Made by a program: the position numbers and the translations under genes. The notes under the pieces are model-generated. The model was not told the DNA's origin, did no database searches, and was given only the letters and a program-made list of their open reading frames with translations. From the NCBI GenBank assembly GCA_035474135.1, contig DATINP010000180.1, positions 20,599 through 84,598 on the forward strand: a stretch of 64,000 bases of DNA, written 5' to 3'. Each line of letters begins with the position of its first letter. Positions within the stretch are counted from its first letter, which is position 1. The DNA comes from Chloroflexia bacterium. GTDB taxonomy: Bacteria; Chloroflexota; Chloroflexia; QHBQ01; JADMIH01. This document shows, piece by piece, positions 1 through 64,000 of this stretch.

Positions 1-1386
1 CTTGGGCGCCGGTTCTTCGTCAATGAATACAGGGTCTTCGCTGAGTGTGATGTGTACTTTGCCGTCCACCACGCTGGGAGTGAGACGGCTGCCATCTTTC
101 ATGACGAGAGTCACGTTCTGGCTATCCACTGGTACATCTACTTCTTCGGGCGCCCCGATGTTCCAGAGCACCTGTATCGTTTGGTCGCCCTTTGTGAACT
201 TGTAGTGATACCGGTCGAACTGAGATTGCCACCTGTTGTCCACGCCGCGGGCGAGGGAGCCCAGCCCTGCGAAGGTTGCGTCCCCCAGTTGTTGGGTAAG
301 CACCTTATACGCGGTGTAGGCCGGTTTCTGCGACAGATCGTTGCGTAAGATGCCCATATTACCGAACAGGTCGGCGGGACCGGCATTGAACTTGTCCTTC
401 AGTTGGAAGTAGGAGAAGTGCGTGACGTTCTTCGCGCCCATCGCAATCACATAGAGCCGAATTAGCCGTCGCGCCTGCTCTTCCTCGCTAACGCCCAGGT
501 TGCCGCATTCACTGCATGTTGAATAGCCGTCCTCAGTGATCCAGATTTCCTTGTCGGGCGCGCCATGCGCAGCGAGCCACTGGTAGCTCATTTCGAGCCT
601 GTACGGGAAGTTCTGGACGACCGTCCTGGGGTCGGTACTTTCAGGTGGGCGGTCGGGCATGTAAGGGTGGATGGAGAGCACATCGAAGTTGAGTTGCCCC
701 CCGGAGTCCGCCACCACCTGGTCGAGGAATTGCATGCCGCCGTCATATGTGTCGTGTATGGACAGCCCGCCGATCAGCACCGTGGCGTCGGGGTTGGCGC
801 GCTTGACGGCATTGTAACCCTCGCGCAACATGTCGGCATATTTTTGGGCGCGGTCGCAGTCACACTTGAAGGTGATCTCGACGTCAGGTTCGTTCCACAG
901 CTCCCACACGTCGATTTTGCCTTTGTAGCGCAGAGCCATCTCGTAGGCATAATTGCCGTACTCCACGGGGTCTTTGGGAGCGTACCAGTACCAGTCGGGT
1001 TCGTTCGACCGCACGCCGGACGCCCACGAAGGTGTGGTTTCCAGCACACCCACAATCTTAATCCCGCGCTTCACAAGCTCGTTGACCCAGAAGTCGTACT
1101 GAATCCAATCAAAAACGCCCTGCCTGATTTCGATATTCGCCCAGGACATTTCCTCTCTCGACCACTGCACGCCCAGGTCCAGGGCGTCATCGAGCAAGGC
1201 GTATCTTTCCGGTTTTGGGCGTTCCAGCCCGGTGATATAAAGGTTCATGCCGAAGAAGGAAAGCCCTTTGACCGGGAACGCCTGCGCGGTGTTTCCCCCG
1301 CTGCTTCCGGCGGTTCCCAAAATGGTGGCCACCAGTGCTAACAATACAGCAAGCCACTTGATGGGCTTACGCAATCTATACTTCAT
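1..1386 (-). CDS. Secreted glycoside hydrolase, GH5-like (cellulase superfamily). The C-terminus is truncated at the window edge.
   Basis: My own reverse-strand translation starts MKYRLRKPIKWLAVLLALVATILG (signal peptide). It contains the GH5 acid/base motif WELWNEPD and the nucleophile motif IWITEDGYS. The open frame continues to position 1. The + strand ORFs at 565..1341, 2..205 and 52..348 are antisense shadows. Confidence 0.7.
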   Translation of the reverse strand, partial: MKYRLRKPIKWLAVLLALVATILGTAGSSGGNTAQAFPVKGLSFFGMNLYITGLERPKPERYALLDDALDLGVQWSREEMSWANIEIRQGVFDWIQYDFWVNELVKRGIKIVGVLETTPSWASGVRSNEPDWYWYAPKDPVEYGNYAYEMALRYKGKIDVWELWNEPDVEITFKCDCDRAQKYADMLREGYNAVKRANPDATVLIGGLSIHDTYDGGMQFLDQVVADSGGQLNFDVLSIHPYMPDRPPESTDPRTVVQNFPYRLEMSYQWLAAHGAPDKEIWITEDGYSTCSECGNLGVSEEEQARRLIRLYVIAMGAKNVTHFSYFQLKDKFNAGPADLFGNMGILRNDLSQKPAYTAYKVLTQQLGDATFAGLGSLARGVDNRWQSQFDRYHYKFTKGDQTIQVLWNIGAPEEVDVPVDSQNVTLVMKDGSRLTPSVVDGKVHITLSEDPVFIDEEPAPK

Positions 1387-1631
1387 TCACACGCCAACTT
1401 TCTCCTAACTCAATAGGCACAACTCAAACGAAACCTTACACCGCCAGGCAGTCTGGCATGGCATGGATCCAGGCGAGCACAATTGTTAATACCTAGAAGT
1501 ATACCCACGACCCAAGCCCTACGTCAAAGGTATCGCGCGGGACAGTTGGTCATGTGCGGGTAGGGGACCTGCAGAACCCCGGTACAAGCGACTTCGTCTG
1601 TAACCCCATAAGGATCTACTTCTCAGGTCGG

Positions 1632-1660
1632 TTGACAGGCTACGGCGAGCGTGCTACATT
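1632..1660 (+). promoter_or_regulatory. Sigma70-like promoter: TTGACA, 17 bp spacer, TACATT.
   Basis: ttgaca at 1632-1637 and tacatt at 1655-1660 with exactly 17 nt between them. The start of the small ORF lies about 50 nt downstream. Confidence 0.3.
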
Positions 1661-1711
1661 ATCCTAACGGCGCCGCCGGCTCAATCTTTTTTAGAAAGGG
1701 GGCAGAGTCAC

Positions 1712-1804
1712 ATGGGAGATAAAAGTCCGAAGAACAACGACAAGAAGCGTATGCAGAAGACCAAGCAGACTTCCAAGGAGAAGAAAGCGACCCCAGCCAA
1801 GTAG
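1712..1804 (+). CDS. Small lysine-rich protein, 30 aa (MGDKSPKNNDKKRMQKTKQTSKEKKATPAK).
   Basis: ATG is preceded by a gaaaggggg RBS-like sequence. It sits in an intergenic gap with the promoter-like motif above. It is not in the ORF track because it is under 60 aa. Confidence 0.3.
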   Translation: MGDKSPKNNDKKRMQKTKQTSKEKKATPAK

Positions 1805-1912
1805 CATGCCTTTTGCACGATGTTCATTCAGCCCAGGGCGGCCCCTTGTATAACTGTTCAGTTAGGCAAGCAGCCGCCCTTCTTTATGCCCACAAATTGC
1901 TAGCCCCGCTGC

Positions 1913-3244
1913 CTAAGTCGTTTTGTTTCTGCTTGCCAGCCACTCACGGACAAATCTTTCCTCGTCGGCTTTGGTAGCCACTTTGCCATCCAGGCGGGCA
2001 TCGAGCGAGGCGTCAAGTACCTCCCGATAGATAGGCCCGGCCTCGATTCCCAGTTTCCGCAGGTGGTCGCCGGTAATAGCCAACTTGACATAACGCAACG
2101 TGGTCAGGTAAAGGTGAAGGCGGTCCCACTCGACACTATTGTGCGACGATGGATTGATCCGGGCGACTGCTTCCAGGCTAGCGCCGTTGAGGGGTTGGAG
2201 CAGCCGGTAGACCTGCGACGCCGCTAGCTCCTCGCCCCCCAGGTTGTCCCATACAGCCATCAGCCTTACCGCATCGCGCATGAGCTTGATTAGAGGGAGG
2301 GGCATCCGCAGGAACCTCGCCAGCCCTTCGGCGAGTACAGCGTCCTTGCCCGCGAAGTGGATCGCCAGCGCAGCAAGATGGGTTTCCAGCCGTGCTTGCT
2401 TATCACCCTGCACAGGTTCCATAGCACCCGCTGCGAAGGGCCACGCCAACTCAGGGTAGATGTTGCCCAGCACGCCCAGCTTATCGAGCAACGCCATTAC
2501 GTCGCTGCCCTTTCGCTCCTGCATGATCAGCAGGAGTTCTCGCGTTACCCGATCCATCGAGATGTTTGACAGGAGGCTGTCACGCACGGCCAGCAGTATC
2601 AATTCGAGAGTATGTCGTTCGATCTCGAAACCCAGGCGTACGGCAAGCTTTGCTGCCCTAAAGATGCGAGTGGGGTCGTCCTCAAAACTTTGGTCATGCA
2701 GCACACGGATGAGGCCCGCGCTCAAGTCGGTCACACCGCCCTTCGGGTCAAGCAGGTCGCCGAAGCCATCGGGCATCAGGGGCACCGCCATTGCGTTCAC
2801 GGTGAAGTCACGCCTAGCCAGGTCCTCTTCTATGCTCGCAGGTTCGACCAGGGGTAGCGCCCCGGGGCGCTCATATCGCTCGCGACGGGACGTTACTATG
2901 TCCATTGTGAAGGGGTTCCCATCGAACAACAGCGTGGCCGTGCCGAACTCGCTGTGCACGTCGACTTTGGCCCCTGCCTTGCCGGCTACCTTGCGTGCCA
3001 GCGCCGGTGCATCCCCCACAACCGACACGTCAATATCGTCGCTGGGGATATCAAGCAGACAGTCCCGCACCGATCCCCCCTCAAGAAAGGCGGTCGAGCC
3101 CGCGTCCTCCGCCTCTCGTGCAACGTCGTGCAGCAGATCAACAGCACCCATGGGCAAGAGCACAGGTAACTGTTCGCGTATGTGAGCATTGGGGTCCTGG
3201 GGTATGCTGGTCATGCGATGAACAACCCGCAGCAGAGCGGGCAA
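1913..3244 (-). CDS. cca: CCA-adding tRNA nucleotidyltransferase, polymerase beta superfamily.
   Basis: GGSVRDCLL and RRDFTVNAMA motifs. The domain layout and length (443 aa) are typical for CCA-adding enzymes. Confidence 0.8.
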   Translation of the reverse strand: MPALLRVVHRMTSIPQDPNAHIREQLPVLLPMGAVDLLHDVAREAEDAGSTAFLEGGSVRDCLLDIPSDDIDVSVVGDAPALARKVAGKAGAKVDVHSEFGTATLLFDGNPFTMDIVTSRRERYERPGALPLVEPASIEEDLARRDFTVNAMAVPLMPDGFGDLLDPKGGVTDLSAGLIRVLHDQSFEDDPTRIFRAAKLAVRLGFEIERHTLELILLAVRDSLLSNISMDRVTRELLLIMQERKGSDVMALLDKLGVLGNIYPELAWPFAAGAMEPVQGDKQARLETHLAALAIHFAGKDAVLAEGLARFLRMPLPLIKLMRDAVRLMAVWDNLGGEELAASQVYRLLQPLNGASLEAVARINPSSHNSVEWDRLHLYLTTLRYVKLAITGDHLRKLGIEAGPIYREVLDASLDARLDGKVATKADEERFVREWLASRNKTT

Positions 3245-3282
3245 TGCTATACCGTACCGTCGTAGCCTTCGGCCAATCCGAA

Positions 3283-4470
3283 CTAAGAATTAAGGACTTC
3301 CACTATGGTATCTATGACCTTCCTGTTTTCCTCTATTGTATTGTAGAAGTAGGGGGAGATGCGCACCGTGCCTGGGCGGTAGTCAACGATAATGTCCCGC
3401 TTGGCAAGCTCGCCTACTATTGTTGCGGGGTCGTCGAACTCCAGCATAACGATAGCCGTGCGCTCAGCGGGATTGGGATTGCCGCGCACCGTGAAGCCTG
3501 CCTCCTGTGCGTGCACGATCAAGTCTTCGGTGAGGGCGCTATCTCGCTCTCTGATCTTTTGCACCCCGATTTCTTCGATATAGGAAAGGCCGCCCAGCGC
3601 GGAATAGACGGCCGACATGCTGGGCGTTCCGGTTTCGAAGCGGGCCGCGTTGTCGCGCCACTGCAAGTCGCTAATGTCGAAGCTGAACATATTCGACATG
3701 CCAAACCAGCCCGCAATCGCAGGTTCCAGGTCGCGCCAGCGCTCGTGCACGTACATGAACGTGATACCCGAGCCGCCCATAAGCCATTTCAGGCTGCCGG
3801 AAGTATAGAAGTCGCAGTCACAATCGAGCACATCGGTGGGCACATGACCCGTGCCGTGATACGCGTCAACCAGCAGAAGTGCCCCCTTACTGTGCGCGAT
3901 CGCGGCCAGCTTCTTGATGTCCTGGATCGCGCCACTGGTGAAATAGACGTGCGACGTGACCACAAGGGCAGTGTCATCGTCAATGGCCGCTTCAAACATA
4001 TCCAGGGGGACGGTTACTTTGTCGGGGCTGCGCAGGAACTCCACCTGTAGGCCTTCGCGCTGTTTGGCGAGCAGGCTGTGGCCCACAGTCGAGAAATCTA
4101 GGTCGGTGGCAATGATCTTCTTGCGCTTGCTGAAGTCGAGCGCGCTCATGATGCCGGACAGATTGGCCGAGATTGATGGACCCAGCGCGATCCTGTCGGC
4201 GGGCGCGCCCACAATCCGCCCGTAACCTGCGCGCAGGTCTGCGCACTTGCCCAGCCAGGTCTTATACCAGGCAGACGCGCCCATCTCGGACCACAGGCTC
4301 AGGTACTCGTGTACATTGGCGATCGTGCGCATGCCAAGCGCGCCCAGCGAACAGGTATTGAGGAACGTCTTGTTCATCACAATCGGAAAGTCGTTGCGGT
4401 ATCTGAGCAGTTCGGGATGGGGGTCGGTCGGGTTGATGAAGGGGTCAGATTTCTTGTCGCCGATTTGCAT
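3283..4470 (-). CDS. PLP-dependent aminotransferase of class V fold (kynureninase-like).
   Basis: The SGSLKWLMGGSG lysine motif resembles the SxxK(Y/W)LxxGxG motif of kynureninase and cysteine desulfurase. 395 aa. Confidence 0.6.
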   Translation of the reverse strand: MQIGDKKSDPFINPTDPHPELLRYRNDFPIVMNKTFLNTCSLGALGMRTIANVHEYLSLWSEMGASAWYKTWLGKCADLRAGYGRIVGAPADRIALGPSISANLSGIMSALDFSKRKKIIATDLDFSTVGHSLLAKQREGLQVEFLRSPDKVTVPLDMFEAAIDDDTALVVTSHVYFTSGAIQDIKKLAAIAHSKGALLLVDAYHGTGHVPTDVLDCDCDFYTSGSLKWLMGGSGITFMYVHERWRDLEPAIAGWFGMSNMFSFDISDLQWRDNAARFETGTPSMSAVYSALGGLSYIEEIGVQKIRERDSALTEDLIVHAQEAGFTVRGNPNPAERTAIVMLEFDDPATIVGELAKRDIIVDYRPGTVRISPYFYNTIEENRKVIDTIVEVLNS

Positions 4471-4514
4471 TGGGCAGGCTCCTTACGCAGTCTGGAGCTA
4501 ATATAACACCTGAA

Positions 4515-4545
4515 TTGACAACCCTACAACCCCACGCATATACTG
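4515..4545 (+). promoter_or_regulatory. Sigma70-like promoter: TTGACA, 17 bp spacer, ATATAC/TATACT. It lies upstream of the VWA lipoprotein gene, and the region is divergent with the aminotransferase gene.
   Basis: ttgaca at 4515-4520. There is a -10-like atatact at 4538-4545, and a ggaggt RBS precedes the ATG at 4598. Confidence 0.35.
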
Positions 4546-4597
4546 AGCGTACGACCCGTTTAGCCTTTTCCTCATTTAGTGGAGGTTATACATAACC

Positions 4598-6325
4598 ATG
4601 TCCGTATCTTCCCGGGCATCCCGTCGCGTGCAGCTGCCGTTTCTGCTCTTTTTCTTATTTTCCAATCTTCTGGCTACCGTCGCCCTGGCAGCGTGCGACT
4701 CCGGCTCCAGCAGCGGCACGCCCACCGAACCCGACAATGCAATAGAAGTCACCTTCGCCTACTCGTCCGAAAAGCAGCCGTGGATCGATCCTGCTGCTGC
4801 CAAGTTCAATAGCGAGCGGCATACGATGCCGGGCGACAACCGCCCCATCTACGTCAAGGCCTTCGTCGTGGATAGCGGCACCGCGCGCCAGCAGATCGTA
4901 GACAAGACGCTCGAGCCAGTGGTGTGGTCGCCTTCCAACTCGCTCTGGAAGTCGGTGCTGAACTATGAGGCCGACCAGGAACTCGGAGGCTCGGGGCCGG
5001 GTGACGCTGATCCTCTCTTGCTAAACCCGGTGGTTATAGCTATGTGGCGACCCATGGCGGAAGCGATGGGTTGGCCTGGCAAAGCCATTGGCTTGAAGGA
5101 CATTCTCGACCTGAACGCAAACCCCCAGGGCTGGGGTGCGTTCGGACACCCCGAATGGGGTCCGTTCAAATATGCGCATACCAATCCTGAAGTATCATCC
5201 ACCGGTCTCTCGGCTGTGGCCGCCGAATTCTATGCGGGCGCGGGCAAGACCACGGGGCTTACCGAAGATGATGTAGACAACCCCGATGTGCGCGCCTTTG
5301 TCCAGTCCATAGAAAGCAGTATCGTCCATTACAGTTCTACCACCACCATCTTCAAGGACAATATTCGTCAGGGCGGTATCAGCTACATATCGGCCATCGC
5401 GCTGGAAGAACAGACGGTGATCGAGTTGAACAAGACCGGAATGCCCAATTCCCTGGTGGCGATCTACCCGAAAGAAGGCACGTTCTGGCATGACAACCCT
5501 TATATCATCCTGAAGGCTCCCTGGGTGACTGCTGACCAGGCCAAAGCTGCGGCAGTGTTCCGCGATTACCTGCTCCAGCCCGATAACCAGCAACTTGCTC
5601 TAGCGCTGGGTTTCCGCCCGGCGAACCCAAACGTATCGTTCCGCACGGACCCTTTCACAATTGCGAATGGCGTAGATGTTGATCAGCCCAAGACCACTCT
5701 GCAGGTACCCTCCCCTCGCGTACTTGAGGGTGTGAAGAACGCATGGAGCATCCTGCGCAAAGAGGCCAACATCATGTTGGTGCTGGACGTATCGCCGTCG
5801 ATGGACGACCAGGACAAGCTCCAGAACGCGCTTGATGGAGTGAAGATCTTCCTCGATGAGACGAGGGACGTGGACAAAGTTGGGCTGGTGGTTTTCGACC
5901 GCGATTCGCACCTGATGGTGCCGATTGACACACTATCAAAAACTCGCCCCAAGATCCTCAATTACATAAACAACCCCGATCTGTTGCCGCGCAACGATTC
6001 GACTGCTATTTATGATGGGGTGGCGGCAGGTCTTGATGAACTTGACCGCTTACACGACCACGCCCATATCAATGCAATTGTCCTGTTGACTGACGGTAAG
6101 GACAACTCAAGCTCGACGATCAACAAGCGGAGTGTGCCCAACCGGTTGCGGACAGACCGCGACCAGTTATGGGCGGTGAAACTGTTCCCGATAGCTTACG
6201 GTAGTGGCGATGATGTAGATAAGGACCTCTTGCAACAGTTCGCAAATATCACCCAGACGAGCCTGGTCAGCGGAGACGTGACGGACATCAAGAAGATCTA
6301 TGACCTGATGAGCAACTATTTCTGA
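4598..6325 (+). CDS. Lipoprotein with an N-terminal solute-binding-protein-like domain and a C-terminal von Willebrand factor A (VWA) domain.
   Basis: Signal peptide with a lipobox (LAAC). The DVSPSMDD motif matches the DxSxS MIDAS motif. The rest of the VWA fold motifs follow, including LLTDGKDN. Confidence 0.7.
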   Translation: MSVSSRASRRVQLPFLLFFLFSNLLATVALAACDSGSSSGTPTEPDNAIEVTFAYSSEKQPWIDPAAAKFNSERHTMPGDNRPIYVKAFVVDSGTARQQIVDKTLEPVVWSPSNSLWKSVLNYEADQELGGSGPGDADPLLLNPVVIAMWRPMAEAMGWPGKAIGLKDILDLNANPQGWGAFGHPEWGPFKYAHTNPEVSSTGLSAVAAEFYAGAGKTTGLTEDDVDNPDVRAFVQSIESSIVHYSSTTTIFKDNIRQGGISYISAIALEEQTVIELNKTGMPNSLVAIYPKEGTFWHDNPYIILKAPWVTADQAKAAAVFRDYLLQPDNQQLALALGFRPANPNVSFRTDPFTIANGVDVDQPKTTLQVPSPRVLEGVKNAWSILRKEANIMLVLDVSPSMDDQDKLQNALDGVKIFLDETRDVDKVGLVVFDRDSHLMVPIDTLSKTRPKILNYINNPDLLPRNDSTAIYDGVAAGLDELDRLHDHAHINAIVLLTDGKDNSSSTINKRSVPNRLRTDRDQLWAVKLFPIAYGSGDDVDKDLLQQFANITQTSLVSGDVTDIKKIYDLMSNYF

Positions 6326-6433
6326 GCCGTAGAGCGTAAACCAAACGCGATACGCCGTGCGTCCTTGCATGGCGCCTACGTCGTGTCGCGTCTATGCTAT
6401 AATTGACGATAAGTATCTTAGGAGCCCGTTTCC

Positions 6434-6868
6434 ATGCCAGATGGTCAAACTGATAATGAGTACGCGCCGTATCGCGTAATTGACGTTCTCAATTACGGAG
6501 GGTTTTTCGGCGGCGAGACGGTGACGCTCGATGCACGGCCATTCTCGGCCCCCGACCGCATCGTCAGCTACATTATCCCTGAGCACCTGTTCGACAATCT
6601 CACCCAACGCCACCTGATTCAGGCCGGCGTAGCTCTTGGCCTTGTCGTGGATGGTGGAGAAGTACGAGCGGCTCGTGTGCTCGGCGCACCCACTCGCGAG
6701 CAACTAAAGGAACTTGTCAAACCTCCCTCTCACGAAGAAGGGTCGACCGGAAGCCCACGTGCACTTTCCTACCGGTGCGCCCACTGCGACCTCTGGATCA
6801 ATGGAATGCCCGACCGTCGTGACGACGGCTATTACTACTGCCGGCTGTGCGGGACAAAGCTCGGCTAA
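6434..6868 (+). CDS. Hypothetical protein with a C-terminal CxxC...CxxC zinc ribbon.
   Basis: C-terminal CAHCDL...CRLCGTKL. A TATAAT-like -10 at about 6400 lies upstream. Confidence 0.4.
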   Translation: MPDGQTDNEYAPYRVIDVLNYGGFFGGETVTLDARPFSAPDRIVSYIIPEHLFDNLTQRHLIQAGVALGLVVDGGEVRAARVLGAPTREQLKELVKPPSHEEGSTGSPRALSYRCAHCDLWINGMPDRRDDGYYYCRLCGTKLG

Positions 6869-6938
6869 CCACGTACCACCCAACCTCATTTATGCCAGGT
6901 CACGATGTTGACCCAAGAATAAACCTTCAGGAGTACCA

Positions 6939-8015
6939 ATGGACGATACGTTACAAATGCTCAAAGACCTCACCGATGCGCCCGGCGTGCCCGGTCAGGA
7001 AGGACCTGTACGCGAAGTTATGGCGCGCTACCTTGCCCCACATGGCGAATTGATGTACGACAACCTCGGTTCCATAGTTGCCATGAGCCGCGGTAAGCAT
7101 GCGGGCGATGATGCGCCCCGTGTTCTGGTGGCCGGCCACATGGACGAAGTGGGCTTCATGGTCACCCTGATAACCGACGAAGGCTTTCTCAAGTTTCAGA
7201 CCCTCGGCGGCTGGTGGGAACAGGTGATGCTGGCCCAACGCGTCACCGTGCGCACACGTAAAGGCGACCTGACGGGCGTCTTTGGCTCGAAGCCTCCCCA
7301 CATCCTCACAGCCGATGAGCGCAAGAAGATGGTCGACAAAAGCGAGATGTTCATCGACATTGGTGTGATGAACAAACAGGAAGCCCTGGATGCAGGTGTG
7401 CGTCCCGGCGACCCGATCATCCCGGTCTGCGAGTTTACGCAGATGGCGAACCCTAAGATGCTGTTGGCTAAGGCGTGGGACAACCGTTTTGGGTGCGCGG
7501 TTGCCGTTCAGACTCTCGCGCTACTGGGCGATAATCATCCTAACATTCTTTACTCGGGCGCAACAGTGCAGGAAGAGGTGGGGTTGCGAGGAGCCGGTAC
7601 TCTGGCCAATATGGTCAAGCCGGATATTGCAATCTCAGTTGACGTCGGCATCGCGGGCGACACGCCGGGCATCAAGAAGCACGAAGCCCAGAGCAAGATG
7701 GGCGATGGACCTATCATACTGATCTACGACGCTTCGCTCATTCCGAGCCTCAAGTTGCGGAACTTCTTCATTGACGTGGCAGAAGACGAGAAGATACCCT
7801 ACCAGTTTGACACGGTAGCCGCAGGTGGCACAGACGGCGGCCGAATGCAGCTTTCGCACAGCGGCGCGCCCACCATCAATATAGGGGTGCCCGCGCGCTA
7901 TATCCACTCTGCCACGTCGATGATCCATCTCGACGACTTGAATAACGCCAGCCGCCTTGTAGCGGCGGTTGTGAAGCGGTTGGACTCTGCCACAGTAGCG
8001 GAGTTGAGGAAATAA
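6939..8015 (+). CDS. M42 family metallo-aminopeptidase (FrvX / glutamyl aminopeptidase-like).
   Basis: Collinear with M42 peptidases. It contains HMDEVGFMV, several motifs that coordinate metal through Asp/Glu/His, and is 358 aa. Confidence 0.85.
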   Translation: MDDTLQMLKDLTDAPGVPGQEGPVREVMARYLAPHGELMYDNLGSIVAMSRGKHAGDDAPRVLVAGHMDEVGFMVTLITDEGFLKFQTLGGWWEQVMLAQRVTVRTRKGDLTGVFGSKPPHILTADERKKMVDKSEMFIDIGVMNKQEALDAGVRPGDPIIPVCEFTQMANPKMLLAKAWDNRFGCAVAVQTLALLGDNHPNILYSGATVQEEVGLRGAGTLANMVKPDIAISVDVGIAGDTPGIKKHEAQSKMGDGPIILIYDASLIPSLKLRNFFIDVAEDEKIPYQFDTVAAGGTDGGRMQLSHSGAPTINIGVPARYIHSATSMIHLDDLNNASRLVAAVVKRLDSATVAELRK

Positions 8016-8053
8016 GGTCGGAATTACCAGCACTAACCCCAGGAGAACCAACA

Positions 8054-9250
8054 ATGAAGTTGAGACTGTCAGAACGAATGCACAGGCTCGGTACCGAAAC
8101 CGCATTTGAAGTTGCAGCGCGAGCACGCGCATTAGAAGCACAGGGTAAGCCCATTATCCACCTGGAGATCGGCGAGCCTGACTTTGATACGCCAAAAAAC
8201 GTGCGCGAAGCCGCCAAAGATGCCCTCGACGAGGGGTACACACACTACACGGGCGCGACGGGCATACCCGAGCTACGCAAGGCGATTGCCGATTATGCTG
8301 GCAAAAATCGCGATATGAAGTTCGACCCCGAAAACGTGGTTGTCACTCCCGGCGCGAAGCCGATCATGTTCTACACAATGATGGCGCTCCTTGAGCCGGG
8401 CGACGAAGTAATCTACCCCAACCCCGGCTTCCCGATTTACGAGTCAATGATCAACTTCCTGGGCGGCGTGGCCGTTCCCCTGCAACTGAGTGAGCAGCGC
8501 GATTTCCGGGTGAACCTGGAAGAACTGGAGCACAAGATCTCGTCAAAGACGCGCCTCATCATACTCAACTCTCCCCACAACCCCACGGGCGGCGTGCTCA
8601 CCTACGACGACCTGAAGCAGATAGCATCCCTAGCGGTAAAGCACGATCTGGTGGTGCTTGCCGACGAGATCTACAGCGAGATCATCTACGAAGGCGAACA
8701 TCACACTATCCTCAGCTTCCCCGGCATGATGGAGCGCACTATCCTGCTTGACGGCTTCTCCAAGACGTTCGCTATGACAGGGTGGCGCATGGGCTACGGT
8801 ATCTTCCCCGGCGAGTGGATTCCGCACATCAGTCGTCTGATTATCAATAGCGTGTCCTGCACCTCGACTTTCAGCCAGCGCGCAGCGGTCGAAGCGCTTA
8901 CAGGGCCTCGCACCGAAATCAACACTATGCTCGATGCGTTCAGCCGCAGGCGCGACCTTGTTTATAAGGGAGTGAACGAGATACCGGGGCTGCGTTGCAA
9001 CAAGCCGGAAGGCGCCTTCTATTCGTTCCCGAACATCACCGACACCGGCCTGACCTCCCGCGAATACGCCGATTATCTGCTGCGTGAAGCAGATGTAGCG
9101 GTTCTTCCGGGCACTGCATTCGGTGAGTACGGCGAGGGCTACGTGCGCATATCATTTGCCAACTCGGAGGCCAACCTCACTGAGGCGCTCAGGCGCATCC
9201 GCAAGGTCAATGAGAAACTCCCCGCGATCAAGGCCGAGATAGCAAGGTAG
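8054..9250 (+). CDS. Class I/II PLP-dependent aminotransferase (aspartate aminotransferase family).
   Basis: SKTFAMTGWRMGY PLP-lysine motif, NPTG motif, and 398 aa. Confidence 0.85.
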   Translation: MKLRLSERMHRLGTETAFEVAARARALEAQGKPIIHLEIGEPDFDTPKNVREAAKDALDEGYTHYTGATGIPELRKAIADYAGKNRDMKFDPENVVVTPGAKPIMFYTMMALLEPGDEVIYPNPGFPIYESMINFLGGVAVPLQLSEQRDFRVNLEELEHKISSKTRLIILNSPHNPTGGVLTYDDLKQIASLAVKHDLVVLADEIYSEIIYEGEHHTILSFPGMMERTILLDGFSKTFAMTGWRMGYGIFPGEWIPHISRLIINSVSCTSTFSQRAAVEALTGPRTEINTMLDAFSRRRDLVYKGVNEIPGLRCNKPEGAFYSFPNITDTGLTSREYADYLLREADVAVLPGTAFGEYGEGYVRISFANSEANLTEALRRIRKVNEKLPAIKAEIAR

Positions 9251-9327
9251 ACGCTGGGCGATAGGCGACGCAGATCCCGCCGCCTATCGCCCAAACAATT
9301 ATTCACTCGCATTCGGTCGTTCCCGAC

Positions 9328-11016
9328 ATGTCGACAACCACCAATTCCTCAACTACCCCATCGGCAGATGATCACCGGTCGTCTTACTATATCGTGGGTG
9401 GCTTGGCGGTTGCTTGCGCGCTTGTATTCCTCTTCGCGGGGATGCGGCACAATCAATCGGTCTCGTTTCCGGTTGATGATGGCTTTATATACAGCAATTA
9501 TGTGCTTGGCGCCTCGACGGGCCACCCGTTCGATTATAACCCGGGCGAAGCTAGCGGCGGTATAACCGGCCTGGGCTGGTTATTGCTATGCACAGTTACG
9601 TACTGGCTGCTGATCCCCTTCCACGCTTTATTAGGCGGGTTGGCACCGCCTGAAGTGCAGGCGGTTAGCGCCGACCTGGCCCAACAGACGGGCCATTTGC
9701 TACTCGCGGCCTATATACCGGCCGTGGCGTGCTTTGCCTTCACGGTAATGGGCGTATACCGCCTGGCTCTGCTCACCCTCCCCCTATCCGCGCGCAATCC
9801 GCGCTCCCGCAACTTTATGGCTGTGATCATAGCTTTTGCAGTGGCGGGCGACATCACGCTAGTGTGGGGCACCCTCTCCGGCCTTGAAGTGCCTCTGTCG
9901 CTGGTGCTCTCAGTGTGGGCGGTGGTATTCTTGCTGATCGAATACAAACAGGGCGCTCTGCGGTGGTCTTTACTGTTCGTGGCGCTGCTGCCGTGGGCGC
10001 GGCCCGACCTGCTGGCTATCAGCGGCGCGGCCTTCGCCTGGCTGCTACTGCGCTCCGTGTTCGAGGCTGGGCAACAGGGGCGTACTGCCGCACTTCGTAA
10101 TGTTGGTCTCTACGCGGCTGCTATCGTGCTGGGGCTCGCGGCCATGAGTTCAATCTACTTCGTGGGTTGGGGGCGGCCCCTGCCTGCGTCCTTCTACGCC
10201 AAGGTGCGTAGCCTGCGTTTCGGAGATGACATGTTTACGGCCATGCGCCAGCTGCTGTTGGGCGGGCGAGACTTTCCGATTATCGCGGGCGTGGTGGCAC
10301 TGGCGGGTGGCCTCGTGCAGATTGTATTGCCTCCTCGCTCTCCGGACAAGGAGAAAGGTGGCGAGGACTTTTGGAACACGCTGCTGGTGCTTCTTGTAGG
10401 GGTGGTGTATCTGCTGGCGATCATGCTCACTCTCTCGTGGTTCGGGCAAGAAGAGCGGTACACGATGCCACTGCACCCGTTCGGCATTGTGCTCATTGGT
10501 TTGCTGGTGTGGCGCCTGCTTGATCTGCTGCCGGTTGACCGGGTGTTTGCCCTTCCGGTCGTGCAGCCCCTCGCCCTGGCGGCTATTGGGCTGGTGCTAC
10601 TGGCGACCGACTACGTGTGGGCGACCAGGCAGTACGTGGTAGAGGTGCGTAATATCCGAGATGCGCACATTATCCCTGCACTTTGGATCAGCGCCAATGT
10701 GCCTGCCGGCGATCTTGTCGCCTCAGAACCCATAGGCGCGATCCGGCTGTTTTCGGGCCACCGGACGTTCGATATAGTAGGTCTGACCAGTCCGGCTGCC
10801 CTCGGTACCTATCGGGACTGGCCGCGCTCCTGGGAGATGCTACACGCTCAGGCTCCCGACTATTTTCTTTACTACCCATCCCTTTATCCGGGCGGCGCTC
10901 CACCCGCGTGGGCGACAGATGTACAGCAGTTCCCCGTGCCGGACAACCGCATTGCAGGGGCAGACCTGATCGCAGTGTACAAGTTCGACTGGTCAAAGTA
11001 TACGCCCGGCCCCTAG
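9328..11016 (+). CDS. Polytopic integral membrane protein, possibly a GT-C-fold glycosyltransferase-like protein.
   Basis: More than 12 hydrophobic segments and an N-terminal periplasmic-side VDDGFIY motif. There is no clear family signature. Confidence 0.4.
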   Translation: MSTTTNSSTTPSADDHRSSYYIVGGLAVACALVFLFAGMRHNQSVSFPVDDGFIYSNYVLGASTGHPFDYNPGEASGGITGLGWLLLCTVTYWLLIPFHALLGGLAPPEVQAVSADLAQQTGHLLLAAYIPAVACFAFTVMGVYRLALLTLPLSARNPRSRNFMAVIIAFAVAGDITLVWGTLSGLEVPLSLVLSVWAVVFLLIEYKQGALRWSLLFVALLPWARPDLLAISGAAFAWLLLRSVFEAGQQGRTAALRNVGLYAAAIVLGLAAMSSIYFVGWGRPLPASFYAKVRSLRFGDDMFTAMRQLLLGGRDFPIIAGVVALAGGLVQIVLPPRSPDKEKGGEDFWNTLLVLLVGVVYLLAIMLTLSWFGQEERYTMPLHPFGIVLIGLLVWRLLDLLPVDRVFALPVVQPLALAAIGLVLLATDYVWATRQYVVEVRNIRDAHIIPALWISANVPAGDLVASEPIGAIRLFSGHRTFDIVGLTSPAALGTYRDWPRSWEMLHAQAPDYFLYYPSLYPGGAPPAWATDVQQFPVPDNRIAGADLIAVYKFDWSKYTPGP

Positions 11017-11136
11017 CGAGTGGCGCGTTTTAGGGGCGCATCCATTACTTCTGTCGCCTCTATACATGAACGATATTCCCATTGCATCCACCTGTTTCAT
11101 GGCCTATAGTCTTATTGAGGTGTATAATCGGGTACT

Positions 11137-12006
11137 TTGCCCGGAGAATCTTGGCGGCATGGAGCCGCAGTTGCTCTGCGGGCATCTTTTAGGGGCATTG
11201 ACTTGCAATTGGTTTACTCGTTACTCATAGTTCTAGTGGGGCTTCTGGTGGGCTTCATGGTTAATGTCGTTTCTACAAGGCTCGCAGCGCACCGCCCAAT
11301 GTTTGGTCCCTTGCACTGCACACGTTCTCCCCACGGCCTGACCATCATCCAGGCGCTACCCATAGTAGGCTACGTACTGCAAGGTGGCAAATGCTCAACA
11401 TGCCACAAGAAGATCAGCATCTCCTACCCGCTGGTGGAGGGCGCGACGGCTTTGCTATTTCTGCTGTCCTACCAGTTCGATGGCTTCGGTGTTCCTTTCC
11501 TGTTCCATGCGGTCTACGTGGCACTGCTTATGTTGGTGCTGGTGATTGACTGGAAACATCGCGACATCTACTTCCTGGTTATTGCGGCAGGCTGCGTAAT
11601 TGCTCTGGTGGGGAGCCTGCTTTTGCCCGGCCTGGATATTTGGTCTGAACTGCTGGGTGCCGGCGTGGCCGGTGCGTTCTTTTTGCTTGCTTATATCGCG
11701 GCCAAGCTGATCTTCCCCAAAATCGAGGAACCTTTGGGTGCGGGCGATGTATTGCTTGCACTGATGATGGGGTTGATGTTGGGGTGGCCCAATATTGTGG
11801 GCGCATTGCTGATCGGTCCGTTGATTGCCGGTGCGGTAGCGATCCTGCTGTTGGTGTCGCGCCGGAACAAGATGGGCGACTTTATGCCCTATGGGGTGTC
11901 CCTCTGCGCTGCTGCTATCCTGTTCCTGGTCTATCCCCAACCCTTCGCCGACGCGCTTCACCTGCCCAACCTTTCCTATATCGTTTCCAATCTGTTCACG
12001 CCCTGA
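11137..12006 (+). CDS. pilD: Prepilin (type IV leader) peptidase, A24 family.
   Basis: N-terminal Cys tetrad (C...C...CSTC), a catalytic Asp-containing GAGDV motif, and a multi-TM topology. The true start is probably downstream of the listed M (TTG/GTG start). Confidence 0.7.
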   Translation: MPGESWRHGAAVALRASFRGIDLQLVYSLLIVLVGLLVGFMVNVVSTRLAAHRPMFGPLHCTRSPHGLTIIQALPIVGYVLQGGKCSTCHKKISISYPLVEGATALLFLLSYQFDGFGVPFLFHAVYVALLMLVLVIDWKHRDIYFLVIAAGCVIALVGSLLLPGLDIWSELLGAGVAGAFFLLAYIAAKLIFPKIEEPLGAGDVLLALMMGLMLGWPNIVGALLIGPLIAGAVAILLLVSRRNKMGDFMPYGVSLCAAAILFLVYPQPFADALHLPNLSYIVSNLFTP

Positions 12007-12070
12007 AGTAGGTCGCGTCGCCGGTCGTAAGTCGAACTACGCGCACCGTATGGCTCGCGAGGTCGCGGGC

Positions 12071-12099
12071 TTGACGCCCCACGCCTGCTATCGTATACT
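12071..12099 (+). promoter_or_regulatory. Sigma70-like promoter: TTGACG, 17 bp spacer, TATACT.
   Basis: ttgacg at 12071-12076, tatact at 12094-12099, with a 17-nt spacer. It is upstream of the ORF at 12196. Confidence 0.35.
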
Positions 12100-12195
12100 C
12101 GATCAGAATAGAGTATATTCTCTAGCCCTGGGATCACCGTGGCTCACGCACCGTATTTCCATTTCACATGACCTTCTAAGGACTAAGAAATAGCT

Positions 12196-13335
12196 ATGGC
12201 ATCACAAACTTGCCCAAACTGTGGGTGGCTAAATCGTGCCACCAATCGCTTCTGCTCTAACTGTGGCGCTTCTATGGTGCCCTCAACCGACGGACCGACA
12301 ACTGAGGACACTGGGCAACCAACCTCCAATCCTGCCGGTTCTGCGGGCGTGTCAGGCCCAGCGACTCCGGACGCAACTACCCAACCTGTTACCTACGTTG
12401 TACAGCGATGGAACACTCCTACGCCCGATAGTGACGCGCTCGCGGAGGCGGCAGCTACCGCCGCGCCCTCGTCCTCAGGGTTCATCCCGCCTGTGCCTTC
12501 TTCCCAGGGTTCTAACGTGCCGATTGCGCCCCCGCCCGTACCTCCGTACTCGTCCACTGGCGCAGACACCACTGTTTTCGGCATGGGAGCTACGGGTTCC
12601 TCAGTGCCTTCGACTACACAACCTGACAGCGCTCGGAATTCCGGCGGGGCTTACGTGCCCTACTCTACGGAGGCTGCCCAGCAATTGCAGGCAGGCACGC
12701 CGAAACGTTCGTGGCTAATTCCCACTATTGCCGTTGGCGCCCTGGCGCTTCTCGTGCTGGTGGGCATAAGCGGCTTCCTGATCCTCAACGGGGCCAAACA
12801 GCCAGGTTCGTCCTCGTCCGGCTTGATTGCGCCCGGCACGACATCTCCGTCGAACACAGGATCCGCCCTCAAGACAGGCTGCACAGGACTGGCTAGCCAG
12901 ACCGGCAATTCGGACGATAATACGGCGCTTAAGGCCACCGTCTGCCAGAGCAATGATGAACAGATCAAGGCATGGCGTAGCCTGGACACCGAAGTACTGA
13001 AAAACACGCGTACAGGACAGGCATTGCAGGAGAACATCCAGGCTGTCCAGGAACTCCAGTCCAAGAAGATGTACGCCCTGCCTGCCAATGTTAGCATCGA
13101 CTTTGGCAAAGTAACAGTCAGCGGCGACACAGCCACTGTCGAAACGACGGAGGTTTGGTCCGTTACTTTCTTCAACTCATCGGACGGCAAGGCGTTGCAA
13201 ACACAAGGCCCGGACAAGTTGCAAGAGCTATATCACTTCGTCAAGCAAAACGGCAAATGGCTCATACAGTCGGTCGATATCACGGCGACTGATGCTCCCA
13301 CGCCCACCCTACCACCAGGCTCGAACAACGCTTGA
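12196..13335 (+). CDS. Membrane protein with an N-terminal zinc ribbon, a Pro/Ser/Thr-rich linker, one TM segment and an extracytoplasmic domain.
   Basis: N-terminal CPNCG...CSNCG. The low-complexity linker is PT-rich. The TM segment is IAVGALALLVLVGISGFLIL. Confidence 0.5.
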   Translation: MASQTCPNCGWLNRATNRFCSNCGASMVPSTDGPTTEDTGQPTSNPAGSAGVSGPATPDATTQPVTYVVQRWNTPTPDSDALAEAAATAAPSSSGFIPPVPSSQGSNVPIAPPPVPPYSSTGADTTVFGMGATGSSVPSTTQPDSARNSGGAYVPYSTEAAQQLQAGTPKRSWLIPTIAVGALALLVLVGISGFLILNGAKQPGSSSSGLIAPGTTSPSNTGSALKTGCTGLASQTGNSDDNTALKATVCQSNDEQIKAWRSLDTEVLKNTRTGQALQENIQAVQELQSKKMYALPANVSIDFGKVTVSGDTATVETTEVWSVTFFNSSDGKALQTQGPDKLQELYHFVKQNGKWLIQSVDITATDAPTPTLPPGSNNA

Positions 13336-13405
13336 ACCATAATTTACGATCGTGAAAACCTGGGTCTTCAACGTTTAGTACTTGAAAGCGGGATGTAACA
13401 AGAAG

Positions 13406-13440
13406 AAAGGGGTGGCCTGTAAAATCAGGCCACCCCTTTT
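13406..13440. terminator. Bidirectional rho-independent terminator hairpin.
   Basis: aaaggggtggcctg-taaaat-caggccacccctttt is a perfect 14-bp stem flanked by an A-run and a T-run. It sits between the convergent genes ending at 13335 and 13465. Confidence 0.6.
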
Positions 13441-13464
13441 GTATTCATATCTTACGCGGTTCGC

Positions 13465-15144
13465 CTACCTGGCGGCAGCCGCCTTGCGTCCGGCGCGCCT
13501 TAGGAACCAACCCGCGAGCAACATTAGCACCGACGCCGCGCCAAGCCACACCGGCAGGCTTGAAGGACCCGCGCCTGTGACGGGATTGACCCTGGGGGGT
13601 GAGCCGTCAACAGTTGATGGCTTGCCTCCGCTTGCATTACCCTTCGTTGAGCCATTGCCACTTGTCGCGTCAACCACCCCGCCGCCGTCGTTGCTGCTAT
13701 TAGGAGGCAGTACCTGTGCGGGTGGGGGCGCGGAAGTCGGGGCCGGTGTCGGCTTTAGCACGGTTGGGGCGGGCGTAGGCTTTTGAGGGGTTACACCGGG
13801 CTTCACATCAGAATCGCCCTTACTCTTATTTGATGTAGCCGTGGCTACAGGGACCGCGTGCGATGGCACCCCTGTTGGAATGAGCACTACGCCACTTGGC
13901 ACAGCCACTGGTACCAGAGCCGTGGACTGGGCCGGAGGCGCCGCCCCAGCGACAGTAGTACTTACGCCTTGCGGAACCGCAGGAGTAGCATTCGTGTTGG
14001 CGGTGCTCAGAGGAGGAGGCCCACCGTTTGGCGAATCGCCTGCATTACTACCGCCAGACCGTGGCGTAGCCGTTGCTGTATCTGCGGGCAGCACTGGCCC
14101 TTCTACAACGCTCTCAGGTTGAGCCGCGTTTGGTTGGGCAATAGCGCTCTCATTGCCTTGCGTGCCGTTCGGCTGGTCGCCACCTTGTGGGGCGTCTGCC
14201 TGCGATGTCGCCTGAGGCGCTTCGGTAGGAGGCGGTGCAGGTGTATCTGTGGCAAGCGGTGTAGCAGATGCCGTGGGGGTATCGGTAGCTATTGGTGTTG
14301 GGCTGATCTTCGGGCGCGCAGTTGGCGTAGGAGATGCGTCTTGTTGCGCGAGCGTAGCTGTTGCCTTGGGTTGCCCGGTGCCGCCGCCCTTCGTGGAAGG
14401 AGCGGTGGTATAGGTGGGTGGCACGAGACCTGGGGTATCAGTGGGCGCAATAGGCGTGGCGCTGGCGGTTGGTGCGGTCTGGCTGGTGGGGCTGGCCTCG
14501 GGACCTCCGGTGCCGCTCGCCCACAAGAGCACTTGCCCTGTGGCATTGCTGAACAGCGTGCCGTAAGGAAGATACACGGTAATGCTGTTGATGCCCGTAT
14601 TGGTCACGAGCAACGTACCATTACCCAATGCAGGGTTCTGCGTCGACGGAGTAAGGGTCAGGGGGGCGATAGTCGCCTGTCCACTCTGAACCACGGTCAA
14701 GAGATTACGACCATCGGGGTTCCAACTGGGGGTGCCGGGTGAACTGGCCGCTGCGTCCACGATGCGTTGGGCAATTGTGTGGTCTCCGGCAGGCCAGGCA
14801 TTGTTTTGCATCCACCATACCGCCAGGGCTACCTGGTCAGGTTCTGTTGCGGTATAGCCCCAATCAATGCCGTAGAAAAGAGCCGTGCGTACGGCATCAG
14901 GAGCGAGAGATTGTATGGCCAGGTCCAGCGTGCCTGTAGGCAGGGCGGCTCCGGGTTGCAGCGCGATGCCGCTCACTTCGATACTGCCAGTACTGCCTGC
15001 CGGAATTGTAACTGACCACCCGGGCACAGCGCCAAGGGGGGCTGCCAGGGCGGAAGATGAAAATAAGCCTGCAATACCAACGAAAAGGATAGCGCAAGCC
15101 GCCAACAAGCGTAGAGTACGACGGAGAAACCGGGGCTTATACAA
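13465..15144 (-). CDS. Secreted protein with a long Pro/Thr/Ala-rich low-complexity region and a C-terminal hydrophobic anchor followed by a basic tail.
   Basis: Signal peptide. A folded domain of about 200 aa is followed by an extensive PT-rich region. The C-terminus is LPVWLGAASVLMLLAGWFLRRAGRKAAAAR. Confidence 0.5.
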   Translation of the reverse strand: MYKPRFLRRTLRLLAACAILFVGIAGLFSSSALAAPLGAVPGWSVTIPAGSTGSIEVSGIALQPGAALPTGTLDLAIQSLAPDAVRTALFYGIDWGYTATEPDQVALAVWWMQNNAWPAGDHTIAQRIVDAAASSPGTPSWNPDGRNLLTVVQSGQATIAPLTLTPSTQNPALGNGTLLVTNTGINSITVYLPYGTLFSNATGQVLLWASGTGGPEASPTSQTAPTASATPIAPTDTPGLVPPTYTTAPSTKGGGTGQPKATATLAQQDASPTPTARPKISPTPIATDTPTASATPLATDTPAPPPTEAPQATSQADAPQGGDQPNGTQGNESAIAQPNAAQPESVVEGPVLPADTATATPRSGGSNAGDSPNGGPPPLSTANTNATPAVPQGVSTTVAGAAPPAQSTALVPVAVPSGVVLIPTGVPSHAVPVATATSNKSKGDSDVKPGVTPQKPTPAPTVLKPTPAPTSAPPPAQVLPPNSSNDGGGVVDATSGNGSTKGNASGGKPSTVDGSPPRVNPVTGAGPSSLPVWLGAASVLMLLAGWFLRRAGRKAAAAR

Positions 15145-15245
15145 CGGGTATCCTACCTTTCACGAACCGAATAACGCCAATTGAGTATACACGCGCGGCC
15201 GACGATTTGCAAGCAATTCATGTTGCAGGGCGTCCCAGGCCCTAT

Positions 15246-15274
15246 TTGCTTGCAACGTCGGGGTACGGTATAAT
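15246..15274 (+). promoter_or_regulatory. Strong sigma70-like promoter: TTGCTT, 17 bp spacer, TATAAT. The -35 overlaps an inverted repeat.
   Basis: ttgctt at 15246-15251 and tataat at 15269-15274. The inverted repeat ttgcaagcaa ... ttgcttgcaa at about 15207-15256 flanks or overlaps the -35. Confidence 0.4.
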
Positions 15275-15293
15275 ATAAGGCTGAGGTTCATTT

Positions 15294-16355
15294 TTGCAGC
15301 AGAATGCTGTGTTACTTTGCTCGCCTGGGGGTGTTTCTTTGTTTGATGTGAACTTGCCTGAAATTACACGCGATCCGAATGGCTCGAACGAACCGAATTA
15401 CAGTCGTTACCGGATCGAACCGCTCCAGCCCGGCTGGGGTACTACGCTGGGCGCAAGCCTGCGTCGAATCATGATTTCTTCATTGCATGGAGCCGCCGTC
15501 ACGGGTCTCCGTCTGGCCGAACTACCTGATGATCCGAATGAGATACCGGGTATCCGCGAGAACTTGATCGACTTGGTACTCAATGTGAAACAATTGCGCT
15601 TTCGCATTTCGGAAGACATGGCTTTGGCCGACGAAAATACTCAGATGCACGTCTACCTCAATTACCCCAACACCGAGGCAGGCGACATTACCGCCGAAAG
15701 CCTGGAAGTGCCTGAGGGGTTAGAGATTATCAACCCCGAAACGCTGATCGCCGAGGCCACGGGTGATGGCACGCCTTTCCAGCTGGATTTGCTGGTCCAA
15801 ACGGGCATTGGATATGAGACCGCCGAGGCTCGTATCGAAGTGCCGGACGATATGATCCCCGTGGACGCCATGTATACGCCCATTCCCCGCGTCAGTTATG
15901 TAGTAGAGCGTACCCGCGTGGGTCAGATGACTGACTATGATCGTCTTCTGCTGGAGATATGGACCGACGGCACCATTGATCCTGACGACGCCGTAAGCCA
16001 GGCCGCACGCATCCTCACCCAGTACGCGACCGCGGTAGCCGGGTATGGCCGTGATATCGCCGACTTGGGTATCGACGAGCCGGTGGCCCCCGTGGAAGAC
16101 GACACGAATCGGTCGATCGAGGTGCTGAACCTCAGCATGAGAACCACCAACGCCCTGAAGCGTGCCAATATCACTACGATAGGCCAGATTCTCTCGCTGA
16201 GTGACAACGACCTGCTCCACCTGCGCAACTTCGGCACCAAATCGCTTGACGAGCTGAAGGATGCGCTCGCCGCGAATGGCTACGCAATCCGGTCCGACGA
16301 ATCAGCCGAGGACATCGACGAGGACGTATCGGACGACGAGGACGCCGAACTCTAA
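15294..16355 (+). CDS. rpoA: DNA-directed RNA polymerase alpha subunit (complete NTD and CTD) with an acidic C-terminal tail.
   Basis: IEPLQPGWGTTLGASLRRIMISSL matches the conserved alpha-NTD motif ([22 protein letters not shown]). There is a helix-hairpin-helix alphaCTD (RTTNALKRANITTIGQIL). The tail is DESAEDIDEDVSDDEDAEL. The listed start is TTG and the true start is uncertain. Confidence 0.85.
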   Translation: MQQNAVLLCSPGGVSLFDVNLPEITRDPNGSNEPNYSRYRIEPLQPGWGTTLGASLRRIMISSLHGAAVTGLRLAELPDDPNEIPGIRENLIDLVLNVKQLRFRISEDMALADENTQMHVYLNYPNTEAGDITAESLEVPEGLEIINPETLIAEATGDGTPFQLDLLVQTGIGYETAEARIEVPDDMIPVDAMYTPIPRVSYVVERTRVGQMTDYDRLLLEIWTDGTIDPDDAVSQAARILTQYATAVAGYGRDIADLGIDEPVAPVEDDTNRSIEVLNLSMRTTNALKRANITTIGQILSLSDNDLLHLRNFGTKSLDELKDALAANGYAIRSDESAEDIDEDVSDDEDAEL

Positions 16356-17680
16356 TCCCCTCGCGCATGATCGGGCACGCGTGTCAGGATGAGTGCCGCG
16401 ATTATCATACAGGTTGCCGCCATTATAAACACTCCCCTGTAGGATTGGGTGGCGTCGATAAGCAGGCCGGCGGCGAATGCCCCCAGTGGCTGTGCGACCG
16501 ACCAAACCATATTGGCATAGCCCATAAATGCTCCGGCCCGGTTCTTTGGAACCAGGTCGGCCAGCATGGAGAGATTGAGCGCAGTGGGCGCGGCGTTTCC
16601 CACTCCGATCATAACTATCACTGGGATCGCTTGCCAGATATTGTGTACCTGCGACCCGGCAAGCGCGGCGATCGCGAACAGGCCAAGAGCGGGTTGCAGA
16701 ACGCGCTTCCGTCCCCACCTGTCGGCCAGCCACCCCCATGCAAGTGCCCCTATTGGCGTTGAGATTACCAGCACCAGCAGCAATATGAAGGAGTCTTTCT
16801 CCGACACGCCCAGTTCCACCACGCCGAAGCGCGTAATGAACGGCGCAGCCGCCCCTGCCCCCAGCCAGTAGACTGCTATTGCCAGCACGTAGACCGCCAG
16901 CGGCTTCTGAGACAGGAGCGCCTTGACCAGAGACCCTGCTTTCGCGTGCTCGCTCGTATGCGCAGGCTGGGTGCGGGGCTCGCGCACACCGAAGGCCACC
17001 AGGACGAGTGATAACAACACCACTATCGCAGTGATCACAAATACCCACCCGCGCGCCGTATCCCACAGCGTTATCGAAAGTAGTGTGAAAATAAGCGCGC
17101 CACCTACCCCGGCGATGGCTATCCAGCTTCCCATCCGGCCGCGCTGTGAATAGGGGGTGATGTCGGCCAGGAGCGTTGAATACGGCCCGACTGCGATGAA
17201 CAGAAAAACGCCTGTTAGCGTGACCGCCGCCACCATGATCCAGAATGGCGGTTGAATGGCCAGCACAGCGAGGCAAGCAGCCGTGCCTATCCCCCCGACC
17301 AGCAGGAAGGGGCTTCGCTTACCAAGCCTGTTGTGTGTGCGATCGCTCAGGTGGCCGATAAGAGGCTGTATCAGCCCGCCGAATAGTGAGCGCTCGTTCG
17401 TAAGTAAGCCCACGATCGCGGCAGGCACCGGTCCACCCGGATTGAGAAACGCTGGCAAACCCAGGGGCATCGTGTAAGCAAGCAAGAACAGGGGCAGCGC
17501 GTTGTTCATCATCGTGAACACCAGCCCACCCGCCACACCGCCCACCGCATAGAAAAATATTTGCAGGGGGCTTAGAGGGGCAATACGGCGTTCCGGCCCC
17601 TGTTGTTCTTCAAGGCCCTCCGCTTCAAGTTCTCGCGCAAGTTCCTCTCCCGCGAGCAGTGTTTCTTCTTCGGTCTGCAC
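16352..17680 (-). CDS. MFS transporter.
   Basis: 12 predicted TM segments and the MFS signature GRLSDRxGRK-like motifs (GHLSDRTHNRLGKR; ADRWGRKR). Confidence 0.8.
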   Translation of the reverse strand: MQTEEETLLAGEELARELEAEGLEEQQGPERRIAPLSPLQIFFYAVGGVAGGLVFTMMNNALPLFLLAYTMPLGLPAFLNPGGPVPAAIVGLLTNERSLFGGLIQPLIGHLSDRTHNRLGKRSPFLLVGGIGTAACLAVLAIQPPFWIMVAAVTLTGVFLFIAVGPYSTLLADITPYSQRGRMGSWIAIAGVGGALIFTLLSITLWDTARGWVFVITAIVVLLSLVLVAFGVREPRTQPAHTSEHAKAGSLVKALLSQKPLAVYVLAIAVYWLGAGAAAPFITRFGVVELGVSEKDSFILLLVLVISTPIGALAWGWLADRWGRKRVLQPALGLFAIAALAGSQVHNIWQAIPVIVMIGVGNAAPTALNLSMLADLVPKNRAGAFMGYANMVWSVAQPLGAFAAGLLIDATQSYRGVFIMAATCMIIAALILTRVPDHARGD

Positions 17681-17769
17681 GAAGAAAGTATACCGTATTG
17701 CTGGAGGATGGACGACCGATGTCTGGAGAACTAGCTGACGTCGTCAGTCGTCTGCTGTCAGTCGTCCGT

Positions 17770-18516
17770 CTATCTGTACTTGCCTCGTATCCCGTTAATC
17801 CTGATCTTGGCGAGGCCAAGCAGAGCGCGGGAGGCGTCACGCGCGATACGTACCTTTGTGCCCGTCTCGTCGTGCCAGTGGACGGGCACCTCTTTGATGC
17901 GTAGGTGGTGCTTTTGGGCTATGAATAGCACTTCGGCATCAAAGCTCCAATCGTCAATGACCGACCGCGAAAACAACGTCTGGGCCGCGTCGTGTGTGAA
18001 GCACTTGAAACCGCAGGTAATATCCGAAATGCCCCGAGTAGCGATCCTGTTGGTCAGCCAGGTGAAGACCTTGCCCATGCTTTCACGCCAAAGTGGCTGG
18101 TGCTTCTCCAGCACGGCGCCCGCCATCTTGCGCGACCCAATGACCACGTCGAACCCGGCCTCGAACCACGGCCAGAACTTCCCGATTTCGGCGGGGGGAG
18201 TGGACAGGTCGGCATCAGTGAACAGCACGTATTCCCCGCGAGCGGCCAGCATGCCCACCTTCAACGCGTGCCCCTTGCCTCGGTTTGGCCTCGACTCGAT
18301 CACGTTCACGTCTGTTCCGTCGCCCAGTATCCGGCGAGCCATTTGTGCCGTATCATCACTGGAGCCGTCGTCCACCACCACGAACTCCACGCTGTAATCC
18401 TGCCCACGGAAGAAATCGGCAAGCAGGGGGAGAGTGTGCCGCATGCGTCGGGTTTCGTTGTACATGGGCACAACGATCGACAGTTTCGGCGGTGTGTTCG
18501 CATGCGCGTCGGTCAT
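17770..18516 (-). CDS. GT2 family glycosyltransferase (dolichyl/polyprenyl-phosphate sugar synthase-like).
   Basis: LSIVVPMYNE, VVDDGSSD (DXD-type) and TDADL motifs typical of GT2. 248 aa. Confidence 0.8.
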   Translation of the reverse strand: MTDAHANTPPKLSIVVPMYNETRRMRHTLPLLADFFRGQDYSVEFVVVDDGSSDDTAQMARRILGDGTDVNVIESRPNRGKGHALKVGMLAARGEYVLFTDADLSTPPAEIGKFWPWFEAGFDVVIGSRKMAGAVLEKHQPLWRESMGKVFTWLTNRIATRGISDITCGFKCFTHDAAQTLFSRSVIDDWSFDAEVLFIAQKHHLRIKEVPVHWHDETGTKVRIARDASRALLGLAKIRINGIRGKYR

Positions 18517-19727
18517 ATCCGGTTCTCCAGAACCTTGATTATCATTTGAGCATCAGTGTTGGCGGCCTGCTGTCTGGCATGGGCCGCCTTCAACAACTGG
18601 AGGCCTTCCTCAGCGCGCCCTGCCCACAACGCCCTCAACCTGGCCTCCATCTCGTCAGGGTCAGGCAGCTTCCGCTCGATCTCGACCACCCAGCGCTCAG
18701 CACCCACCTCGCTCATGAACCCTCGCACTTTGCGCGCATAAGAAAGCGCGAGAATGGGCACGCCCTGTGCCGCGGCGAAGATCAGCGCATGCAGCCTCAT
18801 GCTCACAAGCAAGTCGGCTTTGCCCACGAGGCCGGCTAGCTTGCCCGGCGTGTCCTCTATCTGGGCGCGCACCATCGCGTCGTCCGGCACGCCCTTCTCG
18901 CGGGCCGCCTTCGCGATCAATTCCAGCATCTCCTCGTCACGGTGCGGCCACAGAGGCAGCAGCACTACCCGTGCCCCGAACTCCTCTACCGCAACCTGGA
19001 TGGAGCGGGCCGCGCCTTCCACCAGGCTTTCTACGCGCCCCGGATCCTGCCGACCCTCCAGGCCGAGGCGGTGCCGTATGCTCACGGGCAGGATATAGGT
19101 GAGCGTGAAGCCGGGTTCGATGCCGGGCAGATGCCGCACACAGAATATCACAACGGGCTTGCCGTCATCGGGCCAATTCACATCCACCGGCTCGGGTTCG
19201 AGCAGTATGGCCGGGTCTGCGGTCACTTGTACATACCGTGGCGACACCCCCGCCAATACCAGCAGTCGTTTGGATGCTGTGTCACGTACGCTAAAATAGT
19301 CGGCGGAGCGGCAGATAAAGCGCGCCATCAGCCTACCAAGTAACGTCCAGAGGGGTTCTACGCCCAGCCCCCAGCCGATCACCCTTACTCCCAGCAACCG
19401 GGCAACGGCTACGTAGATAGCGTACACGGGCAGGTTATACAGGCTCGTGCCGTCCTGAATCAGCCCACCCCCGCCGAGGATGAGCGCCTTCGCGCCCACG
19501 AGCGAACGGAAGGTGGCGGGGTTGAACAGCTTGCGGGAAAGGCTCTTTACGCCAAGTTGCGAGTCGGTCTTGGCGGGATTTGTGGAGAGCGCCACCAGGT
19601 CGTCGAAGCCGCTCGACCGGAGCCTGGTCACAATGACCTGCGCCAGCGCCTCGTCCCCGGTATTGTTACTGCCGTACCAGCCCAGGATCACTATTCGGCT
19701 GCGTGTCTGCTGTGCGTTGCTTGTCAT
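18513..19727 (-). CDS. Polysaccharide pyruvyl transferase (CsaB/WcaK-like).
   Basis: N-terminal ILGWYGSNNTGDEALAQVIV matches the PS_pyruv_trans family. The length and C-terminal region fit. It overlaps the flanking glycosyltransferase genes by 4 nt, which suggests an operon. Confidence 0.7.
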   Translation of the reverse strand: MTSNAQQTRSRIVILGWYGSNNTGDEALAQVIVTRLRSSGFDDLVALSTNPAKTDSQLGVKSLSRKLFNPATFRSLVGAKALILGGGGLIQDGTSLYNLPVYAIYVAVARLLGVRVIGWGLGVEPLWTLLGRLMARFICRSADYFSVRDTASKRLLVLAGVSPRYVQVTADPAILLEPEPVDVNWPDDGKPVVIFCVRHLPGIEPGFTLTYILPVSIRHRLGLEGRQDPGRVESLVEGAARSIQVAVEEFGARVVLLPLWPHRDEEMLELIAKAAREKGVPDDAMVRAQIEDTPGKLAGLVGKADLLVSMRLHALIFAAAQGVPILALSYARKVRGFMSEVGAERWVVEIERKLPDPDEMEARLRALWAGRAEEGLQLLKAAHARQQAANTDAQMIIKVLENRI

Positions 19728-20881
19728 TCGTCGCTGGGGATGCGTGGGTCGTCGCTCGTAGGCCGCCTATCTTCGCCTGCCTGTTCACCACGTGACTGGA
19801 TAATCTTCAGGAACACCTGCAAATAACGGCGAGCTATGATGTCCCACGAATAGCGATCCCGTGCGAATGCTCGCGCACGCTGGCCCAGCCTTGACCTCTC
19901 CTCGTCATCCGCCAGCAATTCGAGGATCGTCTCCACGTACGCATCGGTGTCCAGGGGGTCGAGCAGGGTGCCGTTTTCGCCCGGCACTATCGCTTCAGGT
20001 ATACCGTCGAGTTTGGAGGCGACCACGTAGCGCCCTGCTGCCGCCGCTTCGAGCGCGACCAACCCGAACCCCTCGATGTCGTTCTGAACTGGGATGTTGG
20101 GCATTATGAACAGGTCCGCGATGCTGTACGCCGCACGTAAGGTGTCATCGTCTACTCTGCCCAGCAGACATACGTGATTGCCGAGGTGCAGGGACGCGAT
20201 GCGGGTCTCGATCAGGTCGCGCTGGGGGCCTTCGCCGACGATCAAATAGGTGATGTCCTGCCTGTGTGCTAGCAGTCGTGGCATGATCTCGGTCAAGAAA
20301 TGCACCACACCTTTGCGCTCGATGAGTCGGCCCACAGTGAGGAGCACCTTGCGGTCGCGGATCATGCGCCCCGCGTGCATTTGCAGATTGCGCATGCCCG
20401 CCGAGGTGAACTGATCAGCGAACTCAAGCATATTGACCCCGTTGGGGATCACCTCGCACAGGGCCGCAGGCACACCCCGGCGAATACACTGGGTGCGTGT
20501 ATAGCTGCTGACGCAAATAACCTTGTCCATACGCCGCAGGCACCTGGGAATGAGCCACTGGTAGGCGCGATTGTCGTAGGTCACATCCAGCCCATGTATC
20601 GTGACCACCACGGGCACGCGCAACAACGTCTTAAGCGCGAGGCCCAGCGGCGCGAGAAGGGCATCCGAGAGGTGTATCAGCTTTATATGGCCCGAGCGCG
20701 GCACAGTGAGGACGGCGCGCAGAAACGCGTACACAACAAAAAAAGGCACGAACACGGTCGAACCGCCCCAGTAGATGGTGGAGGTGGGTGTAAGGCGCCC
20801 GATCTCCTTGGTCAGGCTCTGGCTCAGTTTTTGCATGCCCCCCACCGAGGGCGGGTGCTTGCGCGTGATAAACAGTATCAT
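19724..20881 (-). CDS. GT4 family glycosyltransferase.
   Basis: Retaining GT-B C-terminal EGFGLVALEAAAAG motif. 385 aa. Confidence 0.8.
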   Translation of the reverse strand: MILFITRKHPPSVGGMQKLSQSLTKEIGRLTPTSTIYWGGSTVFVPFFVVYAFLRAVLTVPRSGHIKLIHLSDALLAPLGLALKTLLRVPVVVTIHGLDVTYDNRAYQWLIPRCLRRMDKVICVSSYTRTQCIRRGVPAALCEVIPNGVNMLEFADQFTSAGMRNLQMHAGRMIRDRKVLLTVGRLIERKGVVHFLTEIMPRLLAHRQDITYLIVGEGPQRDLIETRIASLHLGNHVCLLGRVDDDTLRAAYSIADLFIMPNIPVQNDIEGFGLVALEAAAAGRYVVASKLDGIPEAIVPGENGTLLDPLDTDAYVETILELLADDEERSRLGQRARAFARDRYSWDIIARRYLQVFLKIIQSRGEQAGEDRRPTSDDPRIPSDE

Positions 20882-21056
20882 TTCAAGGTCACTACCGAAG
20901 AAGGCTTTTGGCTACACTTTTGTATCCCGTCTATTTTACCCTATTAGGGCAAACGAGAATCGCAAACTATAGCTGAGGGGTCACAAGTGAGGACGGCCAC
21001 GACTCAATTCCAGTCGCGAATAATTGAAACATGACACATGACTTACGATCTACGAT

Positions 21057-22004
21057 CTATGACACGTCGCGATCTACGACTCGGCCCAGCGCTGCGCTGA
21101 TTGCTCCCCACACGCCCGCCCCGAGGATCGACCACAGGCGCGCAAGAAGGGCTGCGGCGGTGGCCACGGGTGCGGGCACACCGAGCACACCCAGCAGGCT
21201 CACTATAATGAACTCACGCACGCCCAGCCCCTGTGGCACCACCACCGCCAGATAGCCGCCGACCCAGGCCGCTGTGAATATGCCTGTCACGACGGGAATG
21301 TAGTACAGCGCCAGCCCCGGATACAGCGCAGACAGCAACGAGAAGAATATTAGCCCGAATGCGACCCAATTTAGCACAAACGGGATCAGCAACTGCAGGA
21401 CATCTTTCGAGGACAAATGCACCCCGAGCGGCTTGCGCCCGATCCGGCGCAGCCCCCAATCGACCAACCGGAAAAAGAGGTCGGGTCGCCAGATTACGCC
21501 CACGAGCACCACAAGTGCGAGTGCTGCTATCCACAACGGGGGGTTGGGCCATGCCACCAGGCTCAGCCCCGCCACCACCACAGCCGCAAGCAAGTTCAGC
21601 ACAGACTCAATCGCCACGCTGATCACGCCGCTTAGCCTGGGTACGCCCTCCTTTTCGGCAAGATACACGCGTCCCACGACGTGCCACACTGACCCCGGCA
21701 AGTACGCAGCCAGCGCGGAGTAGTAGAGTATTTGTGTGCTGCGCTTGAAAGGCAAAGCATAGCCCAGCTTGCGCAGGATCAGCCACCACCCCCACACCGG
21801 CAGTGGTCCCCGCGCGACCAGCACCACTAGCGCTACTACCAGCCAGCCCAGCTCCAATTGCCAATCGTAGTCAGCGAACTTGGGGCCGAGGTCGTAGATG
21901 GCCAGCGCAAAGAAGGCCACGATCAGTACCGTGATTACGACTTGCGCCGTGCGCCGCACTTTGGGCGTTGCCAGCCATCGCCTGATCTCAGTCGCAGTCA
22001 ACAC
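21057..22004 (-). CDS. Membrane protein with a flippase-like domain (lysylphosphatidylglycerol synthase TM region, UPF0104).
   Basis: Eight TM segments with a pattern typical of TIGR00374-like proteins. It abuts the peptidase gene downstream (22004/22006). Confidence 0.55.
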   Translation of the reverse strand: MLTATEIRRWLATPKVRRTAQVVITVLIVAFFALAIYDLGPKFADYDWQLELGWLVVALVVLVARGPLPVWGWWLILRKLGYALPFKRSTQILYYSALAAYLPGSVWHVVGRVYLAEKEGVPRLSGVISVAIESVLNLLAAVVVAGLSLVAWPNPPLWIAALALVVLVGVIWRPDLFFRLVDWGLRRIGRKPLGVHLSSKDVLQLLIPFVLNWVAFGLIFFSLLSALYPGLALYYIPVVTGIFTAAWVGGYLAVVVPQGLGVREFIIVSLLGVLGVPAPVATAAALLARLWSILGAGVWGAISAALGRVVDRDVS

Positions 22005-22005
22005 G

Positions 22006-24249
22006 TTAGTAGGCCAGGTAGGCCGCGAAGATCGATTTGAGATCGGCCTGCGAGTGTGCTTGTAAGATGGTCAACAGTCCTTCCGGGGTGGCGCGCTTGA
22101 ACCTGTAGGTGGTGTAATAATCACGCAGGGCGGCGTAAAATGCATGATCACCCATCGCCTTACGCACCTTGCCTAGCATGACGGTGCCGCTGTCGTAGAC
22201 CGCTGCAGTGTACTGGCTCTCGCTGGCGAACCCGCTGTATACGCCCGCCGACACGGGTCTGCTGGCAGTTGCGCCCGAGGTCATGCCGGCGAACGCTTGG
22301 CTGTATGTGCTTGCAAAGTTGGCGCGTATATACTCGGTGGTCATGAAGGTGGTCATCGCTTCATCAAGCCAGGGGTCGGTAAGCTGGTTATTGCCCACAG
22401 TCGAGTAAAACCACTGGTGGCCCACCTCGTGGACCGGCGTGTACCAGGTCCAAGTGCCGAACGCAGTGCCGTAGGCCAGCCACTGGCTTGGTATGAAATA
22501 GGCCATTGGGTACTCTTGAGCATAGTTGTCCGTCTTTTCGAGCGGCACCCCCATTTCGGCTATGGTATAGGTGTCGAAGGGGTAAGCGCCTATCTTTTCG
22601 CCGAACCAGCCGAGCGCGGGAGCGGTCAGGTCAAGCTGGCGCTGGCCCGCCTCTTTGTGGCCCCGCAGGTAAAAGGCCAGCATCGTAACGTCGCCTACTT
22701 GCCTGGTCATTGAAGCGTCATCATAGGGATTGATAAAGCGGGGCGAGACCACGTAGGCCACATCCCGAACGTTATCAGCCTCGAACCTCCAGTAGGTGCC
22801 GTCGCTGCTGCGTTCCACAGCGTCGCCTGTGCCGCCCACCACGAGCTTTTCGCCGCCCGAAGATTTTACCACGATAGAGTAGTGGGCGGAAGCGTTATTC
22901 CCCAGGTCGCCCAGTTCGGAGTAGGGGTAGTATTGCCAGCCACCATTCTCATACGGCACGAGCGTGGGCAACATATCCCCCAGCGTCAGGATGTCGTTAT
23001 CGACATCATAGCCGGTGCGCCCGCCCACAGGTCGGGGCGCAAGGTCGGCCTCCAGTTCAACCGTGACCTCGCCGCCGGGGGGCACAGCCTGAGGCAATGC
23101 CACTTCGAGGTTTATATCTTCGAGCCAGCGCGTTTCGGCGGCTTGTCCGTTCACCTGGACGCTCTCGATTGTGAGGACGCCGTCCCAGTGTTTCCATGGT
23201 GCGCGCAATATAAGAGCGCCCAGTTCGGAGTCCGACCCATTGCTCAGGCTGACCGTTTCTTCGAGGTGTACTTCACGGTCCGGTGCTTCGCCTACGGTGA
23301 TGCTTGCGCTGTACTGGGCGTCCATGTTCGCCTCGTGGCGGTCGGCATATCGCCACTGCCAGTAGTGCCGCCCCACGTTACCCATCTCGACCCTGGTGGC
23401 CGCCGGGTTACCGGGGTTGTAAGTGAGGGTGCGCCGCTCGAACAGTTGCACTAGCACCGTACTGGCCTTGCCGTTGATGGGTACGGTTATCCAGTACGGT
23501 TCTGTTATCGGGTAGCCCAGCGTGGGCAGCCAATGTGAGTTCTGAGTTCCGCGTTCCGAGTTCTGAGTTGTTGTGTCTGAATCAGCTGTGGTTTGGGCGA
23601 AGCTCCAGAACACGTCCGCCCAGTTGTGGCCCGAGGCTTCTTCGTAGCGCCCTATGGTAATGCTAGCGGGCGGGTTCTCCTCCGGCACGACTTCGGCTGT
23701 GGCGCCGTCCACGCGCAGAAGGGACATATCCCCCAGTGGCTGGCCTTCCTGATTGCCTGCGTGCCCGGTCAGTCCCGCGAAGTCTGCGTACGTGGGGCCT
23801 CCGTTGCCATCGCCTGCCACCGCCACATTAGCCGGGCCGATCTCATAAACGTGGCCTCCTCCCGTTTCCGTGGCCCCTGCCACCATCTCTTTCACAAGCA
23901 GACCGCTGGTAACGTACCAGGGCGAATTCTTATCTCCTTGCGGGTCGTTGACCTCCAGTCGTCCCTTGTCGAAATACTGCACCAGGTGGTTGCCCTGTGG
24001 CGTGTCGCTGTACGGTTCGTACTCGGTATAGAAGGCTCCCGGCCCCCACATCCACACATGGTCGCCACAGGTTGTACAACCCTCGTCTGCCGTCCATCTT
24101 GCGTGGATAGCCGCATCCGCGAACCCCTCGGATGGTGCGCGCAGTGGGGCAGCTTTGGCGGGTGTGACGTTTGCTATTGCACCCAGCGCTAGACCGGCTA
24201 CACACAGGAATGTGGCTCGGCGCGAGATATTTCGGGCGTGAGGGTTCAT
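22006..24249 (-). CDS. Secreted gluzincin metallopeptidase, M1-like (HEXXH...E), with a Tat-like signal.
   Basis: N-terminal [29 protein letters not shown] is followed by WLDEAMTTF, which matches the M1 HExxH-x18-E arrangement. Confidence 0.6.
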
Positions 24250-24378
24250 AGACCCAGTATATCATCTTGTCCCAATATAGCCCCTGTGCTATACTGCCCC
24301 AGTCCTTATCTATTTCCCCTTTATTTGCGCCACGTTCACGGAAGCAGGCTTACAAGCACTCCAAGAGGAGACCCCGCT

Positions 24379-26853
24379 ATGAAACTCAATTTCAGTCGCT
24401 CCCCGTTCGTAGTTATCGTCGTTTTGATCCTGTTGGCGCTGGTGCCTTTGTCCGCGATTGTCGTCACGGTGGCGAGGGCAGGCGCGTCTCTCGCGATGCC
24501 ATCTGCCGCGCCCTCGACCGCGGGCGATTGGCCGATGTACGGGCACGACGTCAGCCGCACCAACTACAACCCCGACGAAACCACGATCAGCGCGGCCAAC
24601 GTCAACCAACTTGTGCAACGCTGGGAAATGCAAGTTGGCTCAGGCACTACCGCTACGTCAAGCGGGCCTTCGGTAGCTAACGGCAAGGTCTACGTGGGCA
24701 GCAGTGTTGCTTCGGGCAACAACTTCTTCTCGTTCGACGCGGTGTCGGGCGCGTCCGCCTGGTCGAAGAACCTCGGCTACTATAACACCTGCTTCAACGT
24801 CGGCATCGGTTCGACGGCGGCTATTTCGGGCAGCGTGGTGATAGTTGGCGGTGGTGACCAGCCGAACGTTGCCTACTACGGACTCGATGCGAACGACGGC
24901 CATCAGCTCTGGCGCGTGCCCATAAACGCGGGGGCGAGCGCTTTCACATGGGCGTCGCCATTGATTGCAAATGGGCGTACCTACTGGGGGGTATCGTCGC
25001 GTTGTGATAACCCCTCGGTACGTGGCGAGGTGCGCGGCCTCGACTATGACACAGGCCTGAATCCTCTCAGCGCCTACTTTGTGAACTCAGGGCAGGCCGG
25101 GGGCGGCGTGTGGAACTCGCCCGCTCTCAGTCCCGACGGCAGCACCCTGGTCGCAGCCACGGGCGAAGACTATAGCTGCAATCCTTGCACCTATGTTCGC
25201 TCGATGGTAACGATGGACCCGGCTACCATGAACATTCTGCAATGGGACAAGCAGGGGAGCGACAACACCGACCAGGACTGGGGTAGCACACCCCTCATCT
25301 TCCACGACAGCCAGGGTCGCATCCTCGTGAGCGCACACCTCAAATCGGTCGGCGGGGGCGACCCACCCAACGTCTTCACCTACGTGCTGAATGACGTGAG
25401 TAGCGGCCCCATCTGGCAGCGCAACACCAGCCTCAGCACGGGCATGATGGACGCCTACGACCCGACAGTCGGGAGCGGCGGCACGCTGTTCATCTTCGGC
25501 GGCAGCAACACGCTCTACGCTGTGGACCCTGCGACAGGCGTAGACCGCTGGACGCCTGTGTCGGTTGGTACTACAGCGGCCCACGCGAATATGGCGCTTG
25601 CCAACGGCCTGATCTTCATCAACCTCGGCAACTCCGGCCTCCAGATACGAAGCGAGGCGAACGGCAGCCTCCTGCGCACACTGCCTCCCTCGCATCCCGG
25701 CTCGACTAACTCCGGAGTGGCTGTGTCGCATGGCTTCATCTACTGGTTGTCAGGCTCGTATCTCAATGCATGGAGCCTTCCCGAAGGCAGTCTCACCCCC
25801 ACGCCCACACCTACCGCTATACCGACGCATACTGTCACCAATACGCCTCTTTCAACAATAACGCCCACTAACACCCCGACGCATACCGTTACAGATACGC
25901 CGGTGCCGAGTGCGACGCACACGCCCACCCATACAGCCGTGCCGAGCGTAACGAACACCTTTACCGCCGTGCCGACCCATACTTCGACGAACACACCCGT
26001 TCCATCCAGAACGCACACACCCACTCTCACCCCGACCACGCCTCCCACCCAGACTCCTGGCGGACCGACTGCTACGAACACGCCCACCGATACGCCCACG
26101 ATCGTACCGACAGACACGATCATACCGACAGATACACTCGTACCTACAGCGACAGAGACAGTAACGGGCACGCCACCCACGGTCACTGAAACGCCCACAG
26201 CCTGCGCGCTCTCGTTCGAGGACGTGCCGCCCGGCTCTACCTTCTACCCCTACATCCAGTGTATGGCCTGCCAGGGCATCATCAATGGCTACCCCTGCGG
26301 TGGTGACGGCGAACCCTGCGACCCCGGCAATAATCCTTACTTTAGACCGGGCAACAACGTCACCAGAGGACAGTTCGCCAAGATCGCGGCTAACGCTGCG
26401 GGCTTCGACGAAACACCGGGCGCGCAGCAGTACGAGGACGTGCTCCCCGGTTCTACCTTCTACGACTTCATCTGGCGCTTGACCGATCGGGATCTTGTGT
26501 CGGGTTACCCGTGCGGCGGCCCAGGCGAACCGTGCGGCCCTACCAATCTGCCATACTTCCGCCCAAGTGCAAACATCACGAGGGGGCAGATCAGCAAGAT
26601 AGACGCGAATGCTGCGGGCTTCGACGAAACACCAGGCGCGCAGCAATACGAGGATGTGCTCCCCGGTTCTACCTTCTACGACTTCATCTGGCGCTTGAGC
26701 GATCGTGGCATCATGAATGGATACCCGTGCGGCGGAGTAGGTGAACCGTGCGACCCTACCAACCTGCCGTACTTCCGCCCCGGCGCCGACGCAACGAGGG
26801 GTCAGGCCAGCAAGATCGTGTCGAACACATTCTTCCCAGCCTGCGCTCCCTGA
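24379..26853 (+). CDS. Cell-surface protein with an N-terminal anchor or signal, a PQQ-like beta-propeller, a PT-rich linker and three tandem C-terminal SLH-like domains. Each SLH-like domain carries a Cys-rich insert (GYPCGGxGEPCxPxNxPYFRP).
   Basis: BamB/PQQ-like repeats (GKVYVGS..., LYAVD...). Three units of about 70 aa match the SLH pattern F-DV...I..L...GI..GY...FRP..ITRGQ.AKI. The first in-frame ATG with a hydrophobic N-terminus is at 24379. The track ORF starts at 24238. Confidence 0.6.
26386..26810 (+). repeat. Two near-identical 210-bp tandem DNA repeats encoding SLH-like domains 2 and 3. A more divergent first copy lies upstream at about 26215.
   Basis: The sequence gctgcgggcttcgacgaaacacc(g/a)ggcgcgcagca(g/a)tacgagga(c/t)gtgctccccggttctaccttctacgacttcatctggcgcttga is repeated with very few mismatches. 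Confidence 0.6.
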
Positions 26854-26941
26854 TCTGACCGGCCCGCCTGCGTCGAACGTCATAGTGGACACCCTCCCAC
26901 ACAGGAGTGTCCACTATGCATTTCCCGAATAAGATAAAGTA

Positions 26942-28600
26942 ATGCTACTCGTTCAATTCACCAAAGTAAGCAAAGACTACGCGGGCAACCCGGTACTCGA
27001 CGAGGTTGATCTCGAGATAATAGAGGGCGACCGGATCGGACTTGTCGGCGAGAACGGCGGCGGCAAGTCAACACTCTTCAAGCTGATCACAGGCGTCGAG
27101 CAGCCCACAGAGGGAAGCGTGACCCGGCGGCGCAACCTCACCATCGGCTATCTTACGCAGGAGGCCGACCCCGCGCAGCAGGACAAGAGTGTGTTCGAGG
27201 CGGTGTCCGAGATCTCGCCCGAAGCCACGGCGTTAGCCTCGCGCCTCCACGAACTCGAAACTGCCATGTCCACCACGCGCTTTGCGGAAGACGTTGAGTA
27301 CATGGAGCAGGTGTTGACCTCTTACACCGAGGCCCAGGAGCGATTCGACGCGCTGGGTGGCTTTGCACTCGAACACCAGGTGGGGGACGTGCTGAACGGG
27401 TTGGGGTTCGGCGCGGACCGGTATACGCAGACCGTCGGATCGCTCAGTGGTGGCGAAAAGAAACTGGTCAACCTTGCGCGCATCCTGCTCAAGAAGCCCG
27501 ACTTGCTCTTGCTCGACGAGCCTGACAACCATCTCGACCTTGAAGCCAAAGTGTGGCTTGAGGGCTTCATTCGCTCCTATTCCGGAACGGTGCTGATAAT
27601 CTCGCACGACCGCTATTTGCTGGAGCAGGTGGTCAAGAAGATATATGAGCTTGAGGACGGACAGATCTCGGTCTTTGTGGGGAACTACAGCTACTTCGCC
27701 GAAGAGAGGAAGCGTCGTTTGCTCAAGCGTCAGGAGACCTACTCGCTTCAACAGGAAGAGATAAAGCGGCTGGAGGTCATATTGCGCAACCTTACTTCTT
27801 GGGCGAAGCAAAACCCCAAGTTTGCGCCTCGCGCACGCAGCATGGAAAAACGTGTGGAGCGCGCCCGCCGCGAAGCCGCCGAGCGCCCCATCCTCCTGCG
27901 CGACCGCATCAAGGTGACCTTCGATTCTGAGCGTAGCGGGGTGAAGGTGCTGGAGCTAAAGGGCGTAAGCAAGTCGATGAATGGGCGCTCACTCCTTCGG
28001 CCCATCTACCTGACGGTGCTGTACGGAGAACGTGTAGCCCTGGTCGGCCCGAACGGTAGCGGCAAAACCACGCTTCTGCGCATTATCGCCGGCCTGATCC
28101 CGCCCGATGGAGGTTCTATCCGAATGGGGCCGAGTGTGCTGCCCGGCTACTACACACAGGAGCACGAATCGCTACCCCTCGATATGACTCCTATGGACTT
28201 TGTGCGCAGCATCAAACCCATCACCGAGCAAGCGGCCATCAGTACCCTGCGAACATTGCTCTTTTCCTACAGGGATATGCACAACACGATAGGCAGCCTA
28301 AGCGGCGGAGAGAAAAGTCGCCTCCAGATCGCCCGCCTCATGCTTACCGATGCCAACTTCTTGATCCTGGACGAGCCGACCAACAACCTCGATATCGCTT
28401 CGATAGAAGTGCTGGAGACCGCACTGGCGAACTTTGATGGAACGATCCTGACGGTGTCACACGATCGCTATTTCCTCGATAAGATTGTGACCAAGACGGT
28501 GGCCCTATCGCCGGGCAGCGAAGCGCGGTTCTACGCCGGCAACTACTCATACTACTTAGAAAAGCGCGCTCAGCCCGGCTACATAGCGGAAAGCGTGTAG
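26942..28600 (+). CDS. ABC-F family ATPase (two tandem ABC domains, no TM domain).
   Basis: Two Walker A motifs (GENGGGKST; GPNGSGKTT), two LSGGE signatures and an inter-domain linker. 552 aa. Confidence 0.85.
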   Translation: MLLVQFTKVSKDYAGNPVLDEVDLEIIEGDRIGLVGENGGGKSTLFKLITGVEQPTEGSVTRRRNLTIGYLTQEADPAQQDKSVFEAVSEISPEATALASRLHELETAMSTTRFAEDVEYMEQVLTSYTEAQERFDALGGFALEHQVGDVLNGLGFGADRYTQTVGSLSGGEKKLVNLARILLKKPDLLLLDEPDNHLDLEAKVWLEGFIRSYSGTVLIISHDRYLLEQVVKKIYELEDGQISVFVGNYSYFAEERKRRLLKRQETYSLQQEEIKRLEVILRNLTSWAKQNPKFAPRARSMEKRVERARREAAERPILLRDRIKVTFDSERSGVKVLELKGVSKSMNGRSLLRPIYLTVLYGERVALVGPNGSGKTTLLRIIAGLIPPDGGSIRMGPSVLPGYYTQEHESLPLDMTPMDFVRSIKPITEQAAISTLRTLLFSYRDMHNTIGSLSGGEKSRLQIARLMLTDANFLILDEPTNNLDIASIEVLETALANFDGTILTVSHDRYFLDKIVTKTVALSPGSEARFYAGNYSYYLEKRAQPGYIAESV

Positions 28601-28677
28601 GGCTCGTCATGCGTCATCTAGCGATTGCTCGCATTTTATTCCCAGTAGATTTGACTGGACTAGCGGTTGAACATGAG

Positions 28678-28830
28678 CCGACCCACGGCCCGCTGTCATT
28701 CTGAGCGAAGCGAAGAATCAACCTCCGCGCCTATCTGTCTATAGACAGACGCCATGCGAGGCCCCCTGAAGCAAGAGGCTCCCCAACTGATTCTGAGCGA
28801 AGCGAAAAATGACAGGGGGGCGTGGGTCGG
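28678..28830. repeat. Structured palindromic intergenic element. Its features are 23-bp terminal inverted repeats, internal direct repeats and a central perfect palindrome.
   Basis: ccgacccacggcccgctgtcatt at 28678-28700 pairs with aatgacaggggggcgtgggtcgg at 28808-28830. ttctgagcgaagcgaa is repeated at 28699-28714 and 28790-28805. tctgtctatagacaga at 28734-28749 is a perfect palindrome. The element lies between the convergent ABC-F and thpR genes. Confidence 0.5.
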
Positions 28831-28893
28831 CGTATGCCACACTCGCACCTGCCGCCCATATCTTGCGGTTCGCGCAAATATGCGTCGGAACGA

Positions 28894-29487
28894 TTAGCTG
28901 TCTAGCTCCTCGACGCCAAGGCATGTGTAGACCGCGCCGCCGGGCAGCAGATCGCTCTTCATGAGGCTGACCTGGTTTGCAGTAAACGTTGCCTGTACCG
29001 GGGGCCATTTGCTCGCACTAACGAGCGCGTTGCTGATAGTGGCTAGTTCATCCCTTGTCGCGCCCTCACGTATGCGCCCCAGGGTGATATGCGGTTGAAA
29101 CGGCTTGTCGGGCTTGTAACCCAGCCCACTCAACAGCCGGGCTATCTTTGCCTGCAACATCTGGAGGCGATCTGTGTCACCTTCGAGGCCGAGCCACAGG
29201 ACGCGCGGCCTTTCGAGAGTCGGAAACGCACCCACATTTCCCACCCCTAGCGTAATTGCACTGATTCCCCTACATCCGGCGCGTACTGCTTCCAGGATCG
29301 TAGTGGGGGCATTGAGGGGCACGTCGCCCAGGAACTGCAAAGTGAGGTGCATACCATCTGACCTCGACCAGCGCACGGCCCTCCGCGCCGCTCCCATTGC
29401 ATGTTGCAACTCATCCTGCTTGTCTGCGAGCAGAGCGCGGACCTCAACGGGTATCTCGACCGCAATAAATGTACGGATAGTGTCCAT
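28894..29487 (-). CDS. thpR: RNA 2',3'-cyclic phosphodiesterase (2H phosphoesterase, LigT/ThpR).
   Basis: Two H-x-T/S-x motifs (HLTLQF and HITLGR). The likely start is MDTIRTFIAVEI. The track ORF extends to 29532. Confidence 0.75.
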   Translation of the reverse strand: MDTIRTFIAVEIPVEVRALLADKQDELQHAMGAARRAVRWSRSDGMHLTLQFLGDVPLNAPTTILEAVRAGCRGISAITLGVGNVGAFPTLERPRVLWLGLEGDTDRLQMLQAKIARLLSGLGYKPDKPFQPHITLGRIREGATRDELATISNALVSASKWPPVQATFTANQVSLMKSDLLPGGAVYTCLGVEELDS

Positions 29488-29513
29488 GGTGACAGCGACC
29501 CGTCCTTGTCCCT

Positions 29514-30272
29514 CTAAAACCTCAGGTCCCATGAGCGCAATCGTTCGAGCAGGCGGTGATTGGTCATATCCATATGAATGGGCGTGACCGACACGTAGCC
29601 GTCGGCAATGGCAGCAACGTCGGTGCCCTTATCCCCTTCGCTTCGGATGATGCTGCCCCCTATCCAGTAGTAGGTCTTACCCCGCGGATCGACGCGCTTT
29701 ACAAGTTGATCGTCGTATATCCTGCGGCCCAGGGTCGTTACTTGCACGCCGTTGATCTCGTCGTGGGGTAGGTTGGGCAAGTTGATATTGAAGAGAATGT
29801 CGGTATCAATGCCGTGCTGGCTTATCTGATCGACAAAGCGCGTGATGAACTGTGCGCCCACGTCCACGGGCCAGATGGGGTCGATATCCATCGAGACCGC
29901 TATCGCTGGTATGCCCGATATGATTGCCTCCATGGCGGCGGCGACGGTGCCCGAATAGGTGATATCGTCGCCGAGGTTGTTGCCGTGGTTGATACCGGAG
30001 ATTACCAGTTCAGGCTTTTCCTCAAGGAAGCCGAGCACCGAGAGCGCCACACAGTCGGCGGGCGAGCCGTCCGTAGAATACGCCTTGTAGCCGTCGCCCA
30101 GGTTCACGTCGCTGATGCGGAGGGGACGGTCCATCGTGCGCGTATGGCCCGACACAGACCAGTTGCGGTCGGGCGCTATAACTGTCACCTCGTGCGTTGT
30201 TGTGAGCGTGTCGGCAAGCGCTTTCAGCCCTGTCGATTGTATGCCATCGTCGTTCGTTACCAGTATTCTCAT
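29514..30272 (-). CDS. surE: 5'/3'-nucleotidase SurE.
   Basis: [11 protein letters not shown] and GINHGNNLG motifs. 252 aa. Confidence 0.85.
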   Translation of the reverse strand: MRILVTNDDGIQSTGLKALADTLTTTHEVTVIAPDRNWSVSGHTRTMDRPLRISDVNLGDGYKAYSTDGSPADCVALSVLGFLEEKPELVISGINHGNNLGDDITYSGTVAAAMEAIISGIPAIAVSMDIDPIWPVDVGAQFITRFVDQISQHGIDTDILFNINLPNLPHDEINGVQVTTLGRRIYDDQLVKRVDPRGKTYYWIGGSIIRSEGDKGTDVAAIADGYVSVTPIHMDMTNHRLLERLRSWDLRF

Positions 30273-31816
30273 AGTCGCTTCCAGCGCATGCCCTGCGCGG
30301 TATCTTCAACCTCGATTCCGGCCTCACGCAGTTGGGCGCGAAGCGAGTCCGATCGCGCCCAGTCTTTGGCGGCGCGCGCCTCTTGCCTCGCGTCGAATAG
30401 AGCCTGCAGGTCGGCGGGTAGTGTCTCTTCCAAGCGCTGGCGCGCAGTCTCCTCCAGGCGTAGGCCAAGCACCCGGTCCCAGTCAAAGAGCGTGGGGAGG
30501 GCAGCCGCTTGTTCGCCGCGCCTGTTGGCCTCGCTGATTAGCTCGTGCACGGCGGCCAGAGCGCCCGGCATATTCAGGTCGTCGTTGATTGATGCGAGGA
30601 ATCTGTCCTTGTACTCCTGCTGCCAACCTGCCGCGCTGCCACCCGCGTTCTGTGCGTCGCCGGACGCCCGCAAGGTGTTGGTGACGAAGTCGTAGAGGCC
30701 TTCGAGAGCATTCGCGGCCCCTTGCATGGACTCATAAGTGAAGTTGAGTTGGGCGCGGTACTTGCCGCTAAGGCAGAAATAGCGGAAGGCGAGGGGAGCG
30801 AAGCCCCTGTCGACCAGGTTCTGCACGGTGAGGAAGCCGCCACCGCCCGTGTTGAGCGGCTCGATGCCTTCGCCCATGTCCTTTTTGCCGTCAGGGGTGG
30901 CCGCGCCCTTGCTCTTGCTCATCTTGCCCGAGTTGATCAGCAAGAACTCGGAGTGCATCCAGTAGTGTACGAACTGTTTGCCTGTGCAGCCCTCGGACTG
31001 CGCGATCTCGTTCTCATGGTGTATCGGTATGTGATCAACCCCGCCGCAGTGTATGTCAAAGGTCTCGCCCAGGTATTTCATGGACATAGCCGAGCACTCG
31101 ATATGCCAGCCGGGGAAACCCTGTCCCCAGGGCGAGGGCCACTGCATGGCATGAGTGGCGTCGGCTCGTTTCCAGAGGGCGAAGTCGGCAGGATTGTGCT
31201 TTTCGGTATTCACTTCTACGCGCGCCCCGGCCTCCTGCTCGTCCAGGCTCTGGCGCGACAACTCGCCATACTTGGGGAAGGTGGCCACGTCGTAATAAAC
31301 GCCGTCTGAGATAACGTAGGCGTGACCTTTGTCGATCAGGCACTGGATCAGGTCGATCATGTCCTGGATGTGGTCGGTGGCAGGGGTGAGTATGTTGGCG
31401 CGGTCGATGTTGAGTCGTTCCAAGTCGTTGAGGAATGCATCGGTGTAAAAGCGCGCGATCTCCCAGACCGTTTTGCCCTCGCGACGCATGGCCTTGATCA
31501 TCTTATCTTCGCCCTCGTCGGCGTCGGAGGTGAGATGGCCTACATCGGTGATATTCATTACGTGCTCGACATCGTACCCGTTGTAGCGAAGCATACGAGC
31601 TAATGTGTCCTCGAAAATGAAGGTCTTGAAGTTGCCGATGTGCTGGAAATTGTAGACCGTGGGGCCGCAGGTATAGAGGCCCGCCTTGCCAGCCGTTATG
31701 GGTACAAACTCATCCTTTTCACGGGTGAGCGTGTTATAAAGTAGTATCTTATCTTGCGATTCCGCCAATGCTCGCCTCCCAATATTTCCGTAATGTCTTG
31801 AGATTGATCCTATCAT
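30269..31816 (-). CDS. cysS: Cysteinyl-tRNA synthetase.
   Basis: HIGN (HIGH-type) motif, KMSKS motif, and zinc-binding Cys/His residues (CGPT, HIEC). The true start is probably internal to the listed ORF. Confidence 0.9.
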
Positions 31817-31860
31817 TCATTATACTCTAAGCGACGAGAGCGTAAGCAAGGAGCCATTCT

Positions 31861-32367
31861 ATGCCCCATGTTGATCTGACCCCGCGTCCTGATGATTCCG
31901 CCAAGATGCCTATGCCTGAGTCTCTCAGGCCCAGTGGAGCGCTTGAAGGACCCTATCAGTATACAGTGGCTTCTGAGCGTCCGACCGGCGTTGCCGTGAT
32001 CGCGTTTATCAGCTTTTTCATCGGGTTGTTGCTGATGATCGGGGACGCCGGGTTATATTTCGAACCTTCCGGCTCGGGTGACCGCGCCTACTGGCTGATA
32101 TTGCCGATACTACTTGCGTACGTCATCTCGCTAGGTGCTTGGCAGATGTACCCCTGGGCACGCATGACGGCTATCGTAGTTTATTCGTTCGTGTCGTTGG
32201 CTGCTCTGTTCGGCGCATTTTTGACTCCCTTTACTCTCGGCACGGTCCTTGCGATCCTTGTACCGGCGTTGATAGTTTTGTATCTATTCAAGAAACCGGT
32301 CCGCGAGGCGTTTGAGCGTAAACTGCCGCTTCGTGATTTCCCCGAAGGCACGGATATTAGCCCATGA
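31861..32367 (+). CDS. Small integral membrane protein, hypothetical.
   Basis: Four hydrophobic segments and no recognisable motif. Confidence 0.35.
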   Translation: MPHVDLTPRPDDSAKMPMPESLRPSGALEGPYQYTVASERPTGVAVIAFISFFIGLLLMIGDAGLYFEPSGSGDRAYWLILPILLAYVISLGAWQMYPWARMTAIVVYSFVSLAALFGAFLTPFTLGTVLAILVPALIVLYLFKKPVREAFERKLPLRDFPEGTDISP

Positions 32368-34529
32368 CCGCCCGCAGGCGCACCGACACCGAACCACCTA
32401 TACCGGCTGAAGACGAGGCAGAGTCTGCGCCCCAGGCCGAGCAAACCTATGGCGGCCTTGGTACTATGATTGCCCGTGAGGTGGCGATTCAGGCCCGGCG
32501 CGACCGGGCGCGGCGCGAGTTCTTTCGCATTGAACACGCCTCGTCCACTATTCCCTGTAAGCCGGAAAGCAAGTTCCTCGGCTTGTACCGCGTGACGGGC
32601 GACAGCAACATTGTCTACGACGTGCTTATGCGCGATCCCAGCCATGACCACTTCGTGAACCGCTGTTCGTGCCCCGACTATGAGCAGGCCAATCTTGGAA
32701 CGTGCAAGCATGTCGAGGCGGTGATCTACCACATCCGCAGGAAGCACGCCTCTCAGATTAAGGCTACCAAACCCCGCCTGCTTGAAATCAACCGCCTTAC
32801 CGTGTATATCACTCTGCGCTACGCAGGCGATGCCGGTTGGACGGCGGCCCCGGTGTATGACCACGCGCTTGATCCCGGCCTGTTGCGCCTGGTGAACCAC
32901 TACCTGATGCCCTACTTGCACCTGCTGGAAGCAGACCCGCCGCTATTCCTCAAGCGGCTCGACCACTTCCTGCGCGAGGTCGAGGACTTCGGCGGTACCG
33001 CAGTGGTCGAACCCGAGGTGTACGACTACGCCAACACCTCCAAGGGTCGCCTGGAGCGCGACGAACGCCGGCGCACGCTTATCTCTGCGGTCGAAGCCGG
33101 ACAAGCACGCCTGGACCTGCTCAACCTGCCTCTGTACCCCTACCAGGCCGTGGGCACGCTGTTCCTGGCGTTTACCGAGCGTGCCTTGCTGGCTGACGAC
33201 ATGGGCCTGGGCAAGACCATAGAAGCGTTAGCGGCAGCACACTTGCTCAAAGAGTGGCACGGCATCAAGAAGGTGCTAATTGTCACGCCTGCATCGGTCA
33301 AGCATCAGTGGGGACGCGAGATCGAGCGATTTACGGGCGACAGCTATGTGGTGGTAGGCGGTACGAAGGCCAAACGCGCCAACCAATACGAACAGGACGC
33401 CTTTTTCACAGTCCTCAACTACGAACTGGTGCTGCGCGACCTCGACCACCTGTACGCCCTGAAGCCCGACCTCGTGATACTGGACGAGGCGCAGCGTATT
33501 AAGAACTGGCGCGCAAAGACGAGCCAGGCGCTGAAGGAATTGCCTCGGCCATTCGCATTCGTGCTCTCGGGCACACCTCTCGAAAATCGACTGGAGGAGC
33601 TTTACTCGATTGTCGAGTTTCTGGACGACCGTTTACTTGGCCCTCCCTGGCAGTTCATGGCACGCCACGTTATCAAGGATGAGTGGGGAGGCATTGTCGG
33701 CTACAAAGACCTGGCGGGTGTGCGCCGCGCCATTGCGCCCATCCTGTTGCGCCGCCGAAAGGCCGATGTTCTACAGGACCTCCCGGAACGCATTGATAAC
33801 GACTTCTGGCTTGAATTGGAGACCGAGCAGGAGCGCGTGTACAGACCATTACAGCGGGCGATGGACGACTTATTGCGGCTGCCCGAATGGGGTCCTTCAG
33901 AAAGCGCTGCTGTGCTTGCTCTTGTCACCAAACTGCGCGAGTGCGCCACCGCGGCGCAACTTGCCGATCCCTCGGTTCATTCGTCCAGCAAGCTGCGCGA
34001 ACTGCCCAAACTGGTCGCTGAGATCGCATCTGAAGGCCACAAGATGCTGATCTTTTCGCAGTGGGAGAGGATGACGCGCTATGCACAGGATGTGCTGACC
34101 GCGGCGGGATGGAAGTCGGTGCGTCTGCATGGTGGGCTATCTATGCGCGAGCGTACCCGTATCATCGACAGGTTCATGAACGATCCTGACGTGCACGCGT
34201 TTATTTCGACCGATGCGGGTGGGTTGGGCCTGAACCTGCAAGTCGCGTCGTTCGTGATCAACCTCGATTTGCCCTGGAACCCTGCGCGAGTAGAGCAGAG
34301 GATTGGTAGGGCGCACCGTATCGGTCAGACTCAGCCCGTAAACGTGATAAATATGATCGCGCTCAACACGATCGAACAGCGTGTGCTCGATGTGTTGTAT
34401 CGTAAGCAGGAGTTGTTCGACGAACTGCTCGATGTAGACCTCGATCCGGAAACGGGCACGCTCATAACCGACGTAGCGTTGCCAACCGAGCGCTTGCGGC
34501 ATATAGTGGAACTGCTAATGGCACGCTAA
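32364..34529 (+). CDS. SNF2-family helicase/ATPase with an N-terminal SWIM zinc finger.
   Basis: SWIM motif CSCPDY...CKH. SNF2 motifs DDMGLGKT (I), DEAQRIKN (II) and helicase C-terminal motifs (QRIGRAHRIGQ). Confidence 0.8.
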   Translation: MTARRRTDTEPPIPAEDEAESAPQAEQTYGGLGTMIAREVAIQARRDRARREFFRIEHASSTIPCKPESKFLGLYRVTGDSNIVYDVLMRDPSHDHFVNRCSCPDYEQANLGTCKHVEAVIYHIRRKHASQIKATKPRLLEINRLTVYITLRYAGDAGWTAAPVYDHALDPGLLRLVNHYLMPYLHLLEADPPLFLKRLDHFLREVEDFGGTAVVEPEVYDYANTSKGRLERDERRRTLISAVEAGQARLDLLNLPLYPYQAVGTLFLAFTERALLADDMGLGKTIEALAAAHLLKEWHGIKKVLIVTPASVKHQWGREIERFTGDSYVVVGGTKAKRANQYEQDAFFTVLNYELVLRDLDHLYALKPDLVILDEAQRIKNWRAKTSQALKELPRPFAFVLSGTPLENRLEELYSIVEFLDDRLLGPPWQFMARHVIKDEWGGIVGYKDLAGVRRAIAPILLRRRKADVLQDLPERIDNDFWLELETEQERVYRPLQRAMDDLLRLPEWGPSESAAVLALVTKLRECATAAQLADPSVHSSSKLRELPKLVAEIASEGHKMLIFSQWERMTRYAQDVLTAAGWKSVRLHGGLSMRERTRIIDRFMNDPDVHAFISTDAGGLGLNLQVASFVINLDLPWNPARVEQRIGRAHRIGQTQPVNVINMIALNTIEQRVLDVLYRKQELFDELLDVDLDPETGTLITDVALPTERLRHIVELLMAR

Positions 34530-34544
34530 AGGAGGGGGTAACAA

Positions 34545-35159
34545 ATGCCCCGGTGGTCTCTAAAACGACTTTTTACGCGCCCGGACGGCGGGCATGACGA
34601 AGCTGAGGATGTCGAGACGTCCGACGTGGGCACCTCACCTGAGGATGACATAGCGAGCGACCTCTCCGTGGACGATGGCGGGCCTGTCAGCCCGCTTGCT
34701 ATGATGGACGAAAGCCGCCCCGAGTCCTGGCTAGGCAACTTCCTGACCATCATTGGCGCGCCGCCCGCCCTTCAGTACAACACGCTTGATGCGGCGCGGC
34801 GCGATGACCGGTTGCTAGCCCACTTGCAGGAAGTGCGCGCCGCCGCTTCGCATGATGATCCCGCACGCTTGCTCGATCCTGCCGGTGCCGCTGCCCTCAA
34901 GGCGCGCGACTGGGGAGCATGGTGGCGGGGCCAGGAGTCGATTGGTCGCTACGCTTACTCAACGTTAGCGCTGGCGATGCTGGGTGATCGCACGCATGTC
35001 GCCGACCTGGTGGCTCTCTACAGGCAAGAGGACAACACTCGCATCAGGAAGGACGCCCACTACGTAATTTGCTTCCTACTAGACAAACAGTGGCCCTCCT
35101 ATGTACCTACCGCCAGTGACCTTGAGAAACTTGCGGAACCATCGTCATATGACGCCTAG
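34545..35159 (+). CDS. Hypothetical protein encoded 16 nt downstream of the SNF2 helicase.
   Basis: Acidic N-terminal region. There is no recognisable domain. Confidence 0.35.
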   Translation: MPRWSLKRLFTRPDGGHDEAEDVETSDVGTSPEDDIASDLSVDDGGPVSPLAMMDESRPESWLGNFLTIIGAPPALQYNTLDAARRDDRLLAHLQEVRAAASHDDPARLLDPAGAAALKARDWGAWWRGQESIGRYAYSTLALAMLGDRTHVADLVALYRQEDNTRIRKDAHYVICFLLDKQWPSYVPTASDLEKLAEPSSYDA

Positions 35160-35188
35160 CCCAGCCGTAAACCCGGAGGATTCTGCTC

Positions 35189-35542
35189 GTGAAAATAAAT
35201 CATCTCAACCTCACTGTCACTGATGTACAGGCGGCGAAGGCGTTTCTGACAAACTACTTCGGGCTTAGGAGCGGCGAGCAAGGGCAGGGCAGGAAGGGCT
35301 TCGCGCTGCTGTTTGACGACGAGGGGCTTGTGCTGACTATGATGAAATCTGCTCCCGCGGCAGGTGTGACTTACCCACCAACTTTCCATATTGGCTTCAT
35401 CCAGCCGAGCGAAGAACACGTAAACGAAATCTACAGGCGCCTGAAGGAAGATGGGTTCGAGGTAGAGCCGCCTGAGCATCACCATGCCTGGACATTCTAC
35501 GTGCGCGCGCCCGGCGGGTTTCTGGTCGAGGTCCTGGCTTGA
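35189..35542 (+). CDS. VOC family protein (glyoxalase / bleomycin-resistance fold).
   Basis: MKINHLNLTVTDV N-terminal beta-strand and HIGF / HHHAWTFYVRAPGG metal-ligand-like positions. 117 aa. Confidence 0.65.
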   Translation: MKINHLNLTVTDVQAAKAFLTNYFGLRSGEQGQGRKGFALLFDDEGLVLTMMKSAPAAGVTYPPTFHIGFIQPSEEHVNEIYRRLKEDGFEVEPPEHHHAWTFYVRAPGGFLVEVLA

Positions 35543-35596
35543 CACTCATTTGCCGGCTGTGACCGCCTCCCTCCATTCGACATCTTACGCCGCGGC

Positions 35597-37630
35597 TTAA
35601 GGCTCGCCCGGTTGCACGGTCACTGTGTAGCCCGCGGTTTCCGTAGTCTTGGGGGCGAGGGCCGAGATCACAAGGATGGCTTCGCGCGTTGCGCTGTCTC
35701 CACCAAGTCCATCCAGAGTGAGGGTACCTGTGCCGTCGCTCGCCACATCCATCGCCCGCACACGGTTTTGCCCGCCTTGCCCCTTCTCGATCAGCGCTAC
35801 GAACCACTTTTCCGGCAGTTGGTTACCGATCCTGATCCAGCCTGCGCCCTGCCAACCGCCCGCGTCCGTCTCTGCGTTGTCGTGCCAGCCGATTTCGGGC
35901 ACACGCAGGTCGTCAATTGCCATTCCCGGCCTGTTGTAGCCCTCGTCGGTGATATATTCGAACCGGACCTGGACGCGTGTCCCTGCGTACCTGCTCAGGT
36001 CAACCGACTCATCAACCCACACGGGCTTGCCGTTGCTGGTACCGGTCGGCGATGAACCGCTTACCCCTGTCCAGGAGGGGCCGAACCTGTTGCCGTTCGG
36101 GTTGTCGTCAGTAGTGTATTTACCCTGAAGTGGGTACCAATTGGCGCCACCGTCGGGGGATGCCTCGATGTAGGCATAGTCGAACATCGCCTCTATGTCG
36201 AACCAGGCGGTGAACCGGAGCGTTGCATGGTCCACATTGGTGAGGTCGAATTCGCGGGTAAGTGTGGAATCGCCCGAGTCTCGCCTGTTCGAGTACCAGA
36301 ACGCCTCGCCCTGTGGCACGGCATTTATCACATTTACTGTGTTGTTACCTTTGAAACTGATCGTCGCGCTCACAACGTTGCCGCTAAGGCGAATATAGTC
36401 CGTGCCGTACTGGTGCACCGTCTCGCTGCGGGTGGCCGGGTAGGTGTCCATCATGCGCGTGGCCGCTACCCGCCCTCCTTCAGAGTAACTATATCGCCCG
36501 CCGTCGAGCTTGCTATCGTTCAGCACATTGGCAATCGTCCAGTCCTTGAACGCGCCATCGAAGCCGCCCGAGTATCCCAGGCCGGACAGCGCCTCGTCAA
36601 AACCGGCCGTACCCAGCCTATCGCTTTGTAGCAGGCCGGTCAGGACGCGCTCGTCTCCAAACCTGTCCATGAGATACCGCAGGAACAGGTAGCTCGCTCC
36701 ATAGTGGGGTAGAGCATTGACTGTATCGTCCCAGGCATTAAGTTGCGTGTCGGGCAGCATAACGAAAGCCGTATCAACGCCGGCCGGGTTGTAGCCATTC
36801 AGGTACATCGCCACTTCCGAGGCGCCCTCGTCCAGCCATACCTCGCGGTTGCGATGCACATTCCAGTGAATCATGTGCTGGAACTCGTGGGCGAGAGTGG
36901 CCATGAAATAGTTGTCTGGACTTGCCGGATCGCCCTGCGGCACGCTGGCCAGATAGATCATGTCGCGTTCATTGCTGTATGGATTGACGCTCTTGGGGTA
37001 GGCGTCGGCGTTCGAGAAGTAGCCCCCCACTCCAGGCACCGGCGCCAGCAAAATCGTAATGTGGGAGTCATTGTCCACGCCCGGCTCGACCTCTGAGCCG
37101 AACATTTCGTGGTTGGTAGGGTAGATATTAGCCTCAAAATATTGTGCAGCGGCGTCCAAAGCGGGTCGATTCACATTGTACCGGTCTTTGACGTACCAGT
37201 ACGCATGCGGAGTCACGAACCAGATCGTGGCCGTTGTCGTAAAATATTCCCGCTTCGCAACATCGGCGATATAGAACGTATGGCTGTCACCGACCCGGTA
37301 GTTCGGCGGCGAGGTGTTTACGATGGGCGATATTGGCATGTTGCTATGCAGTTTAAGCTTTTCGGTGAGCGCGATGAGATCGCGCCCCGGCGCGTCTGTC
37401 GCTGTCAGTACCGCAGCGGTCCTGCTTATCGTCACAGTAGACGAATCATCTCCTCCAAGTCCCGACGAGAGCGGCGCGGCCAGCCCGGTGTAGCTTTCCT
37501 CGCCATTGGTCGGGTCGGCGCTGCGCGGCCTGCTGCTCGCAGCTACGAGCGCAAAAAGCAAGGCACAAAATAACAAAACAGCCGCGATAGAGTTCGACCT
37601 GTACATAGGCATTATTATAGCAGGAACCAC
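35597..37630 (-). CDS. Secreted zinc metallopeptidase (HEXXH gluzincin, M6/InhA-like).
   Basis: Signal peptide. TLAHEFQHMIHW is followed by WLDEGASE. 677 aa. Confidence 0.55.
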   Translation of the reverse strand: MVPAIIMPMYRSNSIAAVLLFCALLFALVAASSRPRSADPTNGEESYTGLAAPLSSGLGGDDSSTVTISRTAAVLTATDAPGRDLIALTEKLKLHSNMPISPIVNTSPPNYRVGDSHTFYIADVAKREYFTTTATIWFVTPHAYWYVKDRYNVNRPALDAAAQYFEANIYPTNHEMFGSEVEPGVDNDSHITILLAPVPGVGGYFSNADAYPKSVNPYSNERDMIYLASVPQGDPASPDNYFMATLAHEFQHMIHWNVHRNREVWLDEGASEVAMYLNGYNPAGVDTAFVMLPDTQLNAWDDTVNALPHYGASYLFLRYLMDRFGDERVLTGLLQSDRLGTAGFDEALSGLGYSGGFDGAFKDWTIANVLNDSKLDGGRYSYSEGGRVAATRMMDTYPATRSETVHQYGTDYIRLSGNVVSATISFKGNNTVNVINAVPQGEAFWYSNRRDSGDSTLTREFDLTNVDHATLRFTAWFDIEAMFDYAYIEASPDGGANWYPLQGKYTTDDNPNGNRFGPSWTGVSGSSPTGTSNGKPVWVDESVDLSRYAGTRVQVRFEYITDEGYNRPGMAIDDLRVPEIGWHDNAETDAGGWQGAGWIRIGNQLPEKWFVALIEKGQGGQNRVRAMDVASDGTGTLTLDGLGGDSATREAILVISALAPKTTETAGYTVTVQPGEP

Positions 37631-37690
37631 GGGTGAATCTTATCTATCTCTTCCGCGGGCTATGATATAATAAGGCGCGCGACTGGCCCT

Positions 37691-39061
37691 ATGCCGCGCC
37701 TGTATGACTTTCTATTTGGGAGGGTAACGCTAATGACAGGCAATCTCTCTACCGACATTCTGGTGATTTATCTGCCCGCTGTTCTCGCGGTCGTTATGGG
37801 CATACTCGGCATATTGCGCGGGACGAAACGCGAGGTGATTGTTTCAGGCGCGATCGTGCTCGCGTCGCTGATCACTCTCGTATGGGGCGCACCCTGGGCT
37901 ACAGATATTCACGATATGCTAACTAGCATATCGGCGGCCGATATTCGCAACGTGCTTGTCTATGTGCTGATGGTGTTGACGGTGCTGGTCATCGGCTATT
38001 TGCTGGGGAGCGCCATCGTGTCCCGTACCCGCATCAGCCCGCTGTCGCGCTTTGGCGGACTCCTGATCGGTATTCTGAATGGATTGGCAATAGGTGGCTA
38101 TTTCATAAGGAGCCAGTATGAGTCGGCTCAACTGGACCCCACAGGCTCTAATGTGGATTTGATCAATACGATTACTACGAACACTGTATCGCGATCATTA
38201 TGGGTTTGGTCGAACTGGTTCCCCCTCGCCGTCGCCATAATAGCGGCAATCGTGGCTATCATAGGCCCGTTCCGCCGCGCCCAGACTGCCGTTGCCACCC
38301 CCGCTGCGGACACGAACTGGGGTCCTTCCGCAGCACCTTCGGTGGGCGCGCAGGGCGCCGGGGTTGCACCGCTTGCGTCGCCTGGCCCGGCCGCCTACAC
38401 GACCGGCTACGGGCAGGGCTTTACGAATCAGTACCCACAGCAACCGACCCAACCGCAGGGCCAGCAGCAGTACGGGCAACCAGCGCCGCCGGCCTTTGGT
38501 GGCGCGAGCTACTCGCCTTCCAATTCACTCCCCACGTCGCCTGCGCGGGTACAGGATGCACCGCCTACGATGCCAATGCCTGCCAGCGCGATGCCCCGCT
38601 CGGCGCCGGAAGGCGGGCAGGGCACAACTTACTTTGGCACCGGCGGCTCGACTTCGCCTGCCTCCACCTCTGGCCCGTCAACACCCGCTGGCACGTCACC
38701 TGACTGGTCAACCTACGGCAGTGAGCCGTCATGGTTGACCGCCCCATCGTCCACGCCTTCTTCCGCCCAACTGCCGACCGAAACCCTGTCCGCAAAACAG
38801 CCCACGCCCACCAACTCAACCCCGGCCGTAGACAGTTCACTGGTGGCACGCTCGGAGGCCCCAACCCAGTCACAGCCCGTAATTGACGCATCAGCGGATT
38901 CTATGACCCCGCCCAACACGTCTACAACATCAGACAGCACTACACTCTCCAACAAGGCTGGTGGGCCAAGCACGGGCCCGCTCAATTGCCCACGCTGCGG
39001 CGCCGCCGTTCCTGGCGATGCAACTTTCTGTACCGAATGCGGCAACAAACTTAGATCTTAG
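37691..39061 (+). CDS. Protein with a CvpA-like membrane domain, a Pro/Gln/Thr-rich low-complexity region and a C-terminal zinc ribbon.
   Basis: N-terminal four-TM region resembling colicin V production protein. C-terminal CPRCG...CTECGNKL. Confidence 0.45.
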   Translation: MPRLYDFLFGRVTLMTGNLSTDILVIYLPAVLAVVMGILGILRGTKREVIVSGAIVLASLITLVWGAPWATDIHDMLTSISAADIRNVLVYVLMVLTVLVIGYLLGSAIVSRTRISPLSRFGGLLIGILNGLAIGGYFIRSQYESAQLDPTGSNVDLINTITTNTVSRSLWVWSNWFPLAVAIIAAIVAIIGPFRRAQTAVATPAADTNWGPSAAPSVGAQGAGVAPLASPGPAAYTTGYGQGFTNQYPQQPTQPQGQQQYGQPAPPAFGGASYSPSNSLPTSPARVQDAPPTMPMPASAMPRSAPEGGQGTTYFGTGGSTSPASTSGPSTPAGTSPDWSTYGSEPSWLTAPSSTPSSAQLPTETLSAKQPTPTNSTPAVDSSLVARSEAPTQSQPVIDASADSMTPPNTSTTSDSTTLSNKAGGPSTGPLNCPRCGAAVPGDATFCTECGNKLRS

Positions 39062-39079
39062 ATCTTAGATCTTAGATCA
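39049..39079. repeat. Tandem heptamer (CTTAGAT)x4 containing reiterated AGATCT palindromes. A 12-bp repeat (gacttacgatcta)x2 follows at 39103-39130.
   Basis: cttagatcttagatcttagatcttagatc overlaps the last codons of the preceding gene. Confidence 0.7.
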
Positions 39080-39149
39080 TAAGTCGTTGCCTAATGCCGG
39101 AGTGACTTACGATCTAAGACTTACGATCTACGACTCGGGAGTAGGACAG

Positions 39150-40643
39150 ATGCAAAACAACCGCTGGTTCCAGACGCTGATAATCTTGTTGGTGATTATC
39201 GCCTCGGCGTGGATCGCCGGGCAGGCTTGGGGATTCATAATACAGTTCTCGAACATCCTCATCCTTTTCTTCCTTTCGTGGTTACTTGCGTTTATCTTGC
39301 GGCCTCTCGCCCGCTGGCTCACTGCTCAAGGGTTACCCTATGGCGGCTCGGTGGCCGTGGTTTATGTTGCCCTGACCCTGGCCCTAACCATTAGTGGCTT
39401 CCTGCTTGTGCCTCTTATCACCCAGCAAATAGAGCAACTTATCAAGAACAGCGGCGACTACGCAAATCAGCTAACAGCGTTCGCCCAGCAGATTCAGGAC
39501 ACCCTTAAAAGCTGGGGTGTAAAATCGACTGACCTCGACAATGTTATCTCCGATCTCGTTTCGCAAGGACAAACAGCAGTGCTGGCCGTGCTGCAAAACA
39601 CCCTGCCCGTTTTGCAGAGTATTGCCGCCCTCCTATTCCAGATGGTCTTCCTGTTCCTGGTATCGTTCTATTTCATGAAAGATGGCGATAGGCTAGCGGC
39701 AGGCGTGCTAAAGCTGCTGCCGCCGCGCTGGCAGGACGAGGCCAAGCTGGCCGCGCTGAGCATCGAGCGCAGTTTTGGCGGTTATATTCGCGGGCAAGTG
39801 CTGTTTGCTATCCTCTACGGGATAGTCACCGCTATTATCATGACCATCCCGCCGTTCCAACTCGACTACGTGGTGATTGCCTCGATTGGCGCGGCTCTGT
39901 GCATGATTATCCCTCTCATTGGCGGCCTCATCGCATACATACCGCCTGTGTTCGTTGCGCTCGTGACGCCTGACAAGCCCTGGCCGCTCTTGCTGATCGT
40001 ATTGTTCGTAATCCAGACCATAATGGTGAACGTGCTTGGTCCGCGCATATTGTCGAGTGCCATCGGCCTCCACCCGATTTATGTGGTAGCGGCATTGCTC
40101 GTGGGTGGGCAAATTGCGGGAATATGGGGTGCGTTATTCGGTATCCCGGTGGCGGGCGCGATCAACCTGATAGGGCGTCCGCTATTGCGCCGCCTTCGCT
40201 CGCAAAGCACACTATATGACGATAGCCCTATACGTAGCTTGCCCACCAGCGCCTACATTACAGGCCCCCTGGCTGCGTCTATGGCGAAATCGCAACCCGC
40301 AACACACGCCGACCTGGTAAACACGGCGATGGGTGCTGTTGTCGAAGCGCCCGCCCGCGTGGGATCGGTCGAGCCTGCAACCGCACAGGTGTCTTCGACT
40401 ATAGCGCCAGGGCCTGGCGTGGAGACTGCTGCAGCTTCGACATCGGTACATGCCGATGCGGGCAGTTCACTGCCGATGTCTCCCTCAGACTACTTCGCCG
40501 AGGTCGAGCAGGACGCTGACGAAATGTTGCGTCGCTCGCCCACGCTCTCCGCACGCCTGGGCAAACTCGTGCTGGTACTCGGCTCACGGGCAGTCACCTG
40601 GGGCTGGACAAAGGCGCGCGGCACTATCACTCGAACCAAGTAG
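39150..40643 (+). CDS. AI-2E family transporter (PerM/UPF0118).
   Basis: Eight TM segments in the AI-2E pattern. Start chosen at MQNNRWFQ (ATG 39150). The track ORF begins at 39087. Confidence 0.7.
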   Translation: MQNNRWFQTLIILLVIIASAWIAGQAWGFIIQFSNILILFFLSWLLAFILRPLARWLTAQGLPYGGSVAVVYVALTLALTISGFLLVPLITQQIEQLIKNSGDYANQLTAFAQQIQDTLKSWGVKSTDLDNVISDLVSQGQTAVLAVLQNTLPVLQSIAALLFQMVFLFLVSFYFMKDGDRLAAGVLKLLPPRWQDEAKLAALSIERSFGGYIRGQVLFAILYGIVTAIIMTIPPFQLDYVVIASIGAALCMIIPLIGGLIAYIPPVFVALVTPDKPWPLLLIVLFVIQTIMVNVLGPRILSSAIGLHPIYVVAALLVGGQIAGIWGALFGIPVAGAINLIGRPLLRRLRSQSTLYDDSPIRSLPTSAYITGPLAASMAKSQPATHADLVNTAMGAVVEAPARVGSVEPATAQVSSTIAPGPGVETAAASTSVHADAGSSLPMSPSDYFAEVEQDADEMLRRSPTLSARLGKLVLVLGSRAVTWGWTKARGTITRTK

Positions 40644-40680
40644 CCAGTATGCAGAATATCATGGCCTCATCCAGTAGCGC

Positions 40681-42633
40681 ATGACAGCGGAAGCAGAAGC
40701 ACCTGGATACGCGCCTTCGTCCGGTGGGCCAAGGTCCGATACTCACCCCCTGAGTCGCCTACCCAGTTTCCTGTTTCGAGTACCCCACTGGCTTTGGGCG
40801 GTGCTAGCGTATGCCCTGCTCACGGTGTTCATGACGTGGCCAATTGCTGCCAACCTTGCAACAGAGGTGCCTGGAGGCGGCGATGCCTGGCAGCACATCT
40901 GGAACCTGTGGTGGGTTAAGCACGCGTTGCTGACTCTCCACACAAACCCCTATCACACAGACCTGCTGTACTATCCCGATGGCGTGAACCTCTATTTCCA
41001 CACCCTGGTATTGACCGCGGGGCTCACCGCTATTCCACTTCAGCTTGCCGGCCTGAGCCTGATCACAAGCTACAACCTGATCTTGCTATCCACGTACGTG
41101 CTAGCCGGCCTCGGCGCGTTTCTGCTATGCCGCTACCTTACGCGCAATAGTTGGGCCTCCTTTGTGGGCGGGTTGGTGTTCGCGTTTGCGCCCTACCACT
41201 CGGCGCACCTATTCGGCCACATGAACCTGGCTTCCCTTCAGTGGATTCCTTTCTACGTTCTGCTGTTGTTGAAGGCAATTGGGTGGCCTTCGGCCCTTGA
41301 GCAGCGCGACACCGAGCGTGTTGCGGCGAGAGGCGTGTTGTACAACGCAATCCGCAATCCCTGGTCTGCGGTAGGTGCCGGAGCCCTGCTGGCGGTGAAC
41401 GCCTACACCGAGTGGACCTATGCGATTTTCCTGGTGCTGTTCACGGGGGTTATCCTGGCATGGCGAGTACTGTTGCCGTCCGAGCGTAGGGCTGTTAGCG
41501 CGGGGATAGGGTGGCCCGTGGTAGGAGCCAGGCTGGTGTTGATCGTTGTGACGTTTATGGTGCTGACAGCACCTATTTTCTTCCCCACGTTGGCCGAAGC
41601 CCGGCAAGGCTACGCGCAGCAACCACCGGATGAAACCCTTTTCTATTCGGCCGACCTAGTAAATGGCTTCCTACCGTCGGAGTTGCACCCCATATGGGGC
41701 GGGGCGGCTGCTGATACTGTGTCGCAGATTCCCCCCTATTTGCCGCTAAAGAATACTTCGGAGCGTGACCTGTTCCTGGGGTACACGGTGCTGGTGGTGG
41801 CGGCCTGGGGACTGTGGCGCCTGCGGCGAGATAGACGGGTTGTGTTCTGGGCGTTTGTCGCTGCGCTCATGTGGTTGCTCAGCCTCGGCCCCGTTTTGCA
41901 GGTGCTGGGCAAGACTGTGTTTACGTCGTTTCTGGTGAAGATACCACTGCCCTACTTACTCCTGTATAAACTGCCCCTGTTCAGCATTATGCGCACCCCG
42001 GCACGCTTCACTGTGCTGGTGATGCTGGCCCTCGCAGTGCTTGTGGCATATGCGCTGCGAGCGATTGCAAATGAACGACAGACGGCGGACAACAGACGGC
42101 GGGCGGCGATGGACGGCACCCCACTTACGTCGTCCGTCGTGCGCCGTCTGTCGTTCATCGTCATCCCCGTTCTGATTCTGTTCGAGTTCCTCGCGGTGTA
42201 CCCGATGGTGCCCCCTGGCTGGAATGTGCCGATCTATCAGAAGATCGCGGCGCAACCTGGCAATTTCGCCCTGCTTGAGTTGCCGATACGGCCCTTCGGC
42301 GACTATATGGCCTACCAGACTATACATGGCAAGCCCATCATCGGCGGCTATCTTTCGCGCCAGCCACCCTACCCGTTGCTCGATCAGAACAACGCGATTC
42401 ACTATCTCCTGGATGCTACAGCGCCGGACGATCCCATCGCGGCGTCCATAGAAGGTGGCGTTGGCGAGAGGTCGCTGCGTGACCTCGGCGTGAAGTATGT
42501 GATCATCCGCTGGTGGGCGTTCACCGCCGAGCAAAAGACCGCCATGCAGATCAAGCTGACAAACCTGCTGGCTCGCCCGCCCGATCTGTCCTACCCATCA
42601 GATCAGGTGGACGTGTGGCAGCTTAGTCCATAA
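40681..42633 (+). CDS. Large polytopic membrane protein, hypothetical (possibly GT-C/YfhO-like).
   Basis: More than 12 TM segments with large extracytoplasmic loops. There is no clear signature. Confidence 0.4.
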   Translation: MTAEAEAPGYAPSSGGPRSDTHPLSRLPSFLFRVPHWLWAVLAYALLTVFMTWPIAANLATEVPGGGDAWQHIWNLWWVKHALLTLHTNPYHTDLLYYPDGVNLYFHTLVLTAGLTAIPLQLAGLSLITSYNLILLSTYVLAGLGAFLLCRYLTRNSWASFVGGLVFAFAPYHSAHLFGHMNLASLQWIPFYVLLLLKAIGWPSALEQRDTERVAARGVLYNAIRNPWSAVGAGALLAVNAYTEWTYAIFLVLFTGVILAWRVLLPSERRAVSAGIGWPVVGARLVLIVVTFMVLTAPIFFPTLAEARQGYAQQPPDETLFYSADLVNGFLPSELHPIWGGAAADTVSQIPPYLPLKNTSERDLFLGYTVLVVAAWGLWRLRRDRRVVFWAFVAALMWLLSLGPVLQVLGKTVFTSFLVKIPLPYLLLYKLPLFSIMRTPARFTVLVMLALAVLVAYALRAIANERQTADNRRRAAMDGTPLTSSVVRRLSFIVIPVLILFEFLAVYPMVPPGWNVPIYQKIAAQPGNFALLELPIRPFGDYMAYQTIHGKPIIGGYLSRQPPYPLLDQNNAIHYLLDATAPDDPIAASIEGGVGERSLRDLGVKYVIIRWWAFTAEQKTAMQIKLTNLLARPPDLSYPSDQVDVWQLSP

Positions 42634-42692
42634 GCAAACAGGGAGCGTTGCCTACCACGCTCCCTGTTTGCTTTCTGTTATCGTCGCCGAGG

Positions 42693-45629
42693 CTAAGGCT
42701 CGACAGTAGGGCGCACGGTCGGCTGGGGAGTTTGGGAAGTTGATTGCTGCGTTTGGCTCTGTGATTGTGCGGGGGTGGACGCCCCCTGGGCTGGTATAGC
42801 TGCTTCGTATACCCTGCGGCCCTCTGCTAGATACAGCTTATTCTTGCCTTCGTCCACTGACAGGCCGGACACACTCGTGACCTCCGAATCCGTGGGCGCT
42901 TGCAGGATTGACAGTGTTTTGCCATCCTTGTTTATGCGCGTTACGGTGCCGCCGTCTGACCGTAGAAGATACAGGTTTTGCACGTCGGTACCGGTGTACA
43001 GCAACGTTGGGTCGCTCATGCCTTGTGAGCTTTTCGGCGTGATGGTGGTCGTCAGTTTGCCGCCCTGCATGACCAGTATCTTGCCGTCGGCCAGCGTGAC
43101 ATAGATCGCGCCGTCGATAGCAATGGAGACTGGCGATTGCATAGCCGCCTTCGTGGCGTCGTCGGTTATCCAATCTGCCGGGCTTTCTCCGTACTGCCCC
43201 GACACATACTTGGATATCTGGCCGGGTTTGGCCCCCAGCAGGTACAGGTTGCCGTCGTAGGTGGCTATACCAACCGGCTGCTGGAGCGAGTCTGCCGAGC
43301 CAAGCTGCTGGGCGTTCCACGAGCCGCTATCGGCATTGTAAACGTAGGCAACGAATTGGGTGTCAAGCACGACCGGACTGCCCACACGCAAGGTGATCGC
43401 CAGCAGATCCCCCACTGTCGTCCCATCTACGTTCTCTCCCTTGCTGAGAAGTGGGCTGCACGCCTTGGCCGCTATCTGGCACCTGTAAATACGGTTCACC
43501 GTCTGGTCTAGCGCGTAGAGGTCATTGCCCTGGCCCACGATCTCCAACTTGCCTGGAGCCGGGGCTTGTGAAGGATTGGCGGCGCCCACTCCTGTGGTTG
43601 CGCTAATAGGATTGGCGGCCTGGTCAATTGCGTCGAGGTCAAAGAGCAGGTTCAGCGACGAGAGGCGGGTGATGCCGCGTGCGGTGTCGATTTCGCCATT
43701 TAGCTTCGTTATTAGCGTAGTCGCTTCTTGCGAAGTGGGGTCATCCACGGCCGCCTGGCGGGCCTTGTCCAGGGCGAGTTGCAGTTGCTCGAGGCGATCA
43801 GCATCGGCAACCCCGGTCTGGTTCGCAGACGTTTCCAGGGCCTGTGCGTCGGTCAACAGAGTGTGGGCGGCGGTCCTTTGCGGATTGCCTTTCATGCTGA
43901 TAAGGGAAAAAATCAGGATCCCTCCGACTACAGCAAGCACCCCCACGATAACCAGTCTGAGCGGCAACTGTGTCTTGCCCCCACCGCCTGCTGCAACGCC
44001 CGGTACGCGGCCCGCTATTTTGTCGGGCAGCATCGCTCGCAGAGTATTGCCTGCCAGTGACAACCCACGTTTTCCCAGGTCCCCCGCTATAGTGCGGGCA
44101 CTCGCCCGCGGTGCTTCCATCTCGTCGTCGACAATGCGCATATTGGGCTGGGCCGCCGTGGTTTCGACAGGTGCATCATAGCCCCTTAGGTACACGCTAC
44201 CGAGGTTATCGACATCTTCCGAGTCGCCCAGGAGGCGCGGCTTGTAGACTACATTGGGGGTGGCGTTAAACCTCGGATTATCGAGAGCGGGTGGGGTGTC
44301 TTCCCAACCGTCGAATTGAAGTTCTTCGTCCGGGTCGTCGTAGGTTGCGGGCAATGCTTGCGCGGTCGCGTGCGCCTGGTAGGGTGGCAATTCGGGGGTG
44401 CGCTGGACGAATAACTGAGTTGGTTGTCGCGACCAGATCGCACCGTCGTCGCTGTCGTTCTCGTCTTCCCCAGCCAAGTTGCCGTTTGACGCCGCTACCG
44501 GCTGTTCTGACTGTGGTAGCTGCGCGTTGCTGTGGCTTATCTCCTGGGAGTTGTCGCCGGGGTCGATCGAGTTTGCCTCGGAGCGGCGGCGTGTTAGCCA
44601 TTCCCGTGGGCCGCGCAAAGCCTCTATCAGGGTGCCGGGTTGCTTCGGCGCCTGTGGTTCGTGCGGCGCAGACGCTGCCCCACCGTCCTGGTCTACCCGC
44701 ACAGCAAGCTGCGGGGCAACCGGCACTGTATAATCCACGTCTACGCCGGAAGACACAGGTACGCCCAGTTCCAATACGCACGCGTGTGCTTCTGCGAGGG
44801 TGCGCTCCATCGCAAGCGTGTATAAGGCCTCGGCGATGCCATCGGCATCCTTCCAGGCGAAAGTCTGCTCGGCCCAGTCGCGCTCGATGTAGCGGGCCAG
44901 GTCCGACGAAACAAGGATGACCTTGTCCCCGGCACCAATACGTCTGTAGATCAGGTCTACGTCTACGCCCGGCCCGCTGCCCAGAGGCACCGCAGGATCC
45001 GGGAGGTCGGACACCATGACCGGCAAGTCAAGGTCTGCCTCTTCATCAGTTTCTTCAGCCGCGCTCTCTTCGTCGGCGCTGGCTATGCGGCGGAGGGTAA
45101 CTACCTGTCGTTCCGGCTGCTTCCAGGAGGGAGGTTCAGGCAGCGCGGACAGGACTTCGTTGTGCATAATGTAGGCCTGTGTGGGGGCCATCTGCGCCAG
45201 GTATAAACCGGCGCCATCGGGCCTGATCAGGACGGCGGTCATGCCAACGCGCGTCTTGCGAGTTTTGGATACCTGCCCGGCGTGCGCACTGTTGTGCTCG
45301 GGCCAACCGGTGCTATATTGCAAAACTCGGCTGTTGGCGGCGTCCAGTGCGTTCAACAGGCTGCCGGTCAGACCGAGGGATCGGTCAGAGAAGTAGCCTT
45401 CGATGACGGCGTTCTGCACGAGTCTGCAAGCATCTTCGCCCTGCGCAAAAGTCCCTGCAGGCTCGGTTATGAGCGCCAGGGTGCCGCGCTTCTGTAAACC
45501 GGGCGCTCCGGGGTGCACACACACCGAATAAGCTTCTGCATCAGCCTGTGCCCCACCAAACAGGGCGACTCTCCTACAGCTTAGTTCCAGACGGGCCATA
45601 TAACTCCCCCCATGCGAAATAACCGCCAA
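42693..45629 (-). CDS. Bitopic membrane protein of 978 aa with an N-terminal cytoplasmic degenerate PP2C-like domain, an acidic disordered region, one TM segment and a C-terminal extracytoplasmic repeat domain (beta-propeller-like).
   Basis: TRVGMTAVLIRPDGAGLYLAQMAPTQAYIM resembles the PP2C motif GsTAvvalI...aNvGDSRa with the metal-binding GDS lost. TM segment LRLVIVGVLAVVGGILIFSLI. The C-terminus has reiterated ...LYLL... blades. Confidence 0.4.
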   Translation of the reverse strand: MAVISHGGSYMARLELSCRRVALFGGAQADAEAYSVCVHPGAPGLQKRGTLALITEPAGTFAQGEDACRLVQNAVIEGYFSDRSLGLTGSLLNALDAANSRVLQYSTGWPEHNSAHAGQVSKTRKTRVGMTAVLIRPDGAGLYLAQMAPTQAYIMHNEVLSALPEPPSWKQPERQVVTLRRIASADEESAAEETDEEADLDLPVMVSDLPDPAVPLGSGPGVDVDLIYRRIGAGDKVILVSSDLARYIERDWAEQTFAWKDADGIAEALYTLAMERTLAEAHACVLELGVPVSSGVDVDYTVPVAPQLAVRVDQDGGAASAPHEPQAPKQPGTLIEALRGPREWLTRRRSEANSIDPGDNSQEISHSNAQLPQSEQPVAASNGNLAGEDENDSDDGAIWSRQPTQLFVQRTPELPPYQAHATAQALPATYDDPDEELQFDGWEDTPPALDNPRFNATPNVVYKPRLLGDSEDVDNLGSVYLRGYDAPVETTAAQPNMRIVDDEMEAPRASARTIAGDLGKRGLSLAGNTLRAMLPDKIAGRVPGVAAGGGGKTQLPLRLVIVGVLAVVGGILIFSLISMKGNPQRTAAHTLLTDAQALETSANQTGVADADRLEQLQLALDKARQAAVDDPTSQEATTLITKLNGEIDTARGITRLSSLNLLFDLDAIDQAANPISATTGVGAANPSQAPAPGKLEIVGQGNDLYALDQTVNRIYRCQIAAKACSPLLSKGENVDGTTVGDLLAITLRVGSPVVLDTQFVAYVYNADSGSWNAQQLGSADSLQQPVGIATYDGNLYLLGAKPGQISKYVSGQYGESPADWITDDATKAAMQSPVSIAIDGAIYVTLADGKILVMQGGKLTTTITPKSSQGMSDPTLLYTGTDVQNLYLLRSDGGTVTRINKDGKTLSILQAPTDSEVTSVSGLSVDEGKNKLYLAEGRRVYEAAIPAQGASTPAQSQSQTQQSTSQTPQPTVRPTVEP

Positions 45630-45844
45630 AAAGCGTGCAAAAATTATAGCAGCAGCACCAGTGCTCGGCGGGAGTTATCCACAATAGGAGGCGGCCAGAC
45701 TTGGGACTGGGCTATATGCACTGTCCCCGCGCGAAAGCTGCGTAAGTCCTAGCATATGTTGTATGCTCCATCGTTCGCACGCTTCCCGAATTCTCCGTGA
45801 TGCGGTACACTATTCTCACTAAGAACTTCGGAGGGAACTAGCTC

Positions 45845-47224
45845 ATGTCTGCTGTGGACGAATATATTGACGCGCATTTGAACGAGACTTTGTCGCGATT
45901 GAAGAAGTGGGCCGCACAGCCCAGCATTTCTACCGAACACCTGGGTATCGAGGAAATGGCCAAGCTAGCTGTCCAGGATTTTCGGCGGAGCGGCTTCCAG
46001 GCCGATGTTTACCCTACCGAGGGCCACCCGGTCGTGCTCGCCAGTATTGGGCCGTCCGGCCAGGGTGTGCCCACTCTCCTGGTCTATAACCATTATGATG
46101 TCCAGCCTACGGGCGAGGCTTCAGAGTGGGAATCTGACCCGTTCGACCCGCAAGTACGCGATGGTAAGATGTACGGAAGGGGTGTGGCAGACACCAAGAG
46201 CAATGTAGTGTCCCGCCTGGCGGCCCTCGACGCGATCCGTGCGGTGCATGGCGATCTTCCTATCCGTGTCGTGTGCCTGCTGGAGGGCGAGGAGGAAATC
46301 GGCAGCCCTCACCTTGACCCGTTCATACTGGCGCATCGTGACGAGCTAGTCGCCGATGGGTGTATATGGGAGTTCGGCGGATATACCTGGGAGGGGCGGC
46401 CCAACGTCACGCTGGGCCTGAAGGGAATGTTATCAGTTGAACTGGTGGCTACCACGGCTAACCGCGACCTCCATTCGGGCAACGCCTCGCATGTGCCCAG
46501 CCCAGTTTGGGAGCTTGTATGGGCACTCAACCGCATCAAGACCCCCGATGGCAAGATTCACATACCGGGTTTCTATGATAAGGTGCACGTACCGACGGAC
46601 GCGCAGGAGGCCTTGCTCGGACAGATGCCCGACGACACCGAGCGCGACCGCGTAGCCTGGGGCTTGACCGAATACGTGAACGGTATGAAGGGTATTGATG
46701 TGCTAAGGGCCTCGAACTTTGTGCCCACGGCTAACATACTAGGCATCGAAGCCGGATACAACGGCCCCGGCACCAAGACTGTCCTGCCGCACACAGCGCA
46801 CGCCAAGTTGGATCTACGCCTGGTGCCCGACCAGCATCCCGAGGAGATCTTCCAGGCGCTGACGACTTTCCTCAAGGACGAGGGCTTTCACAACATCGAG
46901 GTAAAGCGGATCGATAACGAGGGCGACCTGTTGCCTGGCATTAGCGACCCCGAATCGCCTTTTGTGCAAACCGTCCTCCGTGCGCTGCGCGAAGCCAATG
47001 GGCAAGAGCCTGTTATAACTCCTTCGTCCGGCGGGTCGGGTCCGGTGGGCGTGTTTGTGTTGCCCCCGCCTGCCGGGTTGGGCCTGCAGATTGCCGCCAT
47101 CGGCACCGGCTACCCCGACACACGCTCGCATGGCCCCAACGAGAATATCCGGCTCGACGACTTCCGGGCGCACATTCATACGTTTGCCCGGCTTGTCGAA
47201 CTAATGGGGGAGGGCAGGCAATAG
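45845..47224 (+). CDS. M20 family peptidase (dipeptidase/ArgE/DapE-like).
   Basis: HYDVQP..., GRGVADTKSN and EGEEEIGS motifs of the M20 metal site. 459 aa. Confidence 0.8.
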   Translation: MSAVDEYIDAHLNETLSRLKKWAAQPSISTEHLGIEEMAKLAVQDFRRSGFQADVYPTEGHPVVLASIGPSGQGVPTLLVYNHYDVQPTGEASEWESDPFDPQVRDGKMYGRGVADTKSNVVSRLAALDAIRAVHGDLPIRVVCLLEGEEEIGSPHLDPFILAHRDELVADGCIWEFGGYTWEGRPNVTLGLKGMLSVELVATTANRDLHSGNASHVPSPVWELVWALNRIKTPDGKIHIPGFYDKVHVPTDAQEALLGQMPDDTERDRVAWGLTEYVNGMKGIDVLRASNFVPTANILGIEAGYNGPGTKTVLPHTAHAKLDLRLVPDQHPEEIFQALTTFLKDEGFHNIEVKRIDNEGDLLPGISDPESPFVQTVLRALREANGQEPVITPSSGGSGPVGVFVLPPPAGLGLQIAAIGTGYPDTRSHGPNENIRLDDFRAHIHTFARLVELMGEGRQ

Positions 47225-47278
47225 GCGGGCGGGTTACACATCTACAGTACGCATCGCCCTTATGTTCCACTTGACATA

Positions 47279-48337
47279 ATGATCGAAACTACCGTTGTCA
47301 TCGTGAACTGGAATGGGGCCCGCTTGCTGCCTGCGTGCCTGTCGGCCCTTGCCCTCCAGACGTACCGCGACTTTGAGTTGGTGCTGGTAGATAACGGCTC
47401 AATTGATGGTTCGTTGGGCCTGCTGGCCGACCTGGAGTCGAACATGCAGCCTGCCTGGCTGGGTGCACCCTTACCTCGCAAGGCACGCATTATTCGCAAT
47501 GACGATAACCTGGGCTTCGCGGAAGGCAACAATGTGGCTCTGCGCGAGCTAGGCACACCCTACGTCGCCTTATTGAACAATGACGCGATCGCGGGCCCTG
47601 ACTGGCTGGCGCACCTGGTGGAGACCATGAAGTCCGCGCTGCCTTCGGTGGGTAGTGTGGCCTCCTCGATGCTCTTTTCGCACAGGCCAGTTGTGGTCGC
47701 CTCTGCCGGGCTTCGAATACATCGCGACGGTGTAGCACTCGATCGTGGTGTAGGGCTGTTGCTGGACGATCTAAAACGAAAAGGGGTGCGACCTGTCTTC
47801 GGAGCGAGCGCGGGCGCTGCGCTCTACCGTAGGGCAATGCTCAGCGATGTTGGACTGCTTGATGCTCGCTTCTTTAGCTACCTGGAAGACGCCGATCTCG
47901 CGTGGCGGGCGCGGAGCAGGGGCTGGAAGGCGCTCCACGCCCCACAGGCCACCGTGTTGCATGAGTACTCTGCAACCGGTGGACACAACTCGGCGTTCAA
48001 GACGACGCTGGTAGCGCGGAACCGGGTGTGGATGCTCTATAAGAATATGCCCGAGGTGCTATTGAGGAGGCACGCGATTGCTATCGCCCGCTACGATGCG
48101 TTCGCTGTGGTGGGTGGCCTGTTGGCCGGTAACCGGCACGTTTTGCGCGGCCGCCTGCAGGGCATCCAACGCCTGCCGCAGTGGCGCACGACGCGCCTCA
48201 AAACCTTGACGTCAGCCCGGCTACACCCCGGCGAGTTAGATGCGATGCTCGCACCTGCCATGACCCCCAGGCAGAATCTCCAGTACCGAAGGAAGCTGGA
48301 TCGACTTGTTTCGCGGACCAAAGAACGGAATTCTTAG
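47279..48337 (+). CDS. GT2 family glycosyltransferase.
   Basis: TTVVIVNWNG, VLVDNGSIDGS and LEDADLAWR motifs. Confidence 0.75.
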   Translation: MIETTVVIVNWNGARLLPACLSALALQTYRDFELVLVDNGSIDGSLGLLADLESNMQPAWLGAPLPRKARIIRNDDNLGFAEGNNVALRELGTPYVALLNNDAIAGPDWLAHLVETMKSALPSVGSVASSMLFSHRPVVVASAGLRIHRDGVALDRGVGLLLDDLKRKGVRPVFGASAGAALYRRAMLSDVGLLDARFFSYLEDADLAWRARSRGWKALHAPQATVLHEYSATGGHNSAFKTTLVARNRVWMLYKNMPEVLLRRHAIAIARYDAFAVVGGLLAGNRHVLRGRLQGIQRLPQWRTTRLKTLTSARLHPGELDAMLAPAMTPRQNLQYRRKLDRLVSRTKERNS

Positions 48338-48390
48338 GCGAAATAGCAAGCTTTCCGGTTTACGATCTAAGACCTAAGATCTGTGACTTG

Positions 48391-50640
48391 CTAAATGGCC
48401 AGGGGTATGTAAAAGGCAACGGTGGTGCCTTTCTTTGGAGCGCTATCGACGTGCATAGTGCCGCTGGCACTGCGAACTCGCTCATTCATACTCTTGAAAC
48501 CCAATCCGAAGCCTTCACCGATTTTGGTTCGCGAGTGGGGGTCGAAACCCACGCCGTTGTCACGGATCTGCACAGTAAGTGTGCTGCTGAGTTTATCCAC
48601 GTGAATCTTGATGCTGGCGTGCGTTGCCTGAGCATGCTTGCGAACGTTGTTCAACGCTTCCTGTACCAGCCTGTACGTAAGCACTTCGAGGTAATCGGGC
48701 AGGCGCTCACGTAAATCATAGAGTATGCTTATCTCAAGCACAGTGTTTTCTTTGAACCGCCTGATGTAGGCTTCCAGCCCCGCCAGCAGCCCATACGAGT
48801 CAAGCACCTCGGGGCGCAAATCGGCCATCAGTCCACGAATCTCTCCCACAACGTCTGCAAAGTAGCGACGCAGGCCCTCTATGTCGTCGGGTGTAATGTC
48901 TGTGCCGGCCTGGGCCTTCTTTCTGAGGGTGTCAGCGTTGATGAGACCGACGCTGAGGGATTGCAGGGGGCCATCGTGTAGTTCTAGAGCCACAAGCTTG
49001 CGCTCGTCCTCCTGGGCCGTCAGAAGCTGATTGAGGAGCATTGTGCGCTGGCCCTCGCGTTTCAACAATTCGCTGTGGTGGTGGGCGTTATGGATTGCCA
49101 GGCTGGCGTGGTCGGCGAACGCCATGCACAGGGCGAACCGCTCCTGGGTGACTGCGTTAGGCTCACGCCATGCGATCTCTAGCACACCGAGCCGTTCGGT
49201 GCCGACGCTCAGGGGCAGCATGACAGCCGAGCGTACTTGCAATTTCCCCTTGTAGAGAGTGCGCGGCTCTTCAAGGAGATCCTGGGTAACTATGGCCACT
49301 TGCTCGCTCAACGCGGCTCCGCTCAACCCGTAGCTTGCGGGCAGATCCTCGGTCTCCTCGGCCCCTTCATACCAGGGTTCGGACCACGAATAGGCAAGCT
49401 TGCTAAGTTGATTGTTTGTTTCATCGTAGAGCCTGAGGCAGGCCTCGCCTTCGGTGAGCACACTCGCGTTGTCTACGACGGACTGCAAGACGGCAGTCAG
49501 ATCGAGGTTGCTGACGAGGGTGCGCGCACTTTTCGCGAGAAGGGCTAACTGGTTGGCGCGATCCGTAGCTTTCGCGTAGAGCCGGGCGCGCTCGATGGCG
49601 ACGGCAGCGTGGGCGGCGAAGGTCTGGACGATGGCCAGTTTCTCGGCGTTGTACGCTCCGGGCATCTCGTGGTCTACAGTTATCTTGCCCAGACACCTAT
49701 CATTTGACAGTAGCGGCACGCTCATCCAGGCCCTGAGGGTGGGACATTCGGTGTTGGACCACTTTTCGGCCTCGGTCTGGAAGTCGTCGAGGAAGAACGC
49801 TTCGTGATCTATAAAGGTGCGGCTATTGAGCGAGCTATCCTCCACACTGTATGTCAAACCCCGCAAGTCGTCCCAACCGGGCTCGCCGTAGCCCCAGAGG
49901 CCTGCGACTGTGGCGGTCTTGCCGTCCTCGCTCAGGAGGTGTATGGAAGCGCCGACACAGGGAACGACGCGCGCCACGCCTTCGAGGGTGGCCGTGATGA
50001 CGGTGTCGATGTTTGAAGCGGACTGGAGGCGCTGGCCGGCGGTATGCAGAGCATCACGTATCACAAGGCTGTGTCTTTGGGCGGCGAGCTTGGCGCCGAC
50101 GACAAGAGCCTCTGCGCCCAGGTCGGCAAGTGCCCGCAGCCACTCGGTTTCGACATTTGTCCACTCGTGCGGCGCCCCCGAATACAAAGCGGCCAGTACA
50201 CCTATAACTTTGCCCTCATGACAGAGGGGCATAACACAAAACGCCCTGACATCATAGCTTTCGACCAGGACCGATCTGGAGGCCGCTTCGTGCAAATGGG
50301 TATCGTTTATCACCACGGGTTCAGCATCTCTGAATACGCTCTCTATTATCGAGAGGCGTTTCAAAGGCACTATTTCCGTAAGAACCGACCCAGCCTGCGC
50401 GCTCTGAAAGCCTGATTGGGCCGCCACCCGCCCAAAGTCCTTGTTGTCAACAGGCAGGATTATCGCAGTTCGGTCCGCCTGTAATACCTGGCGAGCCTCG
50501 TCAACGATTGCCTGCGCGACAGCTTTTTCATCTAAGCCTTCTGCTACCTTGCGTGCTATACTTGCGAAGGAGGTCAGGTTGGCAAGATCTATATTAGAAC
50601 TTGATTTTTTTGTGCTGTTCATAGTGTGAGTTTCTGCCAA
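48391..50640 (-). CDS. Multi-GAF-domain sensor histidine kinase (HisKA_3 / NarL-type partner). No response regulator is adjacent.
   Basis: Three GAF-like segments. H-box LHDGPLQSL (HisKA_3) and HATPase_c motifs (N-box LNNVRKHA; G-boxes DNGVGFD and GFGLG). Confidence 0.8.
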   Translation of the reverse strand: MAETHTMNSTKKSSSNIDLANLTSFASIARKVAEGLDEKAVAQAIVDEARQVLQADRTAIILPVDNKDFGRVAAQSGFQSAQAGSVLTEIVPLKRLSIIESVFRDAEPVVINDTHLHEAASRSVLVESYDVRAFCVMPLCHEGKVIGVLAALYSGAPHEWTNVETEWLRALADLGAEALVVGAKLAAQRHSLVIRDALHTAGQRLQSASNIDTVITATLEGVARVVPCVGASIHLLSEDGKTATVAGLWGYGEPGWDDLRGLTYSVEDSSLNSRTFIDHEAFFLDDFQTEAEKWSNTECPTLRAWMSVPLLSNDRCLGKITVDHEMPGAYNAEKLAIVQTFAAHAAVAIERARLYAKATDRANQLALLAKSARTLVSNLDLTAVLQSVVDNASVLTEGEACLRLYDETNNQLSKLAYSWSEPWYEGAEETEDLPASYGLSGAALSEQVAIVTQDLLEEPRTLYKGKLQVRSAVMLPLSVGTERLGVLEIAWREPNAVTQERFALCMAFADHASLAIHNAHHHSELLKREGQRTMLLNQLLTAQEDERKLVALELHDGPLQSLSVGLINADTLRKKAQAGTDITPDDIEGLRRYFADVVGEIRGLMADLRPEVLDSYGLLAGLEAYIRRFKENTVLEISILYDLRERLPDYLEVLTYRLVQEALNNVRKHAQATHASIKIHVDKLSSTLTVQIRDNGVGFDPHSRTKIGEGFGLGFKSMNERVRSASGTMHVDSAPKKGTTVAFYIPLAI

Positions 50641-50668
50641 TTATTTCGAGTGTGCCAGGAGTAGAGGC

Positions 50669-52126
50669 ATGGTATCTGTTGACTACGGGACCATACGGTC
50701 GATTAACGAGCTTGCTTCTATTTTTTCTTGCCAGTGGGCGAATGGAATGCTGCCCCAGATTCGCTTTGCCCCTCTGCGCCCGGGCACCTCTGAAGGTCGT
50801 CTCACCAGACCCTACAGACCCGATGCAACAGATTGGGGCGTAGACATGGATGTGTCGGGCGCAACGGCCATGCCCACGTCGGGTATCACTCAGCCTCCAA
50901 TTACCGGTTTATGTGTGTATGAGGTATTTCGGCGGATTGGCCCCTCGGCTCGCCTCTCCTATCATGATCTATTTGTTCGCATGGCGGACGCGCTACAAGC
51001 ATATCATGATTGGCTTTTCCGCGAGCGCGATCCACAGCATGAACACTTGGTGGCTTGCATCCACCCGTGGGAGACAGGCACCGATAACTCCCCCGCCTTC
51101 GCGTCCTTGTTGGAGTCCACTGATGCCTACCTGGAGACCGCCGAGGCATTCCTGCAGCCCCTGGAATACCGGCGCGCCGACATCACCTACGTTAAAACTT
51201 CCCACCGCCCGACCGAGCGCGACTACAGAGTTTACCTGGGTCTGCTCAGTTTATTCCGCTACCACCAGTATAACTGCCGAGCCATAATAGAAGCAACCCC
51301 ATTCTTATTGCAAGACGTCCTATTTAATAGCATATTTTGTACCTCCATACGCGCGCTTGCCCATTTACAGGAGGAACTTGCTCGATCAGGCGACGTCTCT
51401 GAGGCGCAAACGAGCCTGCGCCGGCAGTCGGCCAGCAATCGGGCGAAAGCTGATCAGGTTGCAAGCGCGATACGCGGTAAGTTGTGGGACGCGGAAAGCG
51501 GGTATTTCTACGGTTATGACCTCAAAGGCGGGCGGCGATTGGAGGTTCCAACCGTTAGCTCTTTCATGCCCCTCCTTGGCGATATCGCAAACGCCGAGCA
51601 GGGAGACTTCCTGATTGCCCACCTGACCGAGGATACGGGATTTGGCGCGTATCTGCCCGTTGCGTCGACCTGGCCGGGACATCCCATGTTCGACCCCGTC
51701 CGCTACTGGTCGGGACCCGTGTGGCCTGTCACCAACTGGCTGATATGGAGAGGCTTGCGAGAGCGGCGGTCCCCTTTAGCAGTCACTATCCGGAGCAGTA
51801 CGCTAAAGACTATCGCCGAGGGCGTGCCTTACGATGAAGCAGCCCGGCTGGCGACGCGTGTGATGGAAGCCAACAGCGTGGGTCATGACGGGATCGAATA
51901 CACGACCCCGTCGATCCAACAGTACCGGCACGCCTGGCTGTGGGATAGCGCTCTCACCGCGATTAGCTGGCCCCTTGTTGGCGAGAAGCCCCCGGCACAC
52001 CCACTCGACGGGAGCAAGCCCGGCTTCTGGGAATACTATCAAACCCGCACGGGTGCTCCCCTGGGAGCGCCCTACATGACGTGGACCGCCTCGCTTTTCC
52101 TCGATATGCTGGCGGCTGATATGTGA
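50669..52126 (+). CDS. GH63-like glycoside hydrolase (MGH1/mannosylglycerate-glucosylglycerate hydrolase-like (alpha/alpha)6 barrel).
   Basis: Conserved WETGTDNSP, GPVWPVTNWLIWRGL and C-terminal motifs typical of the GH63/MGH family. Confidence 0.5.
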   Translation: MVSVDYGTIRSINELASIFSCQWANGMLPQIRFAPLRPGTSEGRLTRPYRPDATDWGVDMDVSGATAMPTSGITQPPITGLCVYEVFRRIGPSARLSYHDLFVRMADALQAYHDWLFRERDPQHEHLVACIHPWETGTDNSPAFASLLESTDAYLETAEAFLQPLEYRRADITYVKTSHRPTERDYRVYLGLLSLFRYHQYNCRAIIEATPFLLQDVLFNSIFCTSIRALAHLQEELARSGDVSEAQTSLRRQSASNRAKADQVASAIRGKLWDAESGYFYGYDLKGGRRLEVPTVSSFMPLLGDIANAEQGDFLIAHLTEDTGFGAYLPVASTWPGHPMFDPVRYWSGPVWPVTNWLIWRGLRERRSPLAVTIRSSTLKTIAEGVPYDEAARLATRVMEANSVGHDGIEYTTPSIQQYRHAWLWDSALTAISWPLVGEKPPAHPLDGSKPGFWEYYQTRTGAPLGAPYMTWTASLFLDMLAADM

Positions 52127-52130
52127 CCTA

Positions 52131-52517
52131 TCACGCTTCGCTTTGCTCTCTGAGCAGGTCGATTGTCTCCATGGCGTGGCGAAGGTGGGGGATAAGGATG
52201 CTGCCGCCCACGATGAGTGCCACATTCAGGGCATCTACAATCTCGTCGTCGGTGTAACCTGCCTCGACACACTGGATGAGGTGGTAGTCCACGCAGTCGT
52301 CACAACGCAAGACTGCGGAAGCAACTAGGCCAAGTAGCTCCTTGGTCCGCCCTGGTAGGGCACCGTCGTGATAGGCAGTCGTGTCCAAGTTGAAAAAGCG
52401 ATTTATGCCGAGGTGGTTGGCGTTGGAGATCCGCTCATTCATGCGCAGTCGATACTGGCGGAACTCTTCGAGTCTGTCGTGCGTGCTATTGTCTGACGAC
52501 GTGTGATTGCTGGTCAT
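52131..52517 (-). CDS. Carboxymuconolactone decarboxylase family protein (AhpD-like).
   Basis: CDDCVDYH matches the CxxCxxxH AhpD-core motif. Likely start MTSNHTSSDN (ATG at 52517) with a ggagagg RBS. The track ORF extends to 52580. Confidence 0.65.
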   Translation of the reverse strand: MTSNHTSSDNSTHDRLEEFRQYRLRMNERISNANHLGINRFFNLDTTAYHDGALPGRTKELLGLVASAVLRCDDCVDYHLIQCVEAGYTDDEIVDALNVALIVGGSILIPHLRHAMETIDLLREQSEA

Positions 52518-52658
52518 GGTTCCTCTCCTGGAGATAAGTCGTAGATACTGGAGTGTAAACCATAGGCAACAAGTTCGCACGTTAGCATAATTCTAGTGCG
52601 TCGTCATCGCCGCGTCTTTGCGCCCTTCGCTACATATTTTCCGCTGGTCTATAGCAAC

Positions 52659-54002
52659 TTAATGGAACAGCGACGTGCCGAACATGAGGGCAACTGCAAC
52701 CGAGATAAGGACCACAGCGGCCCAGGCCAGCGTTTTGTAAACGGGGCCAATGGCATATTTCCCCATGATATCGCGGTTGCTTGCCAGTTTTACGATGAAG
52801 ATTAGAAGAATAGGCAGGAGAGCGCCGTTCAGGATTTGGACCGCAATCAGCACTGCAAACAGGGGCAGACCTGGTATCATTGCCACGACGGCCCCCAGCG
52901 CCAGCAGGATTGTGAACAGCCACATGAACACCGGGGCCTCACGAAAAGACAGGTTTACGCCTTTCTCGAAGCCGAGTGCTTCCGTTACAGAGAAGGCGGT
53001 GGCGAGCGGCAGCACCCCCGCAGCAAGCATGGAAGCGCCGAACAATCCTAGCCCGAAGAGTAAGGTAGCGCCCTGCCCTGCGACCGGCTCCAGTGCCTTG
53101 GCCGCATCGGCGGCGCTGTCCACCTGCGAGGCACCGTGCGTGAACAATGTGGCTGCTGTAGCGACGATGATAAACATCGAGACAATCTGAGCCAGGATAA
53201 CGCCGAATACTGTGTCGAAGCGCGTGTACTTGTAGTCGCTGAGCGTCACGCCCTTCTCGACGACGGTAGACTGGACGAAAAGCTGCATGTAGGGCGTGAC
53301 GCTTGTGCCTATGAGCGCAACAAGCGCCTGCAGGGCCATTGGCTGTAAATCGAGTTTGGGTTGGATTATCGCTGTGCCAACCTGGCCCCAGTCCGGCTTG
53401 GCCAGGAATGCCGCGATGATGTAGGTGAAGAAGACCAGCGACATCAGCATGAATACCTTTTCAACCGTCCGATATGAGCCGCTGGTTATCAGCCACCAGA
53501 CCACCAGTGCGATCGGAGGCACTGTAATCCAACCGGGTATACCGAACAGGTCGCCGGCAGCAGCGATACCAACGAACTCGGAGATTGTGACACCTGCATT
53601 GGCAATCAGTAGCACAAGCACGGCAAGCATCGCCCAGCTTGCACCGAACTGTTCGCGAATGAGGTCGGACAGCCCTTTGCCGGTCACCGCTCCCATGCGC
53701 GCGCACATCTCTTGCACCAAGATAAGGCAGATAGTTATTATCACCATGGACCACAGGAGTCCATAGCCGTAAGATGCGCCCGTCTGGGCATATGTGGCTA
53801 TTCCGCCTGCGTCATTGCCTGCGGCTGCCGACACCACGCCGGGGCCAAGCACGATCAGGTAGGCCCAAAAGGGCAAGCGCCGAACTTTCCTCAGGGGCGC
53901 AAAGGCGCGCGCCAGCAATCGAGCAGGGCCACTGTGGCCGTTCCCCTGCTCTTCCTCGGCAATAGCCTCTGTACTTGGCGTGTAGCGGTGTTTGGGTTCC
54001 AT
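52659..54002 (-). CDS. NRAMP/SLC11 family transporter with non-canonical metal-site residues (NRMT-like, candidate Mg2+ transporter).
   Basis: NRAMP fold, 447 aa. The TM1 motif reads GNDAGG where canonical MntH has DPGN. The TM6 motif reads GTSVTPY where canonical MntH has GATVMPH. The start ATG overlaps the stop of the upstream gene (TGATG). Confidence 0.8.
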   Translation of the reverse strand: MEPKHRYTPSTEAIAEEEQGNGHSGPARLLARAFAPLRKVRRLPFWAYLIVLGPGVVSAAAGNDAGGIATYAQTGASYGYGLLWSMVIITICLILVQEMCARMGAVTGKGLSDLIREQFGASWAMLAVLVLLIANAGVTISEFVGIAAAGDLFGIPGWITVPPIALVVWWLITSGSYRTVEKVFMLMSLVFFTYIIAAFLAKPDWGQVGTAIIQPKLDLQPMALQALVALIGTSVTPYMQLFVQSTVVEKGVTLSDYKYTRFDTVFGVILAQIVSMFIIVATAATLFTHGASQVDSAADAAKALEPVAGQGATLLFGLGLFGASMLAAGVLPLATAFSVTEALGFEKGVNLSFREAPVFMWLFTILLALGAVVAMIPGLPLFAVLIAVQILNGALLPILLIFIVKLASNRDIMGKYAIGPVYKTLAWAAVVLISVAVALMFGTSLFH

Positions 54003-55279
54003 CAGCTGAAAATTCTTGGGATGCGCTTCTTCCAGCCTTCAGGAAGAAGGGAGTCGAGGGCATCGTCTATCGTTATTACTCCCAGCAGCTTGTTATTGCG
54101 GTTTACCACCGGTAGGGCTAACAGGTTGTATTCCGCCATTTTTCGTGCTACCTCGCGCTCTTGCTCTCCCGGACGGACACTCAAGAACTCGGTAACCATG
54201 AAGTCGGCGACTTTGATGTCGCGCTCATTCACGAGCAGGTCGCGGACGGTTATGACGCCAACCAGATCGTCACTGTCGGCGGATTCTGTGACGTACATGT
54301 AGTAGATGAGATCAGATGACAGGAAGAGATCCCTATTCTGCTTTATTACTTCCTCGACAGTCATATCGGGTTGAACGCAGACAAAATCTGTGGTCATTGC
54401 GCGGCCCGCCGTATGGTCTGGGTAGCGGAGAAGCTGGCGCACATCGGCGGCTTCCTCATCGTCCATTTCCTCCAGCAAGGCGCCGGCCTTATCTTCGGGC
54501 AGTTCGGCCATGAGGTCAGTAGCCTCGTCAGGGGCCATTTCTTCGATGATGTCTGCGGCCCGTTCGTCGGGCATTTGTTCCACGAGGTCTTTCTGGCGGC
54601 CACCCTCTATTTCTTCCAGGGTGTCAGCAGCCAGGGTATCATCGAGCGCGGAGATTATCTCTGCCCCCTGGTGGTAGCTTACGGCGTCGGTAATGCGCGC
54701 GATTTCGACCGGATGCATTTTCGCGAGCTTTTGGTGTTTGAGGGCAACGCCTCCCGGCATGCTGGTTCCGAAGATGTCGAGGTTTTGCCAGGAAACAAGA
54801 GCAGGCTGCGCTGCCTTTGGGCGTACCAGGTTGAATAGCTTGCCCAGTTTCAAACGCCTCGCCAGGCCCGCCATACTTACATCCACCCCTACGATACGCC
54901 AATCGGACGTTCCACTTTCGGGCGTCTGATCTATGAAAACATCGTTTACCCGGAGGACGCGTCGTTGCTTGAGGTCTATGATTTGCCTGTCCCAGAAGTC
55001 TTTGGTGATCACCATCTCACCCTCGCGGCGCTCGAATGGCTCAAGGTCGAACCTGGCCGAATTGAGCATCACGCCCTCGTCCGAGAACGAATCGACCTGG
55101 GCTATGGGAATATAGAAAGGCGCTTTCGTGCGCCCAGTACGTGCCACCAGCGCCTTGATCACGGGGCCCGACTCGTTAATATCTTGCGCAAGATCGATGA
55201 CCACGTCGCGCAGACGAGCAACACTGTTGTCCGCCCGGTTCCTTATGGGTTTCCCGATCAGTTGAGATAGGTACGGCAT
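54002..55279 (-). CDS. Soluble PRC-barrel + MgtE N-terminal domain + CBS-pair protein (Mg2+-sensing-like regulatory module).
   Basis: N-terminal PRC-like GKPIRNRADNSVARLRDVVID. The acidic MgtE_N helical region is ISALDDTLAADTLEEIE...EEMDDEEAADVRQLL. Two CBS motifs follow. There is no TM domain. Start chosen at MPYLSQLIGK (55279). The track ORF extends to 55366. Confidence 0.65.
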   Translation of the reverse strand: MPYLSQLIGKPIRNRADNSVARLRDVVIDLAQDINESGPVIKALVARTGRTKAPFYIPIAQVDSFSDEGVMLNSARFDLEPFERREGEMVITKDFWDRQIIDLKQRRVLRVNDVFIDQTPESGTSDWRIVGVDVSMAGLARRLKLGKLFNLVRPKAAQPALVSWQNLDIFGTSMPGGVALKHQKLAKMHPVEIARITDAVSYHQGAEIISALDDTLAADTLEEIEGGRQKDLVEQMPDERAADIIEEMAPDEATDLMAELPEDKAGALLEEMDDEEAADVRQLLRYPDHTAGRAMTTDFVCVQPDMTVEEVIKQNRDLFLSSDLIYYMYVTESADSDDLVGVITVRDLLVNERDIKVADFMVTEFLSVRPGEQEREVARKMAEYNLLALPVVNRNNKLLGVITIDDALDSLLPEGWKKRIPRIFS

Positions 55280-55452
55280 ACTTTCTGATATAATAACGCA
55301 TCCGCTTCCAGAAGCGATTCCTTGATCAAGCGTGCCCGAACTATATGCACGGGATCGTCGTTCCAATTAACCAAGGTACTAGCGATAAACTTAAGAATTC
55401 CCCGGAGGGGATAATAGCACTTTATATGCCACAGGGGGTCGTAATTCGCACG

Positions 55453-56298
55453 ATGGAACAAGAGCCATTAACTATTTTTTTGTCGCCGCACTTCGACGAC
55501 ATTCCGCTCTCGTGCGGGGGGATCGCCGCGCGCCTGGCGCGGATGGGTTCCAGGTGCATTTGCATTGTAGTGTTTGCCGCCCCCGCGCCCCAAGGGTTGA
55601 CCCTTTCGCCCTTCGCTCAGGGTATGCACGACCAGTGGGAACGAGATGCCGGGGCTAGTATGCAGGCTATCAACGAGATCCGGCGAGCCGAAGATCGCGC
55701 GGCTGCTCGACTTCTGAACCTGGAGCAGGTATTGCTCGACCTGCCGGATGCGCCGTACAGGATGGGTACCGACGGGCGTTTCCTGTATGCGTCCGACAGC
55801 GAGCTATTCGGAACTGCAGCCGTCGAAGAGCGTAGACGCTTGGCCCCGTATATAGCTGAGAAGACTAAGGATGTGATTAAGAGTGCAGGAGGTAAAGGCC
55901 CCGTGCGCGTGTTCGCGCCCCTGGGCGTGGGCCATCACGTAGACCACCAGCTTGCGTTCTGGGCGGCACGCAGGCTTGGCCCACGATTTGGGACCCTGTA
56001 CTATGAAGACTATCCATATGCCAGCCGGGCGCATGCGCTTGAGACACGTCTATCGGAGATAGGCCTGCCTGCACAGCCACTGGTAACGCCGATCTCCGAC
56101 CTGATAGGGGTCAAGATAGCATCTATAGCGCGCTACAAGTCACAATTGGGAGTGCTATTCGGAAGCAACGCTGCTATGCCGGTCGCTGTGCGCGCCTATT
56201 TCCAGTCGGTGGCGGGGTCAGCAGGTGGCGGCGAGGGTGATTACGCGGAACGAGCCTGGCGTCTTCCACCTGTCTATACTTTGAGGCGTGGCAATTGA
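55453..56298 (+). CDS. PIG-L/LmbE family N-acetylglucosaminyl deacetylase.
   Basis: SPHFDDIPLSCGG zinc-binding motif. The likely start is MEQEPL (55453) or MPQGVV (55426). The track ORF at 55345 overlaps the divergent gene. Confidence 0.6.
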   Translation: MEQEPLTIFLSPHFDDIPLSCGGIAARLARMGSRCICIVVFAAPAPQGLTLSPFAQGMHDQWERDAGASMQAINEIRRAEDRAAARLLNLEQVLLDLPDAPYRMGTDGRFLYASDSELFGTAAVEERRRLAPYIAEKTKDVIKSAGGKGPVRVFAPLGVGHHVDHQLAFWAARRLGPRFGTLYYEDYPYASRAHALETRLSEIGLPAQPLVTPISDLIGVKIASIARYKSQLGVLFGSNAAMPVAVRAYFQSVAGSAGGGEGDYAERAWRLPPVYTLRRGN

Positions 56299-56321
56299 GA
56301 CTTATGACGCGCTATCTATGC

Positions 56322-56735
56322 TCACTTAGGTCCAAAGCTGGGCTGTGCGGGCGGTACGACCAGGTTGCTGGTAGGAATTTCGCCCGGCACGAGCGTCCCG
56401 CTTGACAGCGGCAGTTGGATAGTTGGAACGTCGCCCGCCCCGAGAGCGGTATTTGCACCGGGCGCGGGATTGCCTACATGGCTTCCACCCGTAGCGATCA
56501 GCCAGATAACAATGAGGAGCAAAAGGACGGTCGCCGACACGAGGCCACCCACGATGTACTGGTAGATTTCACTTCGGGGTTGTGGGGTGGTGCGTGCGTT
56601 GGCGCCACGGGTCACGGGCGGACCGAGACGCTCCTGCCTGCTGCCAATACCAGGTTGTACTTGCGTTGCGGGTGGTTCGGGTTCCGGTGGCAGTACCCGC
56701 CTGACACGGTTCCTATGTCCTTCTTGATCGCTCAT
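56322..56735 (-). CDS. Small bitopic membrane protein. It is a paralogue of the N-terminal anchor module of the neighbouring rhodanese protein.
   Basis: SEIYQYIVGGLVSATVLLLLIVIW versus DPFPYIMGGIIGAMIIGLGAVIFLIL in the 57499 gene. Both have a Pro/Arg-rich cytoplasmic N-terminus. Confidence 0.4.
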   Translation of the reverse strand: MSDQEGHRNRVRRVLPPEPEPPATQVQPGIGSRQERLGPPVTRGANARTTPQPRSEIYQYIVGGLVSATVLLLLIVIWLIATGGSHVGNPAPGANTALGAGDVPTIQLPLSSGTLVPGEIPTSNLVVPPAQPSFGPK

Positions 56736-56754
56736 GGATCACCATCCCATAGAA

Positions 56755-56782
56755 ACAGGGCGGGTTTCTTTCTACCCGCCCT
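56755..56782 (-). terminator. Rho-independent terminator-like hairpin downstream of the rhodanese gene.
   Basis: The top-strand sequence is cagggcggg-tttctttcta-cccgccctg (9-bp GC stem). On the minus strand it is followed by TTTCTAT. Confidence 0.4.
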
Positions 56783-56812
56783 GCTCATAACGTACAAGCA
56801 CTATTCTCAGCT

Positions 56813-57499
56813 TTAGGGTGTTGCTACCGGTTGCAGGCCCGTATCGCTCTTGCTGTTATCGACGAAGGGTGTACTGTTATTGCCTGTCTCGATCGGATAC
56901 CCCGCCGGATCAGTGCCGTTCATCTGTTTCCAGGTAGTCCAGCCGCCCAGTAATACTTGCAACTTGTCGTAGCTATAGCCGTATGTATCGTGAAGCTTCT
57001 GCGCCACACGGGCGCTTTCATTTTCAGCCGGTCATTGGCAGTAGGCCACGACCATCTTATCTTTCGGCACCTGATTGCTGGATACGTAGGTGTCTATGTC
57101 AGCTTCGGGCATCGATACAGCCCCGGCGATATGCCCCTCGGCATAACTCGCGACCGGGCGCACGTCCACGACGAGCGGCCGCTTGGCGGGATCGTCATAC
57201 AGAGCCTTGAAGTCGCCAATTGCCATGCGCGGGGGAGCGTCCGCATTAGCGGTCGCCGTTGGGCCTGCATTATTGTTGACCACTGTACCAGTGCTGTTGT
57301 TCGACAGTATGAGGAAAATGACCGCACCCAGGCCGATGATCATAGCCCCAATGATGCCGCCCATAATATATGGGAATGGGTCGCGTTGCGACTGGACGGC
57401 CCGCGGCCTCTCGCCATACCCTCCTCGACGTGGTGGCGGCCCACTTGTTCGGGTGGGAGGCCTGCTAGCGGGCGGTCGTTGTCTTGGCGGTTGACTCAT
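56813..57499 (-). CDS. Membrane-anchored extracytoplasmic rhodanese-domain protein interrupted by one in-frame TGA (57032-57034). It is a candidate selenocysteine codon, or else a pseudogene or sequencing error.
   Basis: The ORFs 57032..57499 and 56813..57007 are in the same frame. The joined translation is ...LVVDVRPVASYAEGHIAGAVSMP...KMVVAYCQ[TGA]PAENESARVAQKLHDTYGYSYDKLQVLLGGWTTWKQ. Both rhodanese signatures (HIAGA N-terminal, GGW C-terminal) are present, so the two halves form a single domain. Confidence 0.5.
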
Positions 57500-57516
57500 A
57501 GAGTGTTACTTCCCTC

Positions 57517-58395
57517 CTATCGGGCTATGACTTGCTGCATGTAATTTTCCACTATGGCTCCGCTCAGCATTGCTCCCACCTGTACGGCTTTGATTTTGCC
57601 ATCGGTGCCGATGAAGTAGGAACTTGGAACGGCAGCCACCTGGTAGCGATTGGCCGCGGTGAGATCACCATCGTGTACAAACTTCCAGTTGTACTTATAT
57701 TGGTTCACGAAGTTGAGTACCATGCTGGCAGAATCTTTGGGAGCCATAGACACCCCGATTACCTCAATCTGACCATAGTGCTTGGTATAAGCGGCCTCCA
57801 TTTCGGGCATTTCTGCTCGGCAAGGAGGGCACCACGTACCCCAGAAGTTCACGAATACCGGCTTACTGCCACGGAAAGAGGAGAGTGAAACGGTTTGGCC
57901 GTTCTCCTGCCAGGTAAAGTCGGGCGCAAATGAGCCTACGACAGGTTTCTGGTCCTCCGCCTGAGTGTCAGGGTCAAAACCCGTGAGTGCGGGCACGCCC
58001 GCGATAGGGGCGGTCGACGGAGCGCTCTTGGCCTGGCTCAGGTATAGCCATATGGCCACGCCGAAGATCGCCACCATCATCACGACCGATAGGCCAAGTA
58101 TTAATGCGCGTCCCCGGTTTACCGATAGGACAGCAACTTCTTCTCCATCCTCGTCGTATTCCGAATCCTGGTCGCTGTAACCTCGGCTATATTGCTGATA
58201 GCCTTCGCTATCTTCGTCTTCGACTTCTTCGTCTGCGTAACGGCTCGGCGCTCTAAGTGCGCGCGACTGAACAGGAGCACCGGGACTATAAATCGGTTCC
58301 TCTACGTCATCGTAGTCGTCAAGGGGCTGACCTTGCGGCGTTGGGTTGGATGCGGTCGAAGCTGTCATTGGTATGAGTACCTCCTTGGGAGGCAT
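57517..58395 (-). CDS. TlpA/ResA-like thiol-disulfide oxidoreductase. It is membrane-anchored with an acidic cytoplasmic N-terminus.
   Basis: WCPPC active site, thioredoxin fold, TM segment ALILGLSVVMMVAIFGVAIWLYL, and an N-terminal D/E/Y-rich region. Confidence 0.75.
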   Translation of the reverse strand: MPPKEVLIPMTASTASNPTPQGQPLDDYDDVEEPIYSPGAPVQSRALRAPSRYADEEVEDEDSEGYQQYSRGYSDQDSEYDEDGEEVAVLSVNRGRALILGLSVVMMVAIFGVAIWLYLSQAKSAPSTAPIAGVPALTGFDPDTQAEDQKPVVGSFAPDFTWQENGQTVSLSSFRGSKPVFVNFWGTWCPPCRAEMPEMEAAYTKHYGQIEVIGVSMAPKDSASMVLNFVNQYKYNWKFVHDGDLTAANRYQVAAVPSSYFIGTDGKIKAVQVGAMLSGAIVENYMQQVIAR

Positions 58396-58484
58396 AGTCG
58401 CTCAAGAGACAAGTTGAGTGATCTCCATGGTTGACCGGATCCTGTGCGCGGACGTCACGGCTACCCTGGAGAAGCGGATTTCTG

Positions 58485-59366
58485 TTAGCGAGCGATAACC
58501 TGGTTAATATAATTCTCCATGAGATCCCCATTCATTGCTCCCACCTGTACAATCTTAATTATGCCATCGGTGCCGATGAAGTAGGAACTCGGAACGGCAG
58601 CCACCTGGTAGCGGTCAGCTACCTTGAAGTCGCCATCGTGTACAAACTTCCAGTTGTACTTATATTGGTTCACGAAGTTGAGCACCATGCTTGCCGTGTC
58701 CTTGGGAGCCATAGACACCCCGATTACCTCGATTTGACCATAGTGCTTGGTGTAGGCCGTCTCCATCTCGGGCATTTCGCCACGGCAGGGAGGGCACCAC
58801 GTACCCCAGAAGTTCACGAACACGGGCTTACTGCCACGGAAAGAGGAGAGTGAAACGGTTTGACCATTCTCCTGCCAGGAGAAATCAGGCGCATATGAGC
58901 CCTGGTTGGGCTTCTGATTCTCCTTCTGGGTGTCCGCGTTGAAACCTGTTATGACAGGCACGCCGGCAATGGGAGCGGTTGGAGGAGCGCTATTGGCCTG
59001 GCTGAGATAGAGCCAGATTGCCACACCGAAAATCGCCACCATCACCACGACCGAAAGACCAAGTATGAGCGCGCGTCCTCGGTTTACAGACAGGACAGCA
59101 ACTTCTTCTCCATCCTCGTCTGCGTCCTTGTAAATCGCTTTCCGTGGGCGAGCAGCGTACCCGGAATTGTCTTCGTCGCTGTCATCCTCGTCGTCATCCT
59201 GGTATCGCGCCTGGAATCGGGCCGGTCGCGGCTTAGCCTGGGGGGCAGACGAATAGACCTCTTCTACGCCGTCATCATAATCGTCGACGGGTAGTTCTTG
59301 TGGTTTCAAGTTAGAGATCGTGGTGTCACTCATATCAAATCTACCTCTTTCCTGAGGTATGGTCAT
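58485..59366 (-). CDS. TlpA/ResA-like thiol-disulfide oxidoreductase, a tandem paralogue of the previous gene.
   Basis: Protein and DNA are near-identical to 57517..58395 over the TM and thioredoxin regions (WCPPCRGEMPEME versus WCPPCRAEMPEME). Confidence 0.75.
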   Translation of the reverse strand: MTIPQERGRFDMSDTTISNLKPQELPVDDYDDGVEEVYSSAPQAKPRPARFQARYQDDDEDDSDEDNSGYAARPRKAIYKDADEDGEEVAVLSVNRGRALILGLSVVVMVAIFGVAIWLYLSQANSAPPTAPIAGVPVITGFNADTQKENQKPNQGSYAPDFSWQENGQTVSLSSFRGSKPVFVNFWGTWCPPCRGEMPEMETAYTKHYGQIEVIGVSMAPKDTASMVLNFVNQYKYNWKFVHDGDFKVADRYQVAAVPSSYFIGTDGIIKIVQVGAMNGDLMENYINQVIAR

Positions 59367-59520
59367 CTAACAGTAAGGGCGTCTGCTAGTCTTAGTTTAG
59401 CGGATTGTGTGCGTAGTGTCAACAGTGGGACGGCTAGTGGCGCCCTTACCTCGTGGCGAAGTAAGTCGTACGATCGACAATCTACGGCTCAGCGAAACCG
59501 GTCTCACACCGCATGAATCA

Positions 59521-60366
59521 TCAACCCATAATGTCTTCGCCCCCGTCAACGTTTATTACGTTGCCGGTTACCCAGTCAGCCCCCGAGCCGGGTTTGGCCA
59601 GCAGGGCGATGAAGTTGGCGATGTCGGTGGGGAGAGTAAGCCTGCCTGAGGGGTTGCGGGAGAGGGCGACCTCGATCAGCTTCTCGTTGCCGGGGATGCG
59701 TCGCAGGGCAGGCGTATCGGTCACGCCTGCGAGGATCGAGTTCGCAGTGATGCCCCTTGGCGCCAGTTCCACGGCCAGTTGACGGATGTGCGATTCAAGT
59801 GCGGCTTTAGCGGCCGACACAGCGCCATAGTTGGGGACGATACGGTGCGAGCCTGCCGAGGTCATGGTGAAAATGCGTGAGCCGCGCCCCAACAGTCCTG
59901 CCCGCAGGGTGTCTTGTACCCAGTAGACAAGGGCGTGTGCCATGACGTCAAGGGTCATGTCCATGTTCGCCTGCTGGATCGTGTCGTCGGCCATGGGGGC
60001 GATGAAAGGCTTGAGTGTGCCGAACGCGAGCGAGTGCATGAGTACCCGGAAGCCTGAGCCGTCCATTGCCTCGGCCATTTTCTCGATAGCGTCCTTGCGG
60101 CGGTCAGGGTTGGCGGCGTTCATATTGAACGGGATGTACTTGCGCCCGGCCTTTTCTACTCGCGTTGTGACTTCCTCAAACAAATCCTGGTCGGTTGGCC
60201 GGCGCATATGCACTCCCACGATGTTGAGTCCCGCCTGCTCGGCCAGCGCGATCGCGGTGGTGCCTCCAAAGCCGGAGGACGAGCCGAGGATCAATGCCCA
60301 TTCGAGCGATTTGGGTTCGCTGGCCTGCGCGGCGTTGTCAGTGCTATTTTGCGTATTATCGGTCAT
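59521..60366 (-). CDS. SDR-family enoyl-ACP reductase-like protein (FabI/FabL-like).
   Basis: Gly-rich NAD(P) motif GSSSGFGG. The Y-x6-K catalytic pair is in NYGAVSAAKAALE. 281 aa. Confidence 0.6.
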   Translation of the reverse strand: MTDNTQNSTDNAAQASEPKSLEWALILGSSSGFGGTTAIALAEQAGLNIVGVHMRRPTDQDLFEEVTTRVEKAGRKYIPFNMNAANPDRRKDAIEKMAEAMDGSGFRVLMHSLAFGTLKPFIAPMADDTIQQANMDMTLDVMAHALVYWVQDTLRAGLLGRGSRIFTMTSAGSHRIVPNYGAVSAAKAALESHIRQLAVELAPRGITANSILAGVTDTPALRRIPGNEKLIEVALSRNPSGRLTLPTDIANFIALLAKPGSGADWVTGNVINVDGGEDIMG

Positions 60367-60423
60367 GGTGGTCTCTCCTGCTTACCATATATTGAGGTTA
60401 TGCGGGGTAATTATATCACAGCC

Positions 60424-62316
60424 CTACCAGCGCACCCGCACGTCGCCCACGCGCCGGGTGATTTTCTGGGCGTCGAAATATTCCAGAAGGGGAATGGCGT
60501 ATTTGCGCGTCGTACCGAAAAGGTCGCGCATCAGCGCAACGTTGATCTCGCCGTGCTCATCTATGGTGTCCAATATGCGCCGGCGCATCTCGTCTAGTAC
60601 CGGTCGGGTGTAGTAGATGCCGTCCTCCAGCTTAACCAGTTCGCCGCTTTCGACCAAGGATGCTACCACATCGGGGTCCACGCCAAGCTCGGCAGGGGAC
60701 GGTGGGGAATAGCCCGACTTGACATAACTAGTGCGTAGGGCTTCAACCTGGGCCGTTTGCTCCGGAGTGTAGCTGGGGGCATGCTGGGGTGTGCGATAGG
60801 TAGTGGCTTCCTCGGCGATGGCGCCCAGTTCGACTGCGCGCTGCATGAGGTGTGGGAAGGCGCGGGCGGGTGTCGTGGCCGACATGCGGCTGCGCACCTC
60901 CTCCTTGCTCATGCCACGGCGGAGGGGATGCTGTTTGTGATAGATGGCAAGCAGGTTATGGACGCGGCGCACAGTGTCCTGAAATGCGTCCTCCGCGACG
61001 ATGATGGTCGACTGCGGGTTGCGGAGCACCGCCTGAGAGTCGCCTGTGAGAAGCAGTACCTTGCCGGTAGCGAGCAGGGATTGAATGGCTTCGGAGGCTT
61101 CCTCTTTGCCGAGCGACGATTTCTCTATGACGCTCTTTGCGTCCTGGGCGGTCATTCCCAGGGCCTGTAATATCAACTCTTCGGGCGTGCCCTTCTGGAG
61201 AGTTTCCAGCGCGCTCAAGGTTTCGGCGTGGAAGCGTTTGTGGCGGCGCGGGTGTACGTCGATCACCTGCCCGCCCCCGATAGTGAGGCTTGGTGAAGAA
61301 CGGCGCACTATATAGCGGTCGCCCTTGGCCAGCGCCACCTCGTCGCGCAGACGCAACTGCACCCAGGAGGTGCCGCCAGGCTCAAGCTTCTCGGTATCGA
61401 GCAGGGTCACCTGGGCCGGTGTTTCTGTTGACCCTGAGAAGAAGTCGAGCGCATCGTTCTGCTCGACGGGGGCGGGCGCGTCGGCCAGCAGGTGGAGATG
61501 CACGTCTATACGCTTTGTCGGCTGGAGCTTGCCGGGGAGCGCCAGCACCATCCCGCGCCTGACCTGGTCCACCTCCAACCCCACGAGGTTCACGGCCACT
61601 CTGTTTCCGGGGGGGATCGAATCAACTTTGTGCTTGTGGCTCTGGAGGCCCCTGATACGGCTCTTGAGGCCGCCGGGCACGAGTTCGACCTCCTGCCCCA
61701 CCTGTAGCGAGCCATCGATCAGCGTGCCCGTCACGACCGTACCAAAGCCCGAAATAGTGAAGGCCCGGTCGATGGCCAGGCGGGGTGCGCCACGGTCGGC
61801 GCGCGGTTGCGTTTGTTCCAAAAGGCGGTCGATCTCGGCGAGGAGTGCGGGTAGGTTATGTCCGGTCCGAGCGGATACGGGCACGATAGGCGCATCTTGT
61901 AGAGTGGTGCCTTTGAGCCTATCTCGGATCTCTTCCTCGACAAGGGCGCGCCATTCGTCGTCCACCATGTCCGTCTTGGTCAGCACCACTATGCCGCGCT
62001 CCACTCCGAGCAGATGCAGGATGTCGAGATGCTCCTCGGTCTGGGGCATGGGGCCTTCGTCGGCGGCGATCACCAACAGAGCAGCATCTAGGCCGCCCAC
62101 CCCCGCGAGCATATTCTTGATAAAACGCTCATGCCCCGGCACGTCCACTATGGACACCTCTTTGCCGGAGGGCAGAGTGAGCCACGCGAAGCCCAGGTCA
62201 ATGGTCATCTCGCGCGCCTTCTCTTCCTGAAGGCGGTCGGGGTCAATGCCTGTGATGGCCCGAACAAGTGTAGATTTGCCGTGATCGACGTGTCCGGCAG
62301 TTCCGAGTACGTACAT
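60424..62316 (-). CDS. selB: Selenocysteine-specific translation elongation factor SelB.
   Basis: The N-terminus GTAGHVDHGKSTLVRAITGIDPDRLQEEKAREMTIDLGFAW is nearly identical in pattern to E. coli SelB. GTPase domains are followed by C-terminal winged-helix domains ending ...RKYAIPLLEYFDAQKITRRVGDVRVRW (SECIS-binding WH4). Confidence 0.85.
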   Translation of the reverse strand: MYVLGTAGHVDHGKSTLVRAITGIDPDRLQEEKAREMTIDLGFAWLTLPSGKEVSIVDVPGHERFIKNMLAGVGGLDAALLVIAADEGPMPQTEEHLDILHLLGVERGIVVLTKTDMVDDEWRALVEEEIRDRLKGTTLQDAPIVPVSARTGHNLPALLAEIDRLLEQTQPRADRGAPRLAIDRAFTISGFGTVVTGTLIDGSLQVGQEVELVPGGLKSRIRGLQSHKHKVDSIPPGNRVAVNLVGLEVDQVRRGMVLALPGKLQPTKRIDVHLHLLADAPAPVEQNDALDFFSGSTETPAQVTLLDTEKLEPGGTSWVQLRLRDEVALAKGDRYIVRRSSPSLTIGGGQVIDVHPRRHKRFHAETLSALETLQKGTPEELILQALGMTAQDAKSVIEKSSLGKEEASEAIQSLLATGKVLLLTGDSQAVLRNPQSTIIVAEDAFQDTVRRVHNLLAIYHKQHPLRRGMSKEEVRSRMSATTPARAFPHLMQRAVELGAIAEEATTYRTPQHAPSYTPEQTAQVEALRTSYVKSGYSPPSPAELGVDPDVVASLVESGELVKLEDGIYYTRPVLDEMRRRILDTIDEHGEINVALMRDLFGTTRKYAIPLLEYFDAQKITRRVGDVRVRW

Positions 62317-62320
62317 GGCG

Positions 62321-62567
62321 AGGTGCTAGGTGCGAGGGGTTAGGGATTAGGGATTAGGGATTAGGGGTTGGGTGTCGTGGGTAACCGGCAGATATCCTGG
62401 CGGTACTTGGATTATAAGCTTGGGGCGAGTGGGCGGCAAGCGCGCCGCGAAACGTCCCCCTGTGATATAATTTCATCGTGTTCTTTGACCATAATTCATG
62501 CATTCATGTCGCACTTCCACGAACACCTAACACCTGACACCTCGAACCCAATCCCTAACCCCTCGCC
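62321..62567. repeat. Inverted arrays of 7-bp repeats (AGGKGNN / TTAGGGA-type) flanking the selB-ligase intergenic region.
   Basis: Left arm: aggtgct aggtgcg aggggtt agggatt agggatt agggatt aggggtt at 62321-62369. Right arm (reverse orientation): cacctaa cacctga cacctcg aacccaatccctaacccc at 62524-62563. The core between them contains TATAAT-like and TTGACC boxes. Confidence 0.55.
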
Positions 62568-62582
62568 ACCTGGAGTATCGCG

Positions 62583-64000
62583 ATGCCTATGCCCTTCAGC
62601 ACACTTGCTGAAACCCTAGAAGCGCTCGAACCGATCACGGGGCGCACACAGATGATCAATATGCTGGCCGAAATGCTCAAGCAAGCTGAGCCGGATGATA
62701 TCGCCCAACTGCTTTACCTGAGCCAGGGCCGCCTTCTGCCCGACTTCATACAGAAAGAGTTTGGCATGAACGAGAGGTTAATTTACAGGTCGGTGGCGCA
62801 GGCGTACGACATTCCACAGGCCGACATCGTCGCGAGATCGAAACAGTTGGGTGACGCGGGGCTGGTGGCGCAGGAGTATGCCGCCCAGTGGGAGGCGGGC
62901 AATCTGTTCGCCCCGGCCAATATGGAGCAGATCACGTTGCAGGAAGTGTACAGCCAACTCATGAAGATCACGGAGACCATAGGGTCAGGCAGCCAGGAGG
63001 GCAAGGTCACGCAACTGGCACAACTCTTCAGGCGGCTGTCGCCTCTGGAGGCCAAACATGTGGCGCGTATCGTGGTCGGTCGCTTGCGGGTGGGCGTGGG
63101 TGATCCCACCCTGCTCGATGCGCTGTCCCTGGCGAAGGCGAGCGACAAGTCGCTCAGGGTGGACCTACAGCGGGCCTACAACCTGTCGAGCGACCTGGGG
63201 CTGGTGGCTCACACTCTTTATACGGCAGGGCCGGAGGGGCTGGACGGCATTCACGTGAAGGTGGGCAACCCGGTGCGGATGGCGCTCGCCGAGCGCGCAG
63301 ACAGCGCCGACGAGATCGTGGCCCGGCTGGGCGAGTGCGCCGTGGAGCCGAAGTACGACGGCTTCAGGATACAAGTACATAGGGACGGTGATCACATTAG
63401 CATGTTCTCGCGTGGGCTGGAGGATATGAGCGGCATGTTCCCCGACCTGGTCGAGGCGATTCACAAGCAGATAAGCTCGCCCCAGGTAATACTGGAGGGC
63501 GAGGCTCTCGCGTACGACCCGGCCACGGGCGAGATTCAGCCGTTCCAGGTGACTTCGCAGAGGAGGCGGGTACACAATATCGAAGAAATGAGCGCCACTC
63601 TCCCCATAAGCCTGATGGCTTTCGACCTGTTGTTCATTGACGGGCAGGATCTCACGCGCAGCCCCTACGTCGAGAGACGAGAGGCCCTGTACAAGGCGAT
63701 AGCCCCGCGTGAGGGGTTGGGCGGCCTGCACCCTTCCCCTGCCCTTATCACAGAGGATCCTGAGCAGATCGTGTTGTTCTACGAAGATAGCCTGGTAGAA
63801 GGCTATGAGGGTATCGTCGCCAAGCGCCTGAGCGGGGTGTATGACGCGGGCAAGCGCGGCTTCAACTGGATCAAGATGAAGCGCTCTTACAACATGCAGA
63901 TGAGCGACACCGTCGACTGCGTAATAGTAGGTTACTCGTATGGCAAGGGGCGGCGCGCCTCGTGGGGCATTGGCACGATGCTGGTGGCGGTCTACGACAA
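62583..64000 (+). CDS. ATP-dependent DNA ligase (3' end beyond the window).
   Basis: My translation starts MPMPFSTLAETLEALEPITGR. It contains adenylation motif I EPKYDGFR and the OB-fold region, and the frame stays open to the window edge. A GGAG RBS lies upstream. Confidence 0.8.
   Translation, partial: MPMPFSTLAETLEALEPITGRTQMINMLAEMLKQAEPDDIAQLLYLSQGRLLPDFIQKEFGMNERLIYRSVAQAYDIPQADIVARSKQLGDAGLVAQEYAAQWEAGNLFAPANMEQITLQEVYSQLMKITETIGSGSQEGKVTQLAQLFRRLSPLEAKHVARIVVGRLRVGVGDPTLLDALSLAKASDKSLRVDLQRAYNLSSDLGLVAHTLYTAGPEGLDGIHVKVGNPVRMALAERADSADEIVARLGECAVEPKYDGFRIQVHRDGDHISMFSRGLEDMSGMFPDLVEAIHKQISSPQVILEGEALAYDPATGEIQPFQVTSQRRRVHNIEEMSATLPISLMAFDLLFIDGQDLTRSPYVERREALYKAIAPREGLGGLHPSPALITEDPEQIVLFYEDSLVEGYEGIVAKRLSGVYDAGKRGFNWIKMKRSYNMQMSDTVDCVIVGYSYGKGRRASWGIGTMLVAVYD

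Follow-up and report, generated by a model that had tools for sequence, protein, structure and literature searches.

A CsaB-like pyruvyl transferase module beside a beta-propeller exoprotein with Cys-loop SLH domains: candidate pieces of one cell-surface display system in an uncultured Chloroflexia member

The window analyzed here is a stretch of 64,000 nucleotides from an uncultured member of the Chloroflexia, in which no compositional anomaly was found over its 64 kb. All the ORFs of a preliminary description of this DNA were recovered at identical positions, and those of interest are as follows.

16352-17680, minus strand: MFS transporter (Pfam MFS_1, MFS_2)
17770-18516, minus strand: GT2 glycosyltransferase (Pfam Glycos_transf_2)
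18513-19727, minus strand: CsaB-like ketal-pyruvyl transferase (Pfam PS_pyruv_trans)
19724-20881, minus strand: GT4 (GT-B) glycosyltransferase (Pfam Glycos_transf_1 and Glyco_transf_4)
21057-22004, minus strand: flippase-like membrane protein, LPG_synthase_TM / MprF N-terminal family (Pfam PF03706)
22006-24249, minus strand: secreted M1-like zinc metallopeptidase (Pfam Peptidase_M1)
24379-26853 (listed ORF from 24238), plus strand: beta-propeller exoprotein with SLH trimer (Pfam PQQ_2, PQQ, SLH)
24520-25791, plus strand: PQQ/BamB-like beta-propeller passenger domain (Pfam PQQ_2, PQQ)
25792-26196, plus strand: Thr/Pro-rich linker (composition)
26197-26850, plus strand: SLH trimer of three 72-aa repeats (Pfam SLH, DNA repeat, AF2)
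26197-26412, 26413-26628 and 26629-26850, plus strand: SLH repeats 1, 2 and 3
26293-26337, plus strand: Cys-loop insert of SLH1, 15 protein letters (motif scan, 8bz2 alignment)
26509-26553, plus strand: Cys-loop insert of SLH2, 15 protein letters (motif scan; C106 and C113 invariant)
26725-26769, plus strand: Cys-loop insert of SLH3, 15 protein letters (motif scan; C178 and C185 invariant)

The GT2, CsaB-like and GT4 genes are translationally coupled: as first described, these three minus-strand genes overlap by 4 nt each, the letters ATGA serving as start and stop at both junctions. The flippase-like gene said to follow the GT4 is likewise present, and its 315-aa product has about eight hydrophobic segments and matches PF03706 with 69.7 bits (gathering score 33.4), with TIGR00374 reaching 32.4 bits, under its cut-off of 43.2. 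One nucleotide separates the start of this gene from the stop codon of the M1-like peptidase (747 aa), whose Peptidase_M1 match (58.9 bits) is confined to residues 606-744, the first ~600 aa having no Pfam match; the HEVGH-x18-E motif is intact in the translation. This peptidase accompanies the module in five related loci (L001-L004, L007) and is absent in L006 and L008, and it is probably a co-transcribed neighbor and not a functional part. At the other end, the MFS transporter (MFS_1 134 bits, MFS_2 89.8 bits, NCBIfam matches generic only) lies 89 nt downstream of the GT2 on the same strand; it recurs there in L001, L004, L005, L007 and L008, and is a conserved neighbor that possibly has a role in the module.

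The 404-aa pyruvyl transferase, the only one seen in the window, matches PS_pyruv_trans (PF04230) with 116 bits. Among pyruvyl transferase models, the CsaB equivalog TIGR03609 is by far its best match, at 203.1 bits against 21.9 for WcaK, though this is 10 bits short of the NCBI equivalog cut-off of 213.1. Residues R148 (in SVRD), H313 (in RLHA) and K333 are invariant across 55 homologs, and the spacing of 20 between the His and the Lys equals that of H308 and K328, which belong to the PEP site of the Paenibacillus alvei CsaB (PMC10435577). The AF2 model (pLDDT 90.4) has a GT-B-like fold of two Rossmann domains. Judged from its sequence, the enzyme is thus specifically CsaB-like and unlike WcaK, as had been proposed. 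The low WcaK score speaks against a WcaK-type enzyme in an exopolysaccharide locus, and profile searches found no Wzx/Wzy/Wza-type machinery in the 64-kb window.

The partners of this enzyme are of other kinds than those of characterized CsaB systems. The GT2 (248 aa, Glycos_transf_2 94.6 bits) has as its top PDB sequence matches ArnC (9bhc/8vxh), DPMS (5mlz) and GtrB (5ekp), with E values from 6e-15 to 2e-13, and as its top NCBIfam matches PgfS, ArnC and a dolichyl-P hexose transferase, each far under cut-off. Its closest relatives are thus enzymes that make polyprenyl-phosphate sugars (ArnC, archaeal DPM synthase, GtrB); unlike ArnC and GtrB, which have TM helices, no TM or hydrophobic segment was found in it. 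The GT4 (385 aa; Glycos_transf_1 129 bits, Glyco_transf_4 66 bits) has a hydrophobic segment at residues 36-60, and among solved structures it is closest to PimA (4n9w/2gej, E 4e-24), PimB' and BshA. The genes for TagO, TagA, MnaA, LCP and a Wzx-type CsaA are all missing from the window, and hence the acceptor glycan would be unlike every characterized CsaB substrate. The designation of the locus as one for pyruvylation of a secondary wall polymer therefore stands in part: the enzyme is CsaB-like and there is no EPS locus, but with a Dpm1/ArnC-like GT2, a PimA-like GT4 and an MprF-type flippase homolog in place of TagO/TagA, we infer, and do not read from the genes, a peptidoglycan-linked secondary wall polymer as the product.

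These genes form a conserved unit. The flippase-like, GT4 and CsaB-like genes stand together in all eight related loci, and the GT2 is present in all seven that extend beyond CsaB (L003 stops inside CsaB). The GT4 is the best conserved, at 65-90% identity over the related loci, with CsaB going down to 39%; at that lowest CsaB identity (L006) the module is kept in a different chromosomal neighborhood. GT-C-like membrane proteins, one of them weakly AftB-like, adjoin the GT2 in L002 and L006, and in the latter the GT2 lies alongside an epimerase and two large proteins of this type.

Divergent from the peptidase gene, on the plus strand, is the gene for the propeller-SLH protein. Its start is most likely ATG 24379 and not GTG 24238, because a GGAGA Shine-Dalgarno sequence lies 8 nt upstream and the resulting 824 aa equal the length of the L004 homolog; a promoter-like site is found ahead of this ATG at 24267-24295. 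The protein comprises, in order, a signal peptide or anchor (hydrophobic segment score 3.3), the propeller, a 135-aa linker with 39% Thr and 21% Pro, and the C-terminal SLH trimer (PQQ_2 50.3, PQQ 40.6 and SLH 52.2 bits). In NCBIfam the propeller scores 35 bits with "acido-empty-quinoprotein" and 33 bits with BamB, each far under cut-off, and Pfam and NCBIfam searches gave no evidence of PQQ binding. The product would be a wall-anchored beta-propeller exoprotein, and it is the sole carrier of the Cys-insert SLH motif in the window by motif scan.

The three SLH-like repeats, which are recognizable in the DNA as a repeat with a period of 216 nt and 73-77% identity, prove to be genuine SLH domains. 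Singly they score 32.0, 21.3 and 21.7 bits, all above the Pfam gathering score of 20.8, and on deletion of the Cys insert 38.5, 28.9 and 29.3 bits. The AF2 model of the trimer (pLDDT 93.8, pTM 0.89) folds as an SLH trimer; among its top 15 PDB matches in Foldseek there are only SLH trimers of Sap or SpaA (including 3pyw, 6bt4 and 6cw*), at probability 1.00 and a target TM of 0.70-0.80. Each repeat keeps Gly29, Arg43 (as TRGQ), the Lys five positions on, and a Phe at SLH position 13, and across 87 sequences none of the three repeats varies at a binding residue. The roles of Gly29, Arg43 and the Lys, including contact with the pyruvate carboxylate, are known from SpaA (PMC6081394). All three grooves retain the residues with which SpaA and Sap bind pyruvylated ManNAc, namely, Gly29, Arg43, the Lys and the aromatic residue at position 13. 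Throughout the Cys-loop family, TRGQ stands in place of TRAE and Phe in place of Trp13, and a natural TRAQ occurs in SLH3 of SpaA (PMC6081394). With TRGQ and Phe13 in all three repeats, all three grooves therefore look competent.

The unusual element of these repeats is the Cys-loop insert, which in SLH1 adds a net 12 residues immediately after Gly29-Tyr; in alignment, the loop following "GYP.G" is exactly 12 residues longer than in the solved SLH domain 8bz2. In all three repeats it is an omega-loop set into the lining of the binding groove, with an invariant Glu and a C-x6-C motif. Of 697 loops, 606 have the Cys 6 residues apart, and in every loop the spacing lies within 5-7 residues; Cys occur in a loop as a pair or not at all, with a single one almost never seen, and the pairs come and go with the whole insert. 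The two-Cys insert described for each repeat is indeed present in all three, but the trimer has ten conserved Cys and not six: besides those in the loops, SLH1 has a CxxC in its helix 1, and a further Cys stands at each end. In the AF2 model, DSSP places bridges at Tyr32 and Tyr48, on either side of the SLH1 loop, and these would pair with each other. The setting of the trimer, behind a signal sequence and a Thr/Pro linker, is extracytoplasmic, and Chloroflexia are known to possess oxidoreductases of the VKOR type (PMC4555120). We think that the loop is probably closed by a disulfide rather than by a metal site. Coordination of a metal ion by the Cys pairs, together with the invariant Glu that each pair encloses, is very unlikely: two Cys and a Glu within 8 residues, repeated in three loops per trimer, together with the CxxC of SLH1, would offer ligands, but there are just two thiols per loop, the domain is extracytoplasmic, small disulfide rings typically show just such a strict C-x(5-7)-C spacing in a loop rich in Gly and Pro, and the Cys are even in number and gained or lost in pairs with the whole insert.

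The insert, which was to be checked for lineage specificity, proves to be a feature of the lineage. At E<=1e-30 the Cys-loop trimer is found in 1,196 clusters (50% identity), whose named carriers are Chloroflexia or Chloroflexota; it is C-terminal in 125 of 146, with diverse passenger domains. The probably disulfide-stapled trimer is this lineage's standard wall anchor, used on hundreds of different exoproteins, and a CsaB-like gene is found in the same genomes. The idea that ligand and anchor are encoded side by side fares less well. The SLH gene adjoins the module here and in L001 and L004/L005, only at CsaB identities of 68-75%, but it is missing beside the module in L002, L003, L006 and L007 among the eight related loci. 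Because the same anchor occurs on more than 1,000 different proteins, chance adjacency is plausible, and the adjacency is weak evidence for a ligand-anchor pairing.

Taking these findings together, we consider it reasonably likely that the window contains the genes for two pieces of a single CsaB/SLH-type system for display at the cell surface. The first would be the four-gene module, in which the GT2 and GT4 might assemble a short lipid-linked glycan, probably carried on polyprenyl phosphate, at the cytoplasmic face; the CsaB-like enzyme would then place a pyruvate ketal from PEP on its terminal sugar, and the flippase-like protein, possibly aided by the downstream MFS transporter, would carry the product over the membrane, where enzymes encoded elsewhere might join it to a wall or envelope polymer. 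The second piece would be the secreted beta-propeller protein, held at the wall by its C-terminal SLH trimer, for which the pyruvylated product may be the ligand. The literature searched gave no biochemical information on wall polymers or SLH proteins of Chloroflexia.

A pyruvylated glycoconjugate unrelated to SLH anchoring, with the neighboring SLH gene a coincidence of synteny, is a less likely but substantial alternative. Such a product could be a glycolipid or lipoglycan of the membrane, a decoration added by GT-C enzymes, or an O-glycan for Thr/Pro-rich linkers. PimA and PimB', the nearest relatives of the GT4, glycosylate a membrane lipid, and the flippase homolog is from a lipid-flippase family; the GT2 has its nearest relatives in the polyprenyl-P sugar synthases and in PgfS, which belongs to a system for protein glycosylation, and the gene set of L006 is Pgf-like. 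Further, the SLH gene is lost from four of the eight loci, and from about one SLH gene per 50-100 genes a chance adjacency of ~5-10% can be estimated. Against this stand the CsaB equivalog match, far above those of other pyruvyl transferase models, and the general co-occurrence of CsaB and SLH in Terrabacteria (bioRxiv 10.1101/2021.05.31.446380; PMC6801904). Moreover, since the SLH grooves of the lineage keep every pyruvate-binding residue, a pyruvylated ligand must be made somewhere, and only one pyruvyl transferase is seen in the window. It is more doubtful still that the trimer binds a nonpyruvylated ligand, such as another acidic sugar or modified peptidoglycan, in grooves retuned by the Cys-loop, TRGQ and Phe13. 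The groove-lining insert with its invariant Glu and the family-wide substitutions would fit such a change, for which the cadaverine-binding OmpM SLH of Negativicutes offers a precedent (bioRxiv 10.1101/2021.05.31.446380); however, Arg43, Gly29 and the pyruvate-contacting Lys are invariant in all three repeats, TRAQ occurs in SpaA itself (PMC6081394), and the same genomes have the CsaB-like gene.

For the display system that we favor, several parallels are suggested by known systems. The nearest relatives of the GT2 (ArnC, DPMS, GtrB, PgfS) come from three-component glycosylation systems that use polyprenyl phosphate (GtrA/GtrB/Gtr*, ArnC/ArnT, PgfS/E/M, Ppm1/Pmt); a dedicated flippase candidate adjoins here too, and in the distant L002 and L006 the GT2 is found together with GT-C-like membrane proteins and an epimerase. 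In contrast to those systems, the GT2 here is without TM helices, the flippase candidate is MprF-type and not GtrA or ArnE/F, and the window contains no GT-C gene; we know of none with a GT4 and a pyruvyl transferase between flippase and GT2. In Bacillus anthracis (csaAB-sap-eag), a pyruvyl transferase is paired with a predicted exporter of lipid-linked glycan beside SLH-protein genes, and the Sap SLH domains (3PYW/6BT4) are the best structural match (E 1.4e-08, target TM 0.76-0.80), though at only 16-19% sequence identity and, to our knowledge, without Cys. Mesnage et al. are said to have described CsaA in 2000 as a Wzx/MOP-type flippase, whereas the candidate exporter here belongs to the LPG_synthase_TM family.

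In diderm Terrabacteria with OmpM/SlpA-type tethers, SLH and CsaB are found together as a single system for binding pyruvylated wall polymers (bioRxiv 10.1101/2021.05.31.446380). Among solved structures, repeat 1 is closest in sequence to the SLH-domain protein 8bz2 (E 0.0012). Those tethers have one N-terminal trimerizing SLH domain, as against three tandem C-terminal ones here, and the propeller-SLH protein has no porin barrel or coiled coil. Loss of SLH and CsaB has been reported for Chloroflexi (bioRxiv 10.1101/2021.05.31.446380), and the present lineage is hence an exception to that picture. In both P. alvei and B. anthracis csaB is clustered with SLH-protein genes (PMC6801904). The csaB-tagA-tagO-slhA-spaA locus of P. 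alvei resembles ours in combining a CsaB-type gene with glycosyltransferases and an SLH-protein gene (PMC6801904), in the conserved PEP-site residues of CsaB (PMC10435577), in the trimer fold of SpaA (Foldseek probability 1.00, target TM 0.70-0.78) and in its Gly29, Arg43 and Lys (PMC6081394). It differs in that here a GT2, a PimA-like GT4 and an MprF-type flippase homolog replace TagO/TagA, all three repeats have TRGQ and Phe13, each has a 12-aa loop with a probably bridged Cys pair after Gly29, and the trimer is C-terminal with a beta-propeller passenger rather than an S-layer protein. What we describe is best read as an unusual form of a known anchoring system, with noncanonical partner enzymes and a Cys-loop, probably disulfide-stapled variant of the SLH domain.

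All of the genes named in the preliminary description are present in the ORF table of the window. Those on the minus strand are transcribed in the order M1-like peptidase, flippase-like protein, GT4, pyruvyl transferase, GT2 and MFS transporter, of which the flippase-like, GT4, pyruvyl transferase and Dpm1/ArnC-like GT2 genes are here termed the four-gene module. Divergent from the peptidase gene is that for the propeller-SLH protein, which combines a PQQ/BamB-like beta-propeller, a Thr/Pro linker and a C-terminal trimer of SLH domains with Cys-loop inserts.

Genes of the locus, with window coordinates, strand and family matches
16352-17680, minus strand: MFS transporter, 89 nt beyond the GT2; generic GPH/PgtP-like matches only
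17770-18516, minus strand: GT2 of 248 aa; Glycos_transf_2, 94.6 bits (Pfam)
18513-19727, minus strand: CsaB-like pyruvyl transferase; PS_pyruv_trans, 116 bits (Pfam)
19724-20881, minus strand: GT4; Glycos_transf_1, 129 bits, and Glyco_transf_4, 66 bits (Pfam)
21057-22004, minus strand: polytopic flippase-like membrane protein; LPG_synthase_TM, 69.7 bits (Pfam)
22006-24249, minus strand: M1-like metallopeptidase; Peptidase_M1, 58.9 bits, C-terminal part only (Pfam)
24379-26853, plus strand: propeller-SLH protein of 824 aa; PQQ_2, PQQ and SLH (Pfam), whole-protein SLH score 52.2 bits

The junctions of the pyruvyl transferase gene with the GT4 and GT2 genes are literal ATGA overlaps, and a gap of 175 nt separates the flippase-like gene from the GT4 gene. 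The listed GTG start of the propeller-SLH gene (24238) overlaps the start of the peptidase gene. We take the start to be the ATG at 24379, because GGAGA lies 8 nt upstream of it, a promoter-like site precedes it, and the resulting protein equals in length the 824-aa homologue in L004, one of eight related loci compared with the window. The promoter-like site (24267-24295) lends weak support to this choice and is the sole site used from a promoter and terminator scan of 16000-27100, in which counts were no higher than the shuffled expectation. We also considered whether the region might be a recent horizontal island, and rejected this because its GC content is flat (0.58-0.62) and relatives retain its synteny with rpoA, SurE and CysS. 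The MFS gene and rpoA converge, with a 4-nt overlap between the MFS stop and the rpoA end, and the MFS gene could encode a second exporter of the module or be merely syntenic. The M1-like peptidase has an intact HEVGH-x18-E motif, a signal peptide and an N-terminal region of ~600 aa without a family match; 1 nt separates the stop codon of its gene from the flippase-like start. The peptidase accompanies the module in most close relatives, with a split or frameshifted appearance in L007.

The pyruvyl transferase matches PF04230 at 116 bits (GA 25.3) over profile positions 1-278 of 280, in keeping with its earlier assignment. Against the CsaB model TIGR03609 in NCBIfam it scores 203.1 bits (E = 6e-60), 10 bits under the trusted cut-off of 213.1. 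The preliminary description had allowed that it might instead be an exopolysaccharide-type enzyme (WcaK/PssM) residing in a larger EPS locus. We compared it with the exopolysaccharide- and capsule-type pyruvyl transferases (WcaK, PssM, GumL and similar) of Wzx/Wzy loci. The WcaK models do register, but only over a 58-residue stretch and at 21.9 and 19.4 bits versus cut-offs of 399 and 727. Further, a Pfam search with the window's 38 largest ORFs revealed no Wzx, Wzy, Wzz/Wzc, Wza or initiating phosphoglycosyl transferase. Rather, the neighbors of the gene are rpoA, the MFS transporter, the M1 peptidase, ABC-F, LigT, SurE and CysS, and the remainder of the window is likewise housekeeping or unrelated (aminotransferases, peptidases, a histidine kinase, Nramp, MgtE and similar transporters). 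With WcaK scores of ~20 bits and no export genes among these ORFs, we reject the exopolysaccharide alternative and place the enzyme, as judged from its sequence, next to CsaB.

The catalytic residues point in the same direction. In Paenibacillus alvei CsaB, mutagenesis identified R148, H308 and K328 as PEP-binding residues, and Y14 and F16 are the acceptor residues (PMC10435577). The counterparts of the former in the window enzyme, assigned by motif, are R148 (SVRD), H313 (RLHA) and K333; these are invariant in 55 homologues, with the H-to-K spacing of 20 found in the P. alvei enzyme, and the local motif in the acceptor-residue region is GWYGS. An AF2 model (pLDDT 90.4) has a GT-B-like fold, for which Foldseek recovered generic GT-B folds only (UDP-GlcNAc 2-epimerases), with no solved pyruvyl transferase among the top 50 matches; hence, nothing is gained from it beyond the fold class. 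A PDB sequence search with the protein gave no match, and an exact-sequence look-up returned no record. Its 182 relatives are from Chloroflexia or Chloroflexota wherever named and amount to roughly one for every twelve SLH proteins, which is plausible for so rough a ratio.

Canonical CsaB acts with ManNAc-GlcNAc-PP-undecaprenol made by TagO and TagA. These canonical partners are absent from the window, in that none of TagO, TagA, MnaA, CsaA and LCP was detected among its 38 largest ORFs with Pfam, and tagO, tagA, mnaA and csaA were likewise not found in the flanks of the related loci; TagO, TagA, MnaA and CsaA could be encoded elsewhere in the genome. As for the enzymes that do accompany CsaB, the top seven PDB sequence matches of the GT2 are to ArnC, archaeal DPM synthase and GtrB (E = 6e-15 to 3e-13), which are polyprenyl-phosphate sugar synthases. 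The alignment to ArnC spans residues 10-213, and scores against NCBIfam equivalogs are all far under cut-off. GtrB and ArnC possess C-terminal transmembrane helices, whereas the 248 aa of the window GT2 contain no hydrophobic segment or transmembrane helix, and no gene for a GT-C partner was found in the window. The nearest solved relatives of the GT4 are PimA and PimB', which glycosylate a membrane lipid, followed by BshA and MshA. For the flippase-like protein, a PDB sequence search found no solved relative.

The related loci, L001 to L008, come from genomes and metagenome assemblies labeled Chloroflexia, Chloroflexi or Chloroflexota where named. The flippase-like, GT4 (in one or two copies) and CsaB-like genes occur together in all eight, across CsaB identities of 75% to 39%, and the GT2 gene is present in all seven that reach past CsaB (L003 ends inside it). 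In L006 the module sits in a different chromosomal neighborhood, and its GT4 and GT2 (65% and 63% identity) are better conserved than its CsaB (39%). An MFS gene follows the GT2 gene in five related loci. The propeller-SLH gene adjoins the module in full synteny in L001, has exchanged places with the peptidase gene in L004 and L005, and is absent at L002, L003, L006 and L007. CsaB-like and SLH genes are both present in the window, L001 and L004, and L008 encodes a different SLH protein, whose end lies 6 kb from the module. The gene adjacency behind the earlier proposal that ligand and anchor would be encoded side by side is seen in the window, L001 and L004/L005 but not in L002, L003, L006 and L007. 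As the placement of the SLH gene varies while the module stays together, the functional unit is the four-gene module, alongside which the neighboring SLH gene has at most been loosely kept.

The GT2 genes of L002 and L006 each adjoin a gene for a large membrane protein bearing a VGDDYNY motif; beside the GT2 gene of L006 there are also genes for an epimerase and for another membrane protein, which weakly resembles AftB (GT-C). These neighbors fit a polyprenyl-phosphate-sugar route feeding extracytoplasmic GT-C enzymes. The polytopic proteins concerned lie at 12167-13768 (minus strand) in L002 and at 13319-15088 and 15075-16643 (both minus strand) in L006; the two bearing VGDDYNY are mutually homologous (46-52% identity) and without a family match, while the third is weakly similar to the GT-C arabinofuranosyltransferase AftB. 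Along with the epimerase, those of L006 make up a PgfS/PgfE/PgfM-like set. No homologue of these polytopic proteins was found in the window, and the large membrane or other proteins beside the GT2 in L007 and L008, rejected as counterparts, are nonhomologous to them and have no family match. Separately, SLH-free beta-propeller proteins (L003, 4009-5007, minus strand; L004, 1378-2640, plus strand; L007, 2551-3819, plus strand) adjoin the module or the peptidase gene in relatives without the PQQ-SLH gene; two are WD40 propellers, and the third, which has an anchor at its N-terminus, is BNR/Ycf48-like.

Turning to the anchor, the three repeats described earlier as SLH-like score 32.0, 21.3 and 21.7 bits against PF00395 (GA 20.8), with a period of 216 nt at the DNA level, and 52 of the 52 family members scanned match Pfam SLH. 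An AF2 model of the trimer (window 26197-26850, plus strand), built with 87 family sequences, has a pLDDT of 93.8 and a pTM of 0.89. Every one of its top 15 PDB matches is a Sap or SpaA SLH trimer (probability 1.00, TM [target] 0.70-0.80); hence, the three repeats are predicted to fold as a Sap/SpaA-like three-pronged spindle. In SpaA, pyruvate is held by SLH-Arg43, a core-helix Lys and the backbone of SLH-Gly29, which flips on binding, and SLH-Trp13 stacks on the sugar (PMC6081394). Across the 87 sequences, Gly29 (the G of "GY"), the Arg (in TRGQ) and the Lys are invariant in all three repeats, and position 13 is Phe in place of Trp in 84-85 of 87. Given these residues, all three grooves look competent. 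One difference is that the motif TRAE is replaced here by TRGQ.

The inter-helix loop of canonical SLH domains is short (GY-xDG-xF-xP). Alignment to a solved SLH structure (8bz2) reveals that the loop of each repeat is 12 residues longer, by a clean insertion after GYP.G, and deletion of the Cys stretch raises the SLH profile score of each repeat; the longer loop is a structural variant still within the SLH family. The start of the insert, two residues beyond Gly29, falls in the groove-lining loop, which is mobile in SpaA (PMC6081394). In Cys counts over 120 close and 146 representative homologues, the loops carry two Cys or none, with a single Cys in only 2 of ~400 loops. The two are spaced by 6 residues in 606 of 697 loops (5-7 in all), with a nearly invariant Glu between them, and a missing insert is always lost whole, in 33 of 34 cases from repeat 1. 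The trimer is extracytoplasmic, being preceded in the protein by a signal sequence and by 135 aa of linker in which Thr and Pro make up 60%, and VKOR-type oxidoreductases exist in Chloroflexia (PMC4555120). From the paired presence or absence of the Cys and their spacing, one disulfide per loop would be the economical reading. In the model the loops have a pLDDT of 88-93, and DSSP assigns bridges to the Tyr on either side of each; if these two bridges pair with each other, as we infer, the insert would form a closed omega-loop. Four further conserved Cys, at trimer residues 3, 22, 25 and 216, comprise a CxxC confined to helix 1 of SLH1, one Cys before SLH1 and one after SLH3, bringing the total to an even ten; these four may fasten the two termini to the first helix. 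The linker itself (25792-26196, plus strand; 39% Thr and 21% Pro) consists of degenerate TPT/THT units, and similar TPTPT linkers, offering candidate O-glycosylation sites, precede the SLH trimer across the family consensus.

The preliminary description had left it to searches of related genomes to establish whether the Cys insert is specific to the lineage. The trimer retrieved 2,310 proteins from a 90%-clustered collection; in a set of about 1.84 billion proteins representing clusters at 50% identity, 1,196 matched at E ≤ 1e-30. Of 146 representatives, 125 carry it at the C-terminus, and its passengers include SBBP, Kelch and BNR propellers, DUF7948, M14 and reprolysin peptidases and GSDH. 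Based on this abundance, C-terminal placement and variety of passengers, the Cys-loop trimer appears to be the general wall anchor of the lineage. Annotation pipelines already recognize it as SLH, and a tblastn search of PLSDB plasmids yielded only distant Firmicute SLH proteins (25-26%) and none from Chloroflexi.

A different mode of attachment is suggested by a 559-aa secreted, Pro/Thr/Ala-rich protein (13465-15144, minus strand) with no Pfam or NCBIfam match, which is conserved beside rpoA in L001, L004 and L007. Its C-terminus (NPVTGAG, a hydrophobic segment and RRAGRKAAAAR) looks like a sortase-type sorting signal and, if real, would provide a second, covalent wall-anchoring route nearby. 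Three other ORFs, 9328-11016 (plus strand, 562 aa), 40681-42633 (plus strand, 650 aa) and 42693-45629 (minus strand, 978 aa), are unmatched in Pfam at E ≤ 0.01.

The SLH/CsaB pair is the main means of noncovalent wall attachment in Terrabacteria, serving S-layers, exoenzymes and even outer membranes. To our knowledge, its structural rules rest on only two Firmicute trimers, and the envelope chemistry of Chloroflexia is poorly known. We tentatively raise the possibility, doubtful as it is, that Chloroflexia evolved a pyruvate/SLH wall display of their own, with all three grooves rebuilt by disulfide-closed 12-residue loops and a ligand supplied by a TagO/TagA-independent route. Under this proposal, the ligand would be built by the Dpm1-like GT2, the PimA-like GT4, the CsaB-like enzyme and an MprF-type flippase, and its carrier would be a polyprenyl-monophosphate or a glycolipid, not the classical PP-undecaprenol disaccharide. 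The invariant loop Glu may stand in for the one lost with TRAE and may fix or re-tune ligand specificity. The large and uniform Cys-loop family would offer a natural experiment on the ways in which groove loops determine affinity and specificity, on the stabilization of SLH domains, which is of use to surface-display engineering, and on the identity of the Chloroflexia wall ligand. The module, in turn, suggests an acceptor for CsaB whose synthesis bypasses TagO and TagA.

Clusters of csaB with SLH-protein genes are known from P. alvei (csaB-tagA-tagO-slhA-spaA) and B. anthracis (PMC6801904), and co-occurrence of CsaB and SLH is general in Terrabacteria, with both stated to have been lost in the monoderm clade of Chloroflexi, CPR and Dormibacteraeota (bioRxiv 10.1101/2021.05.31.446380). 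The Chloroflexia lineage is a clear exception to this loss, and the view that Chloroflexi lack the system is corrected accordingly. Literature searches of incomplete coverage, made with the YPCGG motif and with SLH in combination with Chloroflexi or disulfide, turned up no account of the variant, which leaves its novelty unproven, or of a CsaB module with these partners. Since the known principle is unchanged, the gain is incremental. The initial interpretation as a CsaB/SLH display system was largely right in kind, with the adjacency to the SLH gene being confined to close relatives. Taken together, the window presents the known system in altered form, with a putative stapled groove loop in each SLH repeat and a TagO/TagA-independent set of partners.

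Follow-up and report, generated by a model that had tools for sequence, protein, structure and literature searches.

A rhodanese gene in a 64,000-nucleotide stretch of DNA from a Chloroflexia bacterium (the window) is interrupted by a single in-frame UGA. Our comparative analysis of related sequences indicates that this codon almost certainly encodes selenocysteine (Sec), and that the apparently split rhodanese is one intact gene. The gene is complete and lies on the minus strand at 56813..57499, where 228 codons, including one UGA read as Sec156, precede a TAA stop; the predicted product is about 24 kDa. An earlier note, made from the letters of the window, had described two minus-strand open reading frames (ORFs) in the same frame, split by TGA, and had proposed that they share a single rhodanese fold that neither half contains. 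Both descriptions hold. Retranslation agrees with the two ORFs (57032..57499 and 56813..57007, minus strand), and translation of 57499..56813 gives 228 codons with one internal stop, the TGA at 57034..57032. The context of this codon is VVAYCQ-stop-PAENESARVAQKL or, at greater length, KDKMVVAYCQ-[TGA]-PAENESARVAQKLHDTYGYSYDKLQVLLGGW, so that Cys154, Gln155 and Sec156 (57032..57034, minus strand) would form a C-Q-U motif. When Cys is placed at the stop, the Pfam model PF00581 (Rhodanese) matches residues 97-192 (56924..57211, minus strand) with an E-value of 8.8e-14 and a score of 52.2 bits, against a gathering cut-off of 22.2, and covers positions 5-101 of the 102 in the profile. Since this match crosses the TGA, the domain reaches over both ORFs, and neither of them makes up a domain by itself. 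We found no lesion in the gene besides the TGA.

The protein encoded by the full frame starts with an Arg/Pro-rich N-terminal tail and continues through one transmembrane helix and a low-complexity linker into its only rhodanese domain. The tail has a net charge of about +7; ahead of the hydrophobic segment there are 9 Arg and 2 acidic residues. The transmembrane anchor, as read from the sequence, comprises residues about 44-66 (YIMGGIIGAMIIGLGAVIFLILS; 57302..57370, minus strand), and the consensus of this region, RDPFPYIMGGxIGALVVGL, is conserved among the relatives of this protein. In structural work, the window protein was represented by P0004, a database homolog that was translated through the UGA, with Trp in place of Sec. 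Its AF2 model has a helix in the segment equivalent to the anchor and a pLDDT above 90 in the rhodanese domain, and the best Foldseek matches are the rhodaneses 3tp9, 3nhv, 6mxv and 1gmx. Taken together, the positive-inside rule and the Arg-rich tail suggest that the rhodanese domain faces outward, as TlpA/ResA domains do. We therefore place this domain, as a prediction, on the extracytoplasmic side of the cytoplasmic membrane.

A first argument for Sec is the conservation of the UGA itself, which goes far beyond chance. A scan restricted to one genome per species yielded 45 loci; 43 come from Chloroflexia/Chloroflexota MAGs and hold 46 rhodanese gene copies, as several genomes carry two or more paralogs. 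All 46 copies have TGA at the same codon and keep the frame downstream of it (PAENESARVAQKLH…LKVLLGGW), and Cys154 is invariant in every one. The ortholog at locus L001 is 79% identical to the window protein over all 228 residues, with the UGA crossed. The loci L044 and L045 were rejected as family members; they encode canonical fusions of CoA-disulfide reductase and rhodanese (YCQVGQRG). Protein databases record the same codon as a premature end. In a first protein search, 96 of 99 relatives (39-83% identity) end at "…YCQ"; the other three are two JGI gene calls that have W at the site and continue as "WPAENESARVA…", and one fragment that ends before it. Among the database relatives that we fetched, a YCx end is present in 238 of 305. 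Sequence evolution on the two sides of the codon is also alike, with a median pairwise dN/dS of 0.20 in both parts, which comprise 45 codons ahead of the UGA and 36 behind it. The equality of these values argues that the part after the stop is translated and is under selection.

Alignment of orthologues at the UGA, which had been suggested as a check on the gene, thus returns TGA in every copy, and Cys in a few more distant relatives (for example YCHCPNEEES). Proteins with Cys at the Sec position include P0183 (YCHCPNEEESARVAQ), P0198 (YCQCPDEGES), P0237, P0264 and P0290; these have a CxC motif and are rare compared with the Sec forms. Of the 127 proteins that an exhaustive search first retrieved, which are part of the 150 best matches it listed, at least 64 are cut off where Sec would stand, and 6 have the CxC motif. 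Sec forms are commoner than Cys forms among the closest relatives. The nearest Cys form, P0100 (locus L046, AYCACSADSGAVRVAQ), has lost the hairpin described below, and its contig has TAG where a conserved Tyr is expected; the same contig also encodes a Sec paralog that keeps the hairpin. We set P0100 aside as weak for a Sec/Cys pair, since it looks to be decaying, and used the distant CxC proteins instead.

A candidate bacterial SECIS element follows the UGA. The earlier note had pointed to a hairpin, GCGCC-CGUGU-GGCGC, 16 nt after the UGA and had called it a weak SECIS candidate. The hairpin is found at 57015..57001 on the minus strand, with a 5-bp G+C stem and a 5-nt loop that contains GU; it begins 16 nt after the UGA and its apical loop lies 21 nt after it. 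A published consensus model of bacterial SECIS elements (bSECIS) has a stem of at least 4 bp, a UGA-to-loop distance of 16-37 nt and a minimum free energy (MFE) of -7.5 kcal/mol or lower (PMC13188914). With a stem of 5 bp, the loop CGUGU at 21 nt and an MFE of -9.1 kcal/mol, the hairpin falls within each of these limits.

The description of the hairpin as weak does not fit its conservation, for it is the most constrained nucleotide stretch of the gene. Codons +6 to +10 read AGC GCC CGT GTG GCG in essentially every copy, and their span coincides with the hairpin. Synonymous codon entropy is 0-0.15 bits at these codons, compared with 1.1-2.2 at the codons of other invariant residues (Ala, Leu, Val and Gly), and dS is 0.25 at the hairpin compared with about 1.4-1.5 in the flanks. 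The 15-nt motif occurs once in the window and, across 49 loci, only after rhodanese UGAs. Co-variation among orthologues, to which the hairpin was also to be put, speaks neither for nor against it: the five core stem pairs are invariant and show no compensatory double changes, and the one paired substitution is a change from A-U to G-C in an optional sixth stem pair in 2 sequences. The folding energy of the hairpin is ordinary relative to shuffled sequences in a 40-nt context (z = -0.26). A competing helix, between alignment columns 31-38 and 45-52, is paired just as often (86%), yet it leaves the frozen AGC GCC codons unaccounted for. The tandem two-rhodanese protein encoded at L039 has a second UGA (VVLYCQ-UGA-PNDEES), and the hairpin that follows this UGA is a different one, GAGAGCAA-GCGCG-UUGCUCUC, with its loop 20 nt after the codon. 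A hairpin of different sequence with its loop at the same distance may be taken as independent support for a SECIS function. To our knowledge, no Rfam model covers this kind of bacterial SECIS, and Rfam searches gave no relevant match, either with the gathering thresholds or, around the site, with permissive E-values. The unusual invariance of the hairpin is mildly notable, as is the excess of Sec over Cys forms.

The factor that would use such an element is encoded nearby. The gene selB, for the Sec-specific elongation factor, had been noted 3.4 kb from the rhodanese UGA, and profile searches bear this out: the ORF at 60424..62316 (minus strand) scores 360 bits against TIGR00475 (cut-off 242) and has the SelB winged-helix and beta-barrel Pfam domains. 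Its stop-codon end (60424) is the end nearer the rhodanese, and the distance of 3.4 kb is measured from there to the TGA. Between selB and the rhodanese lie, all on the minus strand, a short-chain dehydrogenase (SDR) gene (FabL/FabI-like; 59521..60366) and two genes for TlpA/ResA-like thioredoxins (58485..59366 and 57517..58395). The order selB–SDR–TlpA-like–rhodanese is kept in eight relatives (L001-L005, L015, L018 and L027). No selA, selD or tRNA-Sec gene was found in the 64-kb window by ARAGORN or by Pfam searches of 36 further window ORFs, and ARAGORN found no tRNA-Sec gene in the 43 Chloroflexia/Chloroflexota loci scanned. A class-V aminotransferase gene at 3283..4470 is the sole remotely selenium- or sulfur-related gene among these further ORFs.

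The two thioredoxin genes are tandem paralogs, 72% identical to each other, and each encodes one membrane anchor and a WCPPC motif. The copy directly upstream of the rhodanese (57517..58395) matches the Pfam families AhpC-TSA, Redoxin and Thioredoxin, and its best NCBIfam match is ResA. A promoter-like site, TTGACA-17-TAAACT (59394..59422, minus strand), precedes the first thioredoxin gene by 28 nt; it is a consensus match only. A terminator-like hairpin, CAGGGCGGG-(10 nt)-CCCGCCCUG followed by UUUCU, was read from the sequence just 3' of the rhodanese stop codon (56751..56783, minus strand); our hairpin scan left this element out, as its loop is longer than 8 nt. The promoter-like site before the thioredoxin pair and the terminator-like hairpin after the rhodanese suggest that the three genes may form one transcription unit. 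In 25 of the 43 loci, the gene immediately upstream of the rhodanese is TlpA/ResA-like, and two others have such a gene immediately downstream. That the rhodanese usually follows a TlpA-like thioredoxin suggests an extracytoplasmic pairing of the two proteins in Cys/Sec redox chemistry or sulfur transfer. Genes for cytochrome c maturation or for CcdA/DsbD did not turn up near the locus.

In one sequence, a lone in-frame stop is just what a pseudogene would look like, or a sequencing or assembly error in an ordinary rhodanese with Cys or Trp at this position, and P0100 shows that a Cys-type paralog with a TAG at a conserved Tyr, apparently decayed, exists in the family. Both alternatives had been raised in the earlier note. 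Against them, the same TGA recurs in 46 independent copies from many assemblies and sequencing projects, hundreds of metagenomic ORFs end at YCQ, the window rhodanese has no second lesion, and its family is under the same purifying selection after the stop as before it; we consider the chance that either one is correct to be negligible. Another explanation retains the read-through but dispenses with selenium. The UGA could be read under a genome-wide UGA-to-Trp/Gly code, or the hairpin could stimulate near-cognate insertion of Cys or Trp. The JGI gene calls P0004, P0005 and P0190, which give W at the UGA codon, are in line with this explanation, as is the absence of selA, selD and selC from the window and of selC from the 43 relative loci scanned. 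However, TGA is the normal stop of 13 of the 43 window genes checked, with read-through extensions that are short or none, from which we conclude that the genetic code is standard; homologues without the UGA carry Cys and not Trp; the geometry of the hairpin fits bSECIS; and a dedicated SelB adjoins the rhodanese locus in nine genomes, the window included. Decoding without selenium is thus improbable.

A third alternative accepts Sec insertion and differs on chemistry. Sec156 could be the canonical catalytic residue of a classical sulfurtransferase, working through a perselenide/persulfide, with Cys154 only a neighbor on the strand; the adjacency of TlpA-like genes would then reflect shared localisation, not a redox relay. 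The earlier note had held that the catalytic Cys is kept and that Sec would lie at +2, and the alignments divide on this point. Alignment by HMMER to 6mxv, which is anchored on the helix, puts Sec on the catalytic Cys with a six-residue loop, U-PAENE-S, and makes the helix SARVAQKL resemble S-xxx-A-xx-L. Other forms of rhodanese selenoprotein also have Sec in place of the catalytic Cys (UxxS and UxxG). By contrast, evidence anchored on the strand puts Cys154 on the canonical Cys: BH2092 (PDB 3NHV) aligns without gaps (…ITYCWGPA…, ITYCWGPACNGATK), the canonical relatives at L044 and L045 (…LIVAYCQVGQRG…) agree, and the AF2 model of P0004 has Tyr113 as the last residue of the strand and Glu119, 5 residues after the Cys, as the first of the helix. 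The invariance of Cys154 in all copies also speaks against its being a bystander. Moreover, the active-site loop that starts at Cys154, CQUPAENES, is two residues longer than usual, acidic and devoid of Arg and Lys, and so has no basic residue to bind thiosulfate. Classical thiosulfate sulfurtransferases have a loop C-x-x-G-x-[R/S/T] with basic residues, which the window rhodanese lacks, and the GlpE and PspE models give 17-28 bits against cut-offs above 100. The loop thus argues against classical thiosulfate sulfurtransferase activity. From these alignments and the homolog model, we lean somewhat toward Cys154 at the canonical catalytic position with Sec at +2. That part of the note's claim therefore stands on the strand-anchored alignments and the P0004 model, and is contradicted by the helix-anchored alignment to 6mxv. 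The joint alternative, of a catalytic Sec and a merely co-localised TlpA, is unlikely, although it keeps a real share of the probability.

The reading that we prefer, and hold to be very probable, is that of a functional gene for a Cys-x-Sec selenoprotein, decoded by SelB with the hairpin, whose membrane-anchored product has a Cys/Sec pair that is reset by TlpA-like thioredoxins. The gene had been put forward as a candidate CxU selenoprotein, and the invariant TGA, the purifying selection downstream of it, the Cys homologues, the frozen hairpin and the syntenic selB all strengthen its candidacy. The direct basis of this reading is an intact gene, a conserved UGA, selection downstream of it, a hairpin constrained at the nucleotide level, a SelB that is present and syntenic, and a rhodanese fold. 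Actual Sec insertion, the outward topology, a selenenylsulfide cycle and TlpA as the reductant are the parts that we infer.

In molecular terms, SelB·GTP·Sec-tRNA(Sec) would bind the hairpin loop and decode the UGA as Sec at codon 156, as the comparative evidence implies. The resulting 228-residue product would have its Arg-rich tail in the cytoplasm, followed by the single anchor, the linker and, on the outer side of the membrane, the rhodanese domain. The active-site loop in which Cys154 and Sec156 would lie (C-Q-U-P-A-E-N-E-S) is acidic and unusually long. Most plausibly, this pair would cycle between a thiol/selenol and a selenenylsulfide, or would serve as a carrier of sulfane sulfur or selenium. 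Re-reduction may be carried out by the membrane-anchored TlpA/ResA-like thioredoxins (WCPPC), which are probably co-transcribed with the rhodanese. We propose this role for the thioredoxins because their genes adjoin that of the rhodanese and because TsoB, a fusion protein described below, is weakly matched by both gene products.

The concept of a CxU rhodanese selenoprotein is not new. A 2026 catalogue recognizes five rhodanese selenoprotein forms, of which form 1 is UxxS, forms 2 and 4 are UxxG, form 3 is CxU and form 5 is TsoB, with UxxxxU (PMC13188914). Form 3 corresponds to the NCBIfam family NF041203 (rhodanese_LYCAU), for which Zhang & Gladyshev 2005 is the source as cited in PMC13188914 and PMC9312934. 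A 2022 review lists "COG0607 form 2 (CxU)" (PMC9312934), and selenoproteins of the type 'rhodanese-related sulfurtransferase' were already present in a study of the Sargasso Sea (PMC1088965). It had been assumed, when the window was first read, that reported Sec residues in rhodaneses always replace the catalytic Cys. This premise does not hold, as the CxU class (form 3, NF041203) has been listed since 2005 according to these sources. A limited literature search found no paper on the Chloroflexia clade, on its membrane anchor or on its synteny with TlpA-like genes and selB.

With CxU rhodaneses catalogued for some 20 years, the main value of our analysis lies in the correction of annotation. 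NCBI records of the clade are truncated proteins named 'rhodanese-like domain-containing protein', and hundreds of public gene calls from Chloroflexia and metagenomes are wrong in that they end at YCQ, are split in two or are translated with Trp. NF041203 misses the clade; a new model, or a broader version of this one, would put the annotation right. For a little-studied phylum, the family also supplies a short SECIS that is clean and highly conserved (GCGCC-CGUGU-GGCGC). If the predicted topology is right, it provides an example of a Sec enzyme outside the cytoplasmic membrane, beside TlpA-like reductases.

One could go further and envision the clade as a distinct extracytoplasmic module of soil Chloroflexia that depends on selenium almost obligately, in which a membrane-anchored Cys-x-Sec rhodanese is re-reduced by dedicated TlpA-like thioredoxins. 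We offer this extension tentatively and think it doubtful as a whole. In selenoproteins generally, Cys forms outnumber Sec forms. Were the module real, Sec forms would greatly outnumber Cys forms in this family, the reverse of that rule, and the synteny with selB would make the rhodanese a main reason why these largely aerobic bacteria keep their Sec machinery. The acidic, elongated loop would in that case suggest that the substrate is not thiosulfate but something else, such as a protein persulfide, a metalloid or a cationic metal.

Among known systems, NF041203 is the closest to the window protein. It is the best NCBIfam match for that protein, at 67.7 bits, and for each of the 28 family members that we tested, of which the best has an E-value of 2.3e-26. 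Like the window clade, NF041203 has a single rhodanese domain, a Cys-x-Sec at the end of the central strand and decoding by UGA and a bSECIS. The two differ in motif, AYCQU in the window clade and LYCAU in NF041203, and the curated cut-off of 115 bits is reached by none of the members tested, which places the clade outside that equivalog. The Arg/Pro-rich tail, the membrane anchor and the TlpA-like neighbor set against NF041203 here are features that we state for the Chloroflexia clade alone. Forms 1, 2 and 4 (UxxS and UxxG), with which we group the Sargasso Sea proteins, share with the window protein the rhodanese fold and a Sec within the active-site loop. Their Sec takes the place of the catalytic Cys, whereas the window protein retains the Cys and would have Sec two residues later.

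Comparison with proteins outside the CxU class bears on structure and on partners. BH2092 of Bacillus halodurans (PDB 3NHV and 3O3W), a rhodanese from structural genomics, is the closest solved structure by sequence and aligns without gaps through an equally long loop (YCWGPACNGATK compared with YCQUPAENESAR). BH2092 differs in that it has no Sec, carries its second Cys elsewhere and is cytoplasmic, and its function is uncharacterised. The two upstream genes of the window resemble the TlpA/ResA reductases in having one anchor, a thioredoxin fold, WCPPC and ResA as the best NCBIfam match, although both fall below the cut-offs for ResA, TlpA and StoA. TsoB (NF045694) fuses a Sec-containing rhodanese domain with modules for membrane thiol-disulfide transfer and a thioredoxin-like module. 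The window rhodanese and both TlpA-like proteins weakly match different parts of the TsoB model, and the rhodanese and thioredoxin pair resembles an unfused TsoB. TsoB differs in its UxxxxU motif, its two Sec residues and its fused architecture, and the matches are of about 20 bits (20.3 for the rhodanese) against a cut-off of 805. Set beside these systems, the window gene is an unannotated, Chloroflexia-specific branch of the known CxU kind of rhodanese selenoprotein, a branch whose members are, as read from their sequences, membrane-anchored and linked to TlpA-like genes and selB.

The codons flanking the selenocysteine UGA of the rhodanese gene are strongly biased across the 46 family copies that carry TGA at this position. 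The preceding codon (window 57035-57037, minus strand) is CAA in 43 of the 44 copies in which it encodes Gln, and 40 of the 46 copies have CCG as the following codon (57029-57031, minus strand). This bias on both sides of the UGA suggests an additional constraint of local context, acting either on selenocysteine decoding or on the avoidance of termination. Gene callers have treated the codon in different ways. In three database relatives called from JGI metagenomes (P0004, P0005 and P0190), the UGA is read through and rendered as Trp, apparently because a code in which UGA specifies Trp was used in calling. Most other callers truncate the protein at YCQ, and the C-terminal half is sometimes called as a separate small ORF, as at locus L049 (10601-10813).

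An ORF at the relative's locus L039 (about 10001-10920, plus strand) encodes two rhodanese domains, and since each is interrupted by TGA after YCQ, we predict that its product contains two selenocysteines. The hairpin after the second UGA (GAGAGCAA-GCGCG-UUGCUCUC) is longer and differs in sequence, with the distance from UGA to loop unchanged. At L046 (1760-2503, plus strand, and 262-852, minus strand), a Cys-converted paralog (AYCACSADSG) has lost the hairpin. It adjoins both a PCYCGC-domain gene and a Sec-type paralog (ILYCQ-UGA-PNDEESARVA) that keeps it. Because the Cys-converted paralog also has TAG in place of the conserved Tyr of FKALYD, it could be either a gene in decay or a product of misassembly.

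Tandem TlpA/ResA-like thioredoxin genes lie in the window at 57517-58395 and 58485-59366 (minus strand). The products of these paralogs share 72% overall identity, and from the membrane anchor on they hardly differ. The duplication looks lineage-specific, because the closest relative, L001, has a single copy at the corresponding position. Directly downstream of the rhodanese gene, a 137-residue protein (56322-56735, minus strand) is conserved in L001 (58%) and matches no Pfam or NCBIfam family; with a Pro/Arg-rich N-terminus and one hydrophobic helix, its architecture is similar to that of the rhodanese protein's N-terminal part.

Four large window ORFs have no Pfam match at E <= 1e-5: 978 aa (42693-45629, minus), 650 aa (40681-42633, plus), 562 aa (9328-11016, plus) and 559 aa (13465-15144, minus). 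A class-V aminotransferase (Aminotran_5; 3283-4470, minus) with a kynureninase-like C-terminus shares its fold family with cysteine desulfurases and selenocysteine lyases. In relatives, the selB-rhodanese block is syntenic with a pair of genes that overlap by one base (window 52659-55366, minus; L047 12569-15213), one for an Nramp metal transporter and one with MgtE_N/CBS (plus PRC-barrel) domains. In L047 this pair is followed by a CMD/AhpD-like gene, from a family that includes known selenoproteins.
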